A program made the translations under genes and the position numbers. Shown here piece after piece: positions 1-64,000 of a DNA stretch of 64,000 bases; position 1 is the stretch's first letter; the number at the start of each line of letters is the position of its first letter. Source of the stretch: Candidatus Omnitrophota bacterium (GTDB taxonomy: Bacteria > Omnitrophota > Gorgyraeia > Zapsychrales > JANLHA01); assembly GCA_020632535.1 (NCBI GenBank), contig JACKFJ010000008.1:463-64462 (forward strand), given 5' to 3'. The notes under the pieces were generated by a model, which did no database searches, was not told the DNA's origin, and saw nothing but the letters and a program-made list of their open reading frames with translations.

Positions 1-2
1 AC

Positions 3-293
3 GAAATGGAAAAAGAGTTCGGTCGTTATTTTTATTTGCGCGGTGATATCAAGTTGACGCCCGGCCTTTCGATTGATCTAAATAAAATCAAAATGATCGA
101 CAGTGTTCTTGGAAAGAAAGTTGTTGATATGAAAGACTTTGATGGCGTGAAATTGATTTGTGAAGATGAAAGCTGGATTATGTTTCGTCCGTCAGGAACT
201 GAGCCATTGGTTCGTGTTTATTCGGAGTCCAAGTCGTTGGTTCGTTCTAAACAGTTGATTAAATATGGTGAAGCCCTTTTGGCAGGAAAATAA
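3..293 (+). CDS. alpha-D-phosphohexomutase family protein, C-terminal fragment (5' end outside window)
   Basis: Frame open from window edge; C-terminal domain motif FRPSGTEPLVRVYSE typical of PGM/PMM/GlmM-type mutases; stop at 291-293. Confidence 0.8.
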   Translation, partial: EMEKEFGRYFYLRGDIKLTPGLSIDLNKIKMIDSVLGKKVVDMKDFDGVKLICEDESWIMFRPSGTEPLVRVYSESKSLVRSKQLIKYGEALLAGK

Positions 294-295
294 AC

Positions 296-880
296 GTGAT
301 TCCCTGTTATTGGTTAGCTTACGCTGTGATTAAAATCGTCAATCCGTTTTATTTTCCATTGACGATAAGGGGGCGTGAGAATATTCCCGTCAAAGGCGCG
401 TTTATCGCCGCGAGTAATCACGTCAGCCATCTGGATCCACCTTTGGTTAGTTACGCTGTTCGTCGTCCCATTTATCACATTGCCAAAAAGAGTTTATTTA
501 AGAATAAAGCCTTTGCTTTGTTGCTTTATTCTTTGGGTTCTTTTCCAATTGAACGTGAAGGTTCCGACGTGAGTGCAATGAGATCGTGTTTGCGCAAGTT
601 AAAAAAAGGTGAACCATTAGCACTTTTTCCAACAGGCACGCGTGTCGTTGGTGATGCTGAAGTTACGGCAAAAGCGGGCGTTGGATTCTTAGCGGTTAAG
701 GCGGGAGTGCCTGTTGTTCCGGTTAAGATTTCGGGCACCGATATGGTTATGCCAAAAGGCGCGAAAGGTATTCATAAGCACCCAGTTACGATTATAATCG
801 GTCAGCCGATCCATTTTTCTAAGCAAGATAATTATGATCAAATTGCCGCGCAGATTCTACAAAAAATAAATTCACTGTAG
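296..880 (+). CDS. plsC: 1-acyl-sn-glycerol-3-phosphate acyltransferase
   Basis: GTG start 2 nt after upstream stop; acyltransferase HX4D block NHVSHLDPP and FPTGTR block. Confidence 0.85.
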   Translation: MIPCYWLAYAVIKIVNPFYFPLTIRGRENIPVKGAFIAASNHVSHLDPPLVSYAVRRPIYHIAKKSLFKNKAFALLLYSLGSFPIEREGSDVSAMRSCLRKLKKGEPLALFPTGTRVVGDAEVTAKAGVGFLAVKAGVPVVPVKISGTDMVMPKGAKGIHKHPVTIIIGQPIHFSKQDNYDQIAAQILQKINSL

Positions 881-893
881 TACAATATTTTAA

Positions 894-922
894 TTGACAA
901 AAAAATTTTTTTTGCGATAATT
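894..922 (+). promoter_or_regulatory. sigma70-like promoter upstream of rpsA
   Basis: TTGACA (894-899), 17-nt spacer, ATAATT (917-922); about 68 nt upstream of the rpsA ATG. Confidence 0.45.
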
Positions 923-989
923 GAAATTCACTTTAAGAAGAGGAAACTCTTTTTGAAGAATTCGTTGTAAGAAAAGGGGAAGTAAATTC

Positions 990-2537
990 ATGGAAGATAA
1001 TAAACAAAGCGCAATGGCGGAACTTTACGCGAGCACTGTTAAAAGTGTCAAAGAAGGCCATATTGTCAAAGGAATCGTAGTTGCAATTACTGCAAAAGAA
1101 GCTGTTATTGATATTGGTTTTAAATCGGAAGGTTTCATTCCGTTAGAAGAATTTCGCAATAAGGAAGAACTTGAGCTGGGTCGAGAAATTGATGTTTTGG
1201 TTGAATCCGTTGAGGATGATGAAGGCCGTTTAGTGCTTTCACGTTCCAAAGCTGAAAAAGTCAAGGGCTGGCAAAAAGTGATGGTAGATATAGAGGAAGG
1301 CCACGTTGTTGAAGGCCGAGTTGTTAAGCAGGTTAAGGGCGGTTACATGGTTGATGTGGAAGGCGTGGAAGGTTTTTTACCGATGTCCTTATCTGCATTT
1401 AAGGGTTACGCCAATGACACAATAATGGCAAATAAATTTAATTTCCAAGTTGCAAAAATAAACAAGCAACGCCGCAATCTTATTCTTTCCCGTCGAGATA
1501 TTTTCCAAAAAGAACGCGATTTGGTTCGCGAAAAACTTTGGGGCGAGCTTAAAAAAGGCGAACGCCGTAAGGGAGCAGTCAAGGGTATTACCGACTTTGG
1601 TGCTTTCATTGACTTAGGTGGTGTTGACGGCCTTCTCCATATTACGGATATGAGCTGGTCACGCATCAATCATCCGAGCGAAATTGTTCAGCTTGGTGAC
1701 AAGATTGAAGTCATCATTTTGGATTTTGATAAAGATAATTCAAAGGTTTCTTTGGGTCTTAAGCAAATTTCTCCGAATCCGTGGGATGATATTTACCAAA
1801 AATATCCGGCCGGATCTAAGATCAGTGGTAAAGTAGTCAACATTATGCCGTACGGCGTTTTTGTTGAGATTGAAAAAGGCATTGAAGGCCTTTTGCATTC
1901 TTCTGAAATCTCTTGGCAGAAAAAGATGGTCAATCCGCAAGAAATGTTCAAGCTCGGTGATGAAATCAATTGTGTCATTATCAATGTTGATAAGGATTCT
2001 AAGCGTATTTCTTTAAGTATGAAGCAGCTTGAAACCAATCCTTGGCTTGAAGCTCAGGGCAGTCTTCCCGTCGGTAAGAATGTTAAAGGTGTTGTTCGTG
2101 GATTTACTGATTATGGCGCTTTTATCGAATTGGAATCCGGTTTGGAAGGTATGATTCATGTTTCCGATATGTCGTGGATTCGTAAGGTCAATCATCCGCA
2201 AGAGGTTTTGCAAAAAGGACAAGATGTGGACGTTATGGTTTTGGCGGTTGACGCTGAAAGCCGTAAAATCACTTTAGGTTTAAAACAACTCACCGAAAAT
2301 CCTTGGACTGCAATTGCCGACAAGTATGCCGTTGGTAGTGAAGTGGATACCCAAGTTGTTCTAAATTCAAGTTTTGGGGTTTTTGTCCGTTTGCCGGGCG
2401 ATGTTGAAGCGTTGGTCTATTCTTCAGAAATTGATAAAGAACAGGCTGCCAGCCTTAAGCCTGGAGATCCGTTAAAAGTCAAGATTATCAAAGTGGACGT
2501 TGACCAGATGAAAATCGGGGTCAGCACCCGTTTATAA
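990..2537 (+). CDS. rpsA: 30S ribosomal protein S1
   Basis: 515 aa built from repeated S1 OB-fold units (recurring G.V...T.FGAF+.L..G+.GL+H+S pattern); purine-rich SD-like AAGGGGAAG upstream. Confidence 0.95.
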   Translation: MEDNKQSAMAELYASTVKSVKEGHIVKGIVVAITAKEAVIDIGFKSEGFIPLEEFRNKEELELGREIDVLVESVEDDEGRLVLSRSKAEKVKGWQKVMVDIEEGHVVEGRVVKQVKGGYMVDVEGVEGFLPMSLSAFKGYANDTIMANKFNFQVAKINKQRRNLILSRRDIFQKERDLVREKLWGELKKGERRKGAVKGITDFGAFIDLGGVDGLLHITDMSWSRINHPSEIVQLGDKIEVIILDFDKDNSKVSLGLKQISPNPWDDIYQKYPAGSKISGKVVNIMPYGVFVEIEKGIEGLLHSSEISWQKKMVNPQEMFKLGDEINCVIINVDKDSKRISLSMKQLETNPWLEAQGSLPVGKNVKGVVRGFTDYGAFIELESGLEGMIHVSDMSWIRKVNHPQEVLQKGQDVDVMVLAVDAESRKITLGLKQLTENPWTAIADKYAVGSEVDTQVVLNSSFGVFVRLPGDVEALVYSSEIDKEQAASLKPGDPLKVKIIKVDVDQMKIGVSTRL

Positions 2538-2614
2538 TCCCAATTTCTTTAAAGTGTCTTGGACGCCTGAATTTTTAGAGGTGAAGGCTTTTTTTTGCTT
2601 GGGGCTTGCGAGTT

Positions 2615-3781
2615 ATGAATAACCAAGAAATTTTTGATCGCATCACTCGCGGGACAGTTGAAATTATCAATTCAGCTGATTTAAGTACGAAATTAAAAGA
2701 CAGCAAAAAATGTGGGAAACCACTTAAGGTCAAGGCAGGTTTTGACCCAACAGCGCCAGATATTCATTTGGGTCATTGTGTTTTGCTTCGTAAGCTTCGG
2801 CAGTTTCAGGATCTCGGACACGAAGTGTTCTTTCTTATCGGGGACTTTACCGCCCAGATTGGCGACCCAACAGGTCGCGATCAGTTGCGCTCACAAATGT
2901 CGTTAGAAACAATCGCGGCTAACGCGAAGACATATCAAGCGCAAGTTTTTAAAATCCTTGACGAAAAAAAGACCAAAGTGGTTTTTAACAGTTCTTGGCT
3001 TTCTAAGCTGAGCGCTCAAAAAATCTTGGAATTGACAGCATTTTCAACGGTTGCGCAAATGCTGGCTCGCGCGGATTTTAAAAAACGTTTTGAAACAGCC
3101 AAGGAAATTAGCATTTTGGAGTTTATTTATCCCTTAATGCAGGGTTTTGACTCTGTTTACTTGGAATCTGATATTGAGTTGGGGGGGTCGGATCAAAAAT
3201 TTAATCTTCTAATGGGTCGTCAGTTACAGCAATCGTTTAAACAGGCACCTCAGGTTGTCATTATGACGCCACTTTTGGAGGGCACGGATGGCGTTAAGAA
3301 GATGAGTAAATCGCTGGGAAATTATATTGGCATTAATGAGCCGCCCGCGGAGATTCTTGGGAAGGTTATGTCCATCAGTGATGAGTTAATGTTGAGATAT
3401 TATGATGTTTTAACAGAACGCAATCTTGCTGAAATTAAACAACTTCATCCTAAAGAAGCAAAGTTGCAGTTGGGTGAAGAAATTGTGAGTCAGTTCTATT
3501 CTAAGGAAAAGTCTCGGCAGGCGCGGCAAGAGTTTGAAAAAGTTTTTAGCCGCGGTGATGTTCCAAAAGATATTATTGAATACAGAATTAATGGCCCAAA
3601 AGAAAAAATCATTGATATTTTATTAAAGAATAAATTAGTTGCTTCAAAAAGTGAAGGCCGTCGATTGATGACGCAGGGTGGGGTCACGATAGATGGCGAG
3701 AAAATCCTCGACGAGGATTGGCAGATTAGAACGGGTGTCGTGAAGATTGGTAAGCGAAGATTTTTAAGGATCATTGCTTAA
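2615..3781 (+). CDS. tyrS: tyrosine--tRNA ligase (type 2, with C-terminal S4-like domain)
   Basis: Class I HIGH motif (HLGH), KMSKS motif, [13 protein letters not shown] block, S4-like tail ([21 protein letters not shown]). ORF-track TTG at 2606 also possible. Confidence 0.93.
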
Positions 3782-3812
3782 GACATTTTGTTGAGAACTT
3801 CAAGAAATTTTC

Positions 3813-3840
3813 TTGACAAAAAATCGGAACGAAGTATACT
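3813..3840 (+). promoter_or_regulatory. sigma70-like promoter upstream of tRNA-Thr/rpmG
   Basis: TTGACA (3813-3818), 16-nt spacer, TATACT (3835-3840); 15 nt before the tRNA 5' end. Confidence 0.5.
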
Positions 3841-3855
3841 TTATATTCATTTGTC

Positions 3856-3928
<73 letters not shown>

Positions 3929-3954
3929 TGTAAATCGAAAGTGCAGAACCAATT

Positions 3955-4107
3955 ATGCGCGAGAACATACAGTTTGAATGTACAGATTGCAAAAGAATAA
4001 ATTATTCAAGCACGAAGGATAAGAAACAAAATCCAGATCGTATTGAATTGAAAAAATACTGCCGGTTTTGCCGCAAGCATACAGCGCATCGGGAGTTGAA
4101 GAAGTAA
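3955..4107 (+). CDS. rpmG: 50S ribosomal protein L33 (zinc-ribbon C+ form)
   Basis: 50-aa ORF below ORF-track cutoff: [50 protein letters not shown]. CxxC...CxxC plus canonical L33 tail; canonical position before secE. Confidence 0.9.
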
Positions 4108-4160
4108 GTTCCCTATATTAATTTATAAAGGTTTTATTAACAATGCTGTCCTGGTGATTT

Positions 4161-4234
4161 AGGCCTGTAGCTCCAATTGGTAGAGCAGCGGCCTCCAAAG
4201 CCGAGTGTTGTGGGTTCAAATCCTACCAGGCCTG
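4161..4234 (+). tRNA. tRNA-Trp (anticodon CCA)
   Basis: Hand-folded cloverleaf: acceptor AGGCCTG/CAGGCCT, D arm GCTC/GAGC, anticodon loop CTCCAAA, T arm GTGGG-TTCAAAT-CCTAC; 74 nt; CCA not encoded; canonical position upstream of secE. Confidence 0.9.
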
Positions 4235-4263
4235 CATATATTGATGCACATAATAGAGTAGTT

Positions 4264-4449
4264 ATGATTACAAAGATTAAAAAATTTTTTACCGAAGTTG
4301 TTGTTGAGCTTAAAAAAGTATCTTGGTCAACCCGCCGCGAGCTCATTGAGTCTACCAAAGTTGTTTTGATTAGTACGGCGTTTTTAGGTGTTTTTATCGC
4401 GCTCGTTGATGTTGTTATTTCAAAATTTATTGGAGTGATCATTAATTAA
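4264..4449 (+). CDS. secE: preprotein translocase subunit SecE
   Basis: 61 aa; N-terminal KFFTEVVVELKKVSWSTRRE motif followed by one TM helix; start moved to internal ATG because the ORF-track start (4177) lies inside tRNA-Trp. Confidence 0.88.
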   Translation: MITKIKKFFTEVVVELKKVSWSTRRELIESTKVVLISTAFLGVFIALVDVVISKFIGVIIN

Positions 4450-4450
4450 A

Positions 4451-4993
4451 ATGGAAAGCCAAAGTCCGCATAAGTGGTATGTCATTCACACCCAAACGGG
4501 TGCTGAAGAAAAGGCCAAGGCTGGTTTAGTCGGACGAATGGCTAAGACTGATCTTAAAAAATTTGTTGAAGAAATTGTTGTCCCGACTGAACAAGTTTCG
4601 GAAATTCGTGGTGGGAAAAAGCGTATAACGTCACGTAAGTTTTTCCCCGGCTATATTATGGTCAAGATGGAAATGACCAAGGAAAGCTGGTATTTGGTAA
4701 AAACAACACCGGGAATTACCGGATTTATCGGTCCGGGTCGTCGTCCAACACCAATTTCTGATGATGAAGTAAATTCGATTCTCCGTCGGACTGAAGATAC
4801 TGAAACGAAGCCGAGTCCAAAAATTATTTTTGACATTGGTGAGGCCATACGAATTTCGGAAGGACCATTTGCGAATTTTAATGGTTCGGTGATGGAAGTT
4901 TATCCTGAGCGCGGAAAGCTTAAGGTCAGCGTTTCAATTTTTGGTCGATCGACATTAGTGGAATTGGAATACTGGCAGGTTGAGAAGATCTGA
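4451..4993 (+). CDS. nusG: transcription termination/antitermination factor NusG
   Basis: NGN domain start KWYVIHTQTGAEEKA, C-terminal KOW (GEAIRISEGPFANFNGSV); 1 nt after secE stop. Confidence 0.95.
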   Translation: MESQSPHKWYVIHTQTGAEEKAKAGLVGRMAKTDLKKFVEEIVVPTEQVSEIRGGKKRITSRKFFPGYIMVKMEMTKESWYLVKTTPGITGFIGPGRRPTPISDDEVNSILRRTEDTETKPSPKIIFDIGEAIRISEGPFANFNGSVMEVYPERGKLKVSVSIFGRSTLVELEYWQVEKI

Positions 4994-5063
4994 TCTTCAA
5001 AATCCCGAGCTGATGGGCAAAGGATCTATTTAATATTTAGCGAAATGAGTTAGGTAAAATAAA

Positions 5064-5489
5064 ATGGCAAAAGAAGTTATCGCACAGATCAAGTTGTACG
5101 TTGCAGCCGGGCAAGCTAATCCTGCGCCACCTGTTGGTCCTGCTTTAGGTCAACATGGTGTTAATATTATGGGTTTTTGTAAAGCCTTTAATGAGCAGAC
5201 CAAAGGTCGAGAAGGTTTAACTTTACCAGCGGTTATTACGGTTTATAAAGATAAGTCATTTGATTTTATTATCAAAACCCCGCCGAGCGCTGTATTAATC
5301 AAAAAGGCCGCTAATCTCGCAAAAGCTTCAGGATTGGCTGGTAAAGAAAAAATAGCGCAAATTTCTCGCGCTAAGATTGAAGAAATAGCCAAGATTAAAG
5401 CTGAAGATCTCAACACCGTTGATTTTAAAAAAGCAGTTAAGACTATTGAAGGAACCGCCCGCAGTATGGGCATTGAGGTGGTTGGTTAA
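5064..5489 (+). CDS. rplK: 50S ribosomal protein L11
   Basis: [36 protein letters not shown] is the canonical L11 N-domain. Confidence 0.97.
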
Positions 5490-5490
5490 T

Positions 5491-6183
5491 ATGGTACACA
5501 TTAGCAAACGCAAAAAAGGATTTGGTAAAGATTTTGAAGCTGAGAAGAAATATACACTTGAGGAAGCTCTCACGCACGTTGAAAAGTTTCCGAAGGTCAA
5601 ATTTGATGAAACTGTTGAGTTGCATTTTCGATTGAATATCGATTCTAAAGAAACCGAACAACCTGTTCGTGGAACAGTTGTTCTTCCGCATGGAATTGGT
5701 AAAAAAGTTCGTGTTGCTGTTTTTTGTAAGGGCGAATTTGCTCAAAAAGCACAAGATGCCGGAGCTGATCTTGTTGGTGGGACGGATTTGATTGAGCGTG
5801 TTGCGAAGGGTTTTCAAGAGTTTGATTGTGTTGTGGCGACGCCTGATATGATGCGTGACTTGAGTAAGTTGGGTAAAATTTTAGGTCCGCGTGGCTTGAT
5901 GCCTTCGCCAAAGGCAGGTACGGTTACACAGGATGTTGAAAAGGTGGTTAAGGAGCTTAAGGCGGGACGTATTGAATTTAAGGCGGATAAACAGGCGGGG
6001 ATTCATGTAGGAATTGGTAAGCGTTCATTTAAGACGAATCAGCTTCTTGAAAATGCGCGCCAACTTCTTGAAGCGATTGAGCATGCGAAGCCAACGGCGG
6101 TTAAGGGTAACCTTATTAGAACAATTTCGGTTTCCACGACGATGGGACCTGGTTTAGATGTTGTTGAAATGGGCGTTAATTAA
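5491..6183 (+). CDS. rplA: 50S ribosomal protein L1
   Basis: Starts at ATG 1 nt after rplK stop (MVHISKRKKG...); L1 blocks VRGTVVLPHGIGK and GPRGLMPSPKAGTVT; ORF-track start 5419 rejected because it overlaps rplK. Confidence 0.95.
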   Translation: MVHISKRKKGFGKDFEAEKKYTLEEALTHVEKFPKVKFDETVELHFRLNIDSKETEQPVRGTVVLPHGIGKKVRVAVFCKGEFAQKAQDAGADLVGGTDLIERVAKGFQEFDCVVATPDMMRDLSKLGKILGPRGLMPSPKAGTVTQDVEKVVKELKAGRIEFKADKQAGIHVGIGKRSFKTNQLLENARQLLEAIEHAKPTAVKGNLIRTISVSTTMGPGLDVVEMGVN

Positions 6184-6225
6184 TGGATACTTTTGCTTTC
6201 ATGCGAAAGCAAGGTATCCATTTTT
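6184..6225 (+). terminator. intrinsic terminator/attenuator hairpin between rplA and rplJ
   Basis: TGGATAC-TT-TTGCTTTC loop ATGC GAAAGCAA-G-GTATCCA (7+8 bp stem) followed by TTTTT; it sits where an L11/L10 operon boundary is expected. Confidence 0.6.
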
Positions 6226-6260
6226 AAGTAAGGAAGCAGAAGGGTTGAAGGGACTTAAAA

Positions 6261-6791
6261 ATGGAAAAAGTCGGTAAAGTTCTTCGCGCAAGTTTACATA
6301 AAGGCATTAAAGACGGAATACAAAATAACCAAGCGGTTTTTATGTTGAGTTATTCTGCGATTTCGTCATCGCAGATGGGCATTTTGAGAAAGAGTTTGAG
6401 TAAAGTTGGTGCTCAAGTGCATGTTCCACAGAATCGAATTGCTAAACTTGTTCTCAAGGAACTTAAGAATGAGGCATTAGCCGATAAGATTAAAGGTCAA
6501 ACCGCTTTTGTTTGGTCTAACTCTGATGCGGTTTCGGTTTCAAAGACTTTGGTGAAATTTACAGATCAATTCAAAAGCATTGTAATTAATGGCGGTCTTC
6601 TCGACGGTGAAACTTTAATTGGTGGTGATGTTAAGCGTTTATCTGATTTGCCGGCCAAGGAAGTATTACAGGCACAGTTATTGCAAGTGATGTTGGCGCC
6701 GATGACGCGTTTTGCTGGTCTTTTGAACGCCAAATCGCGCGATTTATTATCGATATTGAAACAGTACGGTGAAAAAAAGGGAGGAAATTAA
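6261..6791 (+). CDS. rplJ: 50S ribosomal protein L10
   Basis: 176 aa; position between rplA and rplL; L10-like profile ([34 protein letters not shown]). Confidence 0.92.
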
Positions 6792-6792
6792 A

Positions 6793-7221
6793 ATGACTGA
6801 AGCAACTGAGGAAAAAAAGAGCGTAAAGCTTTCTGCGAAGCTCGAAGATGTCGCAAAGCAGATCGAAGGCTTGACAGCGCTTGAATTGTCTGATCTCGTT
6901 AAAGGGTTAGAAGATCGTCTTGGAATACAAGCTGCCGCTCCAATGCCTGCCGGAATGATGATGTCTATGGCGGGGGCTGGTGGTGCCGCTGCTGCTCCAG
7001 CTGAAGAGAAGACTACATTTGATGTTGTCTTATCTGAAATTGGTGGCAACAAAATCGGTGTTATTAAAGAAGTTCGTGCCGCTACAAATCTTGGTTTGAA
7101 GGAAGCGAAAGACTTAGTTGAAGCTGCTCCAAAAACCATTAAAGAAGGCGCCACAAAAGAAGAAGCTGAAGATCTTAAGAAAAAGCTTGAAGCCGCTGGT
7201 GCTAAAGTTTCGCTTAAGTAA
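6793..7221 (+). CDS. rplL: 50S ribosomal protein L7/L12
   Basis: ATG at 6793 preceded by GGGAGGA SD. Has N-terminal dimerisation helix, Ala/Gly/Met-rich hinge, and C-domain [38 protein letters not shown]-track start 6769 overlaps rplJ. Confidence 0.95.
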
Positions 7222-7356
7222 AAAACAATTGATTTAATCCGGCACCACTATTTCGCATGTTCTAAAATTTCAGAAATATGCCAAATATGTGCCGCAAATC
7301 ATATCTTTTTAAGTGCTCAAGTGTTTCATAAAAATCTTGTCATTGTAACTAAAAAA

Positions 7357-7389
7357 TTTCTCCGGAGATTTTGAACGGAGGAATTTTTT
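7357..7389 (+). terminator. attenuator-like hairpin in rplL-rpoB spacer
   Basis: TTTCTCCG / CGGAGGAA 8-bp stem (one G-U), 11-nt loop, then TTTTTT; 70 nt upstream of rpoB. A partial terminator is known at this position in E. coli. Confidence 0.5.
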
Positions 7390-7458
7390 AGTTTTTGACT
7401 TTTTTCTATCCCGTCGGCAATTGCAGGCGATAACCCACAAGCAGGGTGAACGGAATCT

Positions 7459-10400
7459 ATGAAAAAACCAAAATTCAGAAGTTTCGCCAAGGCTAAAGAT
7501 AACTTTGAATTACCGTCCCTTTTGGACATTCAAGTTAAGGCATACGAAGATTTTTTACAGCGTGAAATTTCTTCAGATAAACGTACCGATACCGGTCTTG
7601 AAGAAGTTTTTCGTGAAGTTTTTCCTCTCGAGAGTTATGATGGTCAGATCAAACTTGAATATATTAGCTATTATTTAGGAAAAGAAAAATATTCCAGTTT
7701 TGAGTGTCAAAGACGAAGTATGACGTATTCGGCTCCACTCAAAGTTAAACTCCGCCTTATCACTCCCGTAGATATTAAAGAGCAAGAAGTTTATTTTGGT
7801 GATTTTCCTCTCATGACCGATACTGGGACGTTTATTATTAATGGTGATGAGCGCGTTGTTGTTTCGCAAATTCAACGTCCACCCGGGGTTTCGTTTGAAG
7901 AAGAAGTTCACCCGACGGGTAAAAGTATTTATTATGGACGTATAATTCCTTCCCGTGGTGCATGGTTTGAAATCAAATATGATCTAAACGATGTGATGCT
8001 CGCGTATGTGGATCGTCGTCGTAATTTTCCGGCTTCTCAGATTTTGCGTATTATGGGTCTTACGAATTCCGAAGATATGCAAAAACTTTTGGGTGATGAT
8101 TTTGATAAACTCAAAAACACGCTTGAAAAAGATCACACGACAAATAAAGAAGAGGCTCTTCTTGATTTTTATCGTAAGATGCGTCCGACGGAACCAGCCA
8201 CAATTGAAGTTGCTGAAGCGCTTTTCTTCCGTTTATTTTTTGACCCTAAGCGTTACGATTTAAGCCGTGTCGGCCGTCACATTATTAATCGAAAGCTTGG
8301 GACAAATGTTCCGATGGACAATCGGGTTTTGGACATTCAGACATTGGCTTCGGTGATTAAATATTTGATCAGTTTGCGTGCCGGTGTCGGCGAAACAGAT
8401 GATATCGACCATTTGGGAAATCGTCGTATTAAGACCGTCGGTGAATTGGTTCAGAATCAAGTTCGTATCGGTTTGGCGCGTCTTGAACGCTCGATTAAAG
8501 AGAGACTTGTCGTCATGAGTTCATTCGAAAATTTGACGGCACATCATTTGATTAACTCTCGTCTGTTTTCAAATCAGATTCAAGATTTTTTTGCTCGCAG
8601 TCAGTTATCGCAATTTATGGATCAAGTCAATCCCTTGTCCGAATTGACCCATAAGCGACGCTTGAGTGCTCTTGGGCCGGGTGGTTTGTCTCGGGAACGC
8701 GCTGGGTTTGAAGTCCGCGACGTTCATCCGACGCATTATGGCCGCGTATGTCCGATTGAAACACCGGAAGGTCCAAATATCGGTCTTATTTCATCGTTAA
8801 CAACATGCGCGCGTGTCAATGATCTTGGTTTTATCGAAACACCCTATTACAAAGTTGATAATGGTCGGGTTACGCGTAAAGTCGAATTTTTGACGGCTGA
8901 CGTCGATCAGGATAAATATATTGCGCAGGCTAACGCTTCGGTCGCTGATGATGGAATGCTTGACGGTAAGGAAATCATTTGCCGTTACAAAGCGGATTTT
9001 CCAAAAGTATTAGCCGGACAAATCAATTATAAGGACGTTTCGCCAAAGCAACTTGTTTCTGTGGCGACATGTTTGATTCCTTTCTTAGAGCACGATGACG
9101 CGAATCGTGCTTTGATGGGATCCAACATGCAGCGTCAAGCTGTTCCATTGATGGTGACAGAAGTCCCTTACGTCGGGACTGGTATGGAAGGTAAAGTCGC
9201 TCGTGACTCAGGCGTTGTTGTCATTGCAAGAAACGCAGGAACAGTAACAAAAGTTGATGCCCGCGAAATTGTAATCGGTGATACTGTTTATCCATTGAAG
9301 AATTTTATCCGTTCTAATGCCAACACGTGTGTTATGCAAAATCCAATTGTCAATTTGGGTGAAAAAGTCGAAGTTGGTCAGGTCATTGCCGACGGAGTTG
9401 GAACGAAGGATGGGCGTTTGGCTTTGGGTCGTAACGTGCTTGTGGCTTTCATGCCGTGGCGCGGATACAACTTTGAAGACGCGATTCTTGTCAATCAGCG
9501 TTTGGTTCGGGAGGACGCGTTCACGTCGATTCACATTGAAAAGTTCGAAGTTGAAGCTCGCGAAACACGTTTGGGAAATGAAGAAATCACGCGGGATATC
9601 CCAAATGTTGGCGAAGAAGCTCTTAATGACTTAACGGAAGAAGGGATTGTCCGTATTGGTGCTGAAGTCAAAGCCGGGGACATTCTCGTCGGAAAGTTAA
9701 CACCCAAGAGTGAAAAAGAACTTTCACCTGAAGAAAGACTTTTGCGCGCGATTTTTGGCGAAAAAGCAGCAGATGTTCGTGATACATCATTAACGCTTCC
9801 TCCGGGTATTGAGGGGGTTATTGTTAATGCGGAAGTTTTTCAGCGCACAGAACGTGGGCGCAAAGCCAAAGTTGATAAAGATAAAGAAAAGGAAGCAATT
9901 CTTAAAATTAAAGAATATTACAAACAAGAAGTTGATTTTATCGAAGTTGAAAAAGAAAAGAAGCTCGCGAAACTTTTAGGAGTAAGCGAGAAGAAAGTCG
10001 CGACTTTAAATTTGAGCGATTATTCTGATGACTCCGATGTGAAAGAAACTTTAGAATTTTTCAATTCTAAAATTGCTGAGCTTATTGATGAAGAAACTCA
10101 GGAAATTGATCGCGTCAAACGCGGTGATGAGTTGCCGGCGGGTGTTTTAAAGCGCGTGGTCGTTTATGTTGCTACGAAACGTAAAGTTTCCGAAGGTGAT
10201 AAAATGGCTGGGCGTCATGGTAATAAGGGTATTGTTTCTCGAATTGTTCCGGAAGAAGATATGCCGTATTTGGCAAATGGGACGCCGGTTGATATTATTC
10301 TCAATCCGTTAGGGGTTCCTTCTCGTATGAACGTTGGGCAACTTTTGGAAACACATTTGGGGTGGGCTGCGTCAGCTTTAGGTTTTCATGCTGAAACACC

Positions 10401-10935
10401 TATTTTCAATGGTGCCACCGAACAAGAAATCTGGGATCTCTTAAAAGAAGCCGGACTTCCTGAAGGTGGGAAAACAACGGTATACGATGGATTTACTGGT
10501 GAACCATTTGATCAGAAAATCACGGTTGGATATATTTATATGCTCAAATTAAATCATCTTGTCGACGAGAAGATTCACGCTCGTTCGATTGGGCCGTATT
10601 CGCTTGTGACCCAGCAGCCATTGGGTGGTAAGGCGCATTTTGGTGGCCAGAGATTCGGTGAAATGGAAGTTTGGGCACTTGAAGCTTATGGGGCAGCTTA
10701 TACCTTGCAGGAAATGATGACGGTCAAAAGCGACGACGTCACCGGACGAAGCCGTATTTACGAAGCGATCGTCAAGGGTGAGCAAAAGCTTGTTACGGGC
10801 GTTCCCGAATCATTTAACGTTCTCGTCAAGGAATTGCAGGGTCTTTGCCTTGATATCAAATTAGAGAAGGCAAATGATAAAGAAGATCTTGATGAAAATT
10901 CTGGACACGAAAAGTCAAAGGAGAAGAGAAAATAA
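7459..10935 (+). CDS. rpoB: DNA-directed RNA polymerase subunit beta
   Basis: 1158 aa; conserved blocks [13 protein letters not shown]-like ([17 protein letters not shown]), [53 protein letters not shown]. Confidence 0.98.
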
Positions 10936-13900
10936 TGGCTACTCCCAAAAAAGAAATTATTGATCAGGACCGCATATCCATTAAGATTGCTTCTCCGGAA
11001 ATTATAAAGTCATGGTCGAATGGAGCGATCAAAAAGGCGGAAACGCTGAATTATCGCACTCTGAAGCCAGAAAAGGACGGGCTTTTTTGTGAACGTATTT
11101 TCGGACCTGTTAAGGATTCGGAATGTAATTGCGGTAAATATAAAGGACAAAAGTTCAACGGGATTACCTGTGATCGTTGCGGGGTTACCGTTGCTCGCTC
11201 GAATGTTCGTCGCTCTCGCATGGGACATATCGACCTTGCAGCTCCAGTCACACATATCTGGTTCTATAAGGCGGTTCCTTCCCGTTTGTCCGCGATGCTG
11301 CAAGTTACGCTTCGTGATCTCGAGAAATTAATTTATTACGAAGAATATATTGTTGTTGATCCGGGTGAAACGACACTGAAGAAAAGAGAGTTTCTCTCCG
11401 AGGACAAATATCAGGAAGCCATTATTAAGCATGGCGGTGCGTTTAAAGCTAAGATTGGGGCTGAAGCAGTTAAGGAGCTTTTACGTGATCTTGACCTTGA
11501 TGCTCTCTGCAAGAAAGTCCGCAAGGATTTAGATAATTCAAATCCATTAGGGACTAATGCCAAGAAATTTTCGAAGACATTAAAGATTATTGAAGATTTC
11601 AAGAAGTCTGGTAATAAGGCCGAATGGATGGTTTTGGATATTCTTCCCGTTATTCCTCCGGATCTTCGTCCGCTTGTTCCGCTTGAAGGCGGTCGTTTTG
11701 CGACGTCAGATCTTAATGACTTGTATCGTCGTGTTATCAATCGTAATAATCGTTTGCGTAAATTGATTGATCTAAAGGCGCCGGAAATTATTATTCGTAA
11801 CGAAAAGCGTATGTTGCAGGAAGCGGTCGACGCGCTTTTGGATAATGGTCGTCATGGTCGTCCAGTGCTTGGTTCAGGGAATCGTCCTTTGAAATCACTT
11901 TCCGATATGTTAAAGGGAAAGCAAGGCCGTTTCCGTATGAACTTGCTTGGTAAGCGTGTGGATTATTCGGGTCGTTCCGTTATTGTCGTCGGGCCGAATT
12001 TAAAATTGCATCAGTGCGGGTTGCCGAAGAAAATGGCACTCGAACTTTTTGAACCGTTTATTATTCGCAAGCTTCGTGAAAAAGGCTTTGTTCACACAAT
12101 CAAGGGCGCTAAGCGTATGGTTGAACGTGCCAAGATTGAGGTTTGGGATATTCTCGACGAAGTAATCAAAGATCATCCCATTATGCTTAATCGTGCGCCA
12201 ACGCTGCATCGTTTAAGTATTCAAGCTTTTCAGCCGATTTTGACGGAAGGCAAGGCTATTAATTTGCATCCACTCGTTTGCTCCGCGTTTAACGCTGACT
12301 TTGACGGTGACCAAATGGCCGTGCATGTTCCGCTTTCTATGGAAGCGCAAATCGAATGTCGTCTTGAGCTTTTGTCTGTGAATAATCTTTTTTCACCGGC
12401 TGATGGCCGTCCGATTGTTTCTCCGACGCAAGACATGGTTCTCGGCCTGTATTATTTGACCAAGGACCGCACTGTTGAGGGAGAGAAGCTTAAAATATTT
12501 TCTTCATCGCAGGAAGTTATGGTTGCTTTTAATGATGGTGAATTAAAGATTCATAGCGGTATTAAATTGCGAATTATGCGACCCGTGTGGGGTGAAGAAA
12601 AACCATCATTGGTTATTTCGCAAGAAGGTACCGTGCAAAGTGCTGTTGATGGAAATTCGAAGGATTCATTTTCTAAGTCGCGAATTATTGAAACTACCGT
12701 CGGAAGAGTCATTTTTAATGATCTTTTGCCTGAGGGTTTTGGATTCGTAAATGACACAATGGATAAAAAACGTATTGGCGCTGTCATTGCTGATTGTTAT
12801 AAGCAATTTACACAAAATACCACTGTTATTCTTCTTGATAAATTAAAGGAATGTGGGTTTAAGGCTGCGACCGAAGCTGGGATCTCGATTTCGATCACAG
12901 ACTTAACAAGCCCGAAGGAAAAAGAGAAGCATCTTAAAGAATCAAAGGCCGAAGTTTCTCGTGTCGAGGATCAATATCGTAAAGGTATTATCACCGGTCG
13001 TGAACGGTATAATAAAATTATCGACATTTGGACACATGCAACCGAAAAACTTTCGGATCTAGTCTTTAAACAAATGGATTCTTTCAATCCGGTTTTCATT
13101 ATGGCGGATTCGGGAGCTCGTGGTTCGCGTTTGCAGATCCGTCAACTTTCCGGTATGCGTGGTCTTATGGCCAAGCCTTCTGGCGAGATTATTGAAAATC
13201 CGATTACGGCGAGTTTTCGTGAAGGATTAACCGTTTTGGAGTATTTTATTTCGACCCACGGTGCTCGTAAAGGTTTAGCGGATACCGCGCTTAAAACTGC
13301 CGACGCAGGTTATTTGACTCGTCGTCTCGTCGACGTTGCGCAGGAAGCCGTTATTACCAGCGAAGATTGCGGGACTGTTAATGGAATTACGGTTGCGGCG
13401 ATTATTGAAGGCGACGAATTGGTTGTCAGTCTTAAAGAGCGCATCAGCGGCCGCATCGCGTTAGATAATATCGTTGATGTTATTACGGATCAGGTTGTCG
13501 TTGAAGCTGGTGGAGAAATCACAGAGGAAAAAGCTACCGTCATCGAACAACTCGGTATTGAAAAAGTTCGTATTCGCAGTGTTTTAACCTGTGAGTCAGA
13601 TCGTGGTGTTTGTATCAAATGTTATGGTCGTAATTTAGCGTCACAGCGTTTAGTTGAAGTCGGTGAAGCCGTCGGTGTTATTGCTGCTCAAAGTATTGGT
13701 GAGCCGGGTACTCAGTTGACGATGAGAACCTTTCACATCGGTGGTACCGCGAGCCGTTCCGTCGAGCAATCGTTTTTCCGTTCAAAGCATAAGGGTATTG
13801 TTAAATATCATCAGCTTCGTGCTGTTGAGCGCAACAAGGAATTCGTTGTTTTAAATCGCAACGGTTCTGTGAGTATTAACAATGAATTTGGACGCGAGTT

Positions 13901-15059
13901 TGAACGTTATCAATTACCGCAAGGTGCGACATTGAAATTTGCTGATGATCAGGCAATCGATGCGGAAGTTATTTTTGCGACATGGGATCCGTATACCATT
14001 CCGATTATCACTGAAGTTAAGGGGTTGGTTAATTCTGAAGATCTCGTCGCTGACGTGACTGTTCAGGAAGAACAAAATCCTATTACAGGGATTACGGAGC
14101 GTGTTGTTGTTGAACATAAGCAAGAGTTTCATCCACAAGTTATTATCACGGATGATAAAAAGGAAATTGTCGGTATTTATTCAATTCCTGTGGGGGCGCA
14201 TATTTTAGTGAGCGATCTTCAGGAAGTTAAAGCCGGGGACTTGATTGCGAAGATTCCTCGCGGTGCAGGGAAGACCCGTGATATTACCGGTGGTCTGCCT
14301 CGCGTCGCTGAACTCTTCGAAGCTCGCCGTCCGAAAGATCCAGCAGTTATAAGCGAAATTGACGGGTTAGTCGAGTTTGGAGAAGACAAAAAAGGTCTTC
14401 GTAGCATTGTAGTTAAGAGTTCCACGGGTATGGCCAAAGAGTATACGATTCCGCATGGTAAGCATCCTAATGTTTACAAGGGCGATCATGTTTTTGCCGG
14501 TCAACAATTGACCGATGGGCCTGTTGTTCCGCAAGATATTTTGCGCGTTTGCGGGGATAAAGTTTTGCAAGAATATCTCTTAAACGAAGTTCAAGAAGTT
14601 TATCGTTTGCAAGGTGTACGTATTAACGATAAACATATTGAACTTATTATTGCGCAAATGTTACGCAAAGTAAAAATCACAGAATCTGGCGATAGTGAAT
14701 TCTTAATCGGAGATAATGTTGATAAAATAAAATTCAAAAAAATCAATGAAGAAATCATTAAGAAAAAAGGCAAACCTGCGCAAGCAACACCGTTGCTTTT
14801 GGGTATCACAAAAGTCAGTTTGACGACGGAGAGTTTTATTTCTGCCGCGAGCTTTCAAGAGACAACAAGAGTCTTGACAGAAGCAGCAGCCTCTGGTAAA
14901 CTTGACTTTTTACGCGGCCTGAAAGAGAACGTTATTGTGGGTCATTTGATCCCAGCAGGTACAGGCCTTAAATATTACGACGAAGTGGAAATGGTAAAAT
15001 ATGCCAACGATACAACAGTTGATCAGAACGAGACGAAATCAGAAAATCAAGAAGGGTAA
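10935..15059 (+). CDS. rpoC: DNA-directed RNA polymerase subunit beta'
   Basis: 1374 aa; Zn finger CNCGKYKG...CDRCGV, catalytic [12 protein letters not shown], trigger-loop and GHLIPAGTG blocks; ATG overlaps rpoB stop by 1 nt (TAATG). Confidence 0.98.
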
Positions 15060-15372
15060 GTCACCTGCCTTGACATCATGTCCGCAAAGACGCGGCGTGT
15101 GTTTGCAAGTCAAGACAATGACCCCGAAAAAACCGAATTCCGCTCTTCGAAAAATTTCGAGAGTTCGGTTGTCAAATCGTATTGAAGTAACATCTTACAT
15201 TCCGGGTGAAGGACATAATCTACAGGAACATTCGATTGTTCTGGTACGCGGTGGTCGCGTTAAGGATTTGCCCGGTGTGCGTTATCATATTGTTCGTGGA
15301 ACGCTTGATACGGCTGGCGTTGCCAAACGTAAACAATCACGTTCCAAGTACGGTGCCAAAAGGGAAAAATAA
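15001..15372 (+). CDS. rpsL: 30S ribosomal protein S12
   Basis: Canonical N-terminus [52 protein letters not shown]; the start lies 59 nt inside the rpoC 3' end in another frame. Confidence 0.95.
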
Positions 15373-15842
15373 TGCGTAGACGTGCAGTTATTAAAAAACC
15401 AGATTTGCCAGATCCAAAATACAACAGTCAGTTGATTGCTAAGTTCATTAACGTTCTTATGACGTCAGGAAAAAAAACAACTGCTGAAAAAATTGTTTAT
15501 GGTGCTTTAGAAAGTTTGCAGGAGCGTGTTACCGAAGAGGCGCCTTTGAAAGTTTTTATCAAAGCGATGGATAATGTTCGTCCACGTTTGGAGCTGAAGC
15601 CTCGCCGTGTCGGTGGCGCGACGTATCAGATTCCGATTGAAGTTTCCGCAGCGCGTGGAAATTCGCTTGCCATGAGATGGGTTCGTGATTTTGCCCGTAA
15701 GAAAAAGGGTAAACCAATGCAAGTTAAACTCGCCGAAGAACTCCTAGCCGCGTATAAAAACGAAGGCCCAGCGATCAAGAAGCGTGATGAAACACATAAG
15801 ATGGCTGATGCAAATAAAGCCTTCGCACATTTAAAGTGGTAA
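15372..15842 (+). CDS. rpsG: 30S ribosomal protein S7
   Basis: [19 protein letters not shown]..., [14 protein letters not shown]; ATG overlaps rpsL stop by 1 nt. Confidence 0.97.
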
Positions 15843-15872
15843 ATTCGAAATACTAATCAAAAGGTTTATAAG

Positions 15873-17972
15873 ATGGCTGATGAAAAAATACCTCTAAAGG
15901 ACGTTCGCAATATCGGGATTATTGCCCATATTGACGCGGGGAAAACCACGACTACAGAACGTATTTTATACTATACGGGTGTTATCCATAAGCTTGGCAA
16001 TATTGACGATGGTAACACGGCTATGGACTGGATGCCGCAAGAGCAAGAACGTGGGATTACGATTACAGCCGCAAGTACAACGTGTTTTTGGAAAAAGCAT
16101 CGTATCAATATTATTGATACTCCGGGTCACGTCGATTTTACCGTCGAAGTTGAGCGCTCACTGAAGGTTTTGGATGGTGCGACCGTTGTTCTATGTGGAT
16201 GTAGCGGTGTTCAGCCGCAAACTGAAACAGTTTGGCGTCAGGCTGATCGTTATGGTGTTCCTCGTATTTTCTTTATCAATAAAATTGATCGTTTAGGTGC
16301 TAATTTTGATCGCGTTATCGGTGAGATCCATGAGCGCTTGGGCGCAAACGCGGCCGGTATTTGTTTTCCGAATGCTTACGAAGATCAATTTAACGCTATC
16401 ATTGATGTCGTTAATGAAAAATATATAACTTTTCCTGAGGCAGATGGTTTAGAGCCTTTGAAAAGTGACATTCCAGCCGAGTTTCAAGATAAGTTTAAGG
16501 AATATCGTCATAAGCTTTTGGAGCGTTTGGCTGATGCGGATGATATGATTATGGAAAGATTTTTGGAAGAAAAGGATGTCACGATTGCTGAGTTGAAAGC
16601 TGCTATTCGTCGTGCAGTTTTGAAAATGGGATTTTTTCCTGTCCTCGTTGGAACAGCTCTTCGCAACAAAGGCGTACAGACAGTTCTCGACGCGGTTCTC
16701 GATTATTTGCCTTCACCCCTTGATGTTCCTCCTGTGCCGGGGACAGATCCAAGTACGAGTGAACATACAACGCGGGAATGCTCACCCACCGCGCCATTTT
16801 GTGGGTTAGTTTTTAAAATTGCCGCGGATCCATATGTTGGAAAACTGTTTTATACTCGTGTTTATTCGGGGACTTTAAATTCAGGGACCACGCTTAACAA
16901 TTCGAGTCGTCGTTTGAAGGAACGTGTTTCTAAAATTGTTTTAATGCACGCGAATCGTCAGGAAATTGTAGGCAGCGTTGGTGCCGGTGAAATTGTCGCG
17001 CTTGTTGGTTTAAAGGATAGTAAAAGTGGTGATACTGTTTGCGATGAAAAAGCTCCGATTATTCTTGAGAGTATGAAAATCCCTGAAGCTGTCGTGTCGA
17101 TGGCGATTGAACCCAAGACCAAGGCTGATCAAGACAAATTGGGTATGACATTGCATAAGTTTCTTGACGAAGATCCTTCGCTTCAAGTCAAATATGATAC
17201 TGAAACCGGACAGACGATTATTTCCGGAATGGGTGAACTTCATTTGGAAATTATTATTGATCGAATGAAGCGTGAAAATAATTTAGAATGCACCGTCGGT
17301 CGCCCTCAAGTTGCATACCGTGAAACGATTACGAAAAAAGTTCAGAACGTTGTCGGTAAATTCATCAGTCAAAGCGGTGGACGTGGTATGTATGGTCATT
17401 GTGTAATTGATGTTGAGCCCAATGAAGAAAAGGGCAAGGGCATTATTTTTATTAATAAGATTAAGGGTGGCGCGATTCCTCGCGAATATATTAAGCCTGT
17501 TGAAGAAGGTGTTCGTACGGCGGCACAAACAGGTGTTTTTGCCGGCTATCCGGTTTCTGATTTTACAGTCACGCTCGTCGATGGATCTTATCATGATGTT
17601 GATTCCAATGAGCTTGCTTTTCAACTTGCTGGGAAGGAAGCCATGCGTGAAGGTTTAAAGAAGGGTGGTTCTTGCCTTCTTGAGCCGATTATGGATTTGG
17701 AATGTACTGTTCCGGAAGATTTTTGGGGACAAGTCATTGGTGATCTTAATACTCGTCGGGCTAAGATTGTTTCATCTGGTAATCGTGGCAAATTAAAGAC
17801 AGTTCGTTGCGAAGTCCCTCTTTCAGAAATGTTTAATTACGCTGGTGCGCTTCGTACTTTGAGTCAAGGGCGCGCATCATTTTCCATGGAACCTTCGTTT
17901 TATGCGCAAGTTCCAAATAATGTTGCGGAGAAGATCAAGGGTGTTCGTGAAGAAGCAGGGGCTAAGAAGTGA
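15873..17972 (+). CDS. fusA: elongation factor G
   Basis: GTPase G1 [13 protein letters not shown]3 [13 protein letters not shown]; domains IV/V blocks ([15 protein letters not shown]). Confidence 0.97.
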
Positions 17973-18099
17973 TCGCCATTAAATTTTAAAAGTGCTCATC
18001 CAGAGCGAGGATTCGATTTGATCGAATCCGAGGCGAAGGATCTCAACAATAAAATAATCGAAAACTATCATTTAGAAAAGAACAAAACGGGAGGCAGAA

Positions 18100-19293
18100 A
18101 TGGCTAAGGAAAAATTCGTAAGAAATAAACCACACGTTAACATCGGGACGATTGGTCACGTTGATCATGGTAAGACGACGTTAAGCGCCGCTATTGCCAC
18201 TGTCCTTTCTAAAAAAGGTTTTGCGGAAGCCCGTTCATATGACTCGATTGATAATGCGCCGGAAGAAAAAGAGCGCGGCGTTACGATTAACATTTCACAT
18301 CTTGAATATGAAACAGAAAAGCGTCATTATGCCCACATCGACTGCCCGGGTCACGCTGATTTTATCAAGAACATGATTACTGGTGCGGCTCAAATGGATG
18401 GCGCTATTCTCGTTGTTTCTGCAGCGGATGGCCCAATGCCTCAGACTCGCGAGCATATTCTTTTGGCTCGTCAGGTTAATGTTCCGCGCTTGGTTGTCTT
18501 TTTAAACAAAGTAGATCAAGTTTCTGATCCGGAACTTTTGGAACTTGTTGAAGTTGAAGTTCGTGACCTTTTGACAAAGTATAAATTTGATGGTGACAAC
18601 ACGCCGATTATTAAGGGTAGTGGTTTGGAAGCTTTAAACGCGCCAGAAGATCCAGTTAAGAGTAAGCCAATTGTTGATCTTATGGATGCGGTCGACTCTT
18701 GGATTCCAGAGCCTGTTCGTGAACTTGATAAACCTTTCTCGATGGCGGTTGAAGACGTATTTTCGATCTCTGGTCGTGGTACGGTTGCAACGGGTCGTAT
18801 TGAACGTGGAAAAGTCAAAGTTGGCGAAGAAGTTGATTGTGTGGGTCTTCGTGAAGCGATTCAAAAAACCGTTGTTACCGGAGTTGAAATGTTCCGTAAG
18901 GAATTAGATGAAGGTATCGCTGGCGACAATGTCGGACTTTTGTTGCGCGGTATGGATAAGGAAAAAATGGAACGCGGCATGGTTCTTGCAAAAGCTGGTT
19001 CTATCACGCCTCACAAAAAATTCAAAGCACAAATCTATGTTTTAACCAAGGAAGAGGGTGGTCGTCATACACCGTTCTTCAAAGGATACCGTCCGCAATT
19101 TTATTTTCGTACGACAGACGTTACCGGTACTGCTGAACTTCCAGAAGGTATGGAAATGTGCATGCCGGGCGATAATGTCGCGATCACGGTGGAATTGATC
19201 ACGCCGGTTGCTATGGAAAAAGAATTGCGTTTCGCCATTCGTGAGGGTGGACGTACGGTTGGTGCAGGTGTCGTTTCTGAAATCGTTGAATAA
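18100..19293 (+). CDS. tuf: elongation factor Tu
   Basis: [40 protein letters not shown]; GGGAGG SD upstream. Confidence 0.98.
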
Positions 19294-19305
19294 AAATAGG
19301 TAATT

Positions 19306-19608
19306 ATGCAAAAAATTAGATTAAAGCTTAAAGCTTATGACCACCGCCTGATCGATCAGTCGGCGCAGGAGATCGTTGATACAGCGATTCGTACTGGTGC
19401 CAAAGTCGCAGGTCCGGTGCCGCTCCCGACAAAAAAGGAGCTTTACACAGTACTTCGTTCTCCAAATATTGACAAAAAGTCAAGGGAACAGTTTCACTTA
19501 GTGATTCATAAACGCCTGATTGACCTTGTTGAACCAACGGCGAAAACGGTTGAGGCACTTCGTAAGCTCAATCTTCCTGCTGGTGTTGACGTGGAAATCA
19601 AACAATAA
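19306..19608 (+). CDS. rpsJ: 30S ribosomal protein S10
   Basis: [31 protein letters not shown]; first gene of the S10 operon, 12 nt after tuf. Confidence 0.97.
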
Positions 19609-19619
19609 CGGACTAGAAA

Positions 19620-20330
19620 ATGATACGCGGACTTCTTGGAAAAAAATTAGGGATGACTCAGGTTTTTGATGTTGAGGGAAACACAGTGCCGGTCACGGTT
19701 ATTGAGGTTGGCCCATGCCGTGTTCTTTCACTCATCGAAAAGCCGCTAAAAATTAAGATTGGTTTTGAGGAAAAGCGTGAATCACGAGTGCGTAAACCTG
19801 AACTTGGACTTTTCAAGAAGGCTGGCGTTCCTGCGATGCGTTTGGTTCGCGAAATACCATCAACGGATAACAAAGATTATCAAGTCGGTCAAGAGATTAA
19901 GGCTGATCTTTTTAAGCCGGGTGATTTCGTTGATGTAGTCGGACTTTCTCGTGGTAAAGGTTTTCAGGGCGGTATGGTTCGCTGGAATTGGTCCGGAGGT
20001 GGGGCTGCTCACGGTTCCATGCATCATCGTCGTATTGGTTCTGCGGGTGCGAGCGCTTGGCCTTCAAGAACTTATCGTGGTCATCATATGCCGGGTCATA
20101 TGGGTATGGATCGCGTGACGGTTCAAAGCTTACGCGTCGTTCAAGTCGATCCTGTTAACAATCTTGTTTTGATTAAAGGTGCTGTTCCGGGTCATCGCAA
20201 CAGTTTTGTCACGATTTTATTATCAAAGAAAAAAGTTTTTCGTCCTCTTGGTGAAGTTCGCGTTACCGCTGAAAAGAGTCGTAACCCGATGAAGCAAAGT
20301 AAGGCTAAGGCCGGGGCGAAGGGGAAATAA
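19620..20330 (+). CDS. rplC: 50S ribosomal protein L3
   Basis: GLLGKKLGMTQVFD, GKGFQGGMVRWNW; about 25-aa basic C-terminal extension. Confidence 0.96.
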   Translation: MIRGLLGKKLGMTQVFDVEGNTVPVTVIEVGPCRVLSLIEKPLKIKIGFEEKRESRVRKPELGLFKKAGVPAMRLVREIPSTDNKDYQVGQEIKADLFKPGDFVDVVGLSRGKGFQGGMVRWNWSGGGAAHGSMHHRRIGSAGASAWPSRTYRGHHMPGHMGMDRVTVQSLRVVQVDPVNNLVLIKGAVPGHRNSFVTILLSKKKVFRPLGEVRVTAEKSRNPMKQSKAKAGAKGK

Positions 20331-20374
20331 GCTCGCTTCTGTTTTTATAAAAAGTACAAATAAATTAGAAGGCA

Positions 20375-21004
20375 ATGGAAATGTTAACGTTACCAATTTT
20401 AAGTAGAGCCGGAAAAGAGATTGATACTGTGAATTTACCAAAGGAAATTTTTGGTGTTCCAGTGAATACGGATGTTCTTCATCAGGCCATGGTCATGCAT
20501 CAAGCGTCACTTCGTCAGGGAAATGCTTCGACTAAGGAGCGTGGTGCTGTTTCAGGTGGTGGAAAAAAGCCATGGCGACAAAAAGGAACTGGACGCGCGC
20601 GCGCGGGTTCGAGTCGTTCGCCGTTATGGGCCGGTGGTGGTGTGGTTTTTGGACCGCATCCGCGGGATTTTGGATATACGATACCAAAAAAGATTAAACG
20701 TGCGGCGTTACGTGAAAGTTTGAATGCAAAATATCAGAGCAAAACCTTAATCTGCCTCGAGGAATTTAAGGGCAAGATAGGGAAGACCAAAGAGTTCGCA
20801 GAAATATTGACTACTTTGAAACTTCAAGGTAAGATACTCGCCTTGTTGGATGGGTGTGATGAAAGCGTCAAGTTATTTAGCCGCAATATCCCCCGTTTTG
20901 AAATGCTCCGTTGCGAAGATGTGAATGCTTACGATGTTCTTAGAAATAAAAATCTTCTCCTGACGAAAACGTCGCTTAACAAGATATTGGAGCGGGTAAA
21001 ATAA
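20375..21004 (+). CDS. rplD: 50S ribosomal protein L4
   Basis: GGGKKPWRQKGTGRARAGSSRSPLWAGGGVVFGP; start could be ATG 20381. Confidence 0.95.
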   Translation: MEMLTLPILSRAGKEIDTVNLPKEIFGVPVNTDVLHQAMVMHQASLRQGNASTKERGAVSGGGKKPWRQKGTGRARAGSSRSPLWAGGGVVFGPHPRDFGYTIPKKIKRAALRESLNAKYQSKTLICLEEFKGKIGKTKEFAEILTTLKLQGKILALLDGCDESVKLFSRNIPRFEMLRCEDVNAYDVLRNKNLLLTKTSLNKILERVK

Positions 21005-21064
21005 TTTGACCTTCCGTCGGCTGTTCAATTTGCCGTAGACGGAAAGAACGAGGTATTTTAAGTT

Positions 21065-21343
21065 ATGCAAACTAGTTATGATATTATTCACACATTAATT
21101 CGCACTGAAAAGGGAACGCGCCTTGAACCAACGGGTCAATATCTTTTTGAAGTTGCGAAGTCTGCTAACAAAGTGCAAATAAGAAAAGCAGTTGAAGAAA
21201 TTTATAGCGTAAAAGTCGCAGCAGTTAACACTCAGGTGATTCCTGGAAAACGTAAGCGTGTACGTAAAGAATTTGGTCACACGCCGGATTGGAAAAAAGC
21301 GATTGTGACGTTGCGCGCGGGCAGTAAAATTGACGTTACATAA
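21065..21343 (+). CDS. rplW: 50S ribosomal protein L23
   Basis: 92 aa; IRTEKGTRLE..., KVQIRKAVEEIYSVKV, KKAIVTL; operon position. Confidence 0.93.
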   Translation: MQTSYDIIHTLIRTEKGTRLEPTGQYLFEVAKSANKVQIRKAVEEIYSVKVAAVNTQVIPGKRKRVRKEFGHTPDWKKAIVTLRAGSKIDVT

Positions 21344-21389
21344 TTATTTTAGAAAAATCAGTGCATAATCATAAATAGAGGTTATTAAA

Positions 21390-22226
21390 GTGGGCATTAA
21401 AAGATTCAAACCAAAAACAGGTGGATTACGATTCGCGGCGCTTTCGGATTTTAAGGAACTTACAAAAAGTAAGCCGGAAAAATCTTTGATGGAGCCATTG
21501 AAGAAATCAGGTGGACGTAATTCATACGGCCGTATCACAGTTCGTTTTCGTGGCGGAGGGCATAAGCGAATGTATCGCGTTATTGATTTTAAACGTGATC
21601 GCATTGATCAACCTGCTATTGTGCTTGCCATTGAATATGATCCTAACCGTTCATGTCGAATCGCGCTTATTGAGTATGCGGATAAAGTGAAGGCATATAT
21701 TCTAGCTCCGCTGGAATTAAAGGTTGGTGAAAAAGTTGTTAGTACCAATACAGCTGAAGTCGATATTCATGCTGGGAATGCCATGCCGATTAAACGCGTT
21801 CCGTTAGGAACTGCAGTTCATAATATCGAATTAAAGCCGGGTAAGGGTGGACAAATGGCACGTTCTGCAGGAACTTCTGCGCAATTGATGGCTAAAGAAG
21901 GTGGTTTGGCGCAAATTCGTCTTCCGTCTGGTGAAATGAGAAAAATTCATATTGATTGTCGTGTCACAATAGGACAGCTTGGTAATGTTGAGCATGAAAC
22001 AATTTGTTGGGGTAAAGCAGGACGTGCGCGTTGGTTAGGTTGGAGAGGACGCGTTCGTGGGGTTGCGATGAATCCGGTCGACCATCCACACGGTGGTGGT
22101 GAAGGTAAAGCACCACAAGGGAATCCACATCCAGTTAGCCCTTGGGGATTAAAGACCAAAGGTTTAAAAACGCGTAAGCCAAAAAAATATTCTAATCAAT
22201 TTATCGTGAAACGAAGGACAAAGTAA
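21390..22226 (+). CDS. rplB: 50S ribosomal protein L2
   Basis: GTG start; [33 protein letters not shown]. Confidence 0.97.
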
Positions 22227-22227
22227 A

Positions 22228-22515
22228 ATGGGTCGCTCGCTTAAAAAAGGACCGTACGTCGAAGACAAGTTGGTTTTGAAGTTAAAGAAAAGCATTGCTT
22301 CTGGCTCAAAACAGCCAATTAAAACATGGTCGCGACGTTCAACAGTTCTTCCTGAATTTGTGGGATACACCATTGCAGTTCACAACGGAAAATCTCATAT
22401 TCCTGTGTACATTACAGAAAATATGGTTGGGTATAAGCTGGGCGATTTTTCACCGACAAGAACTTTTAGAAAGCACGGCGGCGTTAAGGCTAAGAAAGCA
22501 GCTGATAAAACATAA
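22228..22515 (+). CDS. rpsS: 30S ribosomal protein S19
   Basis: [34 protein letters not shown]. Confidence 0.97.
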
Positions 22516-22525
22516 TACAAATAGT

Positions 22526-22594
22526 CATTGCGAGGAGACCGCAGGTCGACGCGGCAATCCTAGATAGATTGCTTCGCAAAAAACACTCGCAATG
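22526..22594. repeat. palindromic intergenic repeat element (copy 1) in rpsS-rplV spacer
   Basis: CATTGCGAG(22526-34)...GCAATC-ctagata-GATTGC...CTCGCAATG(22586-94): 9-bp outer and 6-bp inner complementary arms. Shares TCATTGCGAGGA, GCAATC/GATTGCT and TTGCTTCG blocks with 52600-52703. Confidence 0.55.
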
Positions 22595-22606
22595 AAGGAT
22601 AAAAAA

Positions 22607-22942
22607 ATGATTGCAAAAGCCCAAGGTAATTTTTTAAGAATGAAACCAATGAACGTTCGTCAGGTTATTGATCTGATTCGTGGCAAAGATGTTTCGACGT
22701 CCCTAGTTACTCTCGCTCATGTTGAAAAGGGCGCGACCGGTATGCTTACTAAGATCTTGAATTCAGCGGTAAGTAATGCCAAACAAAAAGGTCTTACGGA
22801 AGAGCAGCTTTATATTTCAAAAATTACGGCGGATCAAGGACCAATGTGGAAGCGATTTAGAGCCGCGTCTATGGGTCGCGCGACACCGATTTTGAAGCGT
22901 ACAACGCATATTACAATTGAATTAGATTTGATAACCAAATAG
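22607..22942 (+). CDS. rplV: 50S ribosomal protein L22
   Basis: MIAKAQGNFLRMKPMNVRQV matches the usual L22 start; AAGGA SD at 22595-22599. ORF-track ATG 22592 lies inside the repeat arm and is less likely. Confidence 0.93.
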   Translation: MIAKAQGNFLRMKPMNVRQVIDLIRGKDVSTSLVTLAHVEKGATGMLTKILNSAVSNAKQKGLTEEQLYISKITADQGPMWKRFRAASMGRATPILKRTTHITIELDLITK

Positions 22943-22979
22943 AAATAGATCCCGTTTTGCGGGATAAGAGAGGTCATTC

Positions 22980-23663
22980 GTGGGACAAAAAGTCAATCCA
23001 TATGTTTTAAGGCTCGGAATTAACCGCAACTGGCGTAGTTTGTGGTATGCGGATCGTAAAGAATTCCAAAACAATGTTATCGAAGATTCAAAAATACGCG
23101 CGTATATTAAAAAGAAGTTTGTTCAAGCCTCTGTTTCATATGTCGTGATTGAGCGAGTGGCCGAAAAAGTTAAGATTTTAATTGCTTCAGCTCGTCCGGG
23201 AATTATCATTGGACGTCGTGGTGCAGATATTGAAAAGTTAAAAGCCGACTTATCTTCAATTACCAAAAGAGAGCTTGCTGTTGATGTTATTGAAATCAAA
23301 AATCCGGCAATTGAAGGGAATTTAGTAGCACAGAATATTTGTTTTCAATTAGAAAAGCGTGTTGCTTTTCGTCGCGCAATGAAGCGTGCGGTTGAGCAAG
23401 CGATGCAGTCTGGTGCCAAGGGTATTAAGTTGGCGGTTGCCGGTCGTTTGGGTGGCGCGGAAATGGCTCGTCGTGAAGTCATTCGTGAAGGATCTGTTCC
23501 GTTGCAGACATTGCGTGCGGATATTGATTATGGTTCCGCTGAAGCGCATACCACATACGGTATTATTGGCGTTAAGGTGTGGGTTTATAAGGGCCAAATT
23601 ATTCCGACGAGAAATATACAAAATCGTCAAGAGCGTCCCGTTATTCGTCCGGTTGCGGAATAA
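22980..23663 (+). CDS. rpsC: 30S ribosomal protein S3
   Basis: GTG start; MGQKVNPYVLRLG, KH domain, GRLGGAEMARRE. Confidence 0.97.
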   Translation: MGQKVNPYVLRLGINRNWRSLWYADRKEFQNNVIEDSKIRAYIKKKFVQASVSYVVIERVAEKVKILIASARPGIIIGRRGADIEKLKADLSSITKRELAVDVIEIKNPAIEGNLVAQNICFQLEKRVAFRRAMKRAVEQAMQSGAKGIKLAVAGRLGGAEMARREVIREGSVPLQTLRADIDYGSAEAHTTYGIIGVKVWVYKGQIIPTRNIQNRQERPVIRPVAE

Positions 23664-23771
23664 AATTTGATTTTAAAGTTTTCGAAGAAAAATGTCCTGA
23701 ATTTTTTCCAGAGTTTCAGGACGTGATTTAAATAAAGAAGCAAAAGTACAATTTATAAAAGGATTTAAAAC

Positions 23772-24194
23772 ATGCAGTTGTTACCTAAAAGAGTTAAGTA
23801 TCGTAAAGTTCAAAAAGGAAAAAATCGCGGCATCGCGACGCGTGGTTCACGATTGACCTTTGGTGAATTCGGTTTAAAAGCGCTCGACAATGGATTAATT
23901 CGTGCTAATCACATGGAAGCTTCGCGCGTCGTTGTGGCTCGTAAATTGCATGGTGCTGGGAAGCTATGGATAAAAATTTTTCCATGTAAACCCATCACAA
24001 AAAAGCCAGCTGAAACTCGTATGGGTAAAGGTAAGGGCGATCTTGACCATTGGGCTGCTCCAGTGCATCGTGGAAAGATTTTATTTGAAATGGGCGGTGT
24101 TCCAGAAGAATTAGCAAAGCAGATCTTTCGTTTAGTAGCATTTAAGTTACCGGTTAGAACCAAATTTATTACCCGCGAATCACAGGGACATTAA
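23772..24194 (+). CDS. rplP: 50S ribosomal protein L16
   Basis: MQLLPKRVKYRKVQKGKNRG, RMGKGKGDLDHW. Confidence 0.97.
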   Translation: MQLLPKRVKYRKVQKGKNRGIATRGSRLTFGEFGLKALDNGLIRANHMEASRVVVARKLHGAGKLWIKIFPCKPITKKPAETRMGKGKGDLDHWAAPVHRGKILFEMGGVPEELAKQIFRLVAFKLPVRTKFITRESQGH

Positions 24195-24270
24195 TCGCGG
24201 TTTTGAGATTCCGATGGAATTTCAGGGTTATGATTTGAATGTGGAAGCAGAAGTATAGAGGGGTCAAATA

Positions 24271-24474
24271 ATGAAAACTAAAGAAATAAGAGAATTAGGT
24301 TTCGAAGAATTAAAGAGTAAAGAAAAGGCTTTGAAAAAAGAACTTTTTGAACTCAAGTATCAGCGCAAGATCGGTCGTGTCGAAAAACCTTCACGTTTTA
24401 AAGTGATTCGCCGGGACATTGCGAAAATTTTCACCATCATCAATGAGAGAGAAAAAGATGGAAGCAAGAGCTAA
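24271..24474 (+). CDS. rpmC: 50S ribosomal protein L29
   Basis: 67 aa; KTKEIRELGFEELKSKEKALKKELFELKYQ. Confidence 0.93.
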   Translation: MKTKEIRELGFEELKSKEKALKKELFELKYQRKIGRVEKPSRFKVIRRDIAKIFTIINEREKDGSKS

Positions 24475-24721
24475 TAGACGTAAGTTCCTTTCGGGCGAAG
24501 TTGTCAGCGACAAGATGGATAAAACTCGTGTTGTTCAGGTTCGTTGGACTTCACAAGATGCAAAATATTTAAAGATTGTGCGCCGAGCTGATAAATATAA
24601 GGCTCATGACGAAAAGAATGCATCTAAACAGGGCGATGTTGTGCGCATCATGGAAACCCGTCCTTTGTCGAAAGATAAGCGTTGGGTTATTACCGAGATT
24701 ATTAAAGCAAGTACTGTATAA
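24458..24721 (+). CDS. rpsQ: 30S ribosomal protein S17
   Basis: Internal ATG gives MEARANRRKFLSGEVVSDKMDKTRVV..., typical S17; overlaps rpmC by 17 nt. ORF-track start 24419 would overlap more. Confidence 0.92.
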   Translation: MEARANRRKFLSGEVVSDKMDKTRVVQVRWTSQDAKYLKIVRRADKYKAHDEKNASKQGDVVRIMETRPLSKDKRWVITEIIKASTV

Positions 24722-24748
24722 GTACAGTACAAGATAAGAGGTTTGACT

Positions 24749-25117
24749 ATGTTATATTTAAAAACACTTTTGGATGTTGCAGATAATACCGGTGCACGCA
24801 AGGCTTCGATGATTGGTGTTCTAAATGCGAAGGGTCGTATGTGGGCGCAAATCGGCGACATTATTCGTGTCAACATCAAGGAATCTGCTCCTGATGCTGC
24901 TGTGAAAAAAGGTGAAAAAGCCCGCGGGGTGGTCGTTAGAACTTGCTGCCCAATTAAGCGTCCGGACGGAACAACGGTACGGTTTGATAGTAATGCTTTA
25001 GTAATCATTGATGAAGCTGGAAATCCAAAAGGGACACGCGTTTTTGGACCAGTAGCTCGTGAGTTGCGAAATTTGGAATTTATGAAAATAGTTTCTTTAG
25101 CGCCAGAGGTTGTGTAA
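24749..25117 (+). CDS. rplN: 50S ribosomal protein L14
   Basis: MLYLKTLLDVADNTGARK..., FGPVARELR; ATG at 24749 preferred over the ORF-track TTG at 24743. Confidence 0.96.
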   Translation: MLYLKTLLDVADNTGARKASMIGVLNAKGRMWAQIGDIIRVNIKESAPDAAVKKGEKARGVVVRTCCPIKRPDGTTVRFDSNALVIIDEAGNPKGTRVFGPVARELRNLEFMKIVSLAPEVV

Positions 25118-25428
25118 TGTTGACTATTAAAAAAGATGATATTGTGAAAGTTATCGCCGGTAAAGATAAAGGAAAAACTGGAAAGATCATTGATGTTTTC
25201 CCAGCAACGAATCGAGTGTTGGTTGAGAAAATCAATCTTGTCAAAAAGGCAAAGCGAAAAACACAGGCAAACCCACAAGGTGGCTTGATTGATATCGAAG
25301 CGCCGATTCACCGTTCGAATGTGATGTTGATCGATAAAAAAACGAATAAGGTTAGTCGTTTTGGGGTTTCAATTCTCAAGGATGGCAGTAAGGCTCGTAT
25401 TAGTAAAAAAAGCGGCGAAGAGATTTAA
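25117..25428 (+). CDS. rplX: 50S ribosomal protein L24
   Basis: KOW motif IKKDDIVKVIAGKDKGKTGKI; ATG overlaps rplN stop by 1 nt. Confidence 0.95.
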   Translation: MLTIKKDDIVKVIAGKDKGKTGKIIDVFPATNRVLVEKINLVKKAKRKTQANPQGGLIDIEAPIHRSNVMLIDKKTNKVSRFGVSILKDGSKARISKKSGEEI

Positions 25429-25518
25429 TCCTTAACTCGTTGTGCTTGTTGAGAATTATGATTTAAGCAAGAAAACAAAAGTATTGAAGGGATTTAAATA
25501 ATTTAAGGAGTTTGTAAG

Positions 25519-26091
25519 ATGGCAACCACAGCAGTTCCAAGACTTTTAAAAAAATATCGGGAAGACGTTATCCCGGCCGTGCAGAAGAAATTTGGTATTA
25601 CCAACCCTATGGCTGTTCCACATCTTCAGAAAATTGTAATTAATATGGGTGTTGGTGCCGCAATCGCGGATATGAAGATTTTAGACGCTGCGGTCGCAGA
25701 TCTTTCGATTATCACGGGACAAAAGCCCATTATTCGTCGGGCAAGAGTCGCAATTTCAAATTTCAAATTGCGCAAAGATCTTCCCATTGGCTGTATGGTG
25801 ACATTGCGTCGTTATAAGATGTATGAATTTTTAGATCGTTTTGTCAGCGTCGCTTTGCCTCGTATTCGCGATTTTAATGGTGTTCCAACAAAATCTTTTG
25901 ATAAACAAGGTAATTATAATTTAGGGATTGCCGAGCAGACTATTTTTGCGGAAATTGAAGTCGGTCGTTTAAGTCGCACGCAAGGTATGGATATTGCATT
26001 CGTATTCAGCCACGGGAATACGGAAGAAAATTCAGAAGTTCTACGGCTTTTAGGTATGCCGTTTCGTAAATCTAAGGGAGAGGAAAGCTAA
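25519..26091 (+). CDS. rplE: 50S ribosomal protein L5
   Basis: [38 protein letters not shown]. Confidence 0.96.
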
Positions 26092-26096
26092 ATCGT

Positions 26097-26282
26097 ATGG
26101 CAAGGAAAGCTTTAGTTTTAAAAGCAGCAAAGAAACCAAAATTTAGCACGCGTCAGCATAATCGCTGTATCCTTTGTGGACGTCCGCGTGGGTACTTGAG
26201 ACGATTTGGAACCTGTCGTATTTGTTTCCGCGAACTTGCTTGGCGCGGTGAAATTCCCGGTGTTAAAAAAGCCAGCTGGTAA
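26097..26282 (+). CDS. rpsN: 30S ribosomal protein S14, zinc-binding type Z
   Basis: 61 aa; [38 protein letters not shown] (CxxC...CxxC). Confidence 0.96.
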
Positions 26283-26356
26283 CCCGAGGAATTTAAAAAG
26301 TATAATGTTTTCAGTGGTTATAAATTAAAATTAAAAGATTTAAAGGAAATTAAAAA

Positions 26357-26752
26357 ATGTCTATCAGTGATCCAATTGCAAATGCTTTAACGAATATCCG
26401 TAATGCCATGCGTGCTCGTAAGGAAACGTTAGATATTCCGGCTTCAAATTTGATCGGAAAAATTCTTGGTATTTTAAAAGCTGATGGATACATTGAAGAT
26501 TTTCGCTTGATGAAGAGCAATGCGCAGGGCTCGTTTAAGATTTATCTTAAATATATCAATAAGGCTCCGGCGATTATTGGTTTAAAACGTATTTCTAGGC
26601 CGGGGCTTCGTAAATATGTCGATAACACAAAGGTTCCGCACGTCCTCAATGGTTTGGGAACGGCGGTAATTTCAACCTCAAAAGGGGTTTTAACCGATCG
26701 CGAAGCGCGCAAGCTAAGTGTCGGTGGCGAACTCATTTGCTATATCTGGTAG
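26357..26752 (+). CDS. rpsH: 30S ribosomal protein S8
   Basis: DPIANALTNIRNA, GGELICYIW C-terminus. Confidence 0.96.
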   Translation: MSISDPIANALTNIRNAMRARKETLDIPASNLIGKILGILKADGYIEDFRLMKSNAQGSFKIYLKYINKAPAIIGLKRISRPGLRKYVDNTKVPHVLNGLGTAVISTSKGVLTDREARKLSVGGELICYIW

Positions 26753-26761
26753 GATCTCATT

Positions 26762-27301
26762 ATGTCAAGAAAAGGTAAAATTCCAATTCAGTTGGTTAAG
26801 GATGCAAAAATTTTTGTTGAAAAGTCTTCTGTTCGTGTTGAAGGCCCAAAGGGAAAATTAACCGTTGATTTACCTTCGGGAATTAGCGTTGAACAAAAAG
26901 ACGATCATGTTTTGGTCAACCGTAAGGGTGATTTAAAGCAATCTAAAGCTAATCATGGAACGATTCGTTCCTTATTGGTTAATATGATTGAGGGTGTAAC
27001 TAAGGGCCACAAAAAGGAATTGCAAATTACCGGTGTTGGGTTTCGCGCGCAAGCAACAGGTGGCAAACTCGTTTTGAATATCGGTTTTAGTCACCCCATT
27101 GAATATGCTATTCCGCAAGATGTTAAAGTTGCGACACCTGCCCCGACACAAATTTCGATTGAAGGTGTTGATAAATCCTTAGTCGGACGCGTAGCGGCGG
27201 AAATTAGAGATTTCAAGCGTCCTGAACCATACAAGGGCAAAGGTATCGCATATGTTGGTGAAGTTATACGCAGAAAACAAGGTAAATCGGTAACTAAGTA
27301 A
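26762..27301 (+). CDS. rplF: 50S ribosomal protein L6
   Basis: MSRKGKIPI, two L6 repeats, PEPYKGKGI. Confidence 0.96.
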   Translation: MSRKGKIPIQLVKDAKIFVEKSSVRVEGPKGKLTVDLPSGISVEQKDDHVLVNRKGDLKQSKANHGTIRSLLVNMIEGVTKGHKKELQITGVGFRAQATGGKLVLNIGFSHPIEYAIPQDVKVATPAPTQISIEGVDKSLVGRVAAEIRDFKRPEPYKGKGIAYVGEVIRRKQGKSVTK

Positions 27302-27327
27302 TCGTAATAAGCTGAAGGAATTTTATC

Positions 27328-27699
27328 ATGTCAGGAAAAAGAAATAATACTGAAGTCCGCCGTCAAGCTCGTCATGAGCGCGTTCGTAAAACTGTCGTTG
27401 GGACACAAGAACGGCCGCGACTTTGCGTGCATCGCAGTCTTAATAACTTGATCGCGCAAGTCGTTGATGATTCGAGCCAAAAAGTTTTGTTTGGTATTTC
27501 AACGCAAAGCAAGGAATTGCGTACGAAATTAAAAACTGGTGGGAACGTTGCGGCAGCATCTGCTTTAGGGGAGGTCATGGCAGCAAAGGCAAAAAAAGAA
27601 GGTGTTACTAAGGTTTCTTTTGATCGCGGCGGATATCTTTATCATGGTCGTGTCAAGGCGTTTGCTGAAGCTGCACGTAAAGGCGGGTTAGAGTTCTAA
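27328..27699 (+). CDS. rplR: 50S ribosomal protein L18
   Basis: [60 protein letters not shown]. Confidence 0.96.
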
Positions 27700-27772
27700 G
27701 CACGAGTGATTTTTGTGAGTATTCAGTTCTTCGCTACGCGAAGGATTAATAAGACTTGGAGAGAATAAATTC

Positions 27773-28471
27773 ATGGCAGATATTGAAAAAGATTTGAAAC
27801 GTAAGAAAAAAAATCTTCCTGTGGTCATCAAGGGTAAAGATCGTAATGATGGTGTTGTTGAGGAAGTTACAACTGGCGAGGATATTATTGCCGCTCCAGC
27901 TGAAGCCCAAGGACAAGGCCGTAAACCACAGGCCGGCAAACGTCCGCCACGTCGCCGTGAAATTGAACCTTCAGAATTTATTGAAAAAGTTTTGGCGATT
28001 AAGCGTGTTACTAAGGTTACTAAAGGCGGGAAGAAAATTGCTTTTAGTGCGTTAGTCGTTGTTGGTAATGAACAAGGTAAAGTTGGTTTTGCTGTTGAAA
28101 AAGCGGGTGAAGTCGCGACCGCGATTAAAAAATCACTTGGAAAAGCTAAGAAAAATATGATTCAAATCCCCCTAAAAGGGACAACGATTCCTCACGAAAT
28201 TATTGGGTGTTGCGGAGCGGCACGCGTTCTTTTAAAGCCAGCCGCGGATGGTACTGGTGTTATCGCCTCTGGCGCTATTCGTGCTGTTTGTGACGGTGCT
28301 GGTATTCGTAATATTTTGACAAAGTGTCATCGTTCGAATAATCCGTTAAATGTTGTTAAGGCGACATTTGATGGTTTGACTCGACTTAAAATTGCTCATC
28401 AATCTTTTGATCGAAATCAGGAGAGTGCTCTTGTTGGAGCGGGTACACCTGAAGCCGGTCCAGCAGCATAA
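27773..28471 (+). CDS. rpsE: 30S ribosomal protein S5 (with long N-terminal and short C-terminal extensions)
   Basis: Core [51 protein letters not shown]. It is preceded by about 65 aa of charged/Pro-rich sequence, giving 232 aa versus about 165 typical. Confidence 0.93.
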
Positions 28472-28482
28472 GGAATATTAAA

Positions 28483-28971
28483 ATGCAGACTCATCAAATT
28501 CCCCAGCCTAAAGGTTCACACAAGCGTCGTAAAATTGTTGGGCGCGGTAAGGGTTCTGGTTCTGGTAAGACATCTGGTCGTGGGCATGGTCGTAATCAAG
28601 GGGCACGTTCTGGCCGTGGTATTATTCCTCAGCTAGAAGGTGGTCAGATGCCGCTTTTGCGTAGAACGCCCAAAATTGGTTTTCGTCGCAAGAATCCATT
28701 GCTTTATCAAGAAGTTAGCCTTGAAGCTTTGGCGAAATTTAAAGCCGGCGCTGTTGTTGATGCAATTGGTCTTCGCCAAAAAGGTCTGATTGAAAATCCG
28801 TACAAACCATTTAAGATTTTAGGCGATGGTGAAATCAAGAATGCTTTAACTGTTCGCGCTTACGCTTTTTCAAAGTCAGCTGAGGAGAAGATTACTAAGG
28901 CCGGCGGAAAAGCGGAAGTCGTTGACAAAAAAGCTTTAATTATTGAGGTTAAAAAGTCTGCCAAGAAATAA
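28483..28971 (+). CDS. rplO: 50S ribosomal protein L15
   Basis: KRRKIVGRGKGSGSGKTSGRGHGRNQGARSG, GGQMPLLRRTPK; starts 11 nt after rpsE, so there is no rpmD between them. Confidence 0.95.
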   Translation: MQTHQIPQPKGSHKRRKIVGRGKGSGSGKTSGRGHGRNQGARSGRGIIPQLEGGQMPLLRRTPKIGFRRKNPLLYQEVSLEALAKFKAGAVVDAIGLRQKGLIENPYKPFKILGDGEIKNALTVRAYAFSKSAEEKITKAGGKAEVVDKKALIIEVKKSAKK

Positions 28972-28986
28972 TTGGCATCATAAATC

Positions 28987-30330
28987 ATGCTATCCGCTTT
29001 TGCCAATTGCTTTCGAATCCCAGAGTTAAGAAATAAGATTTTATTAACGATCGGGATTATTGTTATTTATCGTTTAGGCTGTTTTATTCCGACACCCGGA
29101 GTTAATGGCGCGGTTTTAAATTCTTATTTTGCCAAGTTGAACGCGGGTGGCGCAGGAACGCTCTTTGGAATGATGAGTATGTTTTCGGGAAGTGCGCTCG
29201 AACGTATGACGATTTTTGCTTTAGGAATTATGCCATACATTTCGAGTTCGATTATTATGCAGTTGTTGACCGCTGTTATTCCAAGTCTTGAAAGATTGGC
29301 AAAGGAAGGACAGGCTGGTTATCGCAAGATTAATCAGTATACCCGTTATGGAACGCTTGGTTTATGTCTTGTTCAGTCATTTTTTATAGCCCTATGGTTA
29401 GAAAAACAAGCATTTGATGGCGCGGTCGTTGTGAATATGCCCGGTTGGGGTTTTCGATTTGTGACGGTGATGACCTTAACAGGAGGCACAATTTTTCTAA
29501 TGTGGCTTGGTGAACAGATTCAAGAGCGAGGAATTGGAAACGGAATTTCGCTTTTGATCACGGCTGGTATTATTTCAGCTATGCCATCTGCCATGCACAC
29601 GTTATGGCTTTTAATGTCCGCCAAAACAGTGGGAGCGGCACAATTGCAGCCGTTAACATTATTGATTATGATTTGCTTTTTGATAGCGGTTATTCTTTCG
29701 ATTACGATGATTTCGCAGGGACAGCGCAAAATTCCTGTTCAGTACGCGCGAAGAATTGTAGGACGAAAAGTTTATGGCGGACAGAGTACATATATTCCGT
29801 TAAAGGTTGATACATCCGGCGTTATCGCAATCATTTTTGCGCAGTCGATTATTATGTTTCCAGCGACGATTGCCAGTTTTATGCCGTTTGCAGGTTTTCA
29901 GCACTTTTCAGCACTTTTTACGCGTGGCGGTCCGGTTTATTATTCTGTTTATGGTCTTTTGATTATTTTCTTTTGCTATTTTTATACAGCCATTGTTTTT
30001 AATCCGGTAGATGTTGCTGAGAATATGAAGAAACATGGGGGTTTTATTCCTGGTGTTCGACCCGGAAACAATACGGCAGATTATTTGGATTTTGTTTTGA
30101 CACGTATCACTTTAGCGGGCGCTTGTTTTATATGTATCATTGCGGTTATGCCCGATGCAATTATGGCATCTTTTAAAGTTCCGTATTTGGTGGCTTCGTT
30201 TTTTGGGGGCACGGGTATTCTAATTATTGTGGGTGTTATGCTTGACACGATGAAACAAGTTGAATCACATTTAACAATGCGTCATTATGATGGCTTTTTG
30301 AAAACAGGTCAGTTGCGGGGTAGACGATGA
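28987..30330 (+). CDS. secY: preprotein translocase subunit SecY
   Basis: 447 aa, 10 predicted TM segments; IFALGIMPYISSSIIMQLL, WLGEQIQERGIGNGISLLI. Confidence 0.97.
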   Translation: MLSAFANCFRIPELRNKILLTIGIIVIYRLGCFIPTPGVNGAVLNSYFAKLNAGGAGTLFGMMSMFSGSALERMTIFALGIMPYISSSIIMQLLTAVIPSLERLAKEGQAGYRKINQYTRYGTLGLCLVQSFFIALWLEKQAFDGAVVVNMPGWGFRFVTVMTLTGGTIFLMWLGEQIQERGIGNGISLLITAGIISAMPSAMHTLWLLMSAKTVGAAQLQPLTLLIMICFLIAVILSITMISQGQRKIPVQYARRIVGRKVYGGQSTYIPLKVDTSGVIAIIFAQSIIMFPATIASFMPFAGFQHFSALFTRGGPVYYSVYGLLIIFFCYFYTAIVFNPVDVAENMKKHGGFIPGVRPGNNTADYLDFVLTRITLAGACFICIIAVMPDAIMASFKVPYLVASFFGGTGILIIVGVMLDTMKQVESHLTMRHYDGFLKTGQLRGRR

Positions 30331-31013
30331 ACACCATCCTTTTAGGACCTCCGGGTGCCGGGAAGGGAACACTTGCAGCAATGCTTAAGGATAATTTTGG
30401 TGTTTTACATATATCGACCGGTGATCTTTTGCGCGAGGAAATGAAGGGCGGAACAGATTTTGGAAAAGAAATTAAGAAGTATGTTGATAGTGGAGCTCTT
30501 GTTCCGGATGAAATTGTCATTAAGATGATTGAGAATAAATTAAGCCACAAGGACAAAAGTCCAAAGGGTTATATGTTAGACGGGTTTCCTCGCACGGAAG
30601 TACAAGCCAAGGATCTCGACAGAATTTTAAAGAAGATTGATCGGCCAATTGATTTTGCTCTTTATATGGAAGCTAGTCTTCCTGTGATTTTACAGCGTTT
30701 GACAGGACGTCGGGTTTGTCGAAAGTGTGGCGCGATTTCACATATTAAAAATCGTCCTTCAAAACGTCCGGGAATTTGCGATCATTGTGATGGTGAGCTT
30801 TATCAGCGCCCAGATGATACGGAAGAGACAATTCTCAATCGCATGCAGGTTTATGCTGAGAAAACAGCACCGATTGTTGACTATTATGCCAAGCAGGATA
30901 AGCTTGAGACCGTTTCCGGTGATGAGGAAACAGAAGAGCTTTTAAAAACCGTAACGAAAATTTGGAATGACGGCCACCAATCATATAAAGCTAAAAGCGC
31001 CGAACGAAATTAA
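30327..31013 (+). CDS. adk: adenylate kinase (Zn-binding lid)
   Basis: P-loop LLGPPGAGKGT; lid CRKCG...CDHCDGELYQRPDD; ATGA overlap with secY stop. Confidence 0.95.
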   Translation: MNTILLGPPGAGKGTLAAMLKDNFGVLHISTGDLLREEMKGGTDFGKEIKKYVDSGALVPDEIVIKMIENKLSHKDKSPKGYMLDGFPRTEVQAKDLDRILKKIDRPIDFALYMEASLPVILQRLTGRRVCRKCGAISHIKNRPSKRPGICDHCDGELYQRPDDTEETILNRMQVYAEKTAPIVDYYAKQDKLETVSGDEETEELLKTVTKIWNDGHQSYKAKSAERN

Positions 31014-31725
31014 GATTTTGCGGAAGGCAGGACGTATTCTGTCTTCAATAGTCAAAGAAGTTACGCGTTCTTTAAAATCAGGGATGACAACCCAACAGTT
31101 GGATTTGATTGCTGAAAAATTAATTAGTGATCACGATGTAATACCCGCGTTTAAGGGGTATCGGGGTTTTCCCGCTTGCTGTTGTATATCGGTCAATCAG
31201 GAAGTTGTGCACGGTATTCCCGGCGATCGTGTGATACGTGATGGAGATATTGTTAGTGTTGACGTCGGTATCATTTATCAGGAATATTATTCTGATACCG
31301 CGGTCACTGTGGGAGTTGGGAAAATAAGCTCAAAGCTTCAGGAGCTTTTGGACGTGACGCGTCAATCGTTATACGAAGGCATTGAGCAAGCGCATCCGGG
31401 GAATCGACTTGGAGACATTTCGTATGCGATTCAGAAATATGTTGAAGAGAGAAGTTTTTCGATTGTAAGGGATTTTGTTGGGCACGGAATTGGTAGAAAT
31501 CTCCATGAAGCACCTGAGATTCCAAACTTTGGTTCACCAGCAACTGGGCCAGTTCTTAAGGAAGGTATGGTCATCGCAATTGAACCGATGGTCAATGTTG
31601 GGACATGGCAGACACGTATTTGTGATGATGGTTGGACAGTGGTGACCGCGGATGGTCAGCCCTCTGCACATTTTGAACACAGTTTGGCGATCACCGCAGA
31701 CGGTCCGCTAATATTGACAGAGTAA
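30967..31725 (+). CDS. map: type I methionine aminopeptidase
   Basis: CCCISVNQEVVHGIP, GDIVSVDVG, FVGHGIGRNLHE, IEPM, EHS metal ligand blocks; the only in-frame ATG overlaps the adk tail by 47 nt. Confidence 0.93.
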   Translation: MTATNHIKLKAPNEIKILRKAGRILSSIVKEVTRSLKSGMTTQQLDLIAEKLISDHDVIPAFKGYRGFPACCCISVNQEVVHGIPGDRVIRDGDIVSVDVGIIYQEYYSDTAVTVGVGKISSKLQELLDVTRQSLYEGIEQAHPGNRLGDISYAIQKYVEERSFSIVRDFVGHGIGRNLHEAPEIPNFGSPATGPVLKEGMVIAIEPMVNVGTWQTRICDDGWTVVTADGQPSAHFEHSLAITADGPLILTE

Positions 31726-31731
31726 TATTTT

Positions 31732-31950
31732 ATGGCTAAAGAAGATTCAATTGAAGTGGAAGGCATTATTGACGAAGCTTTGCCTAATGCTCAGTTTAAG
31801 GTCAAACTTGACAATGGGCACATGGTTTTAGCGCATTTGGCCGGAAAAATGAGAATGCATTTTATTCGCATCATTCCCGGTGACAGAGTGAAGGTGGAGC
31901 TTTCGCCTTATGATTTATCGCGTGGACGCATAACATATAGGTGCAAATGA
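31732..31950 (+). CDS. infA: translation initiation factor IF-1
   Basis: [70 protein letters not shown]. Confidence 0.97.
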
Positions 31951-32030
31951 GGATCTTGAGCTAAAAGCTCAATATCCGAAACCCCGCTAGTCTTTAGACT
32001 GCTGCGGGATAAATGTGAGAAAGTGCAAAT

Positions 32031-32144
32031 ATGAAAGTTAAGTCATCCGTTAAGAGAATTTGTAATAAATGCAAGATCGTTCGTCGCCAAAATGTTGTGC
32101 GCGTGATCTGCTCAAACCCTAAGCATAAACAGCGTCAGGGATAA
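32031..32144 (+). CDS. rpmJ: 50S ribosomal protein L36 (zinc C+ form)
   Basis: 37-aa ORF below ORF-track cutoff: [37 protein letters not shown]; canonical position between infA and rpsM. Confidence 0.93.
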
Positions 32145-32155
32145 AGGAAAACGAT

Positions 32156-32545
32156 ATGCCAAGAATTTTAGGTGTGGATATTCCCCGTGAAAAAAGAATT
32201 GATGCGTCATTGCCATATCTTTATGGTATTGGTCGTTTCACCGCAAAACAAGTTCTTGCGGATGCTAAAATTGATCCGAGTCGTCGGGCAAAGGATCTTA
32301 GTGACGAAGAAATCGCTAAAATCACCGGGATTATTCAGAATAATTATTTGATTGAAGGTGATTTACGTCGTGATATGAATCAAAATATCCGTCGACATAT
32401 GGATATGGGTAGCTATCGAGGAGTTCGTCATCGTAAAGGACTTCCGGTTCGTGGACAGCGTACAAAAACCAATGCGCGGACTCGCAAGGGTAAGAAACCA
32501 ATTATTCAAGCAAAGAGTTCAGCGGCTCCAGCAGGTAAAAAATAA
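32156..32545 (+). CDS. rpsM: 30S ribosomal protein S13
   Basis: [41 protein letters not shown]. Confidence 0.97.
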
Positions 32546-32634
32546 TCAGGAATAATTCTTAGCTTGGTGTACTCGCTTAGGATTGTTGTTTGAATTTTGA
32601 ATAGGGAAGCAAGCGAGATAAAAAGAGGATTCAG

Positions 32635-33051
32635 ATGAACAAAAAACCAGAAGAAGCAGCAGCAGTTAAAAAAGACAAAAAAGCTAAAAAGAAAAACCTT
32701 AAGGGCGTTACATCCGGTATTGTGCATATTCAAGCAACTTTTAACAATACGATTGTGAGTATTGCTGATCGCCAAGGGAATGTGATTTCATGGGGTAGCC
32801 CCGGGACTGTGGGTTTTAGCGGTTCTAAGAAATCTACGCCATTTGCCGCGCAAGTTGCTGCCAGCGCTGCCGCAAAACAAGCTAAAGATTTTGGGATTCA
32901 AAGTGTTGATATTTATGTGAAGGGTCCGGGTTCTGGCCGTGAATCCGCGATTCGCGCAATACAGGCGGCGGGAATAATGGTTACTTCAATTCGTGACGTC
33001 ACACCTATGCCGCATAATGGGTGTCGTCCCCGCAAAAAACGCAGAGTTTAA
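32635..33051 (+). CDS. rpsK: 30S ribosomal protein S11
   Basis: [50 protein letters not shown]. Confidence 0.97.
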
Positions 33052-33073
33052 AAAACAAAGGGAGCAGGTTTTT

Positions 33074-33709
33074 ATGGCAAGGAATTTAGGATCAAGTTGC
33101 AGATTATGCCGGCGCGAAGGCGAGAAACTTTTTTTGAAGGGGACTCGTTGCTATACACATCGCTGCGCTATTGAACGTCGGGATTACGCTCCCGGTGATC
33201 ACGGTGCCAAGCGCGCATCCAAACTTTCAAATTTTGGTATTCAAATGCGCGAAAAGCAGAAACTTAAGAGAATTTACGGACTCTTAGAGAAGCAGTTTCG
33301 GCTTTACTTTGCAAGTGCAGTGCAAAGCAAGGGCGTTACAGGTAGTATGCTTTTGCAATACTTGGAAAGACGTCTTGACAATGTCGTTTATCGTCTTGGA
33401 TTTGCGACATCACGTAAACAAGCTCGCCAAATTGTAAGTCATGGCTTTGTTTGTATCAATGATCGTTCAGTTAATATTTCTTCTGTTTTGGTTAAACAAA
33501 ACGATGAAATTTCACTCAAGTTTGGTTCTGACCTTAAGGGTCAGAAATTTGTTCAAGAAAATTTTGAGGCTTCTAAAGCTCGAACAGCACCGACATGGTT
33601 AACGGCCGACCCGAATCATTTTAAAGGTAAGATTCTGCGCCTTCCAGAACGGGATGATATTAACTTCCCAATTAATGAGCAATTGATCGTTGAACTTTAT
33701 TCAAGATAA
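33074..33709 (+). CDS. rpsD: 30S ribosomal protein S4 (Zn-ribbon N-terminus)
   Basis: Internal ATG gives MARNLGSSCRLCRREGEKLFLKGTRC; S4 RNA-binding domain RLDNVVYRLGFATSRKQARQIVSHG. ORF-track start 32993 overlaps rpsK. Confidence 0.95.
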   Translation: MARNLGSSCRLCRREGEKLFLKGTRCYTHRCAIERRDYAPGDHGAKRASKLSNFGIQMREKQKLKRIYGLLEKQFRLYFASAVQSKGVTGSMLLQYLERRLDNVVYRLGFATSRKQARQIVSHGFVCINDRSVNISSVLVKQNDEISLKFGSDLKGQKFVQENFEASKARTAPTWLTADPNHFKGKILRLPERDDINFPINEQLIVELYSR

Positions 33710-33769
33710 TTTTAATGCCTGCCGAAAGCGGGTAACACCACCCACACGAAAGACTATCAGGAGGATAAC

Positions 33770-34783
33770 ATGGGAGTAAAATGGCGCGATTTTCAAATGC
33801 CCAAAAGATTAGATTGTGATGAATCCACCTATACGAATCATTATGGGCGTTTTATTGCGGAACCTTTCGAGCGCGGTTATGGAGTGACATTGGGTAATGC
33901 TTTGCGAAGAATTCTTCTTTCTTCAATTGAAGGCAGCGCCGTGACATCCATCCATATCGAAGGTGTCGATCATGAATTTTCGACGATTCCCGGTGTCATG
34001 GAATCTGTCACAGAAATTATTTTGAACATCAAGGGAGTCGTGCTCCGTTCACATTCTCGTGTCGCAAAAACGATTTATATCAAAGCTGATAAAAAAGGCG
34101 AAATTCGTGCCAAGAATATCATCTGTGATGAAACCGTTGAAATTGTTAACCCAGAGCATTTGATTGCGACCTTAACGCAAGACATCTCATTTAATGTTGA
34201 GCTTGAAGTCGCTAAAGGCCGTGGTTATGTTCCTGCGGAATTAAATAAGAAAGATACTCTTCCCGTCGGTGCAATTGCGATTGATTCCATCTTTACGCCG
34301 ATTGTTAAAGTGAATTATTTAGTCGAAAATACGCGTGTTGGTCAACGCACGGATTATGATCGCTTAATTTTAGATGTTGAAACAAATGGTGCGATTTCTC
34401 CGAAAGAAGCTCTTCTTTATGCAGCCAACATTCAACAGCGTCATTTAGACGTTTTTGTGTCGTATGGCCAACTTCCTGAAGAAGAAGAGGAAGAAGAAGA
34501 AATTTCTGCCGAAGAAGAAGCAGTTTATGAAAAACTTCGTCTTCCGGTTTCGGAATTGGAATTGTCTGTTCGTAGCGCCAATTGTCTTAAAGACGCCAAT
34601 ATCCGCACGATCGCGGATCTTGTCAGAAAAGCTGAATCTGAGCTTTTAGGTTTTCGTAATTTCGGAAAGAAATCTTTGACCGAAATCAATGAGTTGCTCG
34701 TGGTAATGGGTTTGCATCTTGGGATGAAAGTTGATCCAAAAAAACTCAAGAGAGTTGAACAGCAACAGCCGCAAGCACAATAA
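33770..34783 (+). CDS. rpoA: DNA-directed RNA polymerase subunit alpha
   Basis: NTD GVTLGNALRRILLSSIEGSAVT; CTD ELELSVRSANCLKDANIRTIADL; the two domains are joined by a run of eight Glu. Confidence 0.97.
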   Translation: MGVKWRDFQMPKRLDCDESTYTNHYGRFIAEPFERGYGVTLGNALRRILLSSIEGSAVTSIHIEGVDHEFSTIPGVMESVTEIILNIKGVVLRSHSRVAKTIYIKADKKGEIRAKNIICDETVEIVNPEHLIATLTQDISFNVELEVAKGRGYVPAELNKKDTLPVGAIAIDSIFTPIVKVNYLVENTRVGQRTDYDRLILDVETNGAISPKEALLYAANIQQRHLDVFVSYGQLPEEEEEEEEISAEEEAVYEKLRLPVSELELSVRSANCLKDANIRTIADLVRKAESELLGFRNFGKKSLTEINELLVVMGLHLGMKVDPKKLKRVEQQQPQAQ

Positions 34784-34808
34784 AGGAATATTAAATTAAG
34801 GTGATGAT

Positions 34809-35390
34809 ATGAGACATGGGATAGCTGGGAATAAATTGTCAAGAAATTCAACCTTGCGTAAAGCGACAATGCGTGACATCGCGATTGCAACTTTGATTCG
34901 TCAACGTATCACGACGACCAAAGCCATCGCGAAAGAAGGACGCAAACTCGTTGATCGTTTGATTACGATGGGCAAAAAAGGGACATTGAGTGAGAAGCGT
35001 CGAGCATTCGCAGTATTGTGCGATCATCAGCTTGTTAGCGACCTTTTTGAAAAAATTGCTCCACGTTTTCGTGCGCGTCAAGGTGGCTATACCCGTATCA
35101 TGCAAATGGCTCATCGTCGCGGCGATAATGCTCATATGGTACTTCTTGAATTAACTGAAAAAGAAGAAGTTGTTGTAAAGCCAAAGGCTGCAGTCGCGAC
35201 TGGTAAGAAATCACAGGTGATTGATGTCGAGGCTGATCAACACGAACATGTGGATGATAAAAGCAGCAAAAAACCGGAGTCTGTAAAGCCAGCTGCTAAG
35301 AAGCATTTACCGACGGATGATAAGAGCAAGGCTAAGCCTAAGGTTGGGATGATCAAGAAAATGTTTCAGCGAAAAGTCGGCGAGAGTTAA
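34809..35390 (+). CDS. rplQ: 50S ribosomal protein L17 (with Lys-rich C-terminal extension)
   Basis: MRHGIAGNKLSRNSTLRKATMRD, GGYTRIMQMAHRRGDNAHMVLLEL; then about 70 extra aa rich in K/A/D. Confidence 0.95.
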   Translation: MRHGIAGNKLSRNSTLRKATMRDIAIATLIRQRITTTKAIAKEGRKLVDRLITMGKKGTLSEKRRAFAVLCDHQLVSDLFEKIAPRFRARQGGYTRIMQMAHRRGDNAHMVLLELTEKEEVVVKPKAAVATGKKSQVIDVEADQHEHVDDKSSKKPESVKPAAKKHLPTDDKSKAKPKVGMIKKMFQRKVGES

Positions 35391-35449
35391 TCGTACTTCT
35401 TGATATGCGTTTTTTAAAGCCGTTTTAAAGAATTTGACTGGATGCCTTG

Positions 35450-36634
35450 ATGGAAAAATCCGTAGTAAAGATTAATCGTCGCATCAAGGAAGTTCTCGGT
35501 TCGACAACATTAGCCATTACGGCTCGTGCCAAAGAACTTCAATCTAAGGGCATTGACGTTGTTAATTTTGGGGCCGGTGAACCAGATTTTGATACTCCGG
35601 ATACGATTAAGCAAGCCGCCATTAAAGCTATTGAAGGCGGTTTTACAAAATATACACCCTCAACTGGTACGATTGATTTACGCAAAGCAATCGCTGCCAA
35701 ATTTAAAAAAGATAATAATCTCGAATACACTCCAAATCAAATCGCGGTTTCCTGCGGCGCGAAACATTCCATTTTTAATTTGATACAAGTTTTGATTGAC
35801 GAGGGGGACGAAGTCTTGATCCCGACTCCGTATTGGGTTAGTTATCCGGAAATGGTAAAAATTGCCGGTGGGACTAATGTTTTTATTCAGACAGGCTGGG
35901 ATACCGGTTTTAAATTGACGCCTGCGATTTTGGAAAAGCATATCACTTCCAAATCCAAGATTTTGTTTATTAACTCACCTTCAAATCCAACAGGTGTTGT
36001 TTATTCAAAAGACGAATTGCAGGACATTGTCCGCATTTGCGTTAAACATCAGATTTATATGATCAGCGACGAGATTTATGAAAAATTGATTTATGACACG
36101 GATCAATATACTTCTGTTGCTGCTTTAGGAAAAGATGCGTATGATTTGACTATAACCGTCAATGGTGTTTCTAAAGCTTTTTCGATGACAGGCTGGCGTA
36201 TCGGTTATGCCGCAGGCCCGCAGGAAATCATGGATTACGTTAAAAATTTTCAAGATCATTCGACATCGAATCCGACATCAATTAGTCAGGCGGCAGCTCT
36301 TGCGGCTTTACAGCTTCCGGATGATGATATTATTGTAATGCGTGATGAATTTAAGAAGCGACGTGAATTGATGATGGCCTTGGTTGAAGATTTACCAGAA
36401 ATCCGCTATATTCGTCCGGATGGAGCTTTTTATCTTTTTTGTGATGTTTCAAAAATTGGTGATTCTGATGTTATTGCCAAGAAAATTCTCGATGAAGTCA
36501 ATGTTGCTGTCATCCCGGGTTCGGGTTTTGGCGCTCCGAATTTTATTCGTTTTAGTTTTGCCACGTCCGAAGAGCGTATTAAGGAAGGTATTAAGCGCAT
36601 TGGGCAATGGATCAAGAGTCAATCCGGTTCTTAA
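35450..36634 (+). CDS. pyridoxal-phosphate-dependent aminotransferase, class I (aspartate aminotransferase-like)
   Basis: NSPSNPTG, PLP-lysine block SKAFSMTGWRIGY, IRFSFATS; ATG 35450 (the ORF track begins at the adjacent TTG 35447). Confidence 0.88.
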   Translation: MEKSVVKINRRIKEVLGSTTLAITARAKELQSKGIDVVNFGAGEPDFDTPDTIKQAAIKAIEGGFTKYTPSTGTIDLRKAIAAKFKKDNNLEYTPNQIAVSCGAKHSIFNLIQVLIDEGDEVLIPTPYWVSYPEMVKIAGGTNVFIQTGWDTGFKLTPAILEKHITSKSKILFINSPSNPTGVVYSKDELQDIVRICVKHQIYMISDEIYEKLIYDTDQYTSVAALGKDAYDLTITVNGVSKAFSMTGWRIGYAAGPQEIMDYVKNFQDHSTSNPTSISQAAALAALQLPDDDIIVMRDEFKKRRELMMALVEDLPEIRYIRPDGAFYLFCDVSKIGDSDVIAKKILDEVNVAVIPGSGFGAPNFIRFSFATSEERIKEGIKRIGQWIKSQSGS

Positions 36635-36760
36635 TGAAAGAGATCTTTCTCCCTTTTATTTTGGTCAAGAAAGCCTTTTCTTAATCTGGGGTTGACATAA
36701 GCCTAAAGATAGATTACCTTTTAGTACGAGTGCTTTATAACAATATTATAAGGAGTCATA

Positions 36761-37831
36761 ATGGAATTACGCGATTTGCTTTTATTGTCTGTTCAGAAAA
36801 AAGCTTCTGACGTGCATTTGACTTATGATAGTCCGCCGATTTTACGTATTGATGGGAAACTCACGGTTACGAATAAAGACCCATTGTCACGAGAAGAGTT
36901 GAAAAAGGTCATTTACGGTATGCTGACTGATAATCAAAAGGAAGTCTTTGAGCGTGATAAGGAGCTGGATTTCTCTCTTTCTCTTTCGGGGATGGATCGT
37001 TTTCGTGTGAATATTCATTTGCAGCGTGGTTCTGTTGAAGCAGCCTTTCGTCGTATTCCCATCTTTATTCCGAATATGTCCGAACTCGGTTTGCCTCCGA
37101 TTATTGCTGATATGGCGCGTAAACCCAACGGTTTAGTTTTGATTACAGGGCCAACGGGTACCGGGAAAACGACAACCATGGCGTCTCTCATTAATTTACT
37201 CAATGAAGAAAAAGAATCGGTCATTATTATGATTGAGGATCCGATCGAATACGTTCACTTTAATAAAAAGTCAATTATCAAGCAGCGGGAGGTTTTTCGA
37301 GATACCAATTCGTTCTCGGAAGCTTTGAAGCGTTGCTTGCGTCAAGATCCTGATATTATTGTTGTCGGTGAAATGAGAGATTTGGAAACGATTTCCACGG
37401 CTTTGACGGCTGCGGAAACCGGCCATCTTGTTCTCGCGACATTACATACGCCTGACGCGCCGCAAACGATTGAACGTATTATTGATGCTTTCCCGCCACA
37501 TCAGCAACAGCAAGTCAAGCTACAGTTAGCTTCAGCATTGCAAGGTGTTGTTTCACAATTGTTATTGCCAAAAGCGGATGGAGTGGGTCGTGTTTTATCC
37601 ACAGAAGTCATGGTGGTCACCCCGGGCATTCGTAACCTTATTCGGGAACAAGCGATCGAACAAATTCCAACAGCGATTCAAACTGGTAGCGCATATGGTA
37701 TGAATACTATGGATAAGTCTTTGCAGAAACTTTATCAGGAAGGTACGATTACGTACGAAACCGCAATTGCCAACGTTAAGAATAAAGAAGAATTCCGTCA
37801 GTTACTCAATAGCGGTAAGCCTAAAAAATAA
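36761..37831 (+). CDS. pilT: type IV pilus retraction ATPase PilT family
   Basis: Walker [11 protein letters not shown], Walker [20 protein letters not shown], PilT signature GIRNLIRE. Confidence 0.9.
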
Positions 37832-37854
37832 TTTTCAAAAGATTAAGGACGTGT

Positions 37855-38940
37855 ATGTCTTATAAAGTAACATTGCTCCCCGGCGACGGGATCGGCCCGG
37901 AAGTTGCGGCTGCTATGCGTAAATGTGTTGATGCCACAGGTGTTAAGGTCGAGTGGGAAGAACATCTCGTCGGAGAACATGCGATTGCAAAATTTGGGAC
38001 ACCATTGCCAGATGGAGTTTTAGAATCGGTGCGACGGAATATGGTCGCGATTAAAGGACCTATCGCGACACCAATTGGCAAGGGTTTTCGCTCCGTTAAC
38101 GTGCAATTGCGTCAAGCGCTCGATTTATTTGCCTGTGTTCGTCCATGTAAATTTTATGAAGGGACAAAATGCAAATATCCGGAAGTTGATTTGATGATAT
38201 TTCGTGAAAATACCGAAGATCTTTATGCTGGTATTGAATTTGATATTAATACAGAAGAAGCAAAGGAATTGATTGCAAAAATCAATAGTTTGCAGCCGCG
38301 ACAAATTCGAGAAGATTCAGCTATTTCTATTAAGCCGATTTCAATCTTTGCCAGTCGTCGTATTGTCAAATATGCTTTTGATTATGCGGTAAAACATAAT
38401 CGAAAGAAAGTTACCGCGATCCATAAAGCTAATATTATGAAATTCTCTGATGGACTTTTTTTACGAACAGCACGGGAAGTTGCGCAAGAGTATGCGGGTA
38501 AAGTTGAATTTCAGGACGTGATTGTGGACAATATGTGCATGCAGCTTGTGCAAAAGCCGGAGCTTTATGACGTTTTGGTTCTTCCGAATCTTTATGGTGA
38601 TATTGTTTCTGACCTTTGCGCTGGTTTAGTTGGTGGATTAGGTATTGCCCCGGGAGCAAATTTTGGTAATGATATCGCGCTTTTTGAGCCTGTGCATGGG
38701 TCAGCTCCGAAGTATGCTGGACAGAATAAAGTGAATCCGACGGCTACGATTCTTTCATCGGTTTTGATGCTTCATCATTTGAAAGAAAATAAAGCCGCAG
38801 ATCGTCTTGAAAATGCTGTGAAAGCTGTTTTGCGTGAAGGCAAAGATGTCACGTATGATCTTAAAAAAGATCGCAATGACCCGACGGCCGTTGGAACGCA
38901 AGAAATGGCCGATGCGATTTGCCGGAAACTTAAATCTTAA
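37855..38940 (+). CDS. icd: isocitrate dehydrogenase (beta-decarboxylating dehydrogenase family; cofactor not assignable)
   Basis: [14 protein letters not shown]-type substrate block [40 protein letters not shown]. Confidence 0.8.
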
Positions 38941-38964
38941 CACGCTTGTGAACCATTTTAATCT

Positions 38965-39009
38965 AAACCCCGATTCCAGTTTTTAGGATTCGGGGTTTAT
39001 TTTTATTTT
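38965..39009 (+). terminator. rho-independent terminator after icd
   Basis: AAACCCCGATTCC / GGATTCGGGGTTT stem (one mismatch), loop AGTTTTTA, then a T-rich tract TATTTTTATTTT running up to the lipB ATG. Confidence 0.75.
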
Positions 39010-39654
39010 ATGTCAAAAAATACCAATTTTGTTTTAGATCTCGGACTTATTGATTATTCCTTAGCGTATAATTTACAAAAGCAAGCAGTTGCGGAAGTTA
39101 TTGCTGGTGGTCCAGAGCGTGTTTTGCTCTGTGAGCATCCAAGTGTATTGACTCTTGGTCGTATGGCTGATGAAAAATATATTCTTGCGTCACGTGAGGA
39201 ATTGCATCGTCGTGGAATCAATGTTTTGGCGGTTGACCGTGGTGGCGAAGTTACTTTACACGCACCCGGACAGCTTGTTGTGTATCCTATTTTGGATTTA
39301 AAGAAACACGGCAAGGATATTAAAGCGTATATGCATCAGTTAGAAGAGATCGCAATTCAGTTTTTGGAATTATATGGTATTTCATCGTCACGAAATTCTG
39401 GGAAAACCGGTATTTGGATTGGCTCCAAAAAGATTGTGTCTATTGGGGTTGGAGTCAAAAAGTGGGTCACATTTCATGGGCTGGGAATTAATATTAATAC
39501 AGATTTAAAATTGTTCTCGCTGATCAATCCGTGTGGTCTTGGGGTAAATATGACATCTGTTGAAAATATAAAGGGGCAGAGTGTCGATTTTAAGAAAGCC
39601 AAGAAAGATTTCGCGGATGTTTTTGTAAAACATTTTGCGTTTGTAAGAACATAG
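39010..39654 (+). CDS. lipB: lipoyl(octanoyl) transferase
   Basis: LLCEHPSVLTLGR, RGGEVTLHAPGQLVVYPIL, catalytic-region KKIVSIGVGVKKWVTFHGLGINI. Confidence 0.9.
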   Translation: MSKNTNFVLDLGLIDYSLAYNLQKQAVAEVIAGGPERVLLCEHPSVLTLGRMADEKYILASREELHRRGINVLAVDRGGEVTLHAPGQLVVYPILDLKKHGKDIKAYMHQLEEIAIQFLELYGISSSRNSGKTGIWIGSKKIVSIGVGVKKWVTFHGLGININTDLKLFSLINPCGLGVNMTSVENIKGQSVDFKKAKKDFADVFVKHFAFVRT

Positions 39655-39805
39655 CACAGTGTTTTTGTGTGAATAACTTGAAGAATACATTATATACTGT
39701 GTTTTACTAAAAGGTCTGATTTTAAAGTTAGTGTAAGTGCAGTAGAATTTGGTTTCTTTGGAGATAATTTTGGGTATAATATTCAATATTTGTTAAGGAG
39801 AATTT

Positions 39806-40036
39806 ATGTCGCAAATCATTTTGCCCGAGTTAGGTGAAGGGATTGAAAAAGCTATCGTTGCGTTTTGGCATTGTCGTGTTGGCGATCAAGTCAAAAAGGA
39901 AAGCGATATTGTGGAATTGGTCACGGATAAAGCGGTGTTTAATGTGACATCTGATTTCGATGGTGTGGTTAAGGAAATTCTCGTGCCCGAGGGTGAAGAG
40001 GCCAAAATTGGACAGGTTCTGGCGATAATCGAATAA
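39806..40036 (+). CDS. stand-alone lipoyl-attachment domain protein (76 aa)
   Basis: Complete single lipoyl domain: LPELGEGIEKAIVAFWHCRVGDQVKKESDIVELVTDKAVFNVTSDFDGVVKEILVPEGEEAKIGQVLAIIE. Has the (E/V)TDKA lipoyl-lysine context, not the MKM of biotin; AAGGAG SD. Confidence 0.8.
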   Translation: MSQIILPELGEGIEKAIVAFWHCRVGDQVKKESDIVELVTDKAVFNVTSDFDGVVKEILVPEGEEAKIGQVLAIIE

Positions 40037-40037
40037 G

Positions 40038-41240
40038 ATGATAGACCCAATCGATTTAGTAAGTAAGATTAGCGAGGACGATTCATTACAAGAGGTTCAC
40101 ATGGAAAAAGAGATTCGCAAAAAGCGTAAAGTTCTTTTAATGTATATTACGAAGGTTTCGGGGCATCGACAGGCAACACTTGCAATTCAAAGAGCGTTGC
40201 GCGAGCTTGATGATTCTGTTGAAGCTCCCGGCGTTAATGGTTTTGGGTACACATATCCAATTCTAGAAAAAGTTGTCAACCGTGCCTACATGAGCGTCAT
40301 CAAGCGTACGCCAAAAGTTTGGGATTATCTTTATGACAATCCTAATGTCGTTAAGAAATCCCAATCGATTAAAAAGTTTCTTCATAAAACTAGCCATAAG
40401 AAAATTGCAAAATTATTTGGAGAGTATAACCCTGATACGATTGTCTGCACTCAAGCGTTTCCTTGCGGTATGGTCGCGGATTATAAAACCGCGCATAATC
40501 TTAAAGTAACATTGATTGGGGTATTAACAGATTTTGCGCCACACTCATATTGGATTAATGAAGGCGTAGATTATTATGTTGTTCCCGACGATGAAGCGAG
40601 AGACCGCTTTATTAAAAAGGGTGTTTCTCCTGATTCTATTAAAGTGTATGGTATCCCGATTCAGTCAAAATTTGCGGTTCAGTTAGATAAAGAGCCGATC
40701 GCTCAAACATTGGGTCTTGATCTTACAATTCCGATTATTCTTATTATGGGTGGTGGGCAGGGTTTGGGGCCGATTAAAGAAGTTGTTTCGTGTCTTGAAA
40801 ATATTGATTCACCCTTGCAGATTATTGTTATTACCGGTGTTAATCAAAAGCTTCAGAAATGGTTGGAAAAAGAGCGAAAGCATTTTACCAAAAAACTTAT
40901 CAATTATGATTACGCGACTAATGTTGATGAATTGATGGAAATAGCAACGTTGATTATTACGAAACCGGGGGGATTGACCACCAGTGAATGTCTTGCCAAA
41001 GGACTGCCAATGATTATTGTTAATCCTATTCCTGGGCAGGAGATGCGTAACACAGATTTTCTTCTCAAAAACGGGATGGGTATTCGTATTGATAAAACGA
41101 GTGATGTTGGCGAAGAGATTGAACTGCTTTTAAAATCTCCAGAGCGCCTCGCTCTCATGCGTAAAGCTGCTTTGGCTTTTGGTAAACCGCATGCTGCCTA
41201 CGATGTGGCTCGCCTCATTCTTGATGGACCTGCGCATTAG
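40038..41240 (+). CDS. GT28-family diacylglycerol glycosyltransferase (MGDG synthase/UgtP-like)
   Basis: N-domain KVLLMYITKVSGHRQA..., C-domain ITKPGGLTTSECLAKGLPMIIVNPIPGQE; starts 1 nt after the lipoyl-domain stop. The true start may be the internal Met at MEKEIRKK. Confidence 0.75.
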   Translation: MIDPIDLVSKISEDDSLQEVHMEKEIRKKRKVLLMYITKVSGHRQATLAIQRALRELDDSVEAPGVNGFGYTYPILEKVVNRAYMSVIKRTPKVWDYLYDNPNVVKKSQSIKKFLHKTSHKKIAKLFGEYNPDTIVCTQAFPCGMVADYKTAHNLKVTLIGVLTDFAPHSYWINEGVDYYVVPDDEARDRFIKKGVSPDSIKVYGIPIQSKFAVQLDKEPIAQTLGLDLTIPIILIMGGGQGLGPIKEVVSCLENIDSPLQIIVITGVNQKLQKWLEKERKHFTKKLINYDYATNVDELMEIATLIITKPGGLTTSECLAKGLPMIIVNPIPGQEMRNTDFLLKNGMGIRIDKTSDVGEEIELLLKSPERLALMRKAALAFGKPHAAYDVARLILDGPAH

Positions 41241-41265
41241 GATTTTAAAATCTCATTGAGGCCGT

Positions 41266-42168
41266 ATGTTCAAATTTTATCTCTATAAATTTGGCCAGTT
41301 TTTGATTCGGCGAATATCTTTGGAAAATGCCTACGCATTGGCGATGTTTATTTCGGATATTCAATATTATCTTTCATTTCGCGATCGTCGGGCGGTTAAA
41401 AATAATCTGAAAGTTATTTTGGGGTCGGATCAAGATGACCCTGTTAAAGCTAGAGAAGTTTTTCGTAACTTTGGTAAATATCTTGTCGAGTTTTTTCGGA
41501 TTGCTAATGAATTAGATGAGCAATTTATTCGCGAAAAAGTTAAGGTCATTAATCGTCATTTTTTAGATGAGGCTGTTGCTAAAGCTAAGGGTGTCGTTGT
41601 TTTGACAGCGCATGTTGGCAATTGGGAATTAGGTGGCTTAGTTTTGGGAATGATGGGATATCCGACATTAGCGATTACTTTGTCTCACAAAGAGCGACCG
41701 GTTAATGAGTTGTTTAATAAGCAACGTGAATTGCGCGGAGTCATTAGTGTCCCGATTCGTAAAGCTGTGCATCGGTGTTTGAGCGCGCTACGAAATAATA
41801 AATTCATTGCAGTTTTGGCTGATCGTGATTTTACCAGCAGTGGTGAAGTTATAAAGTTTTTAGGGCGAGATGTATTGATTCCCAAAGGTGCCGCGCTTTT
41901 TGCCTGCAAAACCGGCGCGACAATTCTCCCGACTTTTTTTATGCGACAAGCGGATAATTCGTTTACGCTAGAATTTGAAAAGCCGATTTATGCGGCCACG
42001 GCACAGCCGGGACAAATTAAGCAGTCGGAAATGGTGGCAGTTATGAAGGAGTACACGGCCATGATTGAAAACAAAATTCGGCAGTATCCGACGCAATGGC
42101 TGATGTTTCGTGTGTTTTGGGATATGAAGGCAAACGCGCTCGCAGATATTGATGAACGAATCACATAG
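41266..42168 (+). CDS. LpxL/HtrB-family lysophospholipid (lipid A-type) acyltransferase
   Basis: Family motif TAHVGNWELGG and LADRDF block; N-terminal membrane anchor. Confidence 0.75.
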   Translation: MFKFYLYKFGQFLIRRISLENAYALAMFISDIQYYLSFRDRRAVKNNLKVILGSDQDDPVKAREVFRNFGKYLVEFFRIANELDEQFIREKVKVINRHFLDEAVAKAKGVVVLTAHVGNWELGGLVLGMMGYPTLAITLSHKERPVNELFNKQRELRGVISVPIRKAVHRCLSALRNNKFIAVLADRDFTSSGEVIKFLGRDVLIPKGAALFACKTGATILPTFFMRQADNSFTLEFEKPIYAATAQPGQIKQSEMVAVMKEYTAMIENKIRQYPTQWLMFRVFWDMKANALADIDERIT

Positions 42169-42180
42169 TGAGGTATTGAG

Positions 42181-42840
42181 TTGAAAATTTGTGTTCTTAT
42201 TCCCGCTCTTAATGAAGAGAAAGAAATCGGCCGTATTGTCACGGAAGTTCGCGCCAAAGGGATTGATGTGATTGTTATCGATGATGGATCCATGGATCAG
42301 ACCGGATCAATTGCCAAAAGTAATGGCGCGATGGTTTTTCGTAATGATCAGCGTCATGGTAAAGGGTTTTCGCTTAAGCGAGGATTTGCGTATATTCTCG
42401 AGCAAGGTTACGACGGGGTGATTACGATGGACGGAGATGGTCAACATGCGTCCGAAGATATTGATCATTTTATTGTCGAAGCTCAGGGAAAAAACATGTG
42501 TTTGATTAATGGCACACGTATGGGCGATCCGAAGGGCATGCCTTTTGTTCGGCGGGCAACCAATCGTTTTATGTCGTGGCTGATTTCGTGTCTTTGTCGA
42601 CAGCGCATTGAAGACACCCAATGTGGATTTCGTTATGTGAGCGCGGATATTTTGCGTCAGATCACATTGGTTTCAAATGATTTTGAGATCGAAACTGAAA
42701 TGCTAATGAAATCATGCCGTACCGGTTGCCGCGTGGTTTCCGTCCCTATTCAGACAATTTATCGTGATGAAAAAAGTAAAATTCGGCCGATTAAAGACAC
42801 CTTTCGCTTTGTGGCGTATTTGTGGCGGGAATTATGTTAG
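42181..42840 (+). CDS. glycosyltransferase family 2 (polyprenyl-phosphate sugar synthase-like)
   Basis: TTG start; ICVLIPALNEEKEIGRIV, VIVIDDGSMDQT, DGDGQH, QCGFR. Confidence 0.8.
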   Translation: MKICVLIPALNEEKEIGRIVTEVRAKGIDVIVIDDGSMDQTGSIAKSNGAMVFRNDQRHGKGFSLKRGFAYILEQGYDGVITMDGDGQHASEDIDHFIVEAQGKNMCLINGTRMGDPKGMPFVRRATNRFMSWLISCLCRQRIEDTQCGFRYVSADILRQITLVSNDFEIETEMLMKSCRTGCRVVSVPIQTIYRDEKSKIRPIKDTFRFVAYLWRELC

Positions 42841-43550
42841 GAAAGAATTTTGATGCTCTTGGGGATCGTATTCTTTATTTGACATTGTTGGGGTCGTGTT
42901 TGCTTCATGGTCTTTTTCTTTTAGTATCGTATTTTATTGTTTCCGCTCCCGCTAAAAATGCTGTTATGGCAATGGAAATTCGCTATCATTCTAAGCCGAA
43001 ACCCGTTGTCGAGGAGAGACCGGCGCAAATTGCCAGTGTTTCGGACCTTAAGGAATCACGACAAGCCGCAAAGCCTGTTACGCGCAGTATTATTGAAAAG
43101 CAATTGTCGGCGGCAGCTTTTTTGCGGGACGGTAAGCGCATATCTGAAAGTATTGAAGTTCCTGATAAGCAGCCGCTCAAAATGGCTAATTTGATTGAAA
43201 AGCGAAGTATTACCGTGCCTAGGGTCGCGAGTCAGAAAATCACTAACCCAAAGTATGTCGGTTATAATGATCGTATTCGCGACAAGATTCGAAATCGCGC
43301 CTATTTCTATATTGATGATCCTAAGTTTGAGGCTGGGGAAATTTATTTGACTTTTGTTGTTACCGCGGATGGAAATTTGAAAGACCTTCAGATTATTAAT
43401 GAACGCAGCCGAGCAAATGATTATTTGCGCTCGGTTGGATTGCGTAGTGTCAAAGAATCAAGTCCATTCCCACCCTTTCCTTCAGACTTGCAGTACCCTG
43501 AGCTCTCCTTTAATGTGATTATTTCATTTGAAGTCAGTCACAAAGATTAA
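42822..43550 (+). CDS. TonB-like energy transducer (N-terminal TM anchor, C-terminal TonB_C domain)
   Basis: TM helix LYLTLLGSCLLHGLFLLVSYFIV; C-terminal GEIYLTFVVTADGNLKDLQIINERS...SSPFPPFP. Start could be ATG 42834. Confidence 0.7.
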   Translation: MAGIMLGKNFDALGDRILYLTLLGSCLLHGLFLLVSYFIVSAPAKNAVMAMEIRYHSKPKPVVEERPAQIASVSDLKESRQAAKPVTRSIIEKQLSAAAFLRDGKRISESIEVPDKQPLKMANLIEKRSITVPRVASQKITNPKYVGYNDRIRDKIRNRAYFYIDDPKFEAGEIYLTFVVTADGNLKDLQIINERSRANDYLRSVGLRSVKESSPFPPFPSDLQYPELSFNVIISFEVSHKD

Positions 43551-43771
43551 AGCAAAATGACTTTGTGGTTAAGGAGTGATGAGTCAGTCAATTTGATTTT
43601 AGTATCAGTCCTATAATGATTGAAACCCTTCTCAGTGAAGGGTTTACTTCCCTGATTTTTGAAATCAGATCTGTTGCCAGCTGCCTTTTTTACTTGAAAG
43701 TTTTGAGATTAGCCCGCTTTTACGACGCTGTAAATCGTAAAATAAAGAGTGTTTTTAAACTTACGTCGCGA

Positions 43772-43800
43772 TTGACAATCATTCTATGGAATGGTATTCT
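43772..43800 (+). promoter_or_regulatory. sigma70-like promoter upstream of the DUF1844 gene
   Basis: TTGACA (43772-77), 17-nt spacer, TATTCT (43795-800); 52 nt before the ATG. Confidence 0.4.
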
Positions 43801-43851
43801 AAGCGACATTTAAGAAATTAAAAATCATTTGTTCCTGAAAGGAAATCATAT

Positions 43852-44265
43852 ATGGATCGTGAAAAGCATGTTGATGAATCGTGGAAAGATGCGGTTTCGG
43901 GTGAAAAGGAAATTTTAGCTGGCGGTGATCATGATCACAAAGAAGGTGATGGGTGTGGTTGCGGACATTCTCACGAGCACGCTGAGGGTGAAGAACCTAG
44001 CGATTCAATGGAAATCAACTTTATCAATTATATTTCCAGCTTGGCATTTCAGGCTTTGATTTTTTTGGGTGAACTTCCTAATCCACTCGATGACAGTAAA
44101 ATGGAAAAGAATTTGCCGCAGGCGAAGTTTCTTATCGATACATTGATTATGATTCGTGAGAAGACCAAGGGTAATTTGACGCCGGAGGAAGATAATCTTA
44201 TTTCGGCTACGGTGTATGAACTGCAAACAAAGTTTGTAGACCTTCTTAAAAAAGAAAATTCATGA
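43852..44265 (+). CDS. DUF1844-family protein with His/Cys-rich insert
   Basis: INFINYISSLAFQALIFLGELPNP and AKFLIDTLIMIREKTKGNLTPEE match my recollection of DUF1844; insert GGDHDHKEGDGCGCGHSHEH. Confidence 0.7.
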   Translation: MDREKHVDESWKDAVSGEKEILAGGDHDHKEGDGCGCGHSHEHAEGEEPSDSMEINFINYISSLAFQALIFLGELPNPLDDSKMEKNLPQAKFLIDTLIMIREKTKGNLTPEEDNLISATVYELQTKFVDLLKKENS

Positions 44266-44417
44266 TTGACCAAGACCTCTTGAAAATTTTGGCTTGTCCG
44301 GCTTGCCGCGCCAGCGTTGAGCATAAAGAGGAAAAGATTGTTTGTGTTAAATGTGGACGCCGTTATCCAATCAAGAATGGTATTCCGGTCATGCTTGTTG
44401 ACGAAGCAGAAAAATAG
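44262..44417 (+). CDS. Trm112/UPF0434 (YcaR)-family zinc-ribbon protein
   Basis: 51-aa ORF below ORF-track cutoff: MIDQDLLKILACPACRASVEHKEEKIVCVKCGRRYPIKNGIPVMLVDEAEK; ATGA overlap with the upstream stop. Confidence 0.8.
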   Translation: MIDQDLLKILACPACRASVEHKEEKIVCVKCGRRYPIKNGIPVMLVDEAEK

Positions 44418-44436
44418 CTGATTTTTACATAATATT

Positions 44437-44874
44437 ATGAAGAGAATTCTTGTCATTCATGGTCCTAATCTTAACCTTCTCGGTCAGCGCGAAAAGGATA
44501 TTTATGGTCAGACCACTCTCGAAGAAATTGATGTACAATTGCAAAAACTTGCCAAGACGCACAGCGTCGAACTTTTAACCCTGCAATCGAATCACGAAGG
44601 TGATATTGTTGATAAGATTGGTAGCGCCAAGAAAGAAGGCTTTGCTGCGATTTTGATTAATCCGGCCGCATACACGCATACCAGTGTTGCGATTCGGGAC
44701 GCGATTTTGGCTGTTAGTTTGCCGACTGTTGAAGTTCATCTGTCAAATATTTATAGTCGTGAAGATTTTCGTCACAAATCCCTTGTCGCGCCGGTTGCTC
44801 ATGGCCAAATCAGTGGATTTGGGGTTAATAGCTATCTTTTGGGTCTCCAAGCTGTGCTTGGGATCATCAAGTAA
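44437..44874 (+). CDS. aroQ: type II 3-dehydroquinate dehydratase
   Basis: [45 protein letters not shown]. Confidence 0.95.
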
Positions 44875-44893
44875 TTATTGTCGTGAGGTTTGA

Positions 44894-45940
44894 GTGTCAG
44901 AGCGTTTAAGGAAATTTCAGGATCTGCTTTCTTCCCACCGTCTACACAGTTACATCCATACAGACGATACTAATATTAAATATTTGACTGGATTTCCATC
45001 ATCGGAATCCATTCTCATGTCATTTCCCACAAAATCTGTGTATATAACCGATTCTAGGTATGAAGAAGAAGCAAGAAAAGGATTAAATGGCATTAAAGTG
45101 GAGGTTTATGCCCACAATATCTATAAATCAATATTTGATATTTTATTGCAAAATAATGCTCAGAACGTCGGTTTTGATGATCGACATCTCTCTTTAAATC
45201 GTTATAGGCAGTTTCAAAAGGCTTGTCCTAAAGGTATTAAACTTGTTTGTGTTAATGATCTTGTTGAGACAATGCGTATTTCAAAGGTTAAATCTGAACT
45301 TGATCAAATTCGGAAGTGTTTGAGTTTGAATTTAGACGCTTATAAATATCTTAAGCGTGTTATACGGCCCGGTATTACCGAAAAGGAAGTTTTGTTGAAA
45401 TTGGAAAATTATGTCAAACCTAAAGGTGCTGGGTTTTCGTTTGACCCGATTATAGCTTCCGGTCCTAATTCGGCATTTCCACACGCCCGTGTTACCAATC
45501 GTCGTATCCTCAATAATGAGCCGGTGTTAGTGGATATGGGTATCGATATTAATGGTTATAAGAGCGACTTGACACGTATGTTCTTTTTAGGTAAAATGAC
45601 CAATCTTTACAAGGAAATTTATTCTGCGGTGAGTCAGGCTCAGAGTAAGGCGATCTCGAAAATTCGAGCTGGCGTTAAAGCCGCGGACGTTGATTTTGCG
45701 GCACGTAACTATTTAGAAAGTTTAGGTTTAGCAAAATATTTTGGTCATTCGCTTGGTCACGGAGTGGGGCTAGATATCCACGAAGCACCACGTCTTTCGG
45801 GACAAAGTGGTGTGGTTTTACAAGAGGGTATGGTTATTACAGTTGAACCGGGAGTTTATCTCCCGGGCAAGTTTGGTATAAGGCTTGAGGAAATGGTTTT
45901 GGTTAAAAAAACCGGTTGCGAAGTTCTCAGCAGGCCATAA
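44894..45940 (+). CDS. pepP: Xaa-Pro aminopeptidase (M24B)
   Basis: GTG start; FDPIIASGPNSAFPHA, VLVDMG, GHSLGHGVGLDIHE, VEPGVY, EE metal-ligand pattern. Confidence 0.88.
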   Translation: MSERLRKFQDLLSSHRLHSYIHTDDTNIKYLTGFPSSESILMSFPTKSVYITDSRYEEEARKGLNGIKVEVYAHNIYKSIFDILLQNNAQNVGFDDRHLSLNRYRQFQKACPKGIKLVCVNDLVETMRISKVKSELDQIRKCLSLNLDAYKYLKRVIRPGITEKEVLLKLENYVKPKGAGFSFDPIIASGPNSAFPHARVTNRRILNNEPVLVDMGIDINGYKSDLTRMFFLGKMTNLYKEIYSAVSQAQSKAISKIRAGVKAADVDFAARNYLESLGLAKYFGHSLGHGVGLDIHEAPRLSGQSGVVLQEGMVITVEPGVYLPGKFGIRLEEMVLVKKTGCEVLSRP

Positions 45941-45963
45941 ATTAAGAATTAGGGTAATTATTT

Positions 45964-46530
45964 ATGACAATTTCAATTAATGATATTGAGTCCGGTATAG
46001 GTCTTAATATCAATGGTCAAGTTTTTATGGTTATGGAGTATCAACATGTGAAGCCGGGTAAAGGTTCCGCTTTTGTTCGCGTCAAGATGAAAAGTTTGAC
46101 CACCGACGCTGTTTTAGAGCGTACTTTCCGTACTTCCGAAAAGCTTGATGACATTGAAATCCAAGAACGCGAATTAGAGTATCTTTATTCTGATGGAACA
46201 GCGCTTCATTTTATGGATCATACGACGTATGAAGAGGTTACAGTCAGTCGTGATCTTTTAGGGGACGCGGAAAAGTTTCTTTTAGAAAATCTGACAGTCA
46301 CTGGAATGTGCTACGATAATAAAATCGTCAAAGTTATCTTGCCCAATTTTATCATTTCCCGTATAGTTGGATCTGAGCCTGGGATTCGCGGTGACTCGAC
46401 CCGTGCCGGCAATAAGCCTGCGACGATCGAAACCGGCGCGACCGTTCCAGTTCCTCTTTTTATTAACGTAGGCGATTGGGTTAAAATCGATACACGAAAC
46501 GGTCAATACGTTGAAAGGGTGCAGCGATGA
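45964..46530 (+). CDS. efp: elongation factor P
   Basis: VMEYQHVKPGKGSAFVRVKMKS (modified-lysine loop), three OB-like domains. Confidence 0.95.
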   Translation: MTISINDIESGIGLNINGQVFMVMEYQHVKPGKGSAFVRVKMKSLTTDAVLERTFRTSEKLDDIEIQERELEYLYSDGTALHFMDHTTYEEVTVSRDLLGDAEKFLLENLTVTGMCYDNKIVKVILPNFIISRIVGSEPGIRGDSTRAGNKPATIETGATVPVPLFINVGDWVKIDTRNGQYVERVQR

Positions 46531-46991
46531 ATTTGAAGGAAATTAAGGAAATCATCGGCTTGATGAATGAAAATGATTTGACTGAAATTGAAGTGGAAAG
46601 AGAAGGTTCTAAGATCAAAATCAAGCGTGCTTCGACAGAATTTGTCGAGACTGTCGTGCGTCCTTCGCCGCCGCATTATAAAGTTGAGACTCAGCCGGCT
46701 AATCAGGCTGGTGGTTCGCCCGCGGTTTCCACGGAAGTATCCGGAAAACTTACTAAAAATATTACTTCTCCGATGGTTGGGACATTTTATCGGTCTCCGT
46801 CACCGGAGTCGCCATCATTTGTAGAAGTCGGCCAAGTTGTTGAAATCGGACAAGTGGTTTGTATTGTAGAAGCTATGAAACTCATGAATGAAATTAAATC
46901 GGAAATTCGCGGTAAGGTGGTTGAAGCTAAAGCGAATAATGCGGAACCGGTTGAATTTGGACAAGTCCTTTTTGTTGTTGAACCCGTCTGA
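46527..46991 (+). CDS. accB: acetyl-CoA carboxylase biotin carboxyl carrier protein
   Basis: SPMVGTFY, biotinyl-lysine motif VEAMKLMNEI; ATGA overlap with efp. Confidence 0.95.
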   Translation: MNLKEIKEIIGLMNENDLTEIEVEREGSKIKIKRASTEFVETVVRPSPPHYKVETQPANQAGGSPAVSTEVSGKLTKNITSPMVGTFYRSPSPESPSFVEVGQVVEIGQVVCIVEAMKLMNEIKSEIRGKVVEAKANNAEPVEFGQVLFVVEPV

Positions 46992-47039
46992 GATTAGCTA
47001 AGAAAGCTAATTTCGTTAATTGTTGCCTTCCTGTCACCT

Positions 47040-48401
47040 ATGTTTTCAAAAATCCTTATAGCTAATCGTGGTGAAATTGCACTTCGCGTAATTCGTGCGT
47101 GTCGAGAACTCAACATCAAGACTGTTGCGGTATATTCCGAGGCTGACGCGACGTCTTTGCATGTTCGTTTTGCAGATGAAGCGGTTTGCATTGGTCCGGC
47201 TCCTAGTTCTGAAAGTTATTTAAACATTCCGGCAATTATTTCTGCGGCCGAAATTACGGATGTGGAAGCAATTCATCCTGGATACGGTTTTCTTTCCGAA
47301 AATGCCCATTTTGCCGAAATTTGTGAATCTTGCAATATTTCTTTTATTGGGCCGACGCCGGAAACAATTCGTTTGATGGGTGACAAAGTGCAAGCACGTG
47401 AAACTGTTCGTAAGATTGGAGTGCCTTTGACGCCGGGTGGAAAAGGTGTTATTAAAAATCAGCAGGAAGCTCTTAAAATTGCCAAGGAAATAAAGTATCC
47501 TCTCATTATCAAGGCGGCGGCAGGAGGTGGCGGAAAAGGGATGCGTGTTTGTCATAATGACGTAACATTGACAAGTTCATTTAACATCGCGCAAAAGGAA
47601 GCGGAAGCGAATTTTGGTAATCCAAATGTTTATATCGAAAAATATATCGCGGATCCACGGCATATTGAATTTCAAATCCTTGCTGATAAGCATGGCAATG
47701 TCATTCATTTGGGTGAACGTGATTGTAGTATTCAGCGTCGCCATCAAAAGCTTTTAGAAGAATCGCCTTCAACGGCATTGGATTCTAAACTCCGCAAAAA
47801 AATGGGCGAGACGTCTGTTAAGATCGCCAAGGCCTGTAATTATCGCGGTGTTGGTACAATTGAATATCTTTTGAATTCCAATGGCGAATTTTATTTTATG
47901 GAAATGAATACTCGTATTCAGGTTGAGCATCCGGTTACAGAAATGGTTACAGGCATTGATCTGATAAAGGAGCAAATCAAAGTTGCTTCTGGTGAAAAAC
48001 TTAAGATTAAACAAGATGATGTTAAAATGAGCGGTGCCGCGATAGAATGTCGTATCAATGCTGAGGATCCAAGTAACAATTTTATGCCGTCTCCGGGGAA
48101 AATTACCGAATTAAATCTTCCCGGTGGTTTTGGCGTGCGAGTTGACACGCATATTTATTCTGGATATGCCATTCCACCGTTTTATGATTCGATGGTGGCA
48201 AAACTGATTGTTCACGACAAAACGCGTATTGAAGCGATTCGCAAAATGCGCCGCGCTTTAGAAGAATTTTATATTAGCCCGATTAAAACTACGATTGGTT
48301 TGCATAGCGAGATTTTGGATCATCCGATGTTTGTGGAAGGCAAAGTTTCTACTCACTTTTTGGAAAAGATGGTAAAATCTGAGACGGAGGCGCCGAAATG
48401 A
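47040..48401 (+). CDS. accC: acetyl-CoA carboxylase biotin carboxylase subunit
   Basis: [20 protein letters not shown]-grasp [23 protein letters not shown]. Confidence 0.97.
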
Positions 48402-48757
48402 CAGGATTTAATAAAATTGATTCAGGATTGATCAATTATCATAATCATGTGATTGCTGATATCGCGAAAGCGGCGGTCGAAGAAGTTGATGGTGTAACTT
48501 TGATTCCACAGGATTTTAGTGACACGATGCTTGAACTTTTAGGAGCTAAGCGCTGTTCAGGCGTTGAGGTTCATGTTGACCGTGGAGCTAATGCCGTATC
48601 GCTTGAAGTCAAAGTGCGCGTTCGTTATGGTTTAAATATTCCTGATACAGCCTTACATGTGCAGGAGATGATTCGCGAAAAGTTTGACCAGCTTACCGAT
48701 ATTGATTTAAGGGATGTTAATGTCAATGTTCAGGGAATTGAGAGGGGTGCGGCATGA
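48398..48757 (+). CDS. Asp23/Gls24-family envelope stress protein
   Basis: [15 protein letters not shown], typical Asp23 alternating beta pattern; ATGA overlap with accC. Confidence 0.8.
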
Positions 48758-49416
48758 GGTTGATTACAAAACTCGCGATTTTATTTTATGGCGTTATGAT
48801 TTTAACGTTAGCTTGTTTTCTGGGGCTTTTTGTTTTGCATTTAATCAGTTTGGCTGATGTGATTTTCCTTGCCGAGACTGTTTATAATGATCATCAGCTT
48901 CGTATGATTGCCGGATGCGGAGCGCTGTTGATTTTTTTAATAAATTGGTTTTTTATCGAGGCGATTTCTGGAAAAGAGCAGCGTGAAAAGAATATCGCAT
49001 TCGATAATCCGGTTGGACGTGTCACGGTGTCTTTGATTGCGATGGAAGATATGGCCCGCAGGATTTGCTTGAAATTTAGTGAAGTTAAGGATGTTCGCGC
49101 TGTGCGGATTAAAGCCACGAAGCGTGGTTTGGATGTACGTTTGAACTTAGCTTTATGTAGTGATGTGAAGATTCCAATGGTGACTGCGAATCTTCAGGAA
49201 ATTATTAAGCATAAAATTATTGAAACAATGTGGGTCAAGGCGCAGGAGCCATTTGTGATCGGTGCTACAACCGGAGGCATTGAAGAAAAGGTTACGGTTC
49301 GCATTGATGTCACTCGCATTGTTGGTAGTGATAAAAGATTAAGTGATAGTGAAAGTACTCTTAAATCGGTTAGTAATTTACAGCCGACCGTGCCGTTTCA
49401 GGGATATCGCGCCTAA
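48754..49416 (+). CDS. membrane protein with Asp23-like domain (AmaP-like anchor)
   Basis: Two N-terminal TM helices, then GRVTVSLIAMEDMARRI...VKDVR; ATGA overlap with the Asp23 gene. Confidence 0.6.
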   Translation: MRLITKLAILFYGVMILTLACFLGLFVLHLISLADVIFLAETVYNDHQLRMIAGCGALLIFLINWFFIEAISGKEQREKNIAFDNPVGRVTVSLIAMEDMARRICLKFSEVKDVRAVRIKATKRGLDVRLNLALCSDVKIPMVTANLQEIIKHKIIETMWVKAQEPFVIGATTGGIEEKVTVRIDVTRIVGSDKRLSDSESTLKSVSNLQPTVPFQGYRA

Positions 49417-49469
49417 TAAGACTGTTGTGTGCATAGAGATATTGAGTTAAATAAAGGCAGGTTGAATTA

Positions 49470-50492
49470 ATGAAGAAAATAGGCATTTTGACTGGTGGCG
49501 CAGATTGTCCGGGTTTGAATTCTGTTATTCGTGCCGTTGTGCGTAAAGGTATGCAAGAAGGTTATGTCGTTGCTGGCATCAAAAATGGCTGGCTTGGTCT
49601 TGTTGAAAATGATATGCGTATTCTTGATATCCGTCAGACATCCGGCATCCTTGATAAAGGTGGTACGATTCTGGGGACCAGCCGCGTTAATTTATTAGAT
49701 CAGCCTGATCAAATCCAACAACTTTCCGAAAATTATAAACGCAGTGGGTTAGATGCCTTGATTGCCGTGGGAGGAGAAGAAACTTTAAAAATCGCTCTTA
49801 AGCTTCATCAAGATGGCCATATTAAAGTTGTGGGTGTTCCTAAATCTATTGATAACGCACTTTCGGGGACTGATTATGCTTTTGGTTTTGATACGGCGGT
49901 TAATGTTGCGACGGAATGCATTGATCGTTTGCACACGACAGCGGAAAGTCATCATCGCATTATTGTTATTGAAGTCATGGGGCGGTATACGGGATGGATC
50001 GCTTTGGAAGCAGGGATCGCCGGCGGGGCTGATGAAATTTTAGTTCCGGAAATCCCAACAGATTTGCGAAAGATTTGTGAAGATGTCAAAGCTCGTCATC
50101 GTCGCGGTCGTAACTTTAGTATTATTGTGGTTTCGGAAGGCGCCTCGGTTTTTGGATATAATAAAGAGGCTGTTCCTCAAGGTGAGCGTCGTCGATTTGG
50201 TTATGTGGGCGAAATTGTTGCCAAAATGATTGAAGAAAGCACTGGCTTTGAAACTCGTGTCAGCGTTCTAGGTCACATTCAGCGTGGCGGGACTCCGACG
50301 GCATATGATCGTATTATCGGAACACAGTTTGGTGTTAAGGCGGTTGATTTAATTAAACAGGAAAAGTTTGGTCAAATGGTGAGTTTGCGTGACGGTAAAT
50401 TACAGTCTGTAGATATTGCGGAAGCGGTTTTGACGCGAAAAAAGATTGATATGGAGTTATACGAGTTGGCAAAAGTTTTCTTTGCCTCATAA
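49470..50492 (+). CDS. pfk: 6-phosphofructokinase, probably PPi-dependent type
   Basis: KKIGILTGGADCPGLN, GGEET, PKSIDNA, MGRYTGW, GHIQRGG; Lys at the E. coli Gly124-equivalent position. Confidence 0.88.
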   Translation: MKKIGILTGGADCPGLNSVIRAVVRKGMQEGYVVAGIKNGWLGLVENDMRILDIRQTSGILDKGGTILGTSRVNLLDQPDQIQQLSENYKRSGLDALIAVGGEETLKIALKLHQDGHIKVVGVPKSIDNALSGTDYAFGFDTAVNVATECIDRLHTTAESHHRIIVIEVMGRYTGWIALEAGIAGGADEILVPEIPTDLRKICEDVKARHRRGRNFSIIVVSEGASVFGYNKEAVPQGERRRFGYVGEIVAKMIEESTGFETRVSVLGHIQRGGTPTAYDRIIGTQFGVKAVDLIKQEKFGQMVSLRDGKLQSVDIAEAVLTRKKIDMELYELAKVFFAS

Positions 50493-50498
50493 AAGGAC

Positions 50499-51071
50499 AT
50501 GATGAAAGATCGAATTAAGAAAAATTTTGAGCAATCAATTGAAGTTAAGAAATTGAGTCTTGAAAAGAATTTGGACGTTATAGAAGAAGCCGTAAAGCTC
50601 GTTACAAAATCTTTGAATGCCGGTGGTAAAATATTGATCTTTGGGAATGGCGGTTCCGCGGCCGACAGTCAGCATATTGCCGCGGAATTTATCGGTCGTT
50701 TTGTGAAAGAGCGACGGGCGCTTCCAGCGATTGCTTTGACGACAGATACCTCAGCATTAACGGCTCTTGGGAATGATTATTCTTTTGACATCGTATTTAG
50801 TCGTCAAATTGAAGCTTTGGGTAAAAAGGGCGATGTGGCCATCGGAATATCAACGAGTGGTAATTCTAAAAATGTTTTGGAAGGCATTCAAAAGGCTAAG
50901 GATTTGGGATTAATAACGATTACGCTGACTGGAAATGATGGCGGTAAACTCGCACCCCTGTCGGATTTGAAGCTTATTGTTCCGTCGAAGGTTACGGCTC
51001 GCATTCAAGAATCGCATATTCTTATGGCACATACAATTTGTGAATTGGTTGAAGAGCAGTTTAGTCAGTAG
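50499..51071 (+). CDS. gmhA: D-sedoheptulose-7-phosphate isomerase (SIS domain)
   Basis: ILIFGNGGSAADSQHIAAEF, ALTTDTS, GISTSGNS. Confidence 0.88.
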   Translation: MMKDRIKKNFEQSIEVKKLSLEKNLDVIEEAVKLVTKSLNAGGKILIFGNGGSAADSQHIAAEFIGRFVKERRALPAIALTTDTSALTALGNDYSFDIVFSRQIEALGKKGDVAIGISTSGNSKNVLEGIQKAKDLGLITITLTGNDGGKLAPLSDLKLIVPSKVTARIQESHILMAHTICELVEEQFSQ

Positions 51072-51077
51072 AAATTT

Positions 51078-51563
51078 ATGGTCGACATTACACGAAAAAT
51101 TGTTTCTGCTGGTTCTTTGAAAAGAAAATTATCTGCATTGCGCCGAAATGGTAAAAAAATCGCCTTTACCAATGGATGTTTTGACATTCTACATTTTGGG
51201 CATGTGAGTTATTTAGAAACGGCAAAAAAGACGAATCGTGTGCTTGTCGTGGGTTTGAATAGTGATGTATCTGTCAAGCGTTTGAAGGGACGTGGTCGTC
51301 CAGTTAACAGTGAGCTTAATCGCGCCGGTGTACTTGCTGGTTTAGCCGCGGTTGACTATGTTGTGATTTTTACGCAAGACACACCCGCTAACCTTATTGC
51401 TACGCTTAAGCCAGATATTCTAATCAAGGGCGCTGATTGGGAAGGTAAAGAAATCGTTGGCGCTGATATTGTCCGCAAGAATGGCGGCAAGGTGGAACTT
51501 ATTAAATATCTTAACGGATTGTCCACGAGCAATATTGTTAAAAAGATCAAAGGCCGTGGTTAA
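51078..51563 (+). CDS. hldC: D-glycero-beta-D-manno-heptose-1-phosphate adenylyltransferase (HldE domain II-like)
   Basis: Cytidylyltransferase fold [28 protein letters not shown] tail; 161 aa, no kinase domain. Confidence 0.8.
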
Positions 51564-51582
51564 AGATAGTAATTCCAAATTT

Positions 51583-51990
51583 TTGCGGGTGATTGACGCG
51601 AATTATAATCGCGCGAAAGAAGGATTGCGGGTTTGTGAAGATGTGTGTCGGTTTTGGATTGATGATGGAAAATTGACCAAAATTTTTAAAAGTGTTCGGC
51701 ATCGATTGACGGTAAGTATTTTGAAGTTGGGTTTTAAAGAGATACTCGCCGAACGTGATGTCGAGGGTGACATGGGGCGCGTAACAATCAAGTCAGAAGC
51801 AAGACGAAAAAGTGCAGCCGATGTTTTTTATGCGAACTGTCAGCGGGTCAAAGAGTCTTTAAGAGTATTGGAGGAATTTGCAAAATTACGCAATTCTGCC
51901 ACGTCAGCAAGCATTAAGAAGCTGCGATATGAAGTTTATAGTGTTGAAAAGAAGGTATTAATGTCAATGACACAATGTGATGATTCATAA
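51583..51990 (+). CDS. conserved hypothetical protein resembling the accessory N-terminal domain seen fused to some ThiE proteins
   Basis: RVIDANYNRAKEGLRVCEDVCRFWIDD...VKESLRVLEEFAKL. Start uncertain: TTG 51583 or GTG 51589 after the hldC stop, and the only in-frame ATG (51457) is 107 nt inside hldC. Overlaps thiE by 14 nt. The domain assignment is from memory. Confidence 0.5.
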   Translation: MRVIDANYNRAKEGLRVCEDVCRFWIDDGKLTKIFKSVRHRLTVSILKLGFKEILAERDVEGDMGRVTIKSEARRKSAADVFYANCQRVKESLRVLEEFAKLRNSATSASIKKLRYEVYSVEKKVLMSMTQCDDS

Positions 51991-52630
51991 GAAAAGGATT
52001 TTACAGGCCGCGCGATTTTATGTTGTTTTAGACAGTGATGTCGCAGATTTTAAAAAGTTGTTTGGGATATTTAAAAAAACAGTTGATGCTGGTGCCGGTA
52101 TTGTCCAGTTGCGCAGCAAGTATGGGTCAGCAACAGATATCTTAGATTTTTCTAAGAAGGCTATTGAATACGCGCAAGGTCGAGCATTATTTATTGTCAA
52201 TGATCGGGCGGATTTTGCGATTGCAAGTGGATGCGATGGTGTTCATTTAGGTCAGGATGATGTGTCTTTAAAACAAGCGCGAGCGATTTTAGGGTTTAAA
52301 TTTTTGATTGGGATTTCTTGTCAGACACTCGATCAAGCTCGACGGGCGCAAAAAGACGGTGCTGACTATATTGGTTTTGGTTCGGTATTTAAGACTCAGA
52401 CTAAACCAGAACGTCAGCAGATGGATTTGAAGCTTTTGTTAAAGGTTAGTCGGGAAATAAAAATTCCAGTGTTTTTTATCGGGGGTATTACACTTGATAA
52501 TATTTCGCAAGTTATGATAAATGGCGGTCAACGTATCGCCGTGACGCGTGCGATTTGCGAAGCTAAAAATGTTGCCGTCGTGACAAAAAAGTTTTTGTTT
52601 CATTGCGAGGAACGTAGTAAGGGAGTCTAA
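51977..52630 (+). CDS. thiE: thiamine-phosphate synthase
   Basis: FYVVLDSD, IVQLRSK, FIVNDRADFAIASGCDGVHLGQDD, GADYIGFGSVFKTQTK, FFIGGI; the last about 10 codons run into the palindromic repeat. Confidence 0.9.
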   Translation: MMIHKKRILQAARFYVVLDSDVADFKKLFGIFKKTVDAGAGIVQLRSKYGSATDILDFSKKAIEYAQGRALFIVNDRADFAIASGCDGVHLGQDDVSLKQARAILGFKFLIGISCQTLDQARRAQKDGADYIGFGSVFKTQTKPERQQMDLKLLLKVSREIKIPVFFIGGITLDNISQVMINGGQRIAVTRAICEAKNVAVVTKKFLFHCEERSKGV

Positions 52631-52703
52631 TAGGAACTTCCTTCGTTTGCAATCGATTGCTGGTTGCTTCGTCGCCCGCGGCCTCCTCGCGGCGGTAGTT
52701 ATT
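52600..52703. repeat. palindromic intergenic repeat element (copy 2) between thiE and tRNA-Gly
   Basis: TCATTGCGAGGA...TTTGCAATC|GATTGCTGGTTGCTTCGTCGCCCGCGGCCTCCTCGCGG. Has a perfect 12-nt palindrome GCAATCGATTGC at 52649-52660, GCGAGGA/TCCTCGC arms, and an internal CCGCG/CGCGG stem. Confidence 0.5.
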
Positions 52704-52777
52704 GCGAGGGTAATTCAATGGTAGAATGGTAGCTTCCCAAGCTATCTACGCGGGTTCGATTCCCGTCCCTCGCTCCA
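52704..52777 (+). tRNA. tRNA-Gly (anticodon CCC), CCA encoded
   Basis: Hand-folded: acceptor GCGAGGG/CCCTCGC, D arm ATTC/GAAT, anticodon stem GTAGC/GCTAT with loop TTCCCAA, T arm GCGGG-TTCGATT-CCCGT, discriminator T then CCA. Confidence 0.9.
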
Positions 52778-52790
52778 AAAGTTTAGGGGA

Positions 52791-53510
52791 TTGATTTTGG
52801 TGAGAAAAATTTTGTATAGTGTTGGTTCTTTGGTTTTAGGTCTTGCGATGATTTCGGCGTCTGGTTGTATGACCGTCGATTCGGGCATGAGTTCGTCCGC
52901 GTACCGCAATCAAAAAGGTGTCAATCATAAAGTTCAAAAAGGGGAAACCCTCTGGCGAATAGCGAAAACGTATCAGGTTGATATCGATGATATTATCCGC
53001 AGCAACAATATCCCCAACGGCGCTCACCTTGAAGAAAACCAATTGATTTTTATTCCTGGCGTCGACAATGTTCGATCTGTTGAACGCGTCGTGACATCAT
53101 CGACGCCTCCAAAAAGCACAGCAACTTTTGAACCAATTAAAGATGACTTTGGTTGGCCGGTTAAAGGTCGTGTTTCTCGTTATTTCGGTGATCAGCGTTC
53201 GTCCTATTTGAGTCGTGGAATAGGGATTGAGACTATGGAAGGACAGCCAGTCGTGGCTTCTCGTCAGGGTAAAGTTGTTTTTGCTGATTATTTGGCTGGA
53301 TACTATTACACTGTTATTTTGGATCATCTCGACGGATATTTTACCGTGTATGGATTTAATTCGAAGCTGACTGTGAATTTGGGCGACACCGTTGTCAAGG
53401 GCGAAAAAATTGGCCTTACCGGCAAGAAGGGAAATACGCCGCTTTTGTATTTTGAGATACGACGTTATGCGAAGGCGGAGAATCCATTGTACTTTTTACC
53501 AAATATTTAA
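52791..53510 (+). CDS. LysM + degenerate LytM (M23-like) domain protein, NlpD/EnvC-type amidase-activator candidate
   Basis: TTG start; lipoprotein-like signal (LGLAMISASGC); LysM HKVQKGETLWRIAKTYQVDIDDIIRSNNI. M23 fold is present, but the HxxxD and HxH positions read SRGIGIE, YGF and LLYFEIR. Confidence 0.8.
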   Translation: MILVRKILYSVGSLVLGLAMISASGCMTVDSGMSSSAYRNQKGVNHKVQKGETLWRIAKTYQVDIDDIIRSNNIPNGAHLEENQLIFIPGVDNVRSVERVVTSSTPPKSTATFEPIKDDFGWPVKGRVSRYFGDQRSSYLSRGIGIETMEGQPVVASRQGKVVFADYLAGYYYTVILDHLDGYFTVYGFNSKLTVNLGDTVVKGEKIGLTGKKGNTPLLYFEIRRYAKAENPLYFLPNI

Positions 53511-53518
53511 AGGATTTT

Positions 53519-55171
53519 ATGAATAGTGTTGGACAAGAACAATTTTATGGACGCAAAAAGAAGCTGGATCTTTTAAAGCGCCGTGTTCTTGATCTTAAAG
53601 AGGGTTATCGACAGAACATGGCCTTTCTGGGAGATCGTTACACCGGAAAAACCATGATTGTGCAGAAATTCCTCGCGGATCTTGATGACGCGCAAATTGT
53701 TCCCGTCTACATTGATCTTGAAAATGCGGATTTGTCGCACTTTTTTTATAAATTAGTTGGTAGTCTTCTATATCATTATAGTCAGGGACATGGCCTTGCT
53801 GTCGCAGATGATTTGACATTACTCATGAATACGACGGAGGGGCATTTACCAGAAACGGTTAAGGCGGTTAAAAGAATTAAAAGTCTTTTAGCCCAGAATC
53901 GTGAGCGGGAAGCGTATCTTGAAATTATCAGTTTGCCGCAAACTTTTGCGCAGGAAGGGAATGTGTTTTGTGTTCTTTTTTTTGATGAATTTCAGCATTT
54001 GGAAGATTTTGGGATTACCGATGAGTTTTTAGAATTAGGCAAAAGAATCATGACACAGCGTCGCTGTTTGTATGTTGTGACCAGTTCTTTGTTGTGGTCG
54101 GCGCAAAAAATTCTCACCGAAAAACTTTCTTTGCTTTTTGGAAATTTTGAAATCATTGAAATTCAACCATTCGATTTGAAATCCAGCCAAGAGTTTATTC
54201 GCTTTCAGCTTAAAGGATTGCGAATGAGCGATCAGCTTGTGCATTTCGTGATTGATTTTACGGGTGGGCATCCCTTATATTTGACCCTTATTTGTGAAGA
54301 ATTGCGGGCATTGTGCGCTTCGCATAAACAATTTGAAATATTTTTGCCGTTATTAACGGTCGCGATGGAAAGTATTCTCAATGAGCGTTGGGGTGTTCTT
54401 AGTCGTCATTTTGATCTTGTTGTGGAGCGTATTGCCGCGGGCAAGGGCAATGTCGTTGTTTTACGAATTCTTTTATCGCTTGCGGACGGGCGGCAAAAAA
54501 TCACAGAATTGAGTGGGAGCTTAAATCTTAAGCAGGCGATGGTTACTGCGAAGATCAATCGTTTATTGGAACTTGGAATTGTTGCTAAAAACGGAAATAA
54601 TTTTTATCTGCCAGATAGGCTTTTTAAGTATTGGTTAAAATTTATTTTTTATAAGCGACGCAATGTCATCAAAGATTTAGAAGACAGACAGCAGGAAGAG
54701 TTTCGGCAGGAATTTTGTCGTGCGTATGAAATGTTGTGCGCTAACGCGAAGAAAGATGTTTCATCCCAGATTCTTGAACTTTTGTCTTGTTTTGAAAATG
54801 AATCTTTATTAATCAATGGGCGTCGTTATAAATTACCGGTTTTTCGGCAAATGACACCAACACGGGTTATTATGAAGGCCGGAGGACATTTGGATTTGAT
54901 TCGTGCGGTTTCTGATGATGGGGAATGGATTATTGTATTGAAACCGGGTGCCGTCGGAGAGAATGAAATCAACCATGTTCTAGCTGAAACAAAAAAGATT
55001 ATTCATAAGCCGCAACGGTGCGTTTTAATTTCATTTGATCATCTTGATGAAAGTGCGCGTATTCGCGCTTTGCAAGAACGGATGTGGATTTGGAATGAAG
55101 GTGAATTGAATATGCTCACATCGATTTTTGGCAAATCTTTAATTGCTTGTCCAGCTGAGGTCAAAGTGTAA
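53519..55171 (+). CDS. AAA+ ATPase (Arch_ATPase/ATPase_2-like) with winged-helix and DUF234-like C-terminal domain
   Basis: FYGRKKKLDLL...GDRYTGKT (Walker A), VLFFDEFQHL (Walker B), wHTH ITELSGSLNLKQAMVTAKINRLLELGIV, C-terminal GHLDLIRAVSDDGEWIIVLKPG. Confidence 0.7.
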   Translation: MNSVGQEQFYGRKKKLDLLKRRVLDLKEGYRQNMAFLGDRYTGKTMIVQKFLADLDDAQIVPVYIDLENADLSHFFYKLVGSLLYHYSQGHGLAVADDLTLLMNTTEGHLPETVKAVKRIKSLLAQNREREAYLEIISLPQTFAQEGNVFCVLFFDEFQHLEDFGITDEFLELGKRIMTQRRCLYVVTSSLLWSAQKILTEKLSLLFGNFEIIEIQPFDLKSSQEFIRFQLKGLRMSDQLVHFVIDFTGGHPLYLTLICEELRALCASHKQFEIFLPLLTVAMESILNERWGVLSRHFDLVVERIAAGKGNVVVLRILLSLADGRQKITELSGSLNLKQAMVTAKINRLLELGIVAKNGNNFYLPDRLFKYWLKFIFYKRRNVIKDLEDRQQEEFRQEFCRAYEMLCANAKKDVSSQILELLSCFENESLLINGRRYKLPVFRQMTPTRVIMKAGGHLDLIRAVSDDGEWIIVLKPGAVGENEINHVLAETKKIIHKPQRCVLISFDHLDESARIRALQERMWIWNEGELNMLTSIFGKSLIACPAEVKV

Positions 55172-55654
55172 ATGATGAGGATCGGCGTTGTTTCAGATAC
55201 ACATTCTCTTGAATTACCAAGACTGATGCTTAAAGATTTTAAGTCTGTGGATTTAATCATTCACGCCGGAGATTTTTGTGATACCGCGGATTATGAGGCT
55301 CTCGCCCAGATTAAGGAAGTTAAAGCGGTTTACGGCAATATGGATACACCCGCGATTCGAAAGCTTTTCCCTCGACGACAAATTATAAAATTAGGCGCGT
55401 TTTCGGTTGGCCTTTTTCATGGTGAAGGCCCACCAAAAACAATTCTAGAGAAAGTCAAATCTGAATTTAAGGATGACAAGGTTGATATGGTTATTTTTGG
55501 TCATTCCCATCAGCCTTTTAATCAAATAATCGGTCATGTTCGTTATTTTAACCCCGGCAGTCCCAATGATAAAATTTTTGCGCCCTATTGTTCGTACGGT
55601 ATCGTTGAAGTTGCCAATAAAGATTTTAGTGTGAAGCATGTCAACATTAAATAA
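55172..55654 (+). CDS. YfcE/MJ0936-family metallophosphoesterase
   Basis: RIGVVSDTHS, IHAGDF, GNMD, FHGE, FGHSH; starts immediately after the ATPase stop. Confidence 0.85.
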   Translation: MMRIGVVSDTHSLELPRLMLKDFKSVDLIIHAGDFCDTADYEALAQIKEVKAVYGNMDTPAIRKLFPRRQIIKLGAFSVGLFHGEGPPKTILEKVKSEFKDDKVDMVIFGHSHQPFNQIIGHVRYFNPGSPNDKIFAPYCSYGIVEVANKDFSVKHVNIK

Positions 55655-56171
55655 AGGTAGTAAAAAAGATATGGATAAACTTTGGGCGCCTTGGCGTGTC
55701 AAATATGTCACAAAAATTATTGGTAAAACGAGGGGTTGTGTGTTCTGCCGCATGTTGAAAGCGAAGAACGACAAGAAAAATCTCATTTTTGCGCGTTCGA
55801 CTAAAAGTTTCGCGGTCTTGAATCTGTACCCGTACAATAATGGCCATATTTTACTTTTGCCTAGTCGGCATGTCGCGGACTTGAGTCAATTGCGTGAGGA
55901 AGAAATTTTAGATTTGTTTCGACTTTTAAATTATGCGAAATCTCTTCTTCATAAAGCTTTAAAACCGGCAGGATATAATATAGGAATAAATTTAGGACGA
56001 ATTGCTGGCGCGGGATTTCCGGGTCATTTGCATATTCATGTGGTTCCACGTTGGAAAGGCGATGTCAATTTTATGCCGGTTCTCGCCGGAACAAAAGTCA
56101 TTTCACAGTCATTGGCCACATTACACCAAAAACTAGAGCAACAGCATAAATTCGCATCAAAGCAAAAATAA
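55638..56171 (+). CDS. HIT-family nucleotide phosphorylase/hydrolase (Ap4A phosphorylase/GalT-like branch)
   Basis: LWAPWRVKYV, GCVFC, AVLNLYPYNNGHILLLP, histidine triad HLHIHVVPRW. Start may be ATG 55671 (MDKLWAPWR), which would remove the 17-nt overlap. Confidence 0.85.
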   Translation: MSTLNKGSKKDMDKLWAPWRVKYVTKIIGKTRGCVFCRMLKAKNDKKNLIFARSTKSFAVLNLYPYNNGHILLLPSRHVADLSQLREEEILDLFRLLNYAKSLLHKALKPAGYNIGINLGRIAGAGFPGHLHIHVVPRWKGDVNFMPVLAGTKVISQSLATLHQKLEQQHKFASKQK

Positions 56172-56184
56172 TTCTTTAGTCATT

Positions 56185-57351
56185 ATGCGTAATCGTCAAG
56201 ATATTGAAGCCCTTGAAAAGAAAACTCTCGCGCCTTACGCGATGAAAAGTGCTGACTCCGGCGATCGGATTCACAAAGAGCCGCAGCATCCCATACGGAC
56301 GTGTTATCAACGCGATCGTGATCGTATTGTTCATTCGGAAGCTTTTCGTAAGCTTGAGTATAAAACGCAGGTTTTTACGATTCTTGAAGGAGATTATTAT
56401 CGGACACGTTTGACGCATACTATTGAAGTCGCGCAAATTGGCCGCACGATAGGCCGTAGTTTAATGCTCAATGAGGATTTAATTGAGGCCATTGCTTTAG
56501 CACACGATTTAGGACATCCACCGTTTGGTCATGCCGGTGAGCATGCTCTGGATAATATTTTACGAAAAGCAAAACTTCCGGGTTTTAATCACAATAAGCA
56601 TAGTTTTGAGATTTTGACGCGATTAGAAAAAAGATATCCAGATTTTGACGGTTTGAATCTTACTCCCGAAGTTCTTGTTGGTATTCTTAAACATAAAACG
56701 GTTTATGATCTGCCGGAAAAAACCAAGCATTTCTTTGATGAAGGAACAACGCTCGAAGCTCAGGTTGTGGATTTGGCGGATTCTCTCGCCTATCTTAATC
56801 ATGATATCGACGATGGATTGACGTCGGGGTGCATTACTGAGGAAGATTTGACCGACAGCGTTCTATGGCAGAAAGCATTAGCGCGCATCGGCGGCGCGAA
56901 AAATTTTACCAATCGGGATATGCTTAAATATCAAGTTGTCAAAGCGCTTATTGATATGCAGATCAAAGATCTATTAGAATTCACTGATGGTCGATTAAAG
57001 AATATTGCTTTTGCTTCATCGGCGGAAGTCAAGAAATCTAAAACGGATGTGATATCGTTTAGTCCGCAAATGAAAAGGGAAAGAGTCTTTCTTCAAAATT
57101 TATTGAATCAAAAACTTTATCATCATTATCGTGTCGTGCGTATGACATCCAAAGCACAACGCATTATTGATGATTTATTCGCAGTATATGTTCAGGAGCC
57201 TCATCAGCTTTCACCACAAGTATATTCGCGTAGAAAGAAATACACAAAAACACAGAAGTACGAAGTCATTTGTAATTATATTGCATCGATGACAGACCGA
57301 TACGCTCTTGAGGAACACAAGAAATTTTTTAATCCTTACGCTTTGGTGTAA
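56185..57351 (+). CDS. dGTPase-like deoxynucleoside triphosphate triphosphohydrolase (HD domain)
   Basis: RTCYQRDRDRIVHSEAFRKLEYKTQVF, RLTHTIEVAQIGR, AHDLGHPPFGH, DIDDG. Confidence 0.85.
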   Translation: MRNRQDIEALEKKTLAPYAMKSADSGDRIHKEPQHPIRTCYQRDRDRIVHSEAFRKLEYKTQVFTILEGDYYRTRLTHTIEVAQIGRTIGRSLMLNEDLIEAIALAHDLGHPPFGHAGEHALDNILRKAKLPGFNHNKHSFEILTRLEKRYPDFDGLNLTPEVLVGILKHKTVYDLPEKTKHFFDEGTTLEAQVVDLADSLAYLNHDIDDGLTSGCITEEDLTDSVLWQKALARIGGAKNFTNRDMLKYQVVKALIDMQIKDLLEFTDGRLKNIAFASSAEVKKSKTDVISFSPQMKRERVFLQNLLNQKLYHHYRVVRMTSKAQRIIDDLFAVYVQEPHQLSPQVYSRRKKYTKTQKYEVICNYIASMTDRYALEEHKKFFNPYALV

Positions 57352-57353
57352 AT

Positions 57354-58451
57354 GTGCTAAATCATTCATCGAGAAAGAAAATATTAAAGCAATCGAATGG
57401 GCAGTCTTTAGAAAAGCGTTATACGTTGATTCTATCGGCGGTGCACATGGTGTATCGCCTTGTTAATTCGACGTACAATGTTCGCGAATTGACTTTGCGT
57501 CTTACTCGTCTTCTTTGTCAATTTATTAAGGCCAGTTCGGCGAGTGTTTATATTCTTGATCCGTTAAACCGTAAAGTTATTCTTGTCGCTATTTTTAACA
57601 ATCAAATCAATATTTTGCTCGATAAACGCAATGAGCTTAAAAATATCAGTGATGTTGAGATTCGTGTAACGGAAGGTTATCCTTTGATTGAAAAGCGGGT
57701 GATCGGATTGCCCTTGATTGCCGACGATAATATTGGCGCGATTTTTATTGAACGAAAGAATAGTGAATCGCCTTTTACGGATTTTGACCGCGAAATGCTT
57801 TCAGTTTTTGCCGAACAATCTGTGACCGCGATTAAGAAATTACAACTTTACGAGGAACAGCAACAAACTATTCTCGGAAGCATTCAGTTTATTGATAAGC
57901 TTCTTAAGCGGAAGGGTTATCAAGCGCTTGTGCATGCTCCGGCGTATTTTAGTGTCATGAGGGCGATCGCGGAGAAAATGAACCTTGGACAAGACGCGAT
58001 TGAGTGTTTACAATACGCGAGTATGTTGCATGATGCGGGTGCTGTGGATGTTCCTTTTGAAATTTTATCAAAAACCAGTCAGCTGACACCGGAAGAATTT
58101 AAGATTATTCGCGATTTGCCGACGAAGAGCGCAGAGTTGATTAAGCCGGTTGCTTTTTTGCGGCCTATTTTGCCGATTATTTTATATCATCGCGAAAAAT
58201 ATGATGGGACAGGATATCCTTCAGGTTTAAAGAAGGAGCAAATTCCGGTCGGAGCGCGTATTATGGCGGTGGTGGATGCCTTTGAGGCAATGACGCGTGG
58301 CCGTCCGTACAAACGTAAGCTTAGTTTGGATGCCGCACTCGACGAATTAATCCGCAATAGTGGGACACAGTTTGATCCCAAGGTTGTTAATTGTTTTCGT
58401 GATCTTTACAAGCAAAAAAAGTTTCGAAAATTCTTGAGTAAACTCCAATAA
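57354..58451 (+). CDS. GAF domain + HD-GYP domain protein (cyclic-di-nucleotide phosphodiesterase family)
   Basis: GTG start; GAF-like N-half; MLHDAGAV, YHREKYDGTGYPSGL, GTQFDP. Confidence 0.85.
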   Translation: MLNHSSRKKILKQSNGQSLEKRYTLILSAVHMVYRLVNSTYNVRELTLRLTRLLCQFIKASSASVYILDPLNRKVILVAIFNNQINILLDKRNELKNISDVEIRVTEGYPLIEKRVIGLPLIADDNIGAIFIERKNSESPFTDFDREMLSVFAEQSVTAIKKLQLYEEQQQTILGSIQFIDKLLKRKGYQALVHAPAYFSVMRAIAEKMNLGQDAIECLQYASMLHDAGAVDVPFEILSKTSQLTPEEFKIIRDLPTKSAELIKPVAFLRPILPIILYHREKYDGTGYPSGLKKEQIPVGARIMAVVDAFEAMTRGRPYKRKLSLDAALDELIRNSGTQFDPKVVNCFRDLYKQKKFRKFLSKLQ

Positions 58452-58470
58452 TTCTTTATATAATTAAAAT

Positions 58471-59106
58471 ATGAATATCCACTTTGGGAATCAATCCCAG
58501 TTTGAACTTTTTCCTGGAACAACTGGCGAGCCTATTGAAAATAGCGCGCCTTCATTTATTTTTAGTCGTGTTGTTTTGACATTCGAGAATTTAGTTGTGA
58601 TTTTTGTTTTTATGATTGTGAGTTTGATCATTGCTTTTTCAGTGGGTGTTGAACGTGGACGCATGAAGGCTCGTATCGCTCGTCCAGCTGGGCAAATTGC
58701 TGCTCCCGCGCAGGTCATGGGCAGTGTCATGCCCAATCCGCAAATTTCGATTACGCCGGTGATGCCTCAAACAATGGTAAGAACTGCTCCTGTGATGGTT
58801 GGAACAGCTGAGGCGGCTCGTGAAGTTCCTCAACGGACGGTTGCGGTGCCAGCCAGTGCCCAAACTCCCCCTAGAGAGAAAGTTGTTGACAAAGGATACA
58901 CCGTTCAGGTAGCATCTTACAAAAAAGAATCCATAGCTGTGAGGGAGGCTAAGGATTTAAAGGCAAAAGGGTTTGATAGCTTCGTGGCTCAAAAGGGTGA
59001 TTATTCCATTCTTTGTATTGGTCGGTTTTCGCAGCAAGATGAAGCGAAGCAAATGCTCAACAAACTTAAAAAACGCTATAAAGATAGCATAATAAGGAGT
59101 TTTTAA
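58471..59106 (+). CDS. SPOR-domain membrane protein
   Basis: One TM helix, Pro/Ala/Met-rich linker, C-terminal SPOR YTVQVASYKKESIAVREAKDLKAKGFDSFV...LCIGRFSQQDEAKQMLNKLKK. Confidence 0.8.
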   Translation: MNIHFGNQSQFELFPGTTGEPIENSAPSFIFSRVVLTFENLVVIFVFMIVSLIIAFSVGVERGRMKARIARPAGQIAAPAQVMGSVMPNPQISITPVMPQTMVRTAPVMVGTAEAAREVPQRTVAVPASAQTPPREKVVDKGYTVQVASYKKESIAVREAKDLKAKGFDSFVAQKGDYSILCIGRFSQQDEAKQMLNKLKKRYKDSIIRSF

Positions 59107-59366
59107 TGTCTTTGCACACGTCACTTAAAATTGATACTGCTGGCGCACAACAACGTTCAGTATTAACGCGTATTGAACGTATGAAGGAAATGATGAAAAA
59201 GGGTCTATGGAAAGATGATCGCAGCGCGATTGGTCTTCCGAAGACAAAGATTGTCAAGCTTAAAGCTCGCAAAGCTGTTAAAGAAGTTAAAGCTGAAGAT
59301 GGTGCTGCTCCAGCTGCCGGAGCCAAAGGCGCTCCAGCCGCAAAAGCTGCAGCTCCTAAAAAATGA
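59106..59366 (+). CDS. small basic protein (resembles the TIGR04137 'small basic protein' family, from memory)
   Basis: MSLHTSLKIDTAG..RSVLTRIERMKEMMKKGLW....IGLPKTKIVKLK; Ala/Lys-rich tail; TAATG overlap with the SPOR gene. Confidence 0.6.
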   Translation: MSLHTSLKIDTAGAQQRSVLTRIERMKEMMKKGLWKDDRSAIGLPKTKIVKLKARKAVKEVKAEDGAAPAAGAKGAPAAKAAAPKK

Positions 59367-59415
59367 GGGTGGTTTCTTGCTTTTATTTTGAGCAAGGCTT
59401 GTCAGTTCTTCGTAG

Positions 59416-60201
59416 TTGGATTCGAGGGATCTCAGGTTGAAAATTTTTATAATCATTTGGAGTCTCTTGTGTTTCGGTGTGAGTCATGCCCAAGCGCAGG
59501 AGACTTTTCCTTTTGTGGCTAAAGTGACCGCCAAGTCGGTTCATCTTCGCGCTGGCCCCAATGCCAATTTTGAATCTCTTGATCAACTTGAAAATGGCGA
59601 TGAATTTATTGTGGTGGATGCGAGTTTTGATTGGCGTAAAGTTAAGCTTCCCGCTGACGCCAAAGCTTATGTCCATGCTGGCTTTGTGAAAGATTTAGGG
59701 CAAGGTGTGGGTCAAGTGACAGGTAATCGTCTTAATATTCGTGCAGCGGCCTTAACAAATGCTTCCATTATTGGGCAATCGAAGAAGGGTGATTTGATTC
59801 GTATTTTTGAAAAGAAAGATGATTGGCTTCGTATTGAACCGCCAGATCAAAGTTTTGGTTGGATTTTAAAGGATTTTATTGAATTCAAATCTGCTACGAT
59901 ACCGCCTGTTCGTGTTGTGCAATTGCCAACAAAAAGTAAAAAGGAAGATACGACGACTTCGGTGCTGCAGGTGGCTAGGGTTTCTGTTATGGGTGTCGTT
60001 GAAGATTTAGGGACGAACGCTGTTGGTGCGGATATTCGGCATTTTTTGCAAAGTGATAATACCGTTTATAATCTCAAAGGTTATCGACATGTGTTGGATG
60101 GTTTTCGTCATCAAAGAGTCAAGATGGAAGGTCTGTTAAAACCTGACGCGAAGTCAGGCAATCCGGTTGTCCTCGTAACAAAAATTACACTCGTTCTCTA
60201 A
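59416..60201 (+). CDS. secreted protein with two bacterial SH3 domains
   Basis: Signal peptide ...LLCFGVSHAQA; SH3b-like repeats VTAKSVHLRAGPNANFESLDQLENGDEFIVV..WRKVKL and VTGNRLNIRAAALTNASIIGQSKKGDLIRIF..WLRIE. The start codon is non-ATG and uncertain. Confidence 0.7.
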   Translation: MDSRDLRLKIFIIIWSLLCFGVSHAQAQETFPFVAKVTAKSVHLRAGPNANFESLDQLENGDEFIVVDASFDWRKVKLPADAKAYVHAGFVKDLGQGVGQVTGNRLNIRAAALTNASIIGQSKKGDLIRIFEKKDDWLRIEPPDQSFGWILKDFIEFKSATIPPVRVVQLPTKSKKEDTTTSVLQVARVSVMGVVEDLGTNAVGADIRHFLQSDNTVYNLKGYRHVLDGFRHQRVKMEGLLKPDAKSGNPVVLVTKITLVL

Positions 60202-60241
60202 ACTCTCCGCAATATTTGCTTGGTCGTCATTTTCTGCTACA

Positions 60242-60853
60242 ATGCACATCATGAATGTTGATATATTACTTGTTTTAGAGATTATTTTTATTTTGGGCAC
60301 GGCTGTGATTTTGCACGAATACGCGCATGGCTGGGCTGCTTTGAAACTTGGTGATCCCACGGCAAAAATATTGGGGCGATTGACTTTAAATCCGATCAAG
60401 CATATTGATCCGATTGGGACAATTTTGGTTCCAATTATCACAAAATTAACTTTAGGATTTCCTTTTGGTTGGGCTAAGCCAGTACCGGTTAATTTTGCTA
60501 ATTTGCGTAATCCTAAGCAAGACATGATTTTTGTTGCTTTGGCCGGACCTGCGACGAATATTGTGCTCGCGCTAATTGCGACTCTTCTTTTGCCGTTAAG
60601 TCCGGATCTTTTTATCATGGCCATCGGGATCAATTTGATGTTAGCGATTTTTAATATGATTCCAATTCCCCCGCTCGATGGTTCACGTGTCGTCGCAGGG
60701 TTATTGCCAACTCCGTTGGCCAGACAATATTTGTATCTTGAGCCTTTTGGTTTTATTATTCTTCTTGTGTTGATTCAGGTTGGAGCATTTAATTTTCTTG
60801 GTTATTTTGTAATGACACTCATAAAAATTCTTGTAGGTCAGTGGGCAGCTTAA
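60242..60853 (+). CDS. site-2 protease family (M50) membrane metalloprotease
   Basis: HEYAHGWAALKLGD (HExxH), several TM segments, NMIPIPPLDG. Confidence 0.85.
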   Translation: MHIMNVDILLVLEIIFILGTAVILHEYAHGWAALKLGDPTAKILGRLTLNPIKHIDPIGTILVPIITKLTLGFPFGWAKPVPVNFANLRNPKQDMIFVALAGPATNIVLALIATLLLPLSPDLFIMAIGINLMLAIFNMIPIPPLDGSRVVAGLLPTPLARQYLYLEPFGFIILLVLIQVGAFNFLGYFVMTLIKILVGQWAA

Positions 60854-60867
60854 GAAAGGTATCTTTC

Positions 60868-61956
60868 ATGTCATTAAGTCTAAAGGTCAATCTCCGTGAT
60901 AATAGTTATAAGATTGTGATTGGTCATAACATTTTGCAGGATCTTGGCGGAGAACTCAAAGCATTAAATTTAAATGGTGATGCGATTATTATTACGCATC
61001 CTGTCTTAAAGAAATATTATGGTAAAGTTTTAGAAAAAAGTTTAGCAAGTGTTGGTTTTGGTGTGAAGTTCTTTGCTATTGCTGAGGGGGAAGAGAGCAA
61101 ATCTGCAAAGGTCTTTATAAAGCTCCTTGAGGAAATTGCCAAATACGATGAAAACAAAAGTATTTTTATTGTCGCTTTAGGCGGGGGCGTTATTGGAGAC
61201 GTTTCTGGATTTGTCGCGGCGACATATCGTCGTGGGATACCGTATGTGCAGGTACCGACAACTCTTTTGGCGCAAATTGATTCTGCAATTGGTGGCAAGA
61301 CAGCCATTGATTTGTCAGTTGGAAAAAATCTCGCGGGAGCATTTTATCAGCCCATATTGGTTTACAGCGATGTCGCGGTTTTGGCGACATTGGATAAACG
61401 CCAGATTCGTAATGGTCTTAGTGAGGCGGTTAAGTATGGTGTTATTTCTGACCGACGATTATTTGATTTTATCGCCCGTCATGTCTCGAAGTTGATTAAT
61501 TTGGATTCTAAAGTACTTTCGGAAATTGTTTATCAATGTAGCCGCATAAAGGCAAAAGTTGTGGAACAAGATGAAAAGGAAACTAAAAGCATCCGTACAA
61601 TTCTAAATTTTGGTCATACGATCGGGCATGCCATTGAAGCGGCTGGAAAATTTCGAGTCTATCAGCATGGTGAGGCAGTAGCTTTGGGTATGCGTGTGGC
61701 GTCGGAACTTTCAGTGCGTCTAAAATATTTGACGGCAAAAGAGGCTGCGACTTTAGGGGGAGTTTTGTCAGATATCGGATTACCGGAAAAAATTAGCGGT
61801 GTTAAACTTCCAGAAATTTTAAAGCATATGATGCACGATAAAAAATTCAAAGCCGGAAAACCGCGTTTTGTTCTCGCCACGGGTCTGGGTACAGTAAAAG
61901 TCGTTGAAGGTGTTTCTATTGTTGACATTAAAGCTGCAATCCAGAGTTATCTATAG
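60868..61956 (+). CDS. aroB: 3-dehydroquinate synthase
   Basis: GGGVIGDVSGFVAATYRRGIPYVQVPTTLLAQIDSAIGGKTAIDL, NFGHTIGHAIE, HGEAVALG; internal ATG 60868 preferred because ORF-track 60841 overlaps the M50 gene. Confidence 0.93.
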   Translation: MSLSLKVNLRDNSYKIVIGHNILQDLGGELKALNLNGDAIIITHPVLKKYYGKVLEKSLASVGFGVKFFAIAEGEESKSAKVFIKLLEEIAKYDENKSIFIVALGGGVIGDVSGFVAATYRRGIPYVQVPTTLLAQIDSAIGGKTAIDLSVGKNLAGAFYQPILVYSDVAVLATLDKRQIRNGLSEAVKYGVISDRRLFDFIARHVSKLINLDSKVLSEIVYQCSRIKAKVVEQDEKETKSIRTILNFGHTIGHAIEAAGKFRVYQHGEAVALGMRVASELSVRLKYLTAKEAATLGGVLSDIGLPEKISGVKLPEILKHMMHDKKFKAGKPRFVLATGLGTVKVVEGVSIVDIKAAIQSYL

Positions 61957-61969
61957 AATTTGAATTTTG

Positions 61970-62102
61970 AAAAGATTCTGATGGTTCACCTTCTTCGCTC
62001 GAACAGTCCTCGCGCAAGTCGCTTAATCTTTAGTTAAAAGAATTATAGGTAAGCGACTTGGCTGCGGAACTCGCTCGGGAAGGTAAATCATCAGAATCTT
62101 TT
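61970..62102. terminator. 133-nt composite inverted repeat between convergent aroB and gspB-like genes (probable bidirectional terminator; could be MITE-like)
   Basis: Outer arms AAAAGATTCTGATGGTTCACCTTC / GAAGGTAAATCATCAGAATCTTTT (24 positions: 1 mismatch, 1 G-T). Inner arms CAAGTCGCTTA / TAAGCGACTTG (11 bp). 24-nt AT-rich apical loop; A-tract before and T-tract after. Confidence 0.6.
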
Positions 62103-62112
62103 ATTCTAAGTT

Positions 62113-62694
62113 TTATTTCGGACGGAGAACCTTAATCGTTCGAGGTAGCCCATTTTGAGTGATGTCTACACTGTCCGTTGTGATTTTTGTAATTGTTCCA
62201 TCCTCGACCATCTCCCCAGTTTCATAAAACTCATTATTAATCAACGCGAAATTCTTCCCATCCATAAAAACGATTCCGGTGAGGAGAATTTCACCTTTCT
62301 GGGGCTGTAGAGGCTGAGGCACAATTGGCGCAGGTATTTGGGGTGTGATTGTTTGTGTCGCGGGAGTATTGGGAGTGTGGCTTGGTTGTGAAGGAAATGG
62401 TTGAATTGACGTGGACGCAAAATTTGTTTTAGACATCCCTGCCGTACGCACTGTGAAATCATAAAGATTGTAGAACGTCACAGCGCTTATTGCTAATATC
62501 AAAAAACACCAGACAAAAATATTGTATGTAAAAGGTTTTCTTGCAACAACCGTCGTCGGAGTTGGCGCGGGTTTTGGTAAAGGCGCAGCCGGCCGGCTTT
62601 GGATTTTGACGGGTGGTGTTAGTGTGTCTTTATCGCTTTGAGTTTCAGAGCGATTCGACTGAACTTTTTTCAGGGCTTCGTGGATGATGCTCAT
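62113..62694 (-). CDS. gspB: GspB/ExeB-like secretion accessory protein
   Basis: N-terminus MSIIHEALKKVQ typical of GspB-type proteins, one TM helix, Pro/Thr/Gln-rich linker; immediately downstream of the gspA/exeA-like ATPase. Confidence 0.55.
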   Translation of the reverse strand: MSIIHEALKKVQSNRSETQSDKDTLTPPVKIQSRPAAPLPKPAPTPTTVVARKPFTYNIFVWCFLILAISAVTFYNLYDFTVRTAGMSKTNFASTSIQPFPSQPSHTPNTPATQTITPQIPAPIVPQPLQPQKGEILLTGIVFMDGKNFALINNEFYETGEMVEDGTITKITTDSVDITQNGLPRTIKVLRPK

Positions 62695-63529
62695 GATAAT
62701 TTCCGATTTCGCGAACAGCTTTTAAGGTAATGTTTTCGTCAATGACTTTGCTCCCTGTGACATAGCCTAATAATAATGCGCGATCGCAGATGATATTAAT
62801 AACGCGCGGTGTTCCTTGCGAATGGCCAAAAATAATTTCCACAGATCGGTCGGTAAAACGAACTGGAAGATTATCATGGGGAATTTCTATGTCGAGCGGT
62901 AAACGTCCGGCTATTTTAACACGATGTTCAATATAGCGGCCCACATCGTTTCGATCCAAAGGTAAGATATGATATCGTACGGCGACACGCTGTGTGAGTT
63001 GACGTAAAGCAGGGAGCTTTAATTTTTCCTGCAATTCCGGTTGGCCAACGAGAATAATCTGCAGAAGTTTTTCCTTCTCGGTTTCGAGATTAGATAAAAG
63101 GCGGATTTGTTCGAGTTGGTTGATCTTTAAATTTTGTGCCTCATCGATGACCAAGACGACATTATTCCCGAGTGTTGATTGTTCAATCAAGAAATTATTG
63201 AGCAATGAAATCAATGATAATTTGCTGCGAAAGTCTCCGGTTATTCCTAAATCCTTGACGATAAATTGTAAAAGTTGTAGTTCGGAAAAGTAGGGGTTTA
63301 AAACCAGTGCGGTTTTGATATTTGTGTGTAGACGGCCTAATAATGTGCGACAAATGGTGGTTTTGCCGGTGCCGATTTCGCCGGTAATGATCAAAATACC
63401 TTTGCGTTCTTGGATACCATAAACTAAGTGTGAAAAAGCTTCTTCATGTCGTTGGCTGGGAAAGAAGAACTCCGGATCCGATGTGACACTGAATGGTTGC
63501 TCAGAAAAGTTATAAAATTCTTTATACAC
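62645..63529 (-). CDS. gspA: ExeA/GspA/MshM-family AAA ATPase
   Basis: FYNFSEQPFSVTSDPEFFFPSQRHEEAF, Walker A GEIGTGKTT, Walker B VVLVIDEAQNL, GTPRVINIICD; 3' end overlaps gspB-like by 50 nt. Confidence 0.85.
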   Translation of the reverse strand: MYKEFYNFSEQPFSVTSDPEFFFPSQRHEEAFSHLVYGIQERKGILIITGEIGTGKTTICRTLLGRLHTNIKTALVLNPYFSELQLLQFIVKDLGITGDFRSKLSLISLLNNFLIEQSTLGNNVVLVIDEAQNLKINQLEQIRLLSNLETEKEKLLQIILVGQPELQEKLKLPALRQLTQRVAVRYHILPLDRNDVGRYIEHRVKIAGRLPLDIEIPHDNLPVRFTDRSVEIIFGHSQGTPRVINIICDRALLLGYVTGSKVIDENITLKAVREIGNYHEHHPRSPEKSSVESL

Positions 63530-63643
63530 AAAGTAATTATAACATAGGTTTGTAGCGTCGTAAACACTGGCTTGCCCTATATACTAATATAAGTTATACT
63601 CATATCATTCCGGTTGCACCGATTCCCTTTGATATTGATATTT

Positions 63644-64000
63644 ATGACAAGAATAATCTGCAAACCCATCATTTCTGCGTTTGTCGCGCTTGCTTTTTCT
63701 TTACAAGGAATAGGTATGCCATTGGCCTTTGGTCAAGTCCAGCCGATTGGTTCTTCCGCACGTGTTAATTTAAGCTCGGTTTTTGCACCCGCAGTTTTAC
63801 GTGGTATTCGTGTCGATCCGCAAAATCCTTTTTATTTTGAGTTTATCCTCGATCACGGTCAATCAAATTTGGAGGGTGAGGCACTCAAAGCCGAAGGCAC
63901 AAAACTTGTAAAATATTTTTTGGCGTCACTGACATTGCCGGAAAATGATTTGTGGGTCAATCTTTCACCTTATGAAAAAGATCGTATTATCCCTGACGCT
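63644..64000 (+). CDS. hypothetical secreted protein, N-terminal fragment (runs off window end)
   Basis: ATG at 63644, open for 119 codons to the window edge. Signal-peptide-like MTRIICKPIISAFVALAFSLQGIGMPLAFG; no family recognised; absent from the ORF track because no stop is reached. Confidence 0.55.
   Translation, partial: MTRIICKPIISAFVALAFSLQGIGMPLAFGQVQPIGSSARVNLSSVFAPAVLRGIRVDPQNPFYFEFILDHGQSNLEGEALKAEGTKLVKYFLASLTLPENDLWVNLSPYEKDRIIPDA

Follow-up and report, generated by a model that had tools for sequence, protein, structure and literature searches.

Nine genes that follow one another closely behind a tRNA gene in an Omnitrophota genome encode septal-wall proteins, nucleotide hydrolases and an AAA+ ATPase, which raises the question of whether they form a system of their own or are simply neighbors. 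The original prediction took them for a distinct operon, to be read either as a peptidoglycan and division module wired to nucleotide pools or as a nucleotide-depletion defence module.

The nine genes within the window

All nine ORFs were confirmed on the forward strand between positions 52791 and 60201 of the window, the whole 64-kb stretch of DNA that was analyzed. Their number and the lengths of the junctions between them (8, 0, −17, 13, 2, 19, −1 and 49 nt) match the original prediction exactly, with the −17 nt overlap of the YfcE and HIT genes becoming a gap of +16 nt if HIT starts at the Met at 55671, as it may. The predicted tRNA-Gly gene, which ends 13 nt before the first ORF, was confirmed with anticodon CCC, and the main domain calls for all nine proteins held against Pfam, NCBIfam and motif searches. 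The features are as follows.

52704–52777, + strand: tRNA-Gly(CCC) (ARAGORN; Rfam tRNA, 66.9 bits)
52791–53510, + strand: LysM and degenerate LytM (M23) lipoprotein, NlpD/ActS-like (Pfam LysM 44 bits, Peptidase_M23 83 bits)
53519–55171, + strand: AAA+ (ATPase_2 / Orc1-Cdc6-like) ATPase with wHTH and C-terminal alpha/beta domain
55172–55654, + strand: YfcE-family metallophosphoesterase (TIGR00040 101.8 bits, cut-off 56.25; Metallophos_2 121 bits)
55638–56171, + strand: HIT-family protein, Ap4A phosphorylase / ATP adenylyltransferase-like (Pfam HIT 54.8 bits)
56185–57351, + strand: dGTP/dNTP triphosphohydrolase, Dgt (Pfam HD and HD_assoc)
57354–58451, + strand: GAF and HD-GYP phosphodiesterase (HD_5 143.8 bits, weak GAF matches)
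58471–59106, + strand: membrane-anchored SPOR-domain protein, FtsN/DedD-like (Pfam SPOR 49.4 bits)
59106–59366, + strand: small basic protein, SBP (TIGR04137 64.5 bits, cut-off 50)
59416–60201, + strand: secreted protein with two bacterial SH3 domains (SH3_3 69 bits, two stretches)
60242–60853, + strand: M50-family membrane peptidase (Pfam Peptidase_M50)
60841–61956, + strand: aroB (orthologue annotated DHQ_synthase)

Tight, co-directional spacing is the rule in this window. Its forward strand carries 75 genes across 296–61956, nearly the whole length; the median gap between them is 23 nt, and 66% of the junctions measure 50 nt or less. The longest run of such junctions comprises 11 genes (52791–61956) and includes the M50 peptidase gene and aroB, which follow the block at 40 and −13 nt; position 60201 is thus an arbitrary 3′ limit, and we estimate the chance of a run of 10 against the window's gap background at P ~0.4. 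The GC content of the block (0.39–0.43) is not atypical in comparison with 0.39–0.45 elsewhere in the window, and a promoter/terminator scan gave 11 terminator-like sites against 15.7 expected. This co-directional background, the extension of the run to 11 genes and the loss of members in other clades argue against the distinct nine-gene operon originally proposed.

Gene order across Omnitrophota

At least 26 genes keep the same order in 80/80 Omnitrophota species genomes, with aroQ, efp, accBC, pfk and thiE ahead of the nine genes, aroB behind them and gmhA also among the members. These genomes are all ATPase-bearing, since loci were sampled as best matches to the ATPase, and are counted here and below without regard to the kinship that makes them phylogenetically non-independent. 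The M50 gene and aroB are syntenic in these 80 loci as well. The adjacency of the nine genes is therefore conserved in the window's clade, yet non-specific, being no better kept than that of the surrounding thiE, pfk, accBC, efp and aroB. In other clades, the M23, YfcE, SPOR, SBP and SH3 genes disappear from the arrangement, and HIT or Dgt can be missing singly. The tRNA-Gly gene occupies the same place in 18/20 window-type loci and in nine more where the thiE/thiC context is retained; it belongs to the conserved array and is not an integration site. We conclude that the nine genes are an ordinary, vertically inherited stretch of the Omnitrophota chromosome and not a discrete, mobile or self-contained unit.

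These results could be explained by synteny inertia alone, with the nine genes being functionally unlinked, persistent leading-strand neighbors in a compact and rarely rearranging genome. The unrelated efp, accBC, pfk, gmhA, thiE and aroB are as syntenic as the nine genes in the 80 genomes, junctions from aroQ to aroB are as tight outside the block as inside it, HIT, Dgt and YfcE are each missing from some loci, and the literature describes both supra-operonic synteny segments and a clustering of persistent genes (PMC2234087, PMC4873041). We nonetheless consider this explanation rather improbable, given how the clades with other arrangements have rearranged.

An ATPase/HD-GYP cassette ahead of cell-envelope genes

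An HD-GYP gene lies downstream of the ATPase gene in 107/108 loci with enough sequence, over all arrangements; in one locus (L140) the cassette is broken after HIT. The genes between the two are YfcE-HIT-Dgt in 71 loci, HIT-Dgt in 19, HIT in nine, YfcE-Dgt in three, Dgt in three and none in one, and distances confirm that these are real losses. Of the adjacency from ATPase through YfcE, HIT and Dgt to HD-GYP that the original prediction proposed to check, the two ends thus stand while the three enzymes between them are optional, and their dispensability in some clades argues against an obligate multi-enzyme machine.

The cassette is always directly 5′ of, and co-directional with, cell-envelope genes. 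In a first set of clades, which includes that of the window, these are the SPOR and SBP genes; in a second, they are a Pal-like OmpA lipoprotein gene and murE-murF-mraY-murD-ftsW, with the cassette 0.7–1.7 kb upstream of murE in 31/31 loci of this dcw type. The slot after HD-GYP encodes a peptidoglycan-binding protein in most arrangements (SPOR, or a lipobox-bearing OmpA-domain protein), and in seven loci it is filled by a pair of membrane proteins that match no domain significantly. Upstream of the cassette, a dead-LytM gene of the putative amidase-activator kind is often found. Rearrangement breakpoints fall just upstream, where 28 dcw-type loci have 15 different families as neighbors, and no break separates ATPase from HD-GYP, or the cassette from the murE block, in any of the 31 dcw-type loci. 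Such a distribution, together with the pairing in 107/108 loci, speaks against inertia as the whole explanation. The ATPase/HD-GYP cassette with its optional hydrolases behaves as an evolutionary module that survives rearrangements. Regarding the predicted link between peptidoglycan and nucleotide pools, what remains is this cassette, kept ahead of peptidoglycan-related genes in both clade sets; the nine genes as one module do not.

In the canonical dcw (division and cell wall) cluster, MraZ and MraW hold their position upstream of the mur genes (PMC8871954). The dcw-type clades resemble this arrangement of the 5′ regulatory genes mraZ-rsmH(mraW) in having genes for a predicted DNA-binding protein and enzymes placed tightly and co-directionally 5′ of murE-murF-mraY-murD-ftsW, but the cassette genes are not homologous to MraZ or RsmH, and no ftsL or ftsI was recognized between cassette and murE in these clades. 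In the window's clade, unlike in dcw, the cassette is followed by SPOR, SBP, SH3, M50 and aroB instead of mur genes, and none of the four searched for (murE, murF, mraY and murD) was found in the window.

The ATPase family

The ATPase is the anchor of this cassette and constitutes a phylum-specific Omnitrophota family. Its homologues, which form 311 clusters at 50% identity (E ≤ 1e-30) and are without exception full length, have about 545 aa and occur in Omnitrophica- or Omnitrophota-labelled records only. Walker A is kept in 165/167 homologues, and Walker B and the wHTH are likewise conserved. Pfam ATPase_2 (29.4 against a gathering score of 33.2), AAA_14 and AAA_16 fall just under their cut-offs, and HTH_5 was found. 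By both sequence profile (E = 1.9e-6 for the alignment) and fold (E = 1e-9, TM on target 0.68), the best match is Sulfolobus SSO1545 (PDB 2FNA, ATPase_2 PF01637), which shares with the ATPase and with Orc1/Cdc6, the other best fold match of the AlphaFold model (pLDDT 86), an AAA+ core followed by a winged helix. The ATPase differs from 2FNA in being 18% identical to it and in having an additional, conserved C-terminal domain of ~160 aa (pLDDT 89). A DUF234-like tail had been predicted here; Pfam DUF234 is absent even at E ≤ 10, and the one signal is a weak similarity to AF1548/MspJI, of the restriction-endonuclease-like fold, whose PD-(D/E)xK catalytic residues vary from clade to clade in the consensus lines.

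Next to SSO1545, the best structural neighbors are Orc1/Cdc6 initiators in complex with origin DNA, and the cassette heads dcw genes in one clade set. With its conserved Walker motifs and wHTH, the ATPase could then act on DNA in initiation, segregation or nucleoid occlusion, with Dgt and HIT tuning dNTP and Ap4A to couple the chromosome cycle to division genes. We regard this as very unlikely. The fold likeness is limited to the generic AAA+ and wHTH parts (TM 0.36–0.45, 12–18% identity), several clades do without Dgt or HIT while the invariant partner, HD-GYP, is a signalling enzyme, and GC skew is positive throughout the window without a turning point, so that no origin is close by.

Hydrolases and the defence reading

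The active-site motifs of the hydrolases are intact phylum-wide. YfcE motifs are present in 100/100 orthologues, with the gene itself confined to SPOR-type clades and absent from 31/31 dcw-type loci. The HIT protein, which scores 142 bits against NF052622 (cut-off 290), carries HLHIHVV, and HxHxH is found in 140/141 orthologues; its gene is missing at loci such as L083, L146 and L168. HDxGH is present in 121/121 Dgt orthologues, and the loss of Dgt is genuine in 9 to 10 dcw-type loci, which have ATPase and HD-GYP ~500 nt apart. The HD-GYP protein of the window has the HD and DGTGYP motifs (DGxGYP in 115/122 orthologues) and is presumed to be a cyclic-dinucleotide hydrolase. PilZ genes occur near the locus in relatives.

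Could these enzymes instead belong to an anti-phage or stress module that depletes nucleotides, pairing a dGTPase with an ATPase-nuclease-like partner and inserted beside a tRNA gene? The PADLOC dGTPase model matches Dgt at E = 2e-96, and there are weak PADLOC matches for HIT (ThsC-like, 2e-9), the ATPase (PDC-S27, 1.5e-7) and YfcE (PDC-S10, 6e-8), in addition to the tRNA gene 13 nt upstream and the weak restriction-endonuclease-fold resemblance of the ATPase C-terminal domain. Placed against both classes of models, however, Dgt passes housekeeping NF002326 (PRK01286 group; 431 bits, cut-off 390), which it resembles over its full length including HD, HD_assoc and HDxGH, and fails anti-phage NF041026 (240 bits, cut-off 400); its strong match to the general PADLOC model means that automated defence finders would flag it wrongly. 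Every related genome examined carries the locus at one and the same chromosomal position, and both position and order are constant in 80/80 species genomes. The ATPase tree groups by arrangement type, pointing to vertical inheritance. Nor does the window contain a duplicate of the tRNA-Gly 3′ end as an att repeat, or the annotated neighborhoods any integrase or mobile-element gene. With unremarkable base composition and catalytic residues that vary between clades as well, we rejected the anti-phage module, which we consider extremely improbable.

Wall-associated proteins and comparable systems

The first protein of the block has a lipobox (ISASGC), and its top NCBIfam matches (ActS, DipM, EnvC and NlpD) are each below cut-off. 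It contains no HxxxD or HxH motif, and HxH occurs in just 2/95 M23 orthologues; with the M23 domain degenerate phylum-wide, the protein is probably an amidase activator rather than a peptidase. Its gene is directly 5′ of the ATPase in 90 loci. The SPOR protein, below cut-off for FtsN models, is a predicted binder of septal peptidoglycan; its gene is next after HD-GYP in at least 72 loci, and Pal-like OmpA lipoproteins or other membrane proteins take its slot in other clades. The SBP belongs to a Chlamydiae/Verrucomicrobia family (TIGR04137) and has a Lys/Ala-rich tail (K+R 21, D+E 8). Its start overlaps the SPOR stop by 1 nt, and this junction is at most 30 nt in 94% of loci. The SH3 gene is clade-specific and sporadically lost (missing in L031, L060, L080, L146 and L168).

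In Escherichia coli surE-pcm-nlpD-rpoS, the gene for NlpD, a lipoprotein with LysM and degenerate LytM domains, neighbors a regulator gene and that of SurE, a nucleotide phosphohydrolase. This housekeeping and stationary-phase cluster is conserved, and no direct mechanistic link is known for it. The LysM/degenerate-LytM gene of the window similarly lies near nucleotide hydrolases and a putative regulator; the partner genes differ and homology is restricted to the NlpD-like protein, which misses the NlpD equivalog cut-off (77 against 311). FleQ is a c-di-GMP-responsive AAA+ transcription factor with a DNA-binding domain. By analogy, the ATPase may be likened to it as an AAA+ protein that carries a DNA-binding domain and is encoded near a c-di-GMP-type phosphodiesterase gene, but it has neither a sequence or family relationship to FleQ nor a sigma-54 interaction domain.

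Implications for Omnitrophota

We consider it likely that the nine genes form one part of a long housekeeping array that includes an ATPase/HD-GYP module ahead of envelope genes. A link between the nucleotide enzymes and cell-wall and division genes has limited comparative support; adjacency in a phylum whose gene order is this stable may reflect inheritance more than selection, and both downstream contexts may stem from one ancestral rearrangement. In the mechanism we propose, the cassette would be co-transcribed with the downstream envelope genes and the ATPase/wHTH protein would serve as an ATP-dependent DNA-binding regulator. The GAF-gated HD-GYP protein and the accessory hydrolases would control how much of each nucleotide signal is present (c-di-GMP or a related dinucleotide, Ap4A and dNTPs), such that envelope growth and division would be expressed together with nucleotide housekeeping.

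RESULTS

Nine tightly spaced genes follow a tRNA-Gly gene

The original prediction described a tightly coupled operon of nine genes starting directly after a tRNA gene. Nine plus-strand ORFs are indeed present at the predicted coordinates, with junctions of 8, 0, -17 (or +16 from an internal Met at 55671), 13, 2, 19, -1 and 49 nt, and the 3′ end of tRNA-Gly(CCC) lies 13 nt ahead of the first ORF. The genes and the neighboring features discussed here are:

52791-60201, plus strand: the nine genes, in order M23 (LysM and dead-LytM), ATPase (AAA+ and winged helix), YfcE, HIT, Dgt (dGTPase), HD-GYP (GAF and HD-GYP), SPOR, SBP (small basic protein) and SH3
56185-57351, plus strand: Dgt
59106-59366, plus strand: small basic protein
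59066-59395, minus strand: longer ORF over the small basic protein, probably spurious
62113-63529, minus strand: pair of genes beyond the array

Profile searches upheld almost all of the predicted domains. The first protein carries LysM and Peptidase_M23 domains (the latter at 83 bits in Pfam) and, because the HxxxD and HxH motifs are both missing and a lipobox is present, it is a dead-LytM lipoprotein, as had been proposed. Degeneracy of the M23 domain is phylum-wide, with HxH found in just 2 of 95 orthologues. The protein combines an M23 fold with the loss of the zinc ligands, as do degenerate-LytM amidase activators of the NlpD/EnvC/ActS type, and would be a candidate for that role, while scoring under the equivalog cut-offs of ActS (96 vs 375 bits), NlpD (77 vs 311) and EnvC (86 vs 270).

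The catalytic motifs of YfcE, HIT, Dgt and HD-GYP are all intact in the window proteins. YfcE scores 101.8 bits on TIGR00040 (cut-off 56.25) and has the DxH, GD, GNxD and GHxH motifs, kept in 100 of 100 orthologues. The HIT protein, with a HIT domain and an HxHxHxx motif retained in 140 of 141 orthologues, belongs to the Ap4A-phosphorylase-like branch, scoring 142.4 bits on NF052622 (Ap4A phosphorylase / ATP adenylyltransferase), under the equivalog cut-off of 290. Dgt has HD and HD_assoc domains and an HDLGH motif (121/121 orthologues), and the HD-GYP protein has GAF and HD_5 domains (HD_5 at 143.8 bits in Pfam), with HD at residue 226 and DGTGYP at residues 284-289 (DGxGYP in 115 of 122 orthologues).

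The SPOR protein matches the Pfam SPOR domain at 49.4 bits, and its resemblance to FtsN is confined to that domain (TIGR02223, 30 bits, under the 107.65 cut-off). The small basic protein scores 64.5 bits on TIGR04137 over residues 1-49 (cut-off 50). This family, described for Chlamydiae and Verrucomicrobia, is kept across Omnitrophota with 46-93% identity in the N-terminal 50 residues; the window member carries an Ala/Lys/Pro tail resembling histone H1, and its start codon and the stop of the SPOR gene overlap. The last of the nine genes encodes a secreted protein with two SH3_3 domains.

Full-length homologues of the ATPase (550 aa) are about 545 aa long and come from Candidatus Omnitrophota MAGs. 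In an AlphaFold model built from the alignment (pLDDT 86, pTM 0.82), residues 1 to about 365 are modeled as an AAA+ core plus winged helix, the latter being ArsR/MarR-like in a profile search. Pfam ATPase_2 (PF01637) reaches 29.4 bits vs a gathering score of 33.2, and the nearest solved neighbor is Sulfolobus SSO1545 (2FNA; fold E=1e-9, alignment profile E=1.9e-6), a solved member of the ATPase_2 family, with Orc1/Cdc6 initiators as the next-best fold neighbors.

The C-terminal 160 residues form a conserved, compact alpha/beta domain (model pLDDT 89), which the original prediction had called DUF234-like. Pfam gives no DUF234 (PF03008) at E≤10 in these 160 aa for either ATPase clade, and because Pfam (E≤10) and PDB sequence searches of the domain returned nothing significant, the label is rejected at the sequence level. 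The protein from dcw-type loci, in which the genes murE-murF-mraY-murD follow (see below), has a marginal Mrr_cat match (E=0.053) in this domain, and Foldseek returned weak matches to AF1548 and MspJI (restriction-endonuclease-like; TM 0.46 and 0.36). No PD-(D/E)xK triad is common to the consensus sequences of the two clades, so we do not regard the domain as an active nuclease.

The nine genes are part of a longer conserved array

As a separate unit the nine genes do not hold up, being indistinct in strand, spacing, GC and synteny from the flanking array. Between 296 and 61956 essentially all of the about 75 genes lie on the plus strand, spaced by a median of 23 nt and with ≤50 nt at 66% of junctions; this 62-kb run also takes in rpoB/rpoC-sized ORFs (7459-15059) and probable ribosomal-protein genes. 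The longest run of ≤50-nt junctions in the window holds the block (10 junctions, 11 genes) and goes on through an M50 peptidase gene and aroB, so that the 3′ limit at 60201 is arbitrary. With gene starts set heuristically, a run of 10 among 74 junctions at a 66% background is roughly what chance would give (estimated P about 0.4). The block does not stand out from the window in GC content, and GC skew is positive in every 2-kb bin (0.08-0.26). The window suggests that the genes of this Omnitrophota genome very strongly favor the leading strand. A consensus scan found 49 promoter-like sites vs 32.9 expected, using a consensus that may not be that of Omnitrophota, and no excess of terminator-like sites (11 vs a shuffled expectation of 15.7). 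The tRNA was the sole Rfam match (E≤0.1) in 52000-61000, with no c-di-GMP or other riboswitch.

To compare relatives, one genome per GTDB species with an ATPase alignment was scanned (337 relatives), and 26 window proteins were mapped onto the best 80 loci (L004-L083; 43-79% identity), as far as each contig extends. In essentially every one of these best 80 of 337 loci the order is DUF1844-aroQ-pepP-efp-accB-accC-asp23-asp23-pfk-gmhA-rfaE(II)-thiD2-thiE-[tRNA-Gly], followed by M23-ATPase-YfcE-HIT-Dgt-HD-GYP-SPOR-SBP-SH3-M50-aroB-(two minus-strand genes). At least 26 genes of unrelated function (43852-61956 in the window) are thus in identical order in 80 species-level genomes (best 80 of 337), and their proteins are just 35-79% identical (median per gene) across the 80 loci. 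For proteins this divergent, such a stable gene order is unusual. Of 20 loci examined for it, 18 have tRNA-Gly(CCC) at this position, and losses are sporadic (HIT in L083; SH3 in L031, L060 and L080; M50 in L019 and L044).

Since the same order recurs in essentially every locus, the orthologues are not scattered across the 80 genomes, and the predicted adjacency stands, but it is not specific to the nine genes. Junctions are tight along the entire aroQ-to-aroB string, and the thiamine, glycolysis, fatty-acid, translation-factor and shikimate genes around the block keep their adjacency exactly as well. Plain synteny inertia of persistent genes (PMC2234087 and PMC4873041) is the main rival to a functional link and accounts well for the nine-gene block. 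Conserved adjacency alone is therefore a weak argument in Omnitrophota: with unrelated housekeeping genes in fixed order over more than 20 kb in 80 genomes, neighborhood arguments need lineages in which synteny is broken.

As listed, the ThiD2 ORF (51457-51990) shares 107 nt with the rfaE-II-like gene before it, and its orthologues align over 76% of it only, which makes a start codon further into the ORF probable. The minus-strand pair encodes a Pro-rich 193-aa protein without a Pfam match and an AAA_22 (ExeA/GspA-like) ATPase, and is kept at the same position, divergently oriented, in most related loci. It may be a secretin-assembly pair; at locus L087, the gene adjoining it has a faint T2SSC match. 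Many MAG records with the locus are titled ‘uncultured Planctomycetales bacterium’ (L004-L006, L009, L013, L065 and others) and one ‘Elusimicrobia bacterium’, which are probably loose or wrong taxonomic labels of the deposited records.

A smaller cassette persists where synteny is broken

An exhaustive profile search extended the ATPase family to full-length members just 24-32% identical to the window protein, giving 311 clusters at 50% identity (E≤1e-30). In a search from one divergent ATPase, all matches with a taxon name were labeled Omnitrophica/Omnitrophota. Walker A is present in 165 of 167 sequences. The deeper neighborhoods and 80 further metagenome loci were annotated by tblastn, and adjacency was counted wherever the sequence continued for at least 4.5 kb past the ATPase gene (108 loci). 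A GAF/HD-GYP gene follows the ATPase gene on the same strand in 107 of these 108 loci, a sample assembled by way of the ATPase whose members lack phylogenetic independence. The single exception, L140 (11599-19103), has ATPase-YfcE-HIT and then guaA (GMP synthase) and dnaE (Pol III alpha), not Dgt and HD-GYP.

The genes between ATPase and HD-GYP are YfcE-HIT-Dgt in 71 loci, HIT-Dgt in 19, HIT only in 9, YfcE-Dgt in 3, Dgt only in 3 and none in 1. These absences are real, because the ATPase-to-HD-GYP distance shrinks accordingly, to about 500 nt where HIT is the sole intervening gene and to 129 nt where the two are direct neighbors. The evolutionary unit inside the array is this ATPase-to-HD-GYP cassette with optional nucleotide hydrolases.

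Envelope genes consistently follow the cassette, in most arrangements including one for a peptidoglycan-binding protein, and the dead-LytM activator gene precedes it in many loci. In at least 72 loci, including the window, HD-GYP is followed by SPOR and then the small basic protein (SPOR-type); YfcE is confined to these clades. The other context, seen in the 31 dcw-type loci, has genes for a small membrane protein, an OmpA-domain protein or both, and then murE-murF-mraY-murD(-ftsW), of which murE, murF, mraY and murD were searched for in the window and not found. The OmpA-domain protein is Pal-like, given its Pfam OmpA match (70 bits) and lipobox (ATGC); two membrane proteins without a significant domain match replace it in 7 of the 31. 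A neighbor-joining tree of the ATPase separates the arrangement types, and intermediate forms occur: thiE-tRNA-ATPase-HIT-Dgt-HD-GYP-...-murE (L113, L124, L133), M23-ATPase-...-murE (L093, L117, L121, L122) and HD-GYP-OmpA-SBP (L143).

All 31 dcw-type loci have murE 0.7-1.7 kb from HD-GYP, while the direct upstream neighbor of the cassette varies, with 15 families among 28 of these loci. With the one constant and the other variable, rearrangement breakpoints lie directly 5′ of the cassette, and neither the cassette nor its connection to the envelope genes is disrupted. Synteny inertia accounts less well for a cassette that survives breakpoints. What is left of the proposed wiring of the cell wall to nucleotide enzymes is a comparative-genomic association of this smaller core.

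In one set of clades (L084-L086 and L089-L137, about 1.5-12 kb downstream of the ATPase gene), mraZ-rsmH-ftsL-ftsI is not what precedes murE-murF-mraY-murD-ftsW. That position is occupied instead by the ATPase/HIT/Dgt/HD-GYP cassette, along with genes for a small membrane protein, a Pal-like OmpA lipoprotein and a membrane protein without annotation. Upstream of the cassette in L089 (1-8227) is an ORF of more than 2,947 residues that runs off the locus end, consistent with giant proteins reported for Omnitrophota (bioRxiv 10.64898/2026.06.07.730766).

The array is inherited vertically and is not a defence island

The original prediction also offered an anti-phage, nucleotide-depletion reading, which the Dgt thresholds, the fixed locus, the ATPase tree and the lack of an att repeat refute. 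Dgt is predicted to be a housekeeping deoxyguanosinetriphosphate triphosphohydrolase, exceeding the cut-off of equivalog NF002326 (431.1 bits over residues 10-384; cut-off 390). It stays under the cut-off of the anti-phage dGTPase model NF041026 (240.3 bits vs 400), and also under that of NF003701 (213.7 vs 383). The PADLOC dGTPase HMM, a family-general model, matches Dgt at E=2e-96, and the remaining PADLOC matches in the block are weak and partial; automated defence finders would probably call a false ‘dGTPase’ system here.

A patchy, island-like distribution is contradicted by 80 of 80 species genomes (best 80 of 337) that share both the locus and its gene order. No att-like repeat of the tRNA-Gly 3′ end was found in the window, and no integrase or mobile-element genes in the annotated neighborhoods. 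A fixed locus, a retained tRNA, normal composition, the absence of mobile genes and an ATPase tree that follows arrangement types all argue for vertical housekeeping inheritance: the nine genes are one segment of a housekeeping array passed down vertically. This removes a false lead, as Dgt beside an ATPase and a tRNA resembles a defence island, while phyletic pattern and NCBIfam thresholds say otherwise.

DISCUSSION

The original observation was accurate and its unit mis-drawn. For the cassette, we infer co-transcription with the envelope genes and a regulatory, DNA-binding role of the AAA+/winged-helix protein. HD-GYP would act on a cyclic dinucleotide, and HIT, Dgt and YfcE would handle Ap4A, dNTPs and phosphodiesters. 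The canonical dcw cluster is headed by mraZ-rsmH (PMC8871954), and the Omnitrophota cassette ahead of murE recalls that position, without homology. A bolder reading, which we consider improbable, is that the Omnitrophota-specific ATPase and GAF/HD-GYP protein form a master regulator, specific to this lineage, that controls cell-wall synthesis and division in the place of MraZ/RsmH, with nucleotide signals gating murE-ftsW and septal peptidoglycan factors. The signals would be c-di-GMP or a related dinucleotide, Ap4A and dNTP status, and the targets the expression or activity of murE-ftsW, the dead-LytM activator, SPOR and Pal-like proteins.

In four window-type relatives (L001, 19966-20936; L002, 20335-21455; L003, 20261-21025; L088, 18894-19808), a pair of small PilZ-domain genes comes directly after the ExeA-like gene, and PilZ genes are found a few kilobases downstream in relatives. 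L140, the locus with the broken cassette, encodes a PilZ-T2SSE ATPase fusion nearby. Genes for c-di-GMP receptors therefore recur near the HD-GYP cassette, which shows that c-di-GMP signaling exists in these genomes and is no proof of a link to the cassette.

A search of the open-access literature on Omnitrophota synteny, c-di-GMP, cell division and TIGR04137 found no account of this cluster. Its novelty is modest, as an undescribed lineage-specific cassette of ordinary enzyme families around an uncharacterised AAA+/winged-helix protein. What the comparison establishes is a small, phylum-wide cassette in physical linkage with genes of peptidoglycan and division, in either of two arrangements, and thus a testable candidate for coupling nucleotide signaling to envelope growth in mostly uncultured PVC-related bacteria.
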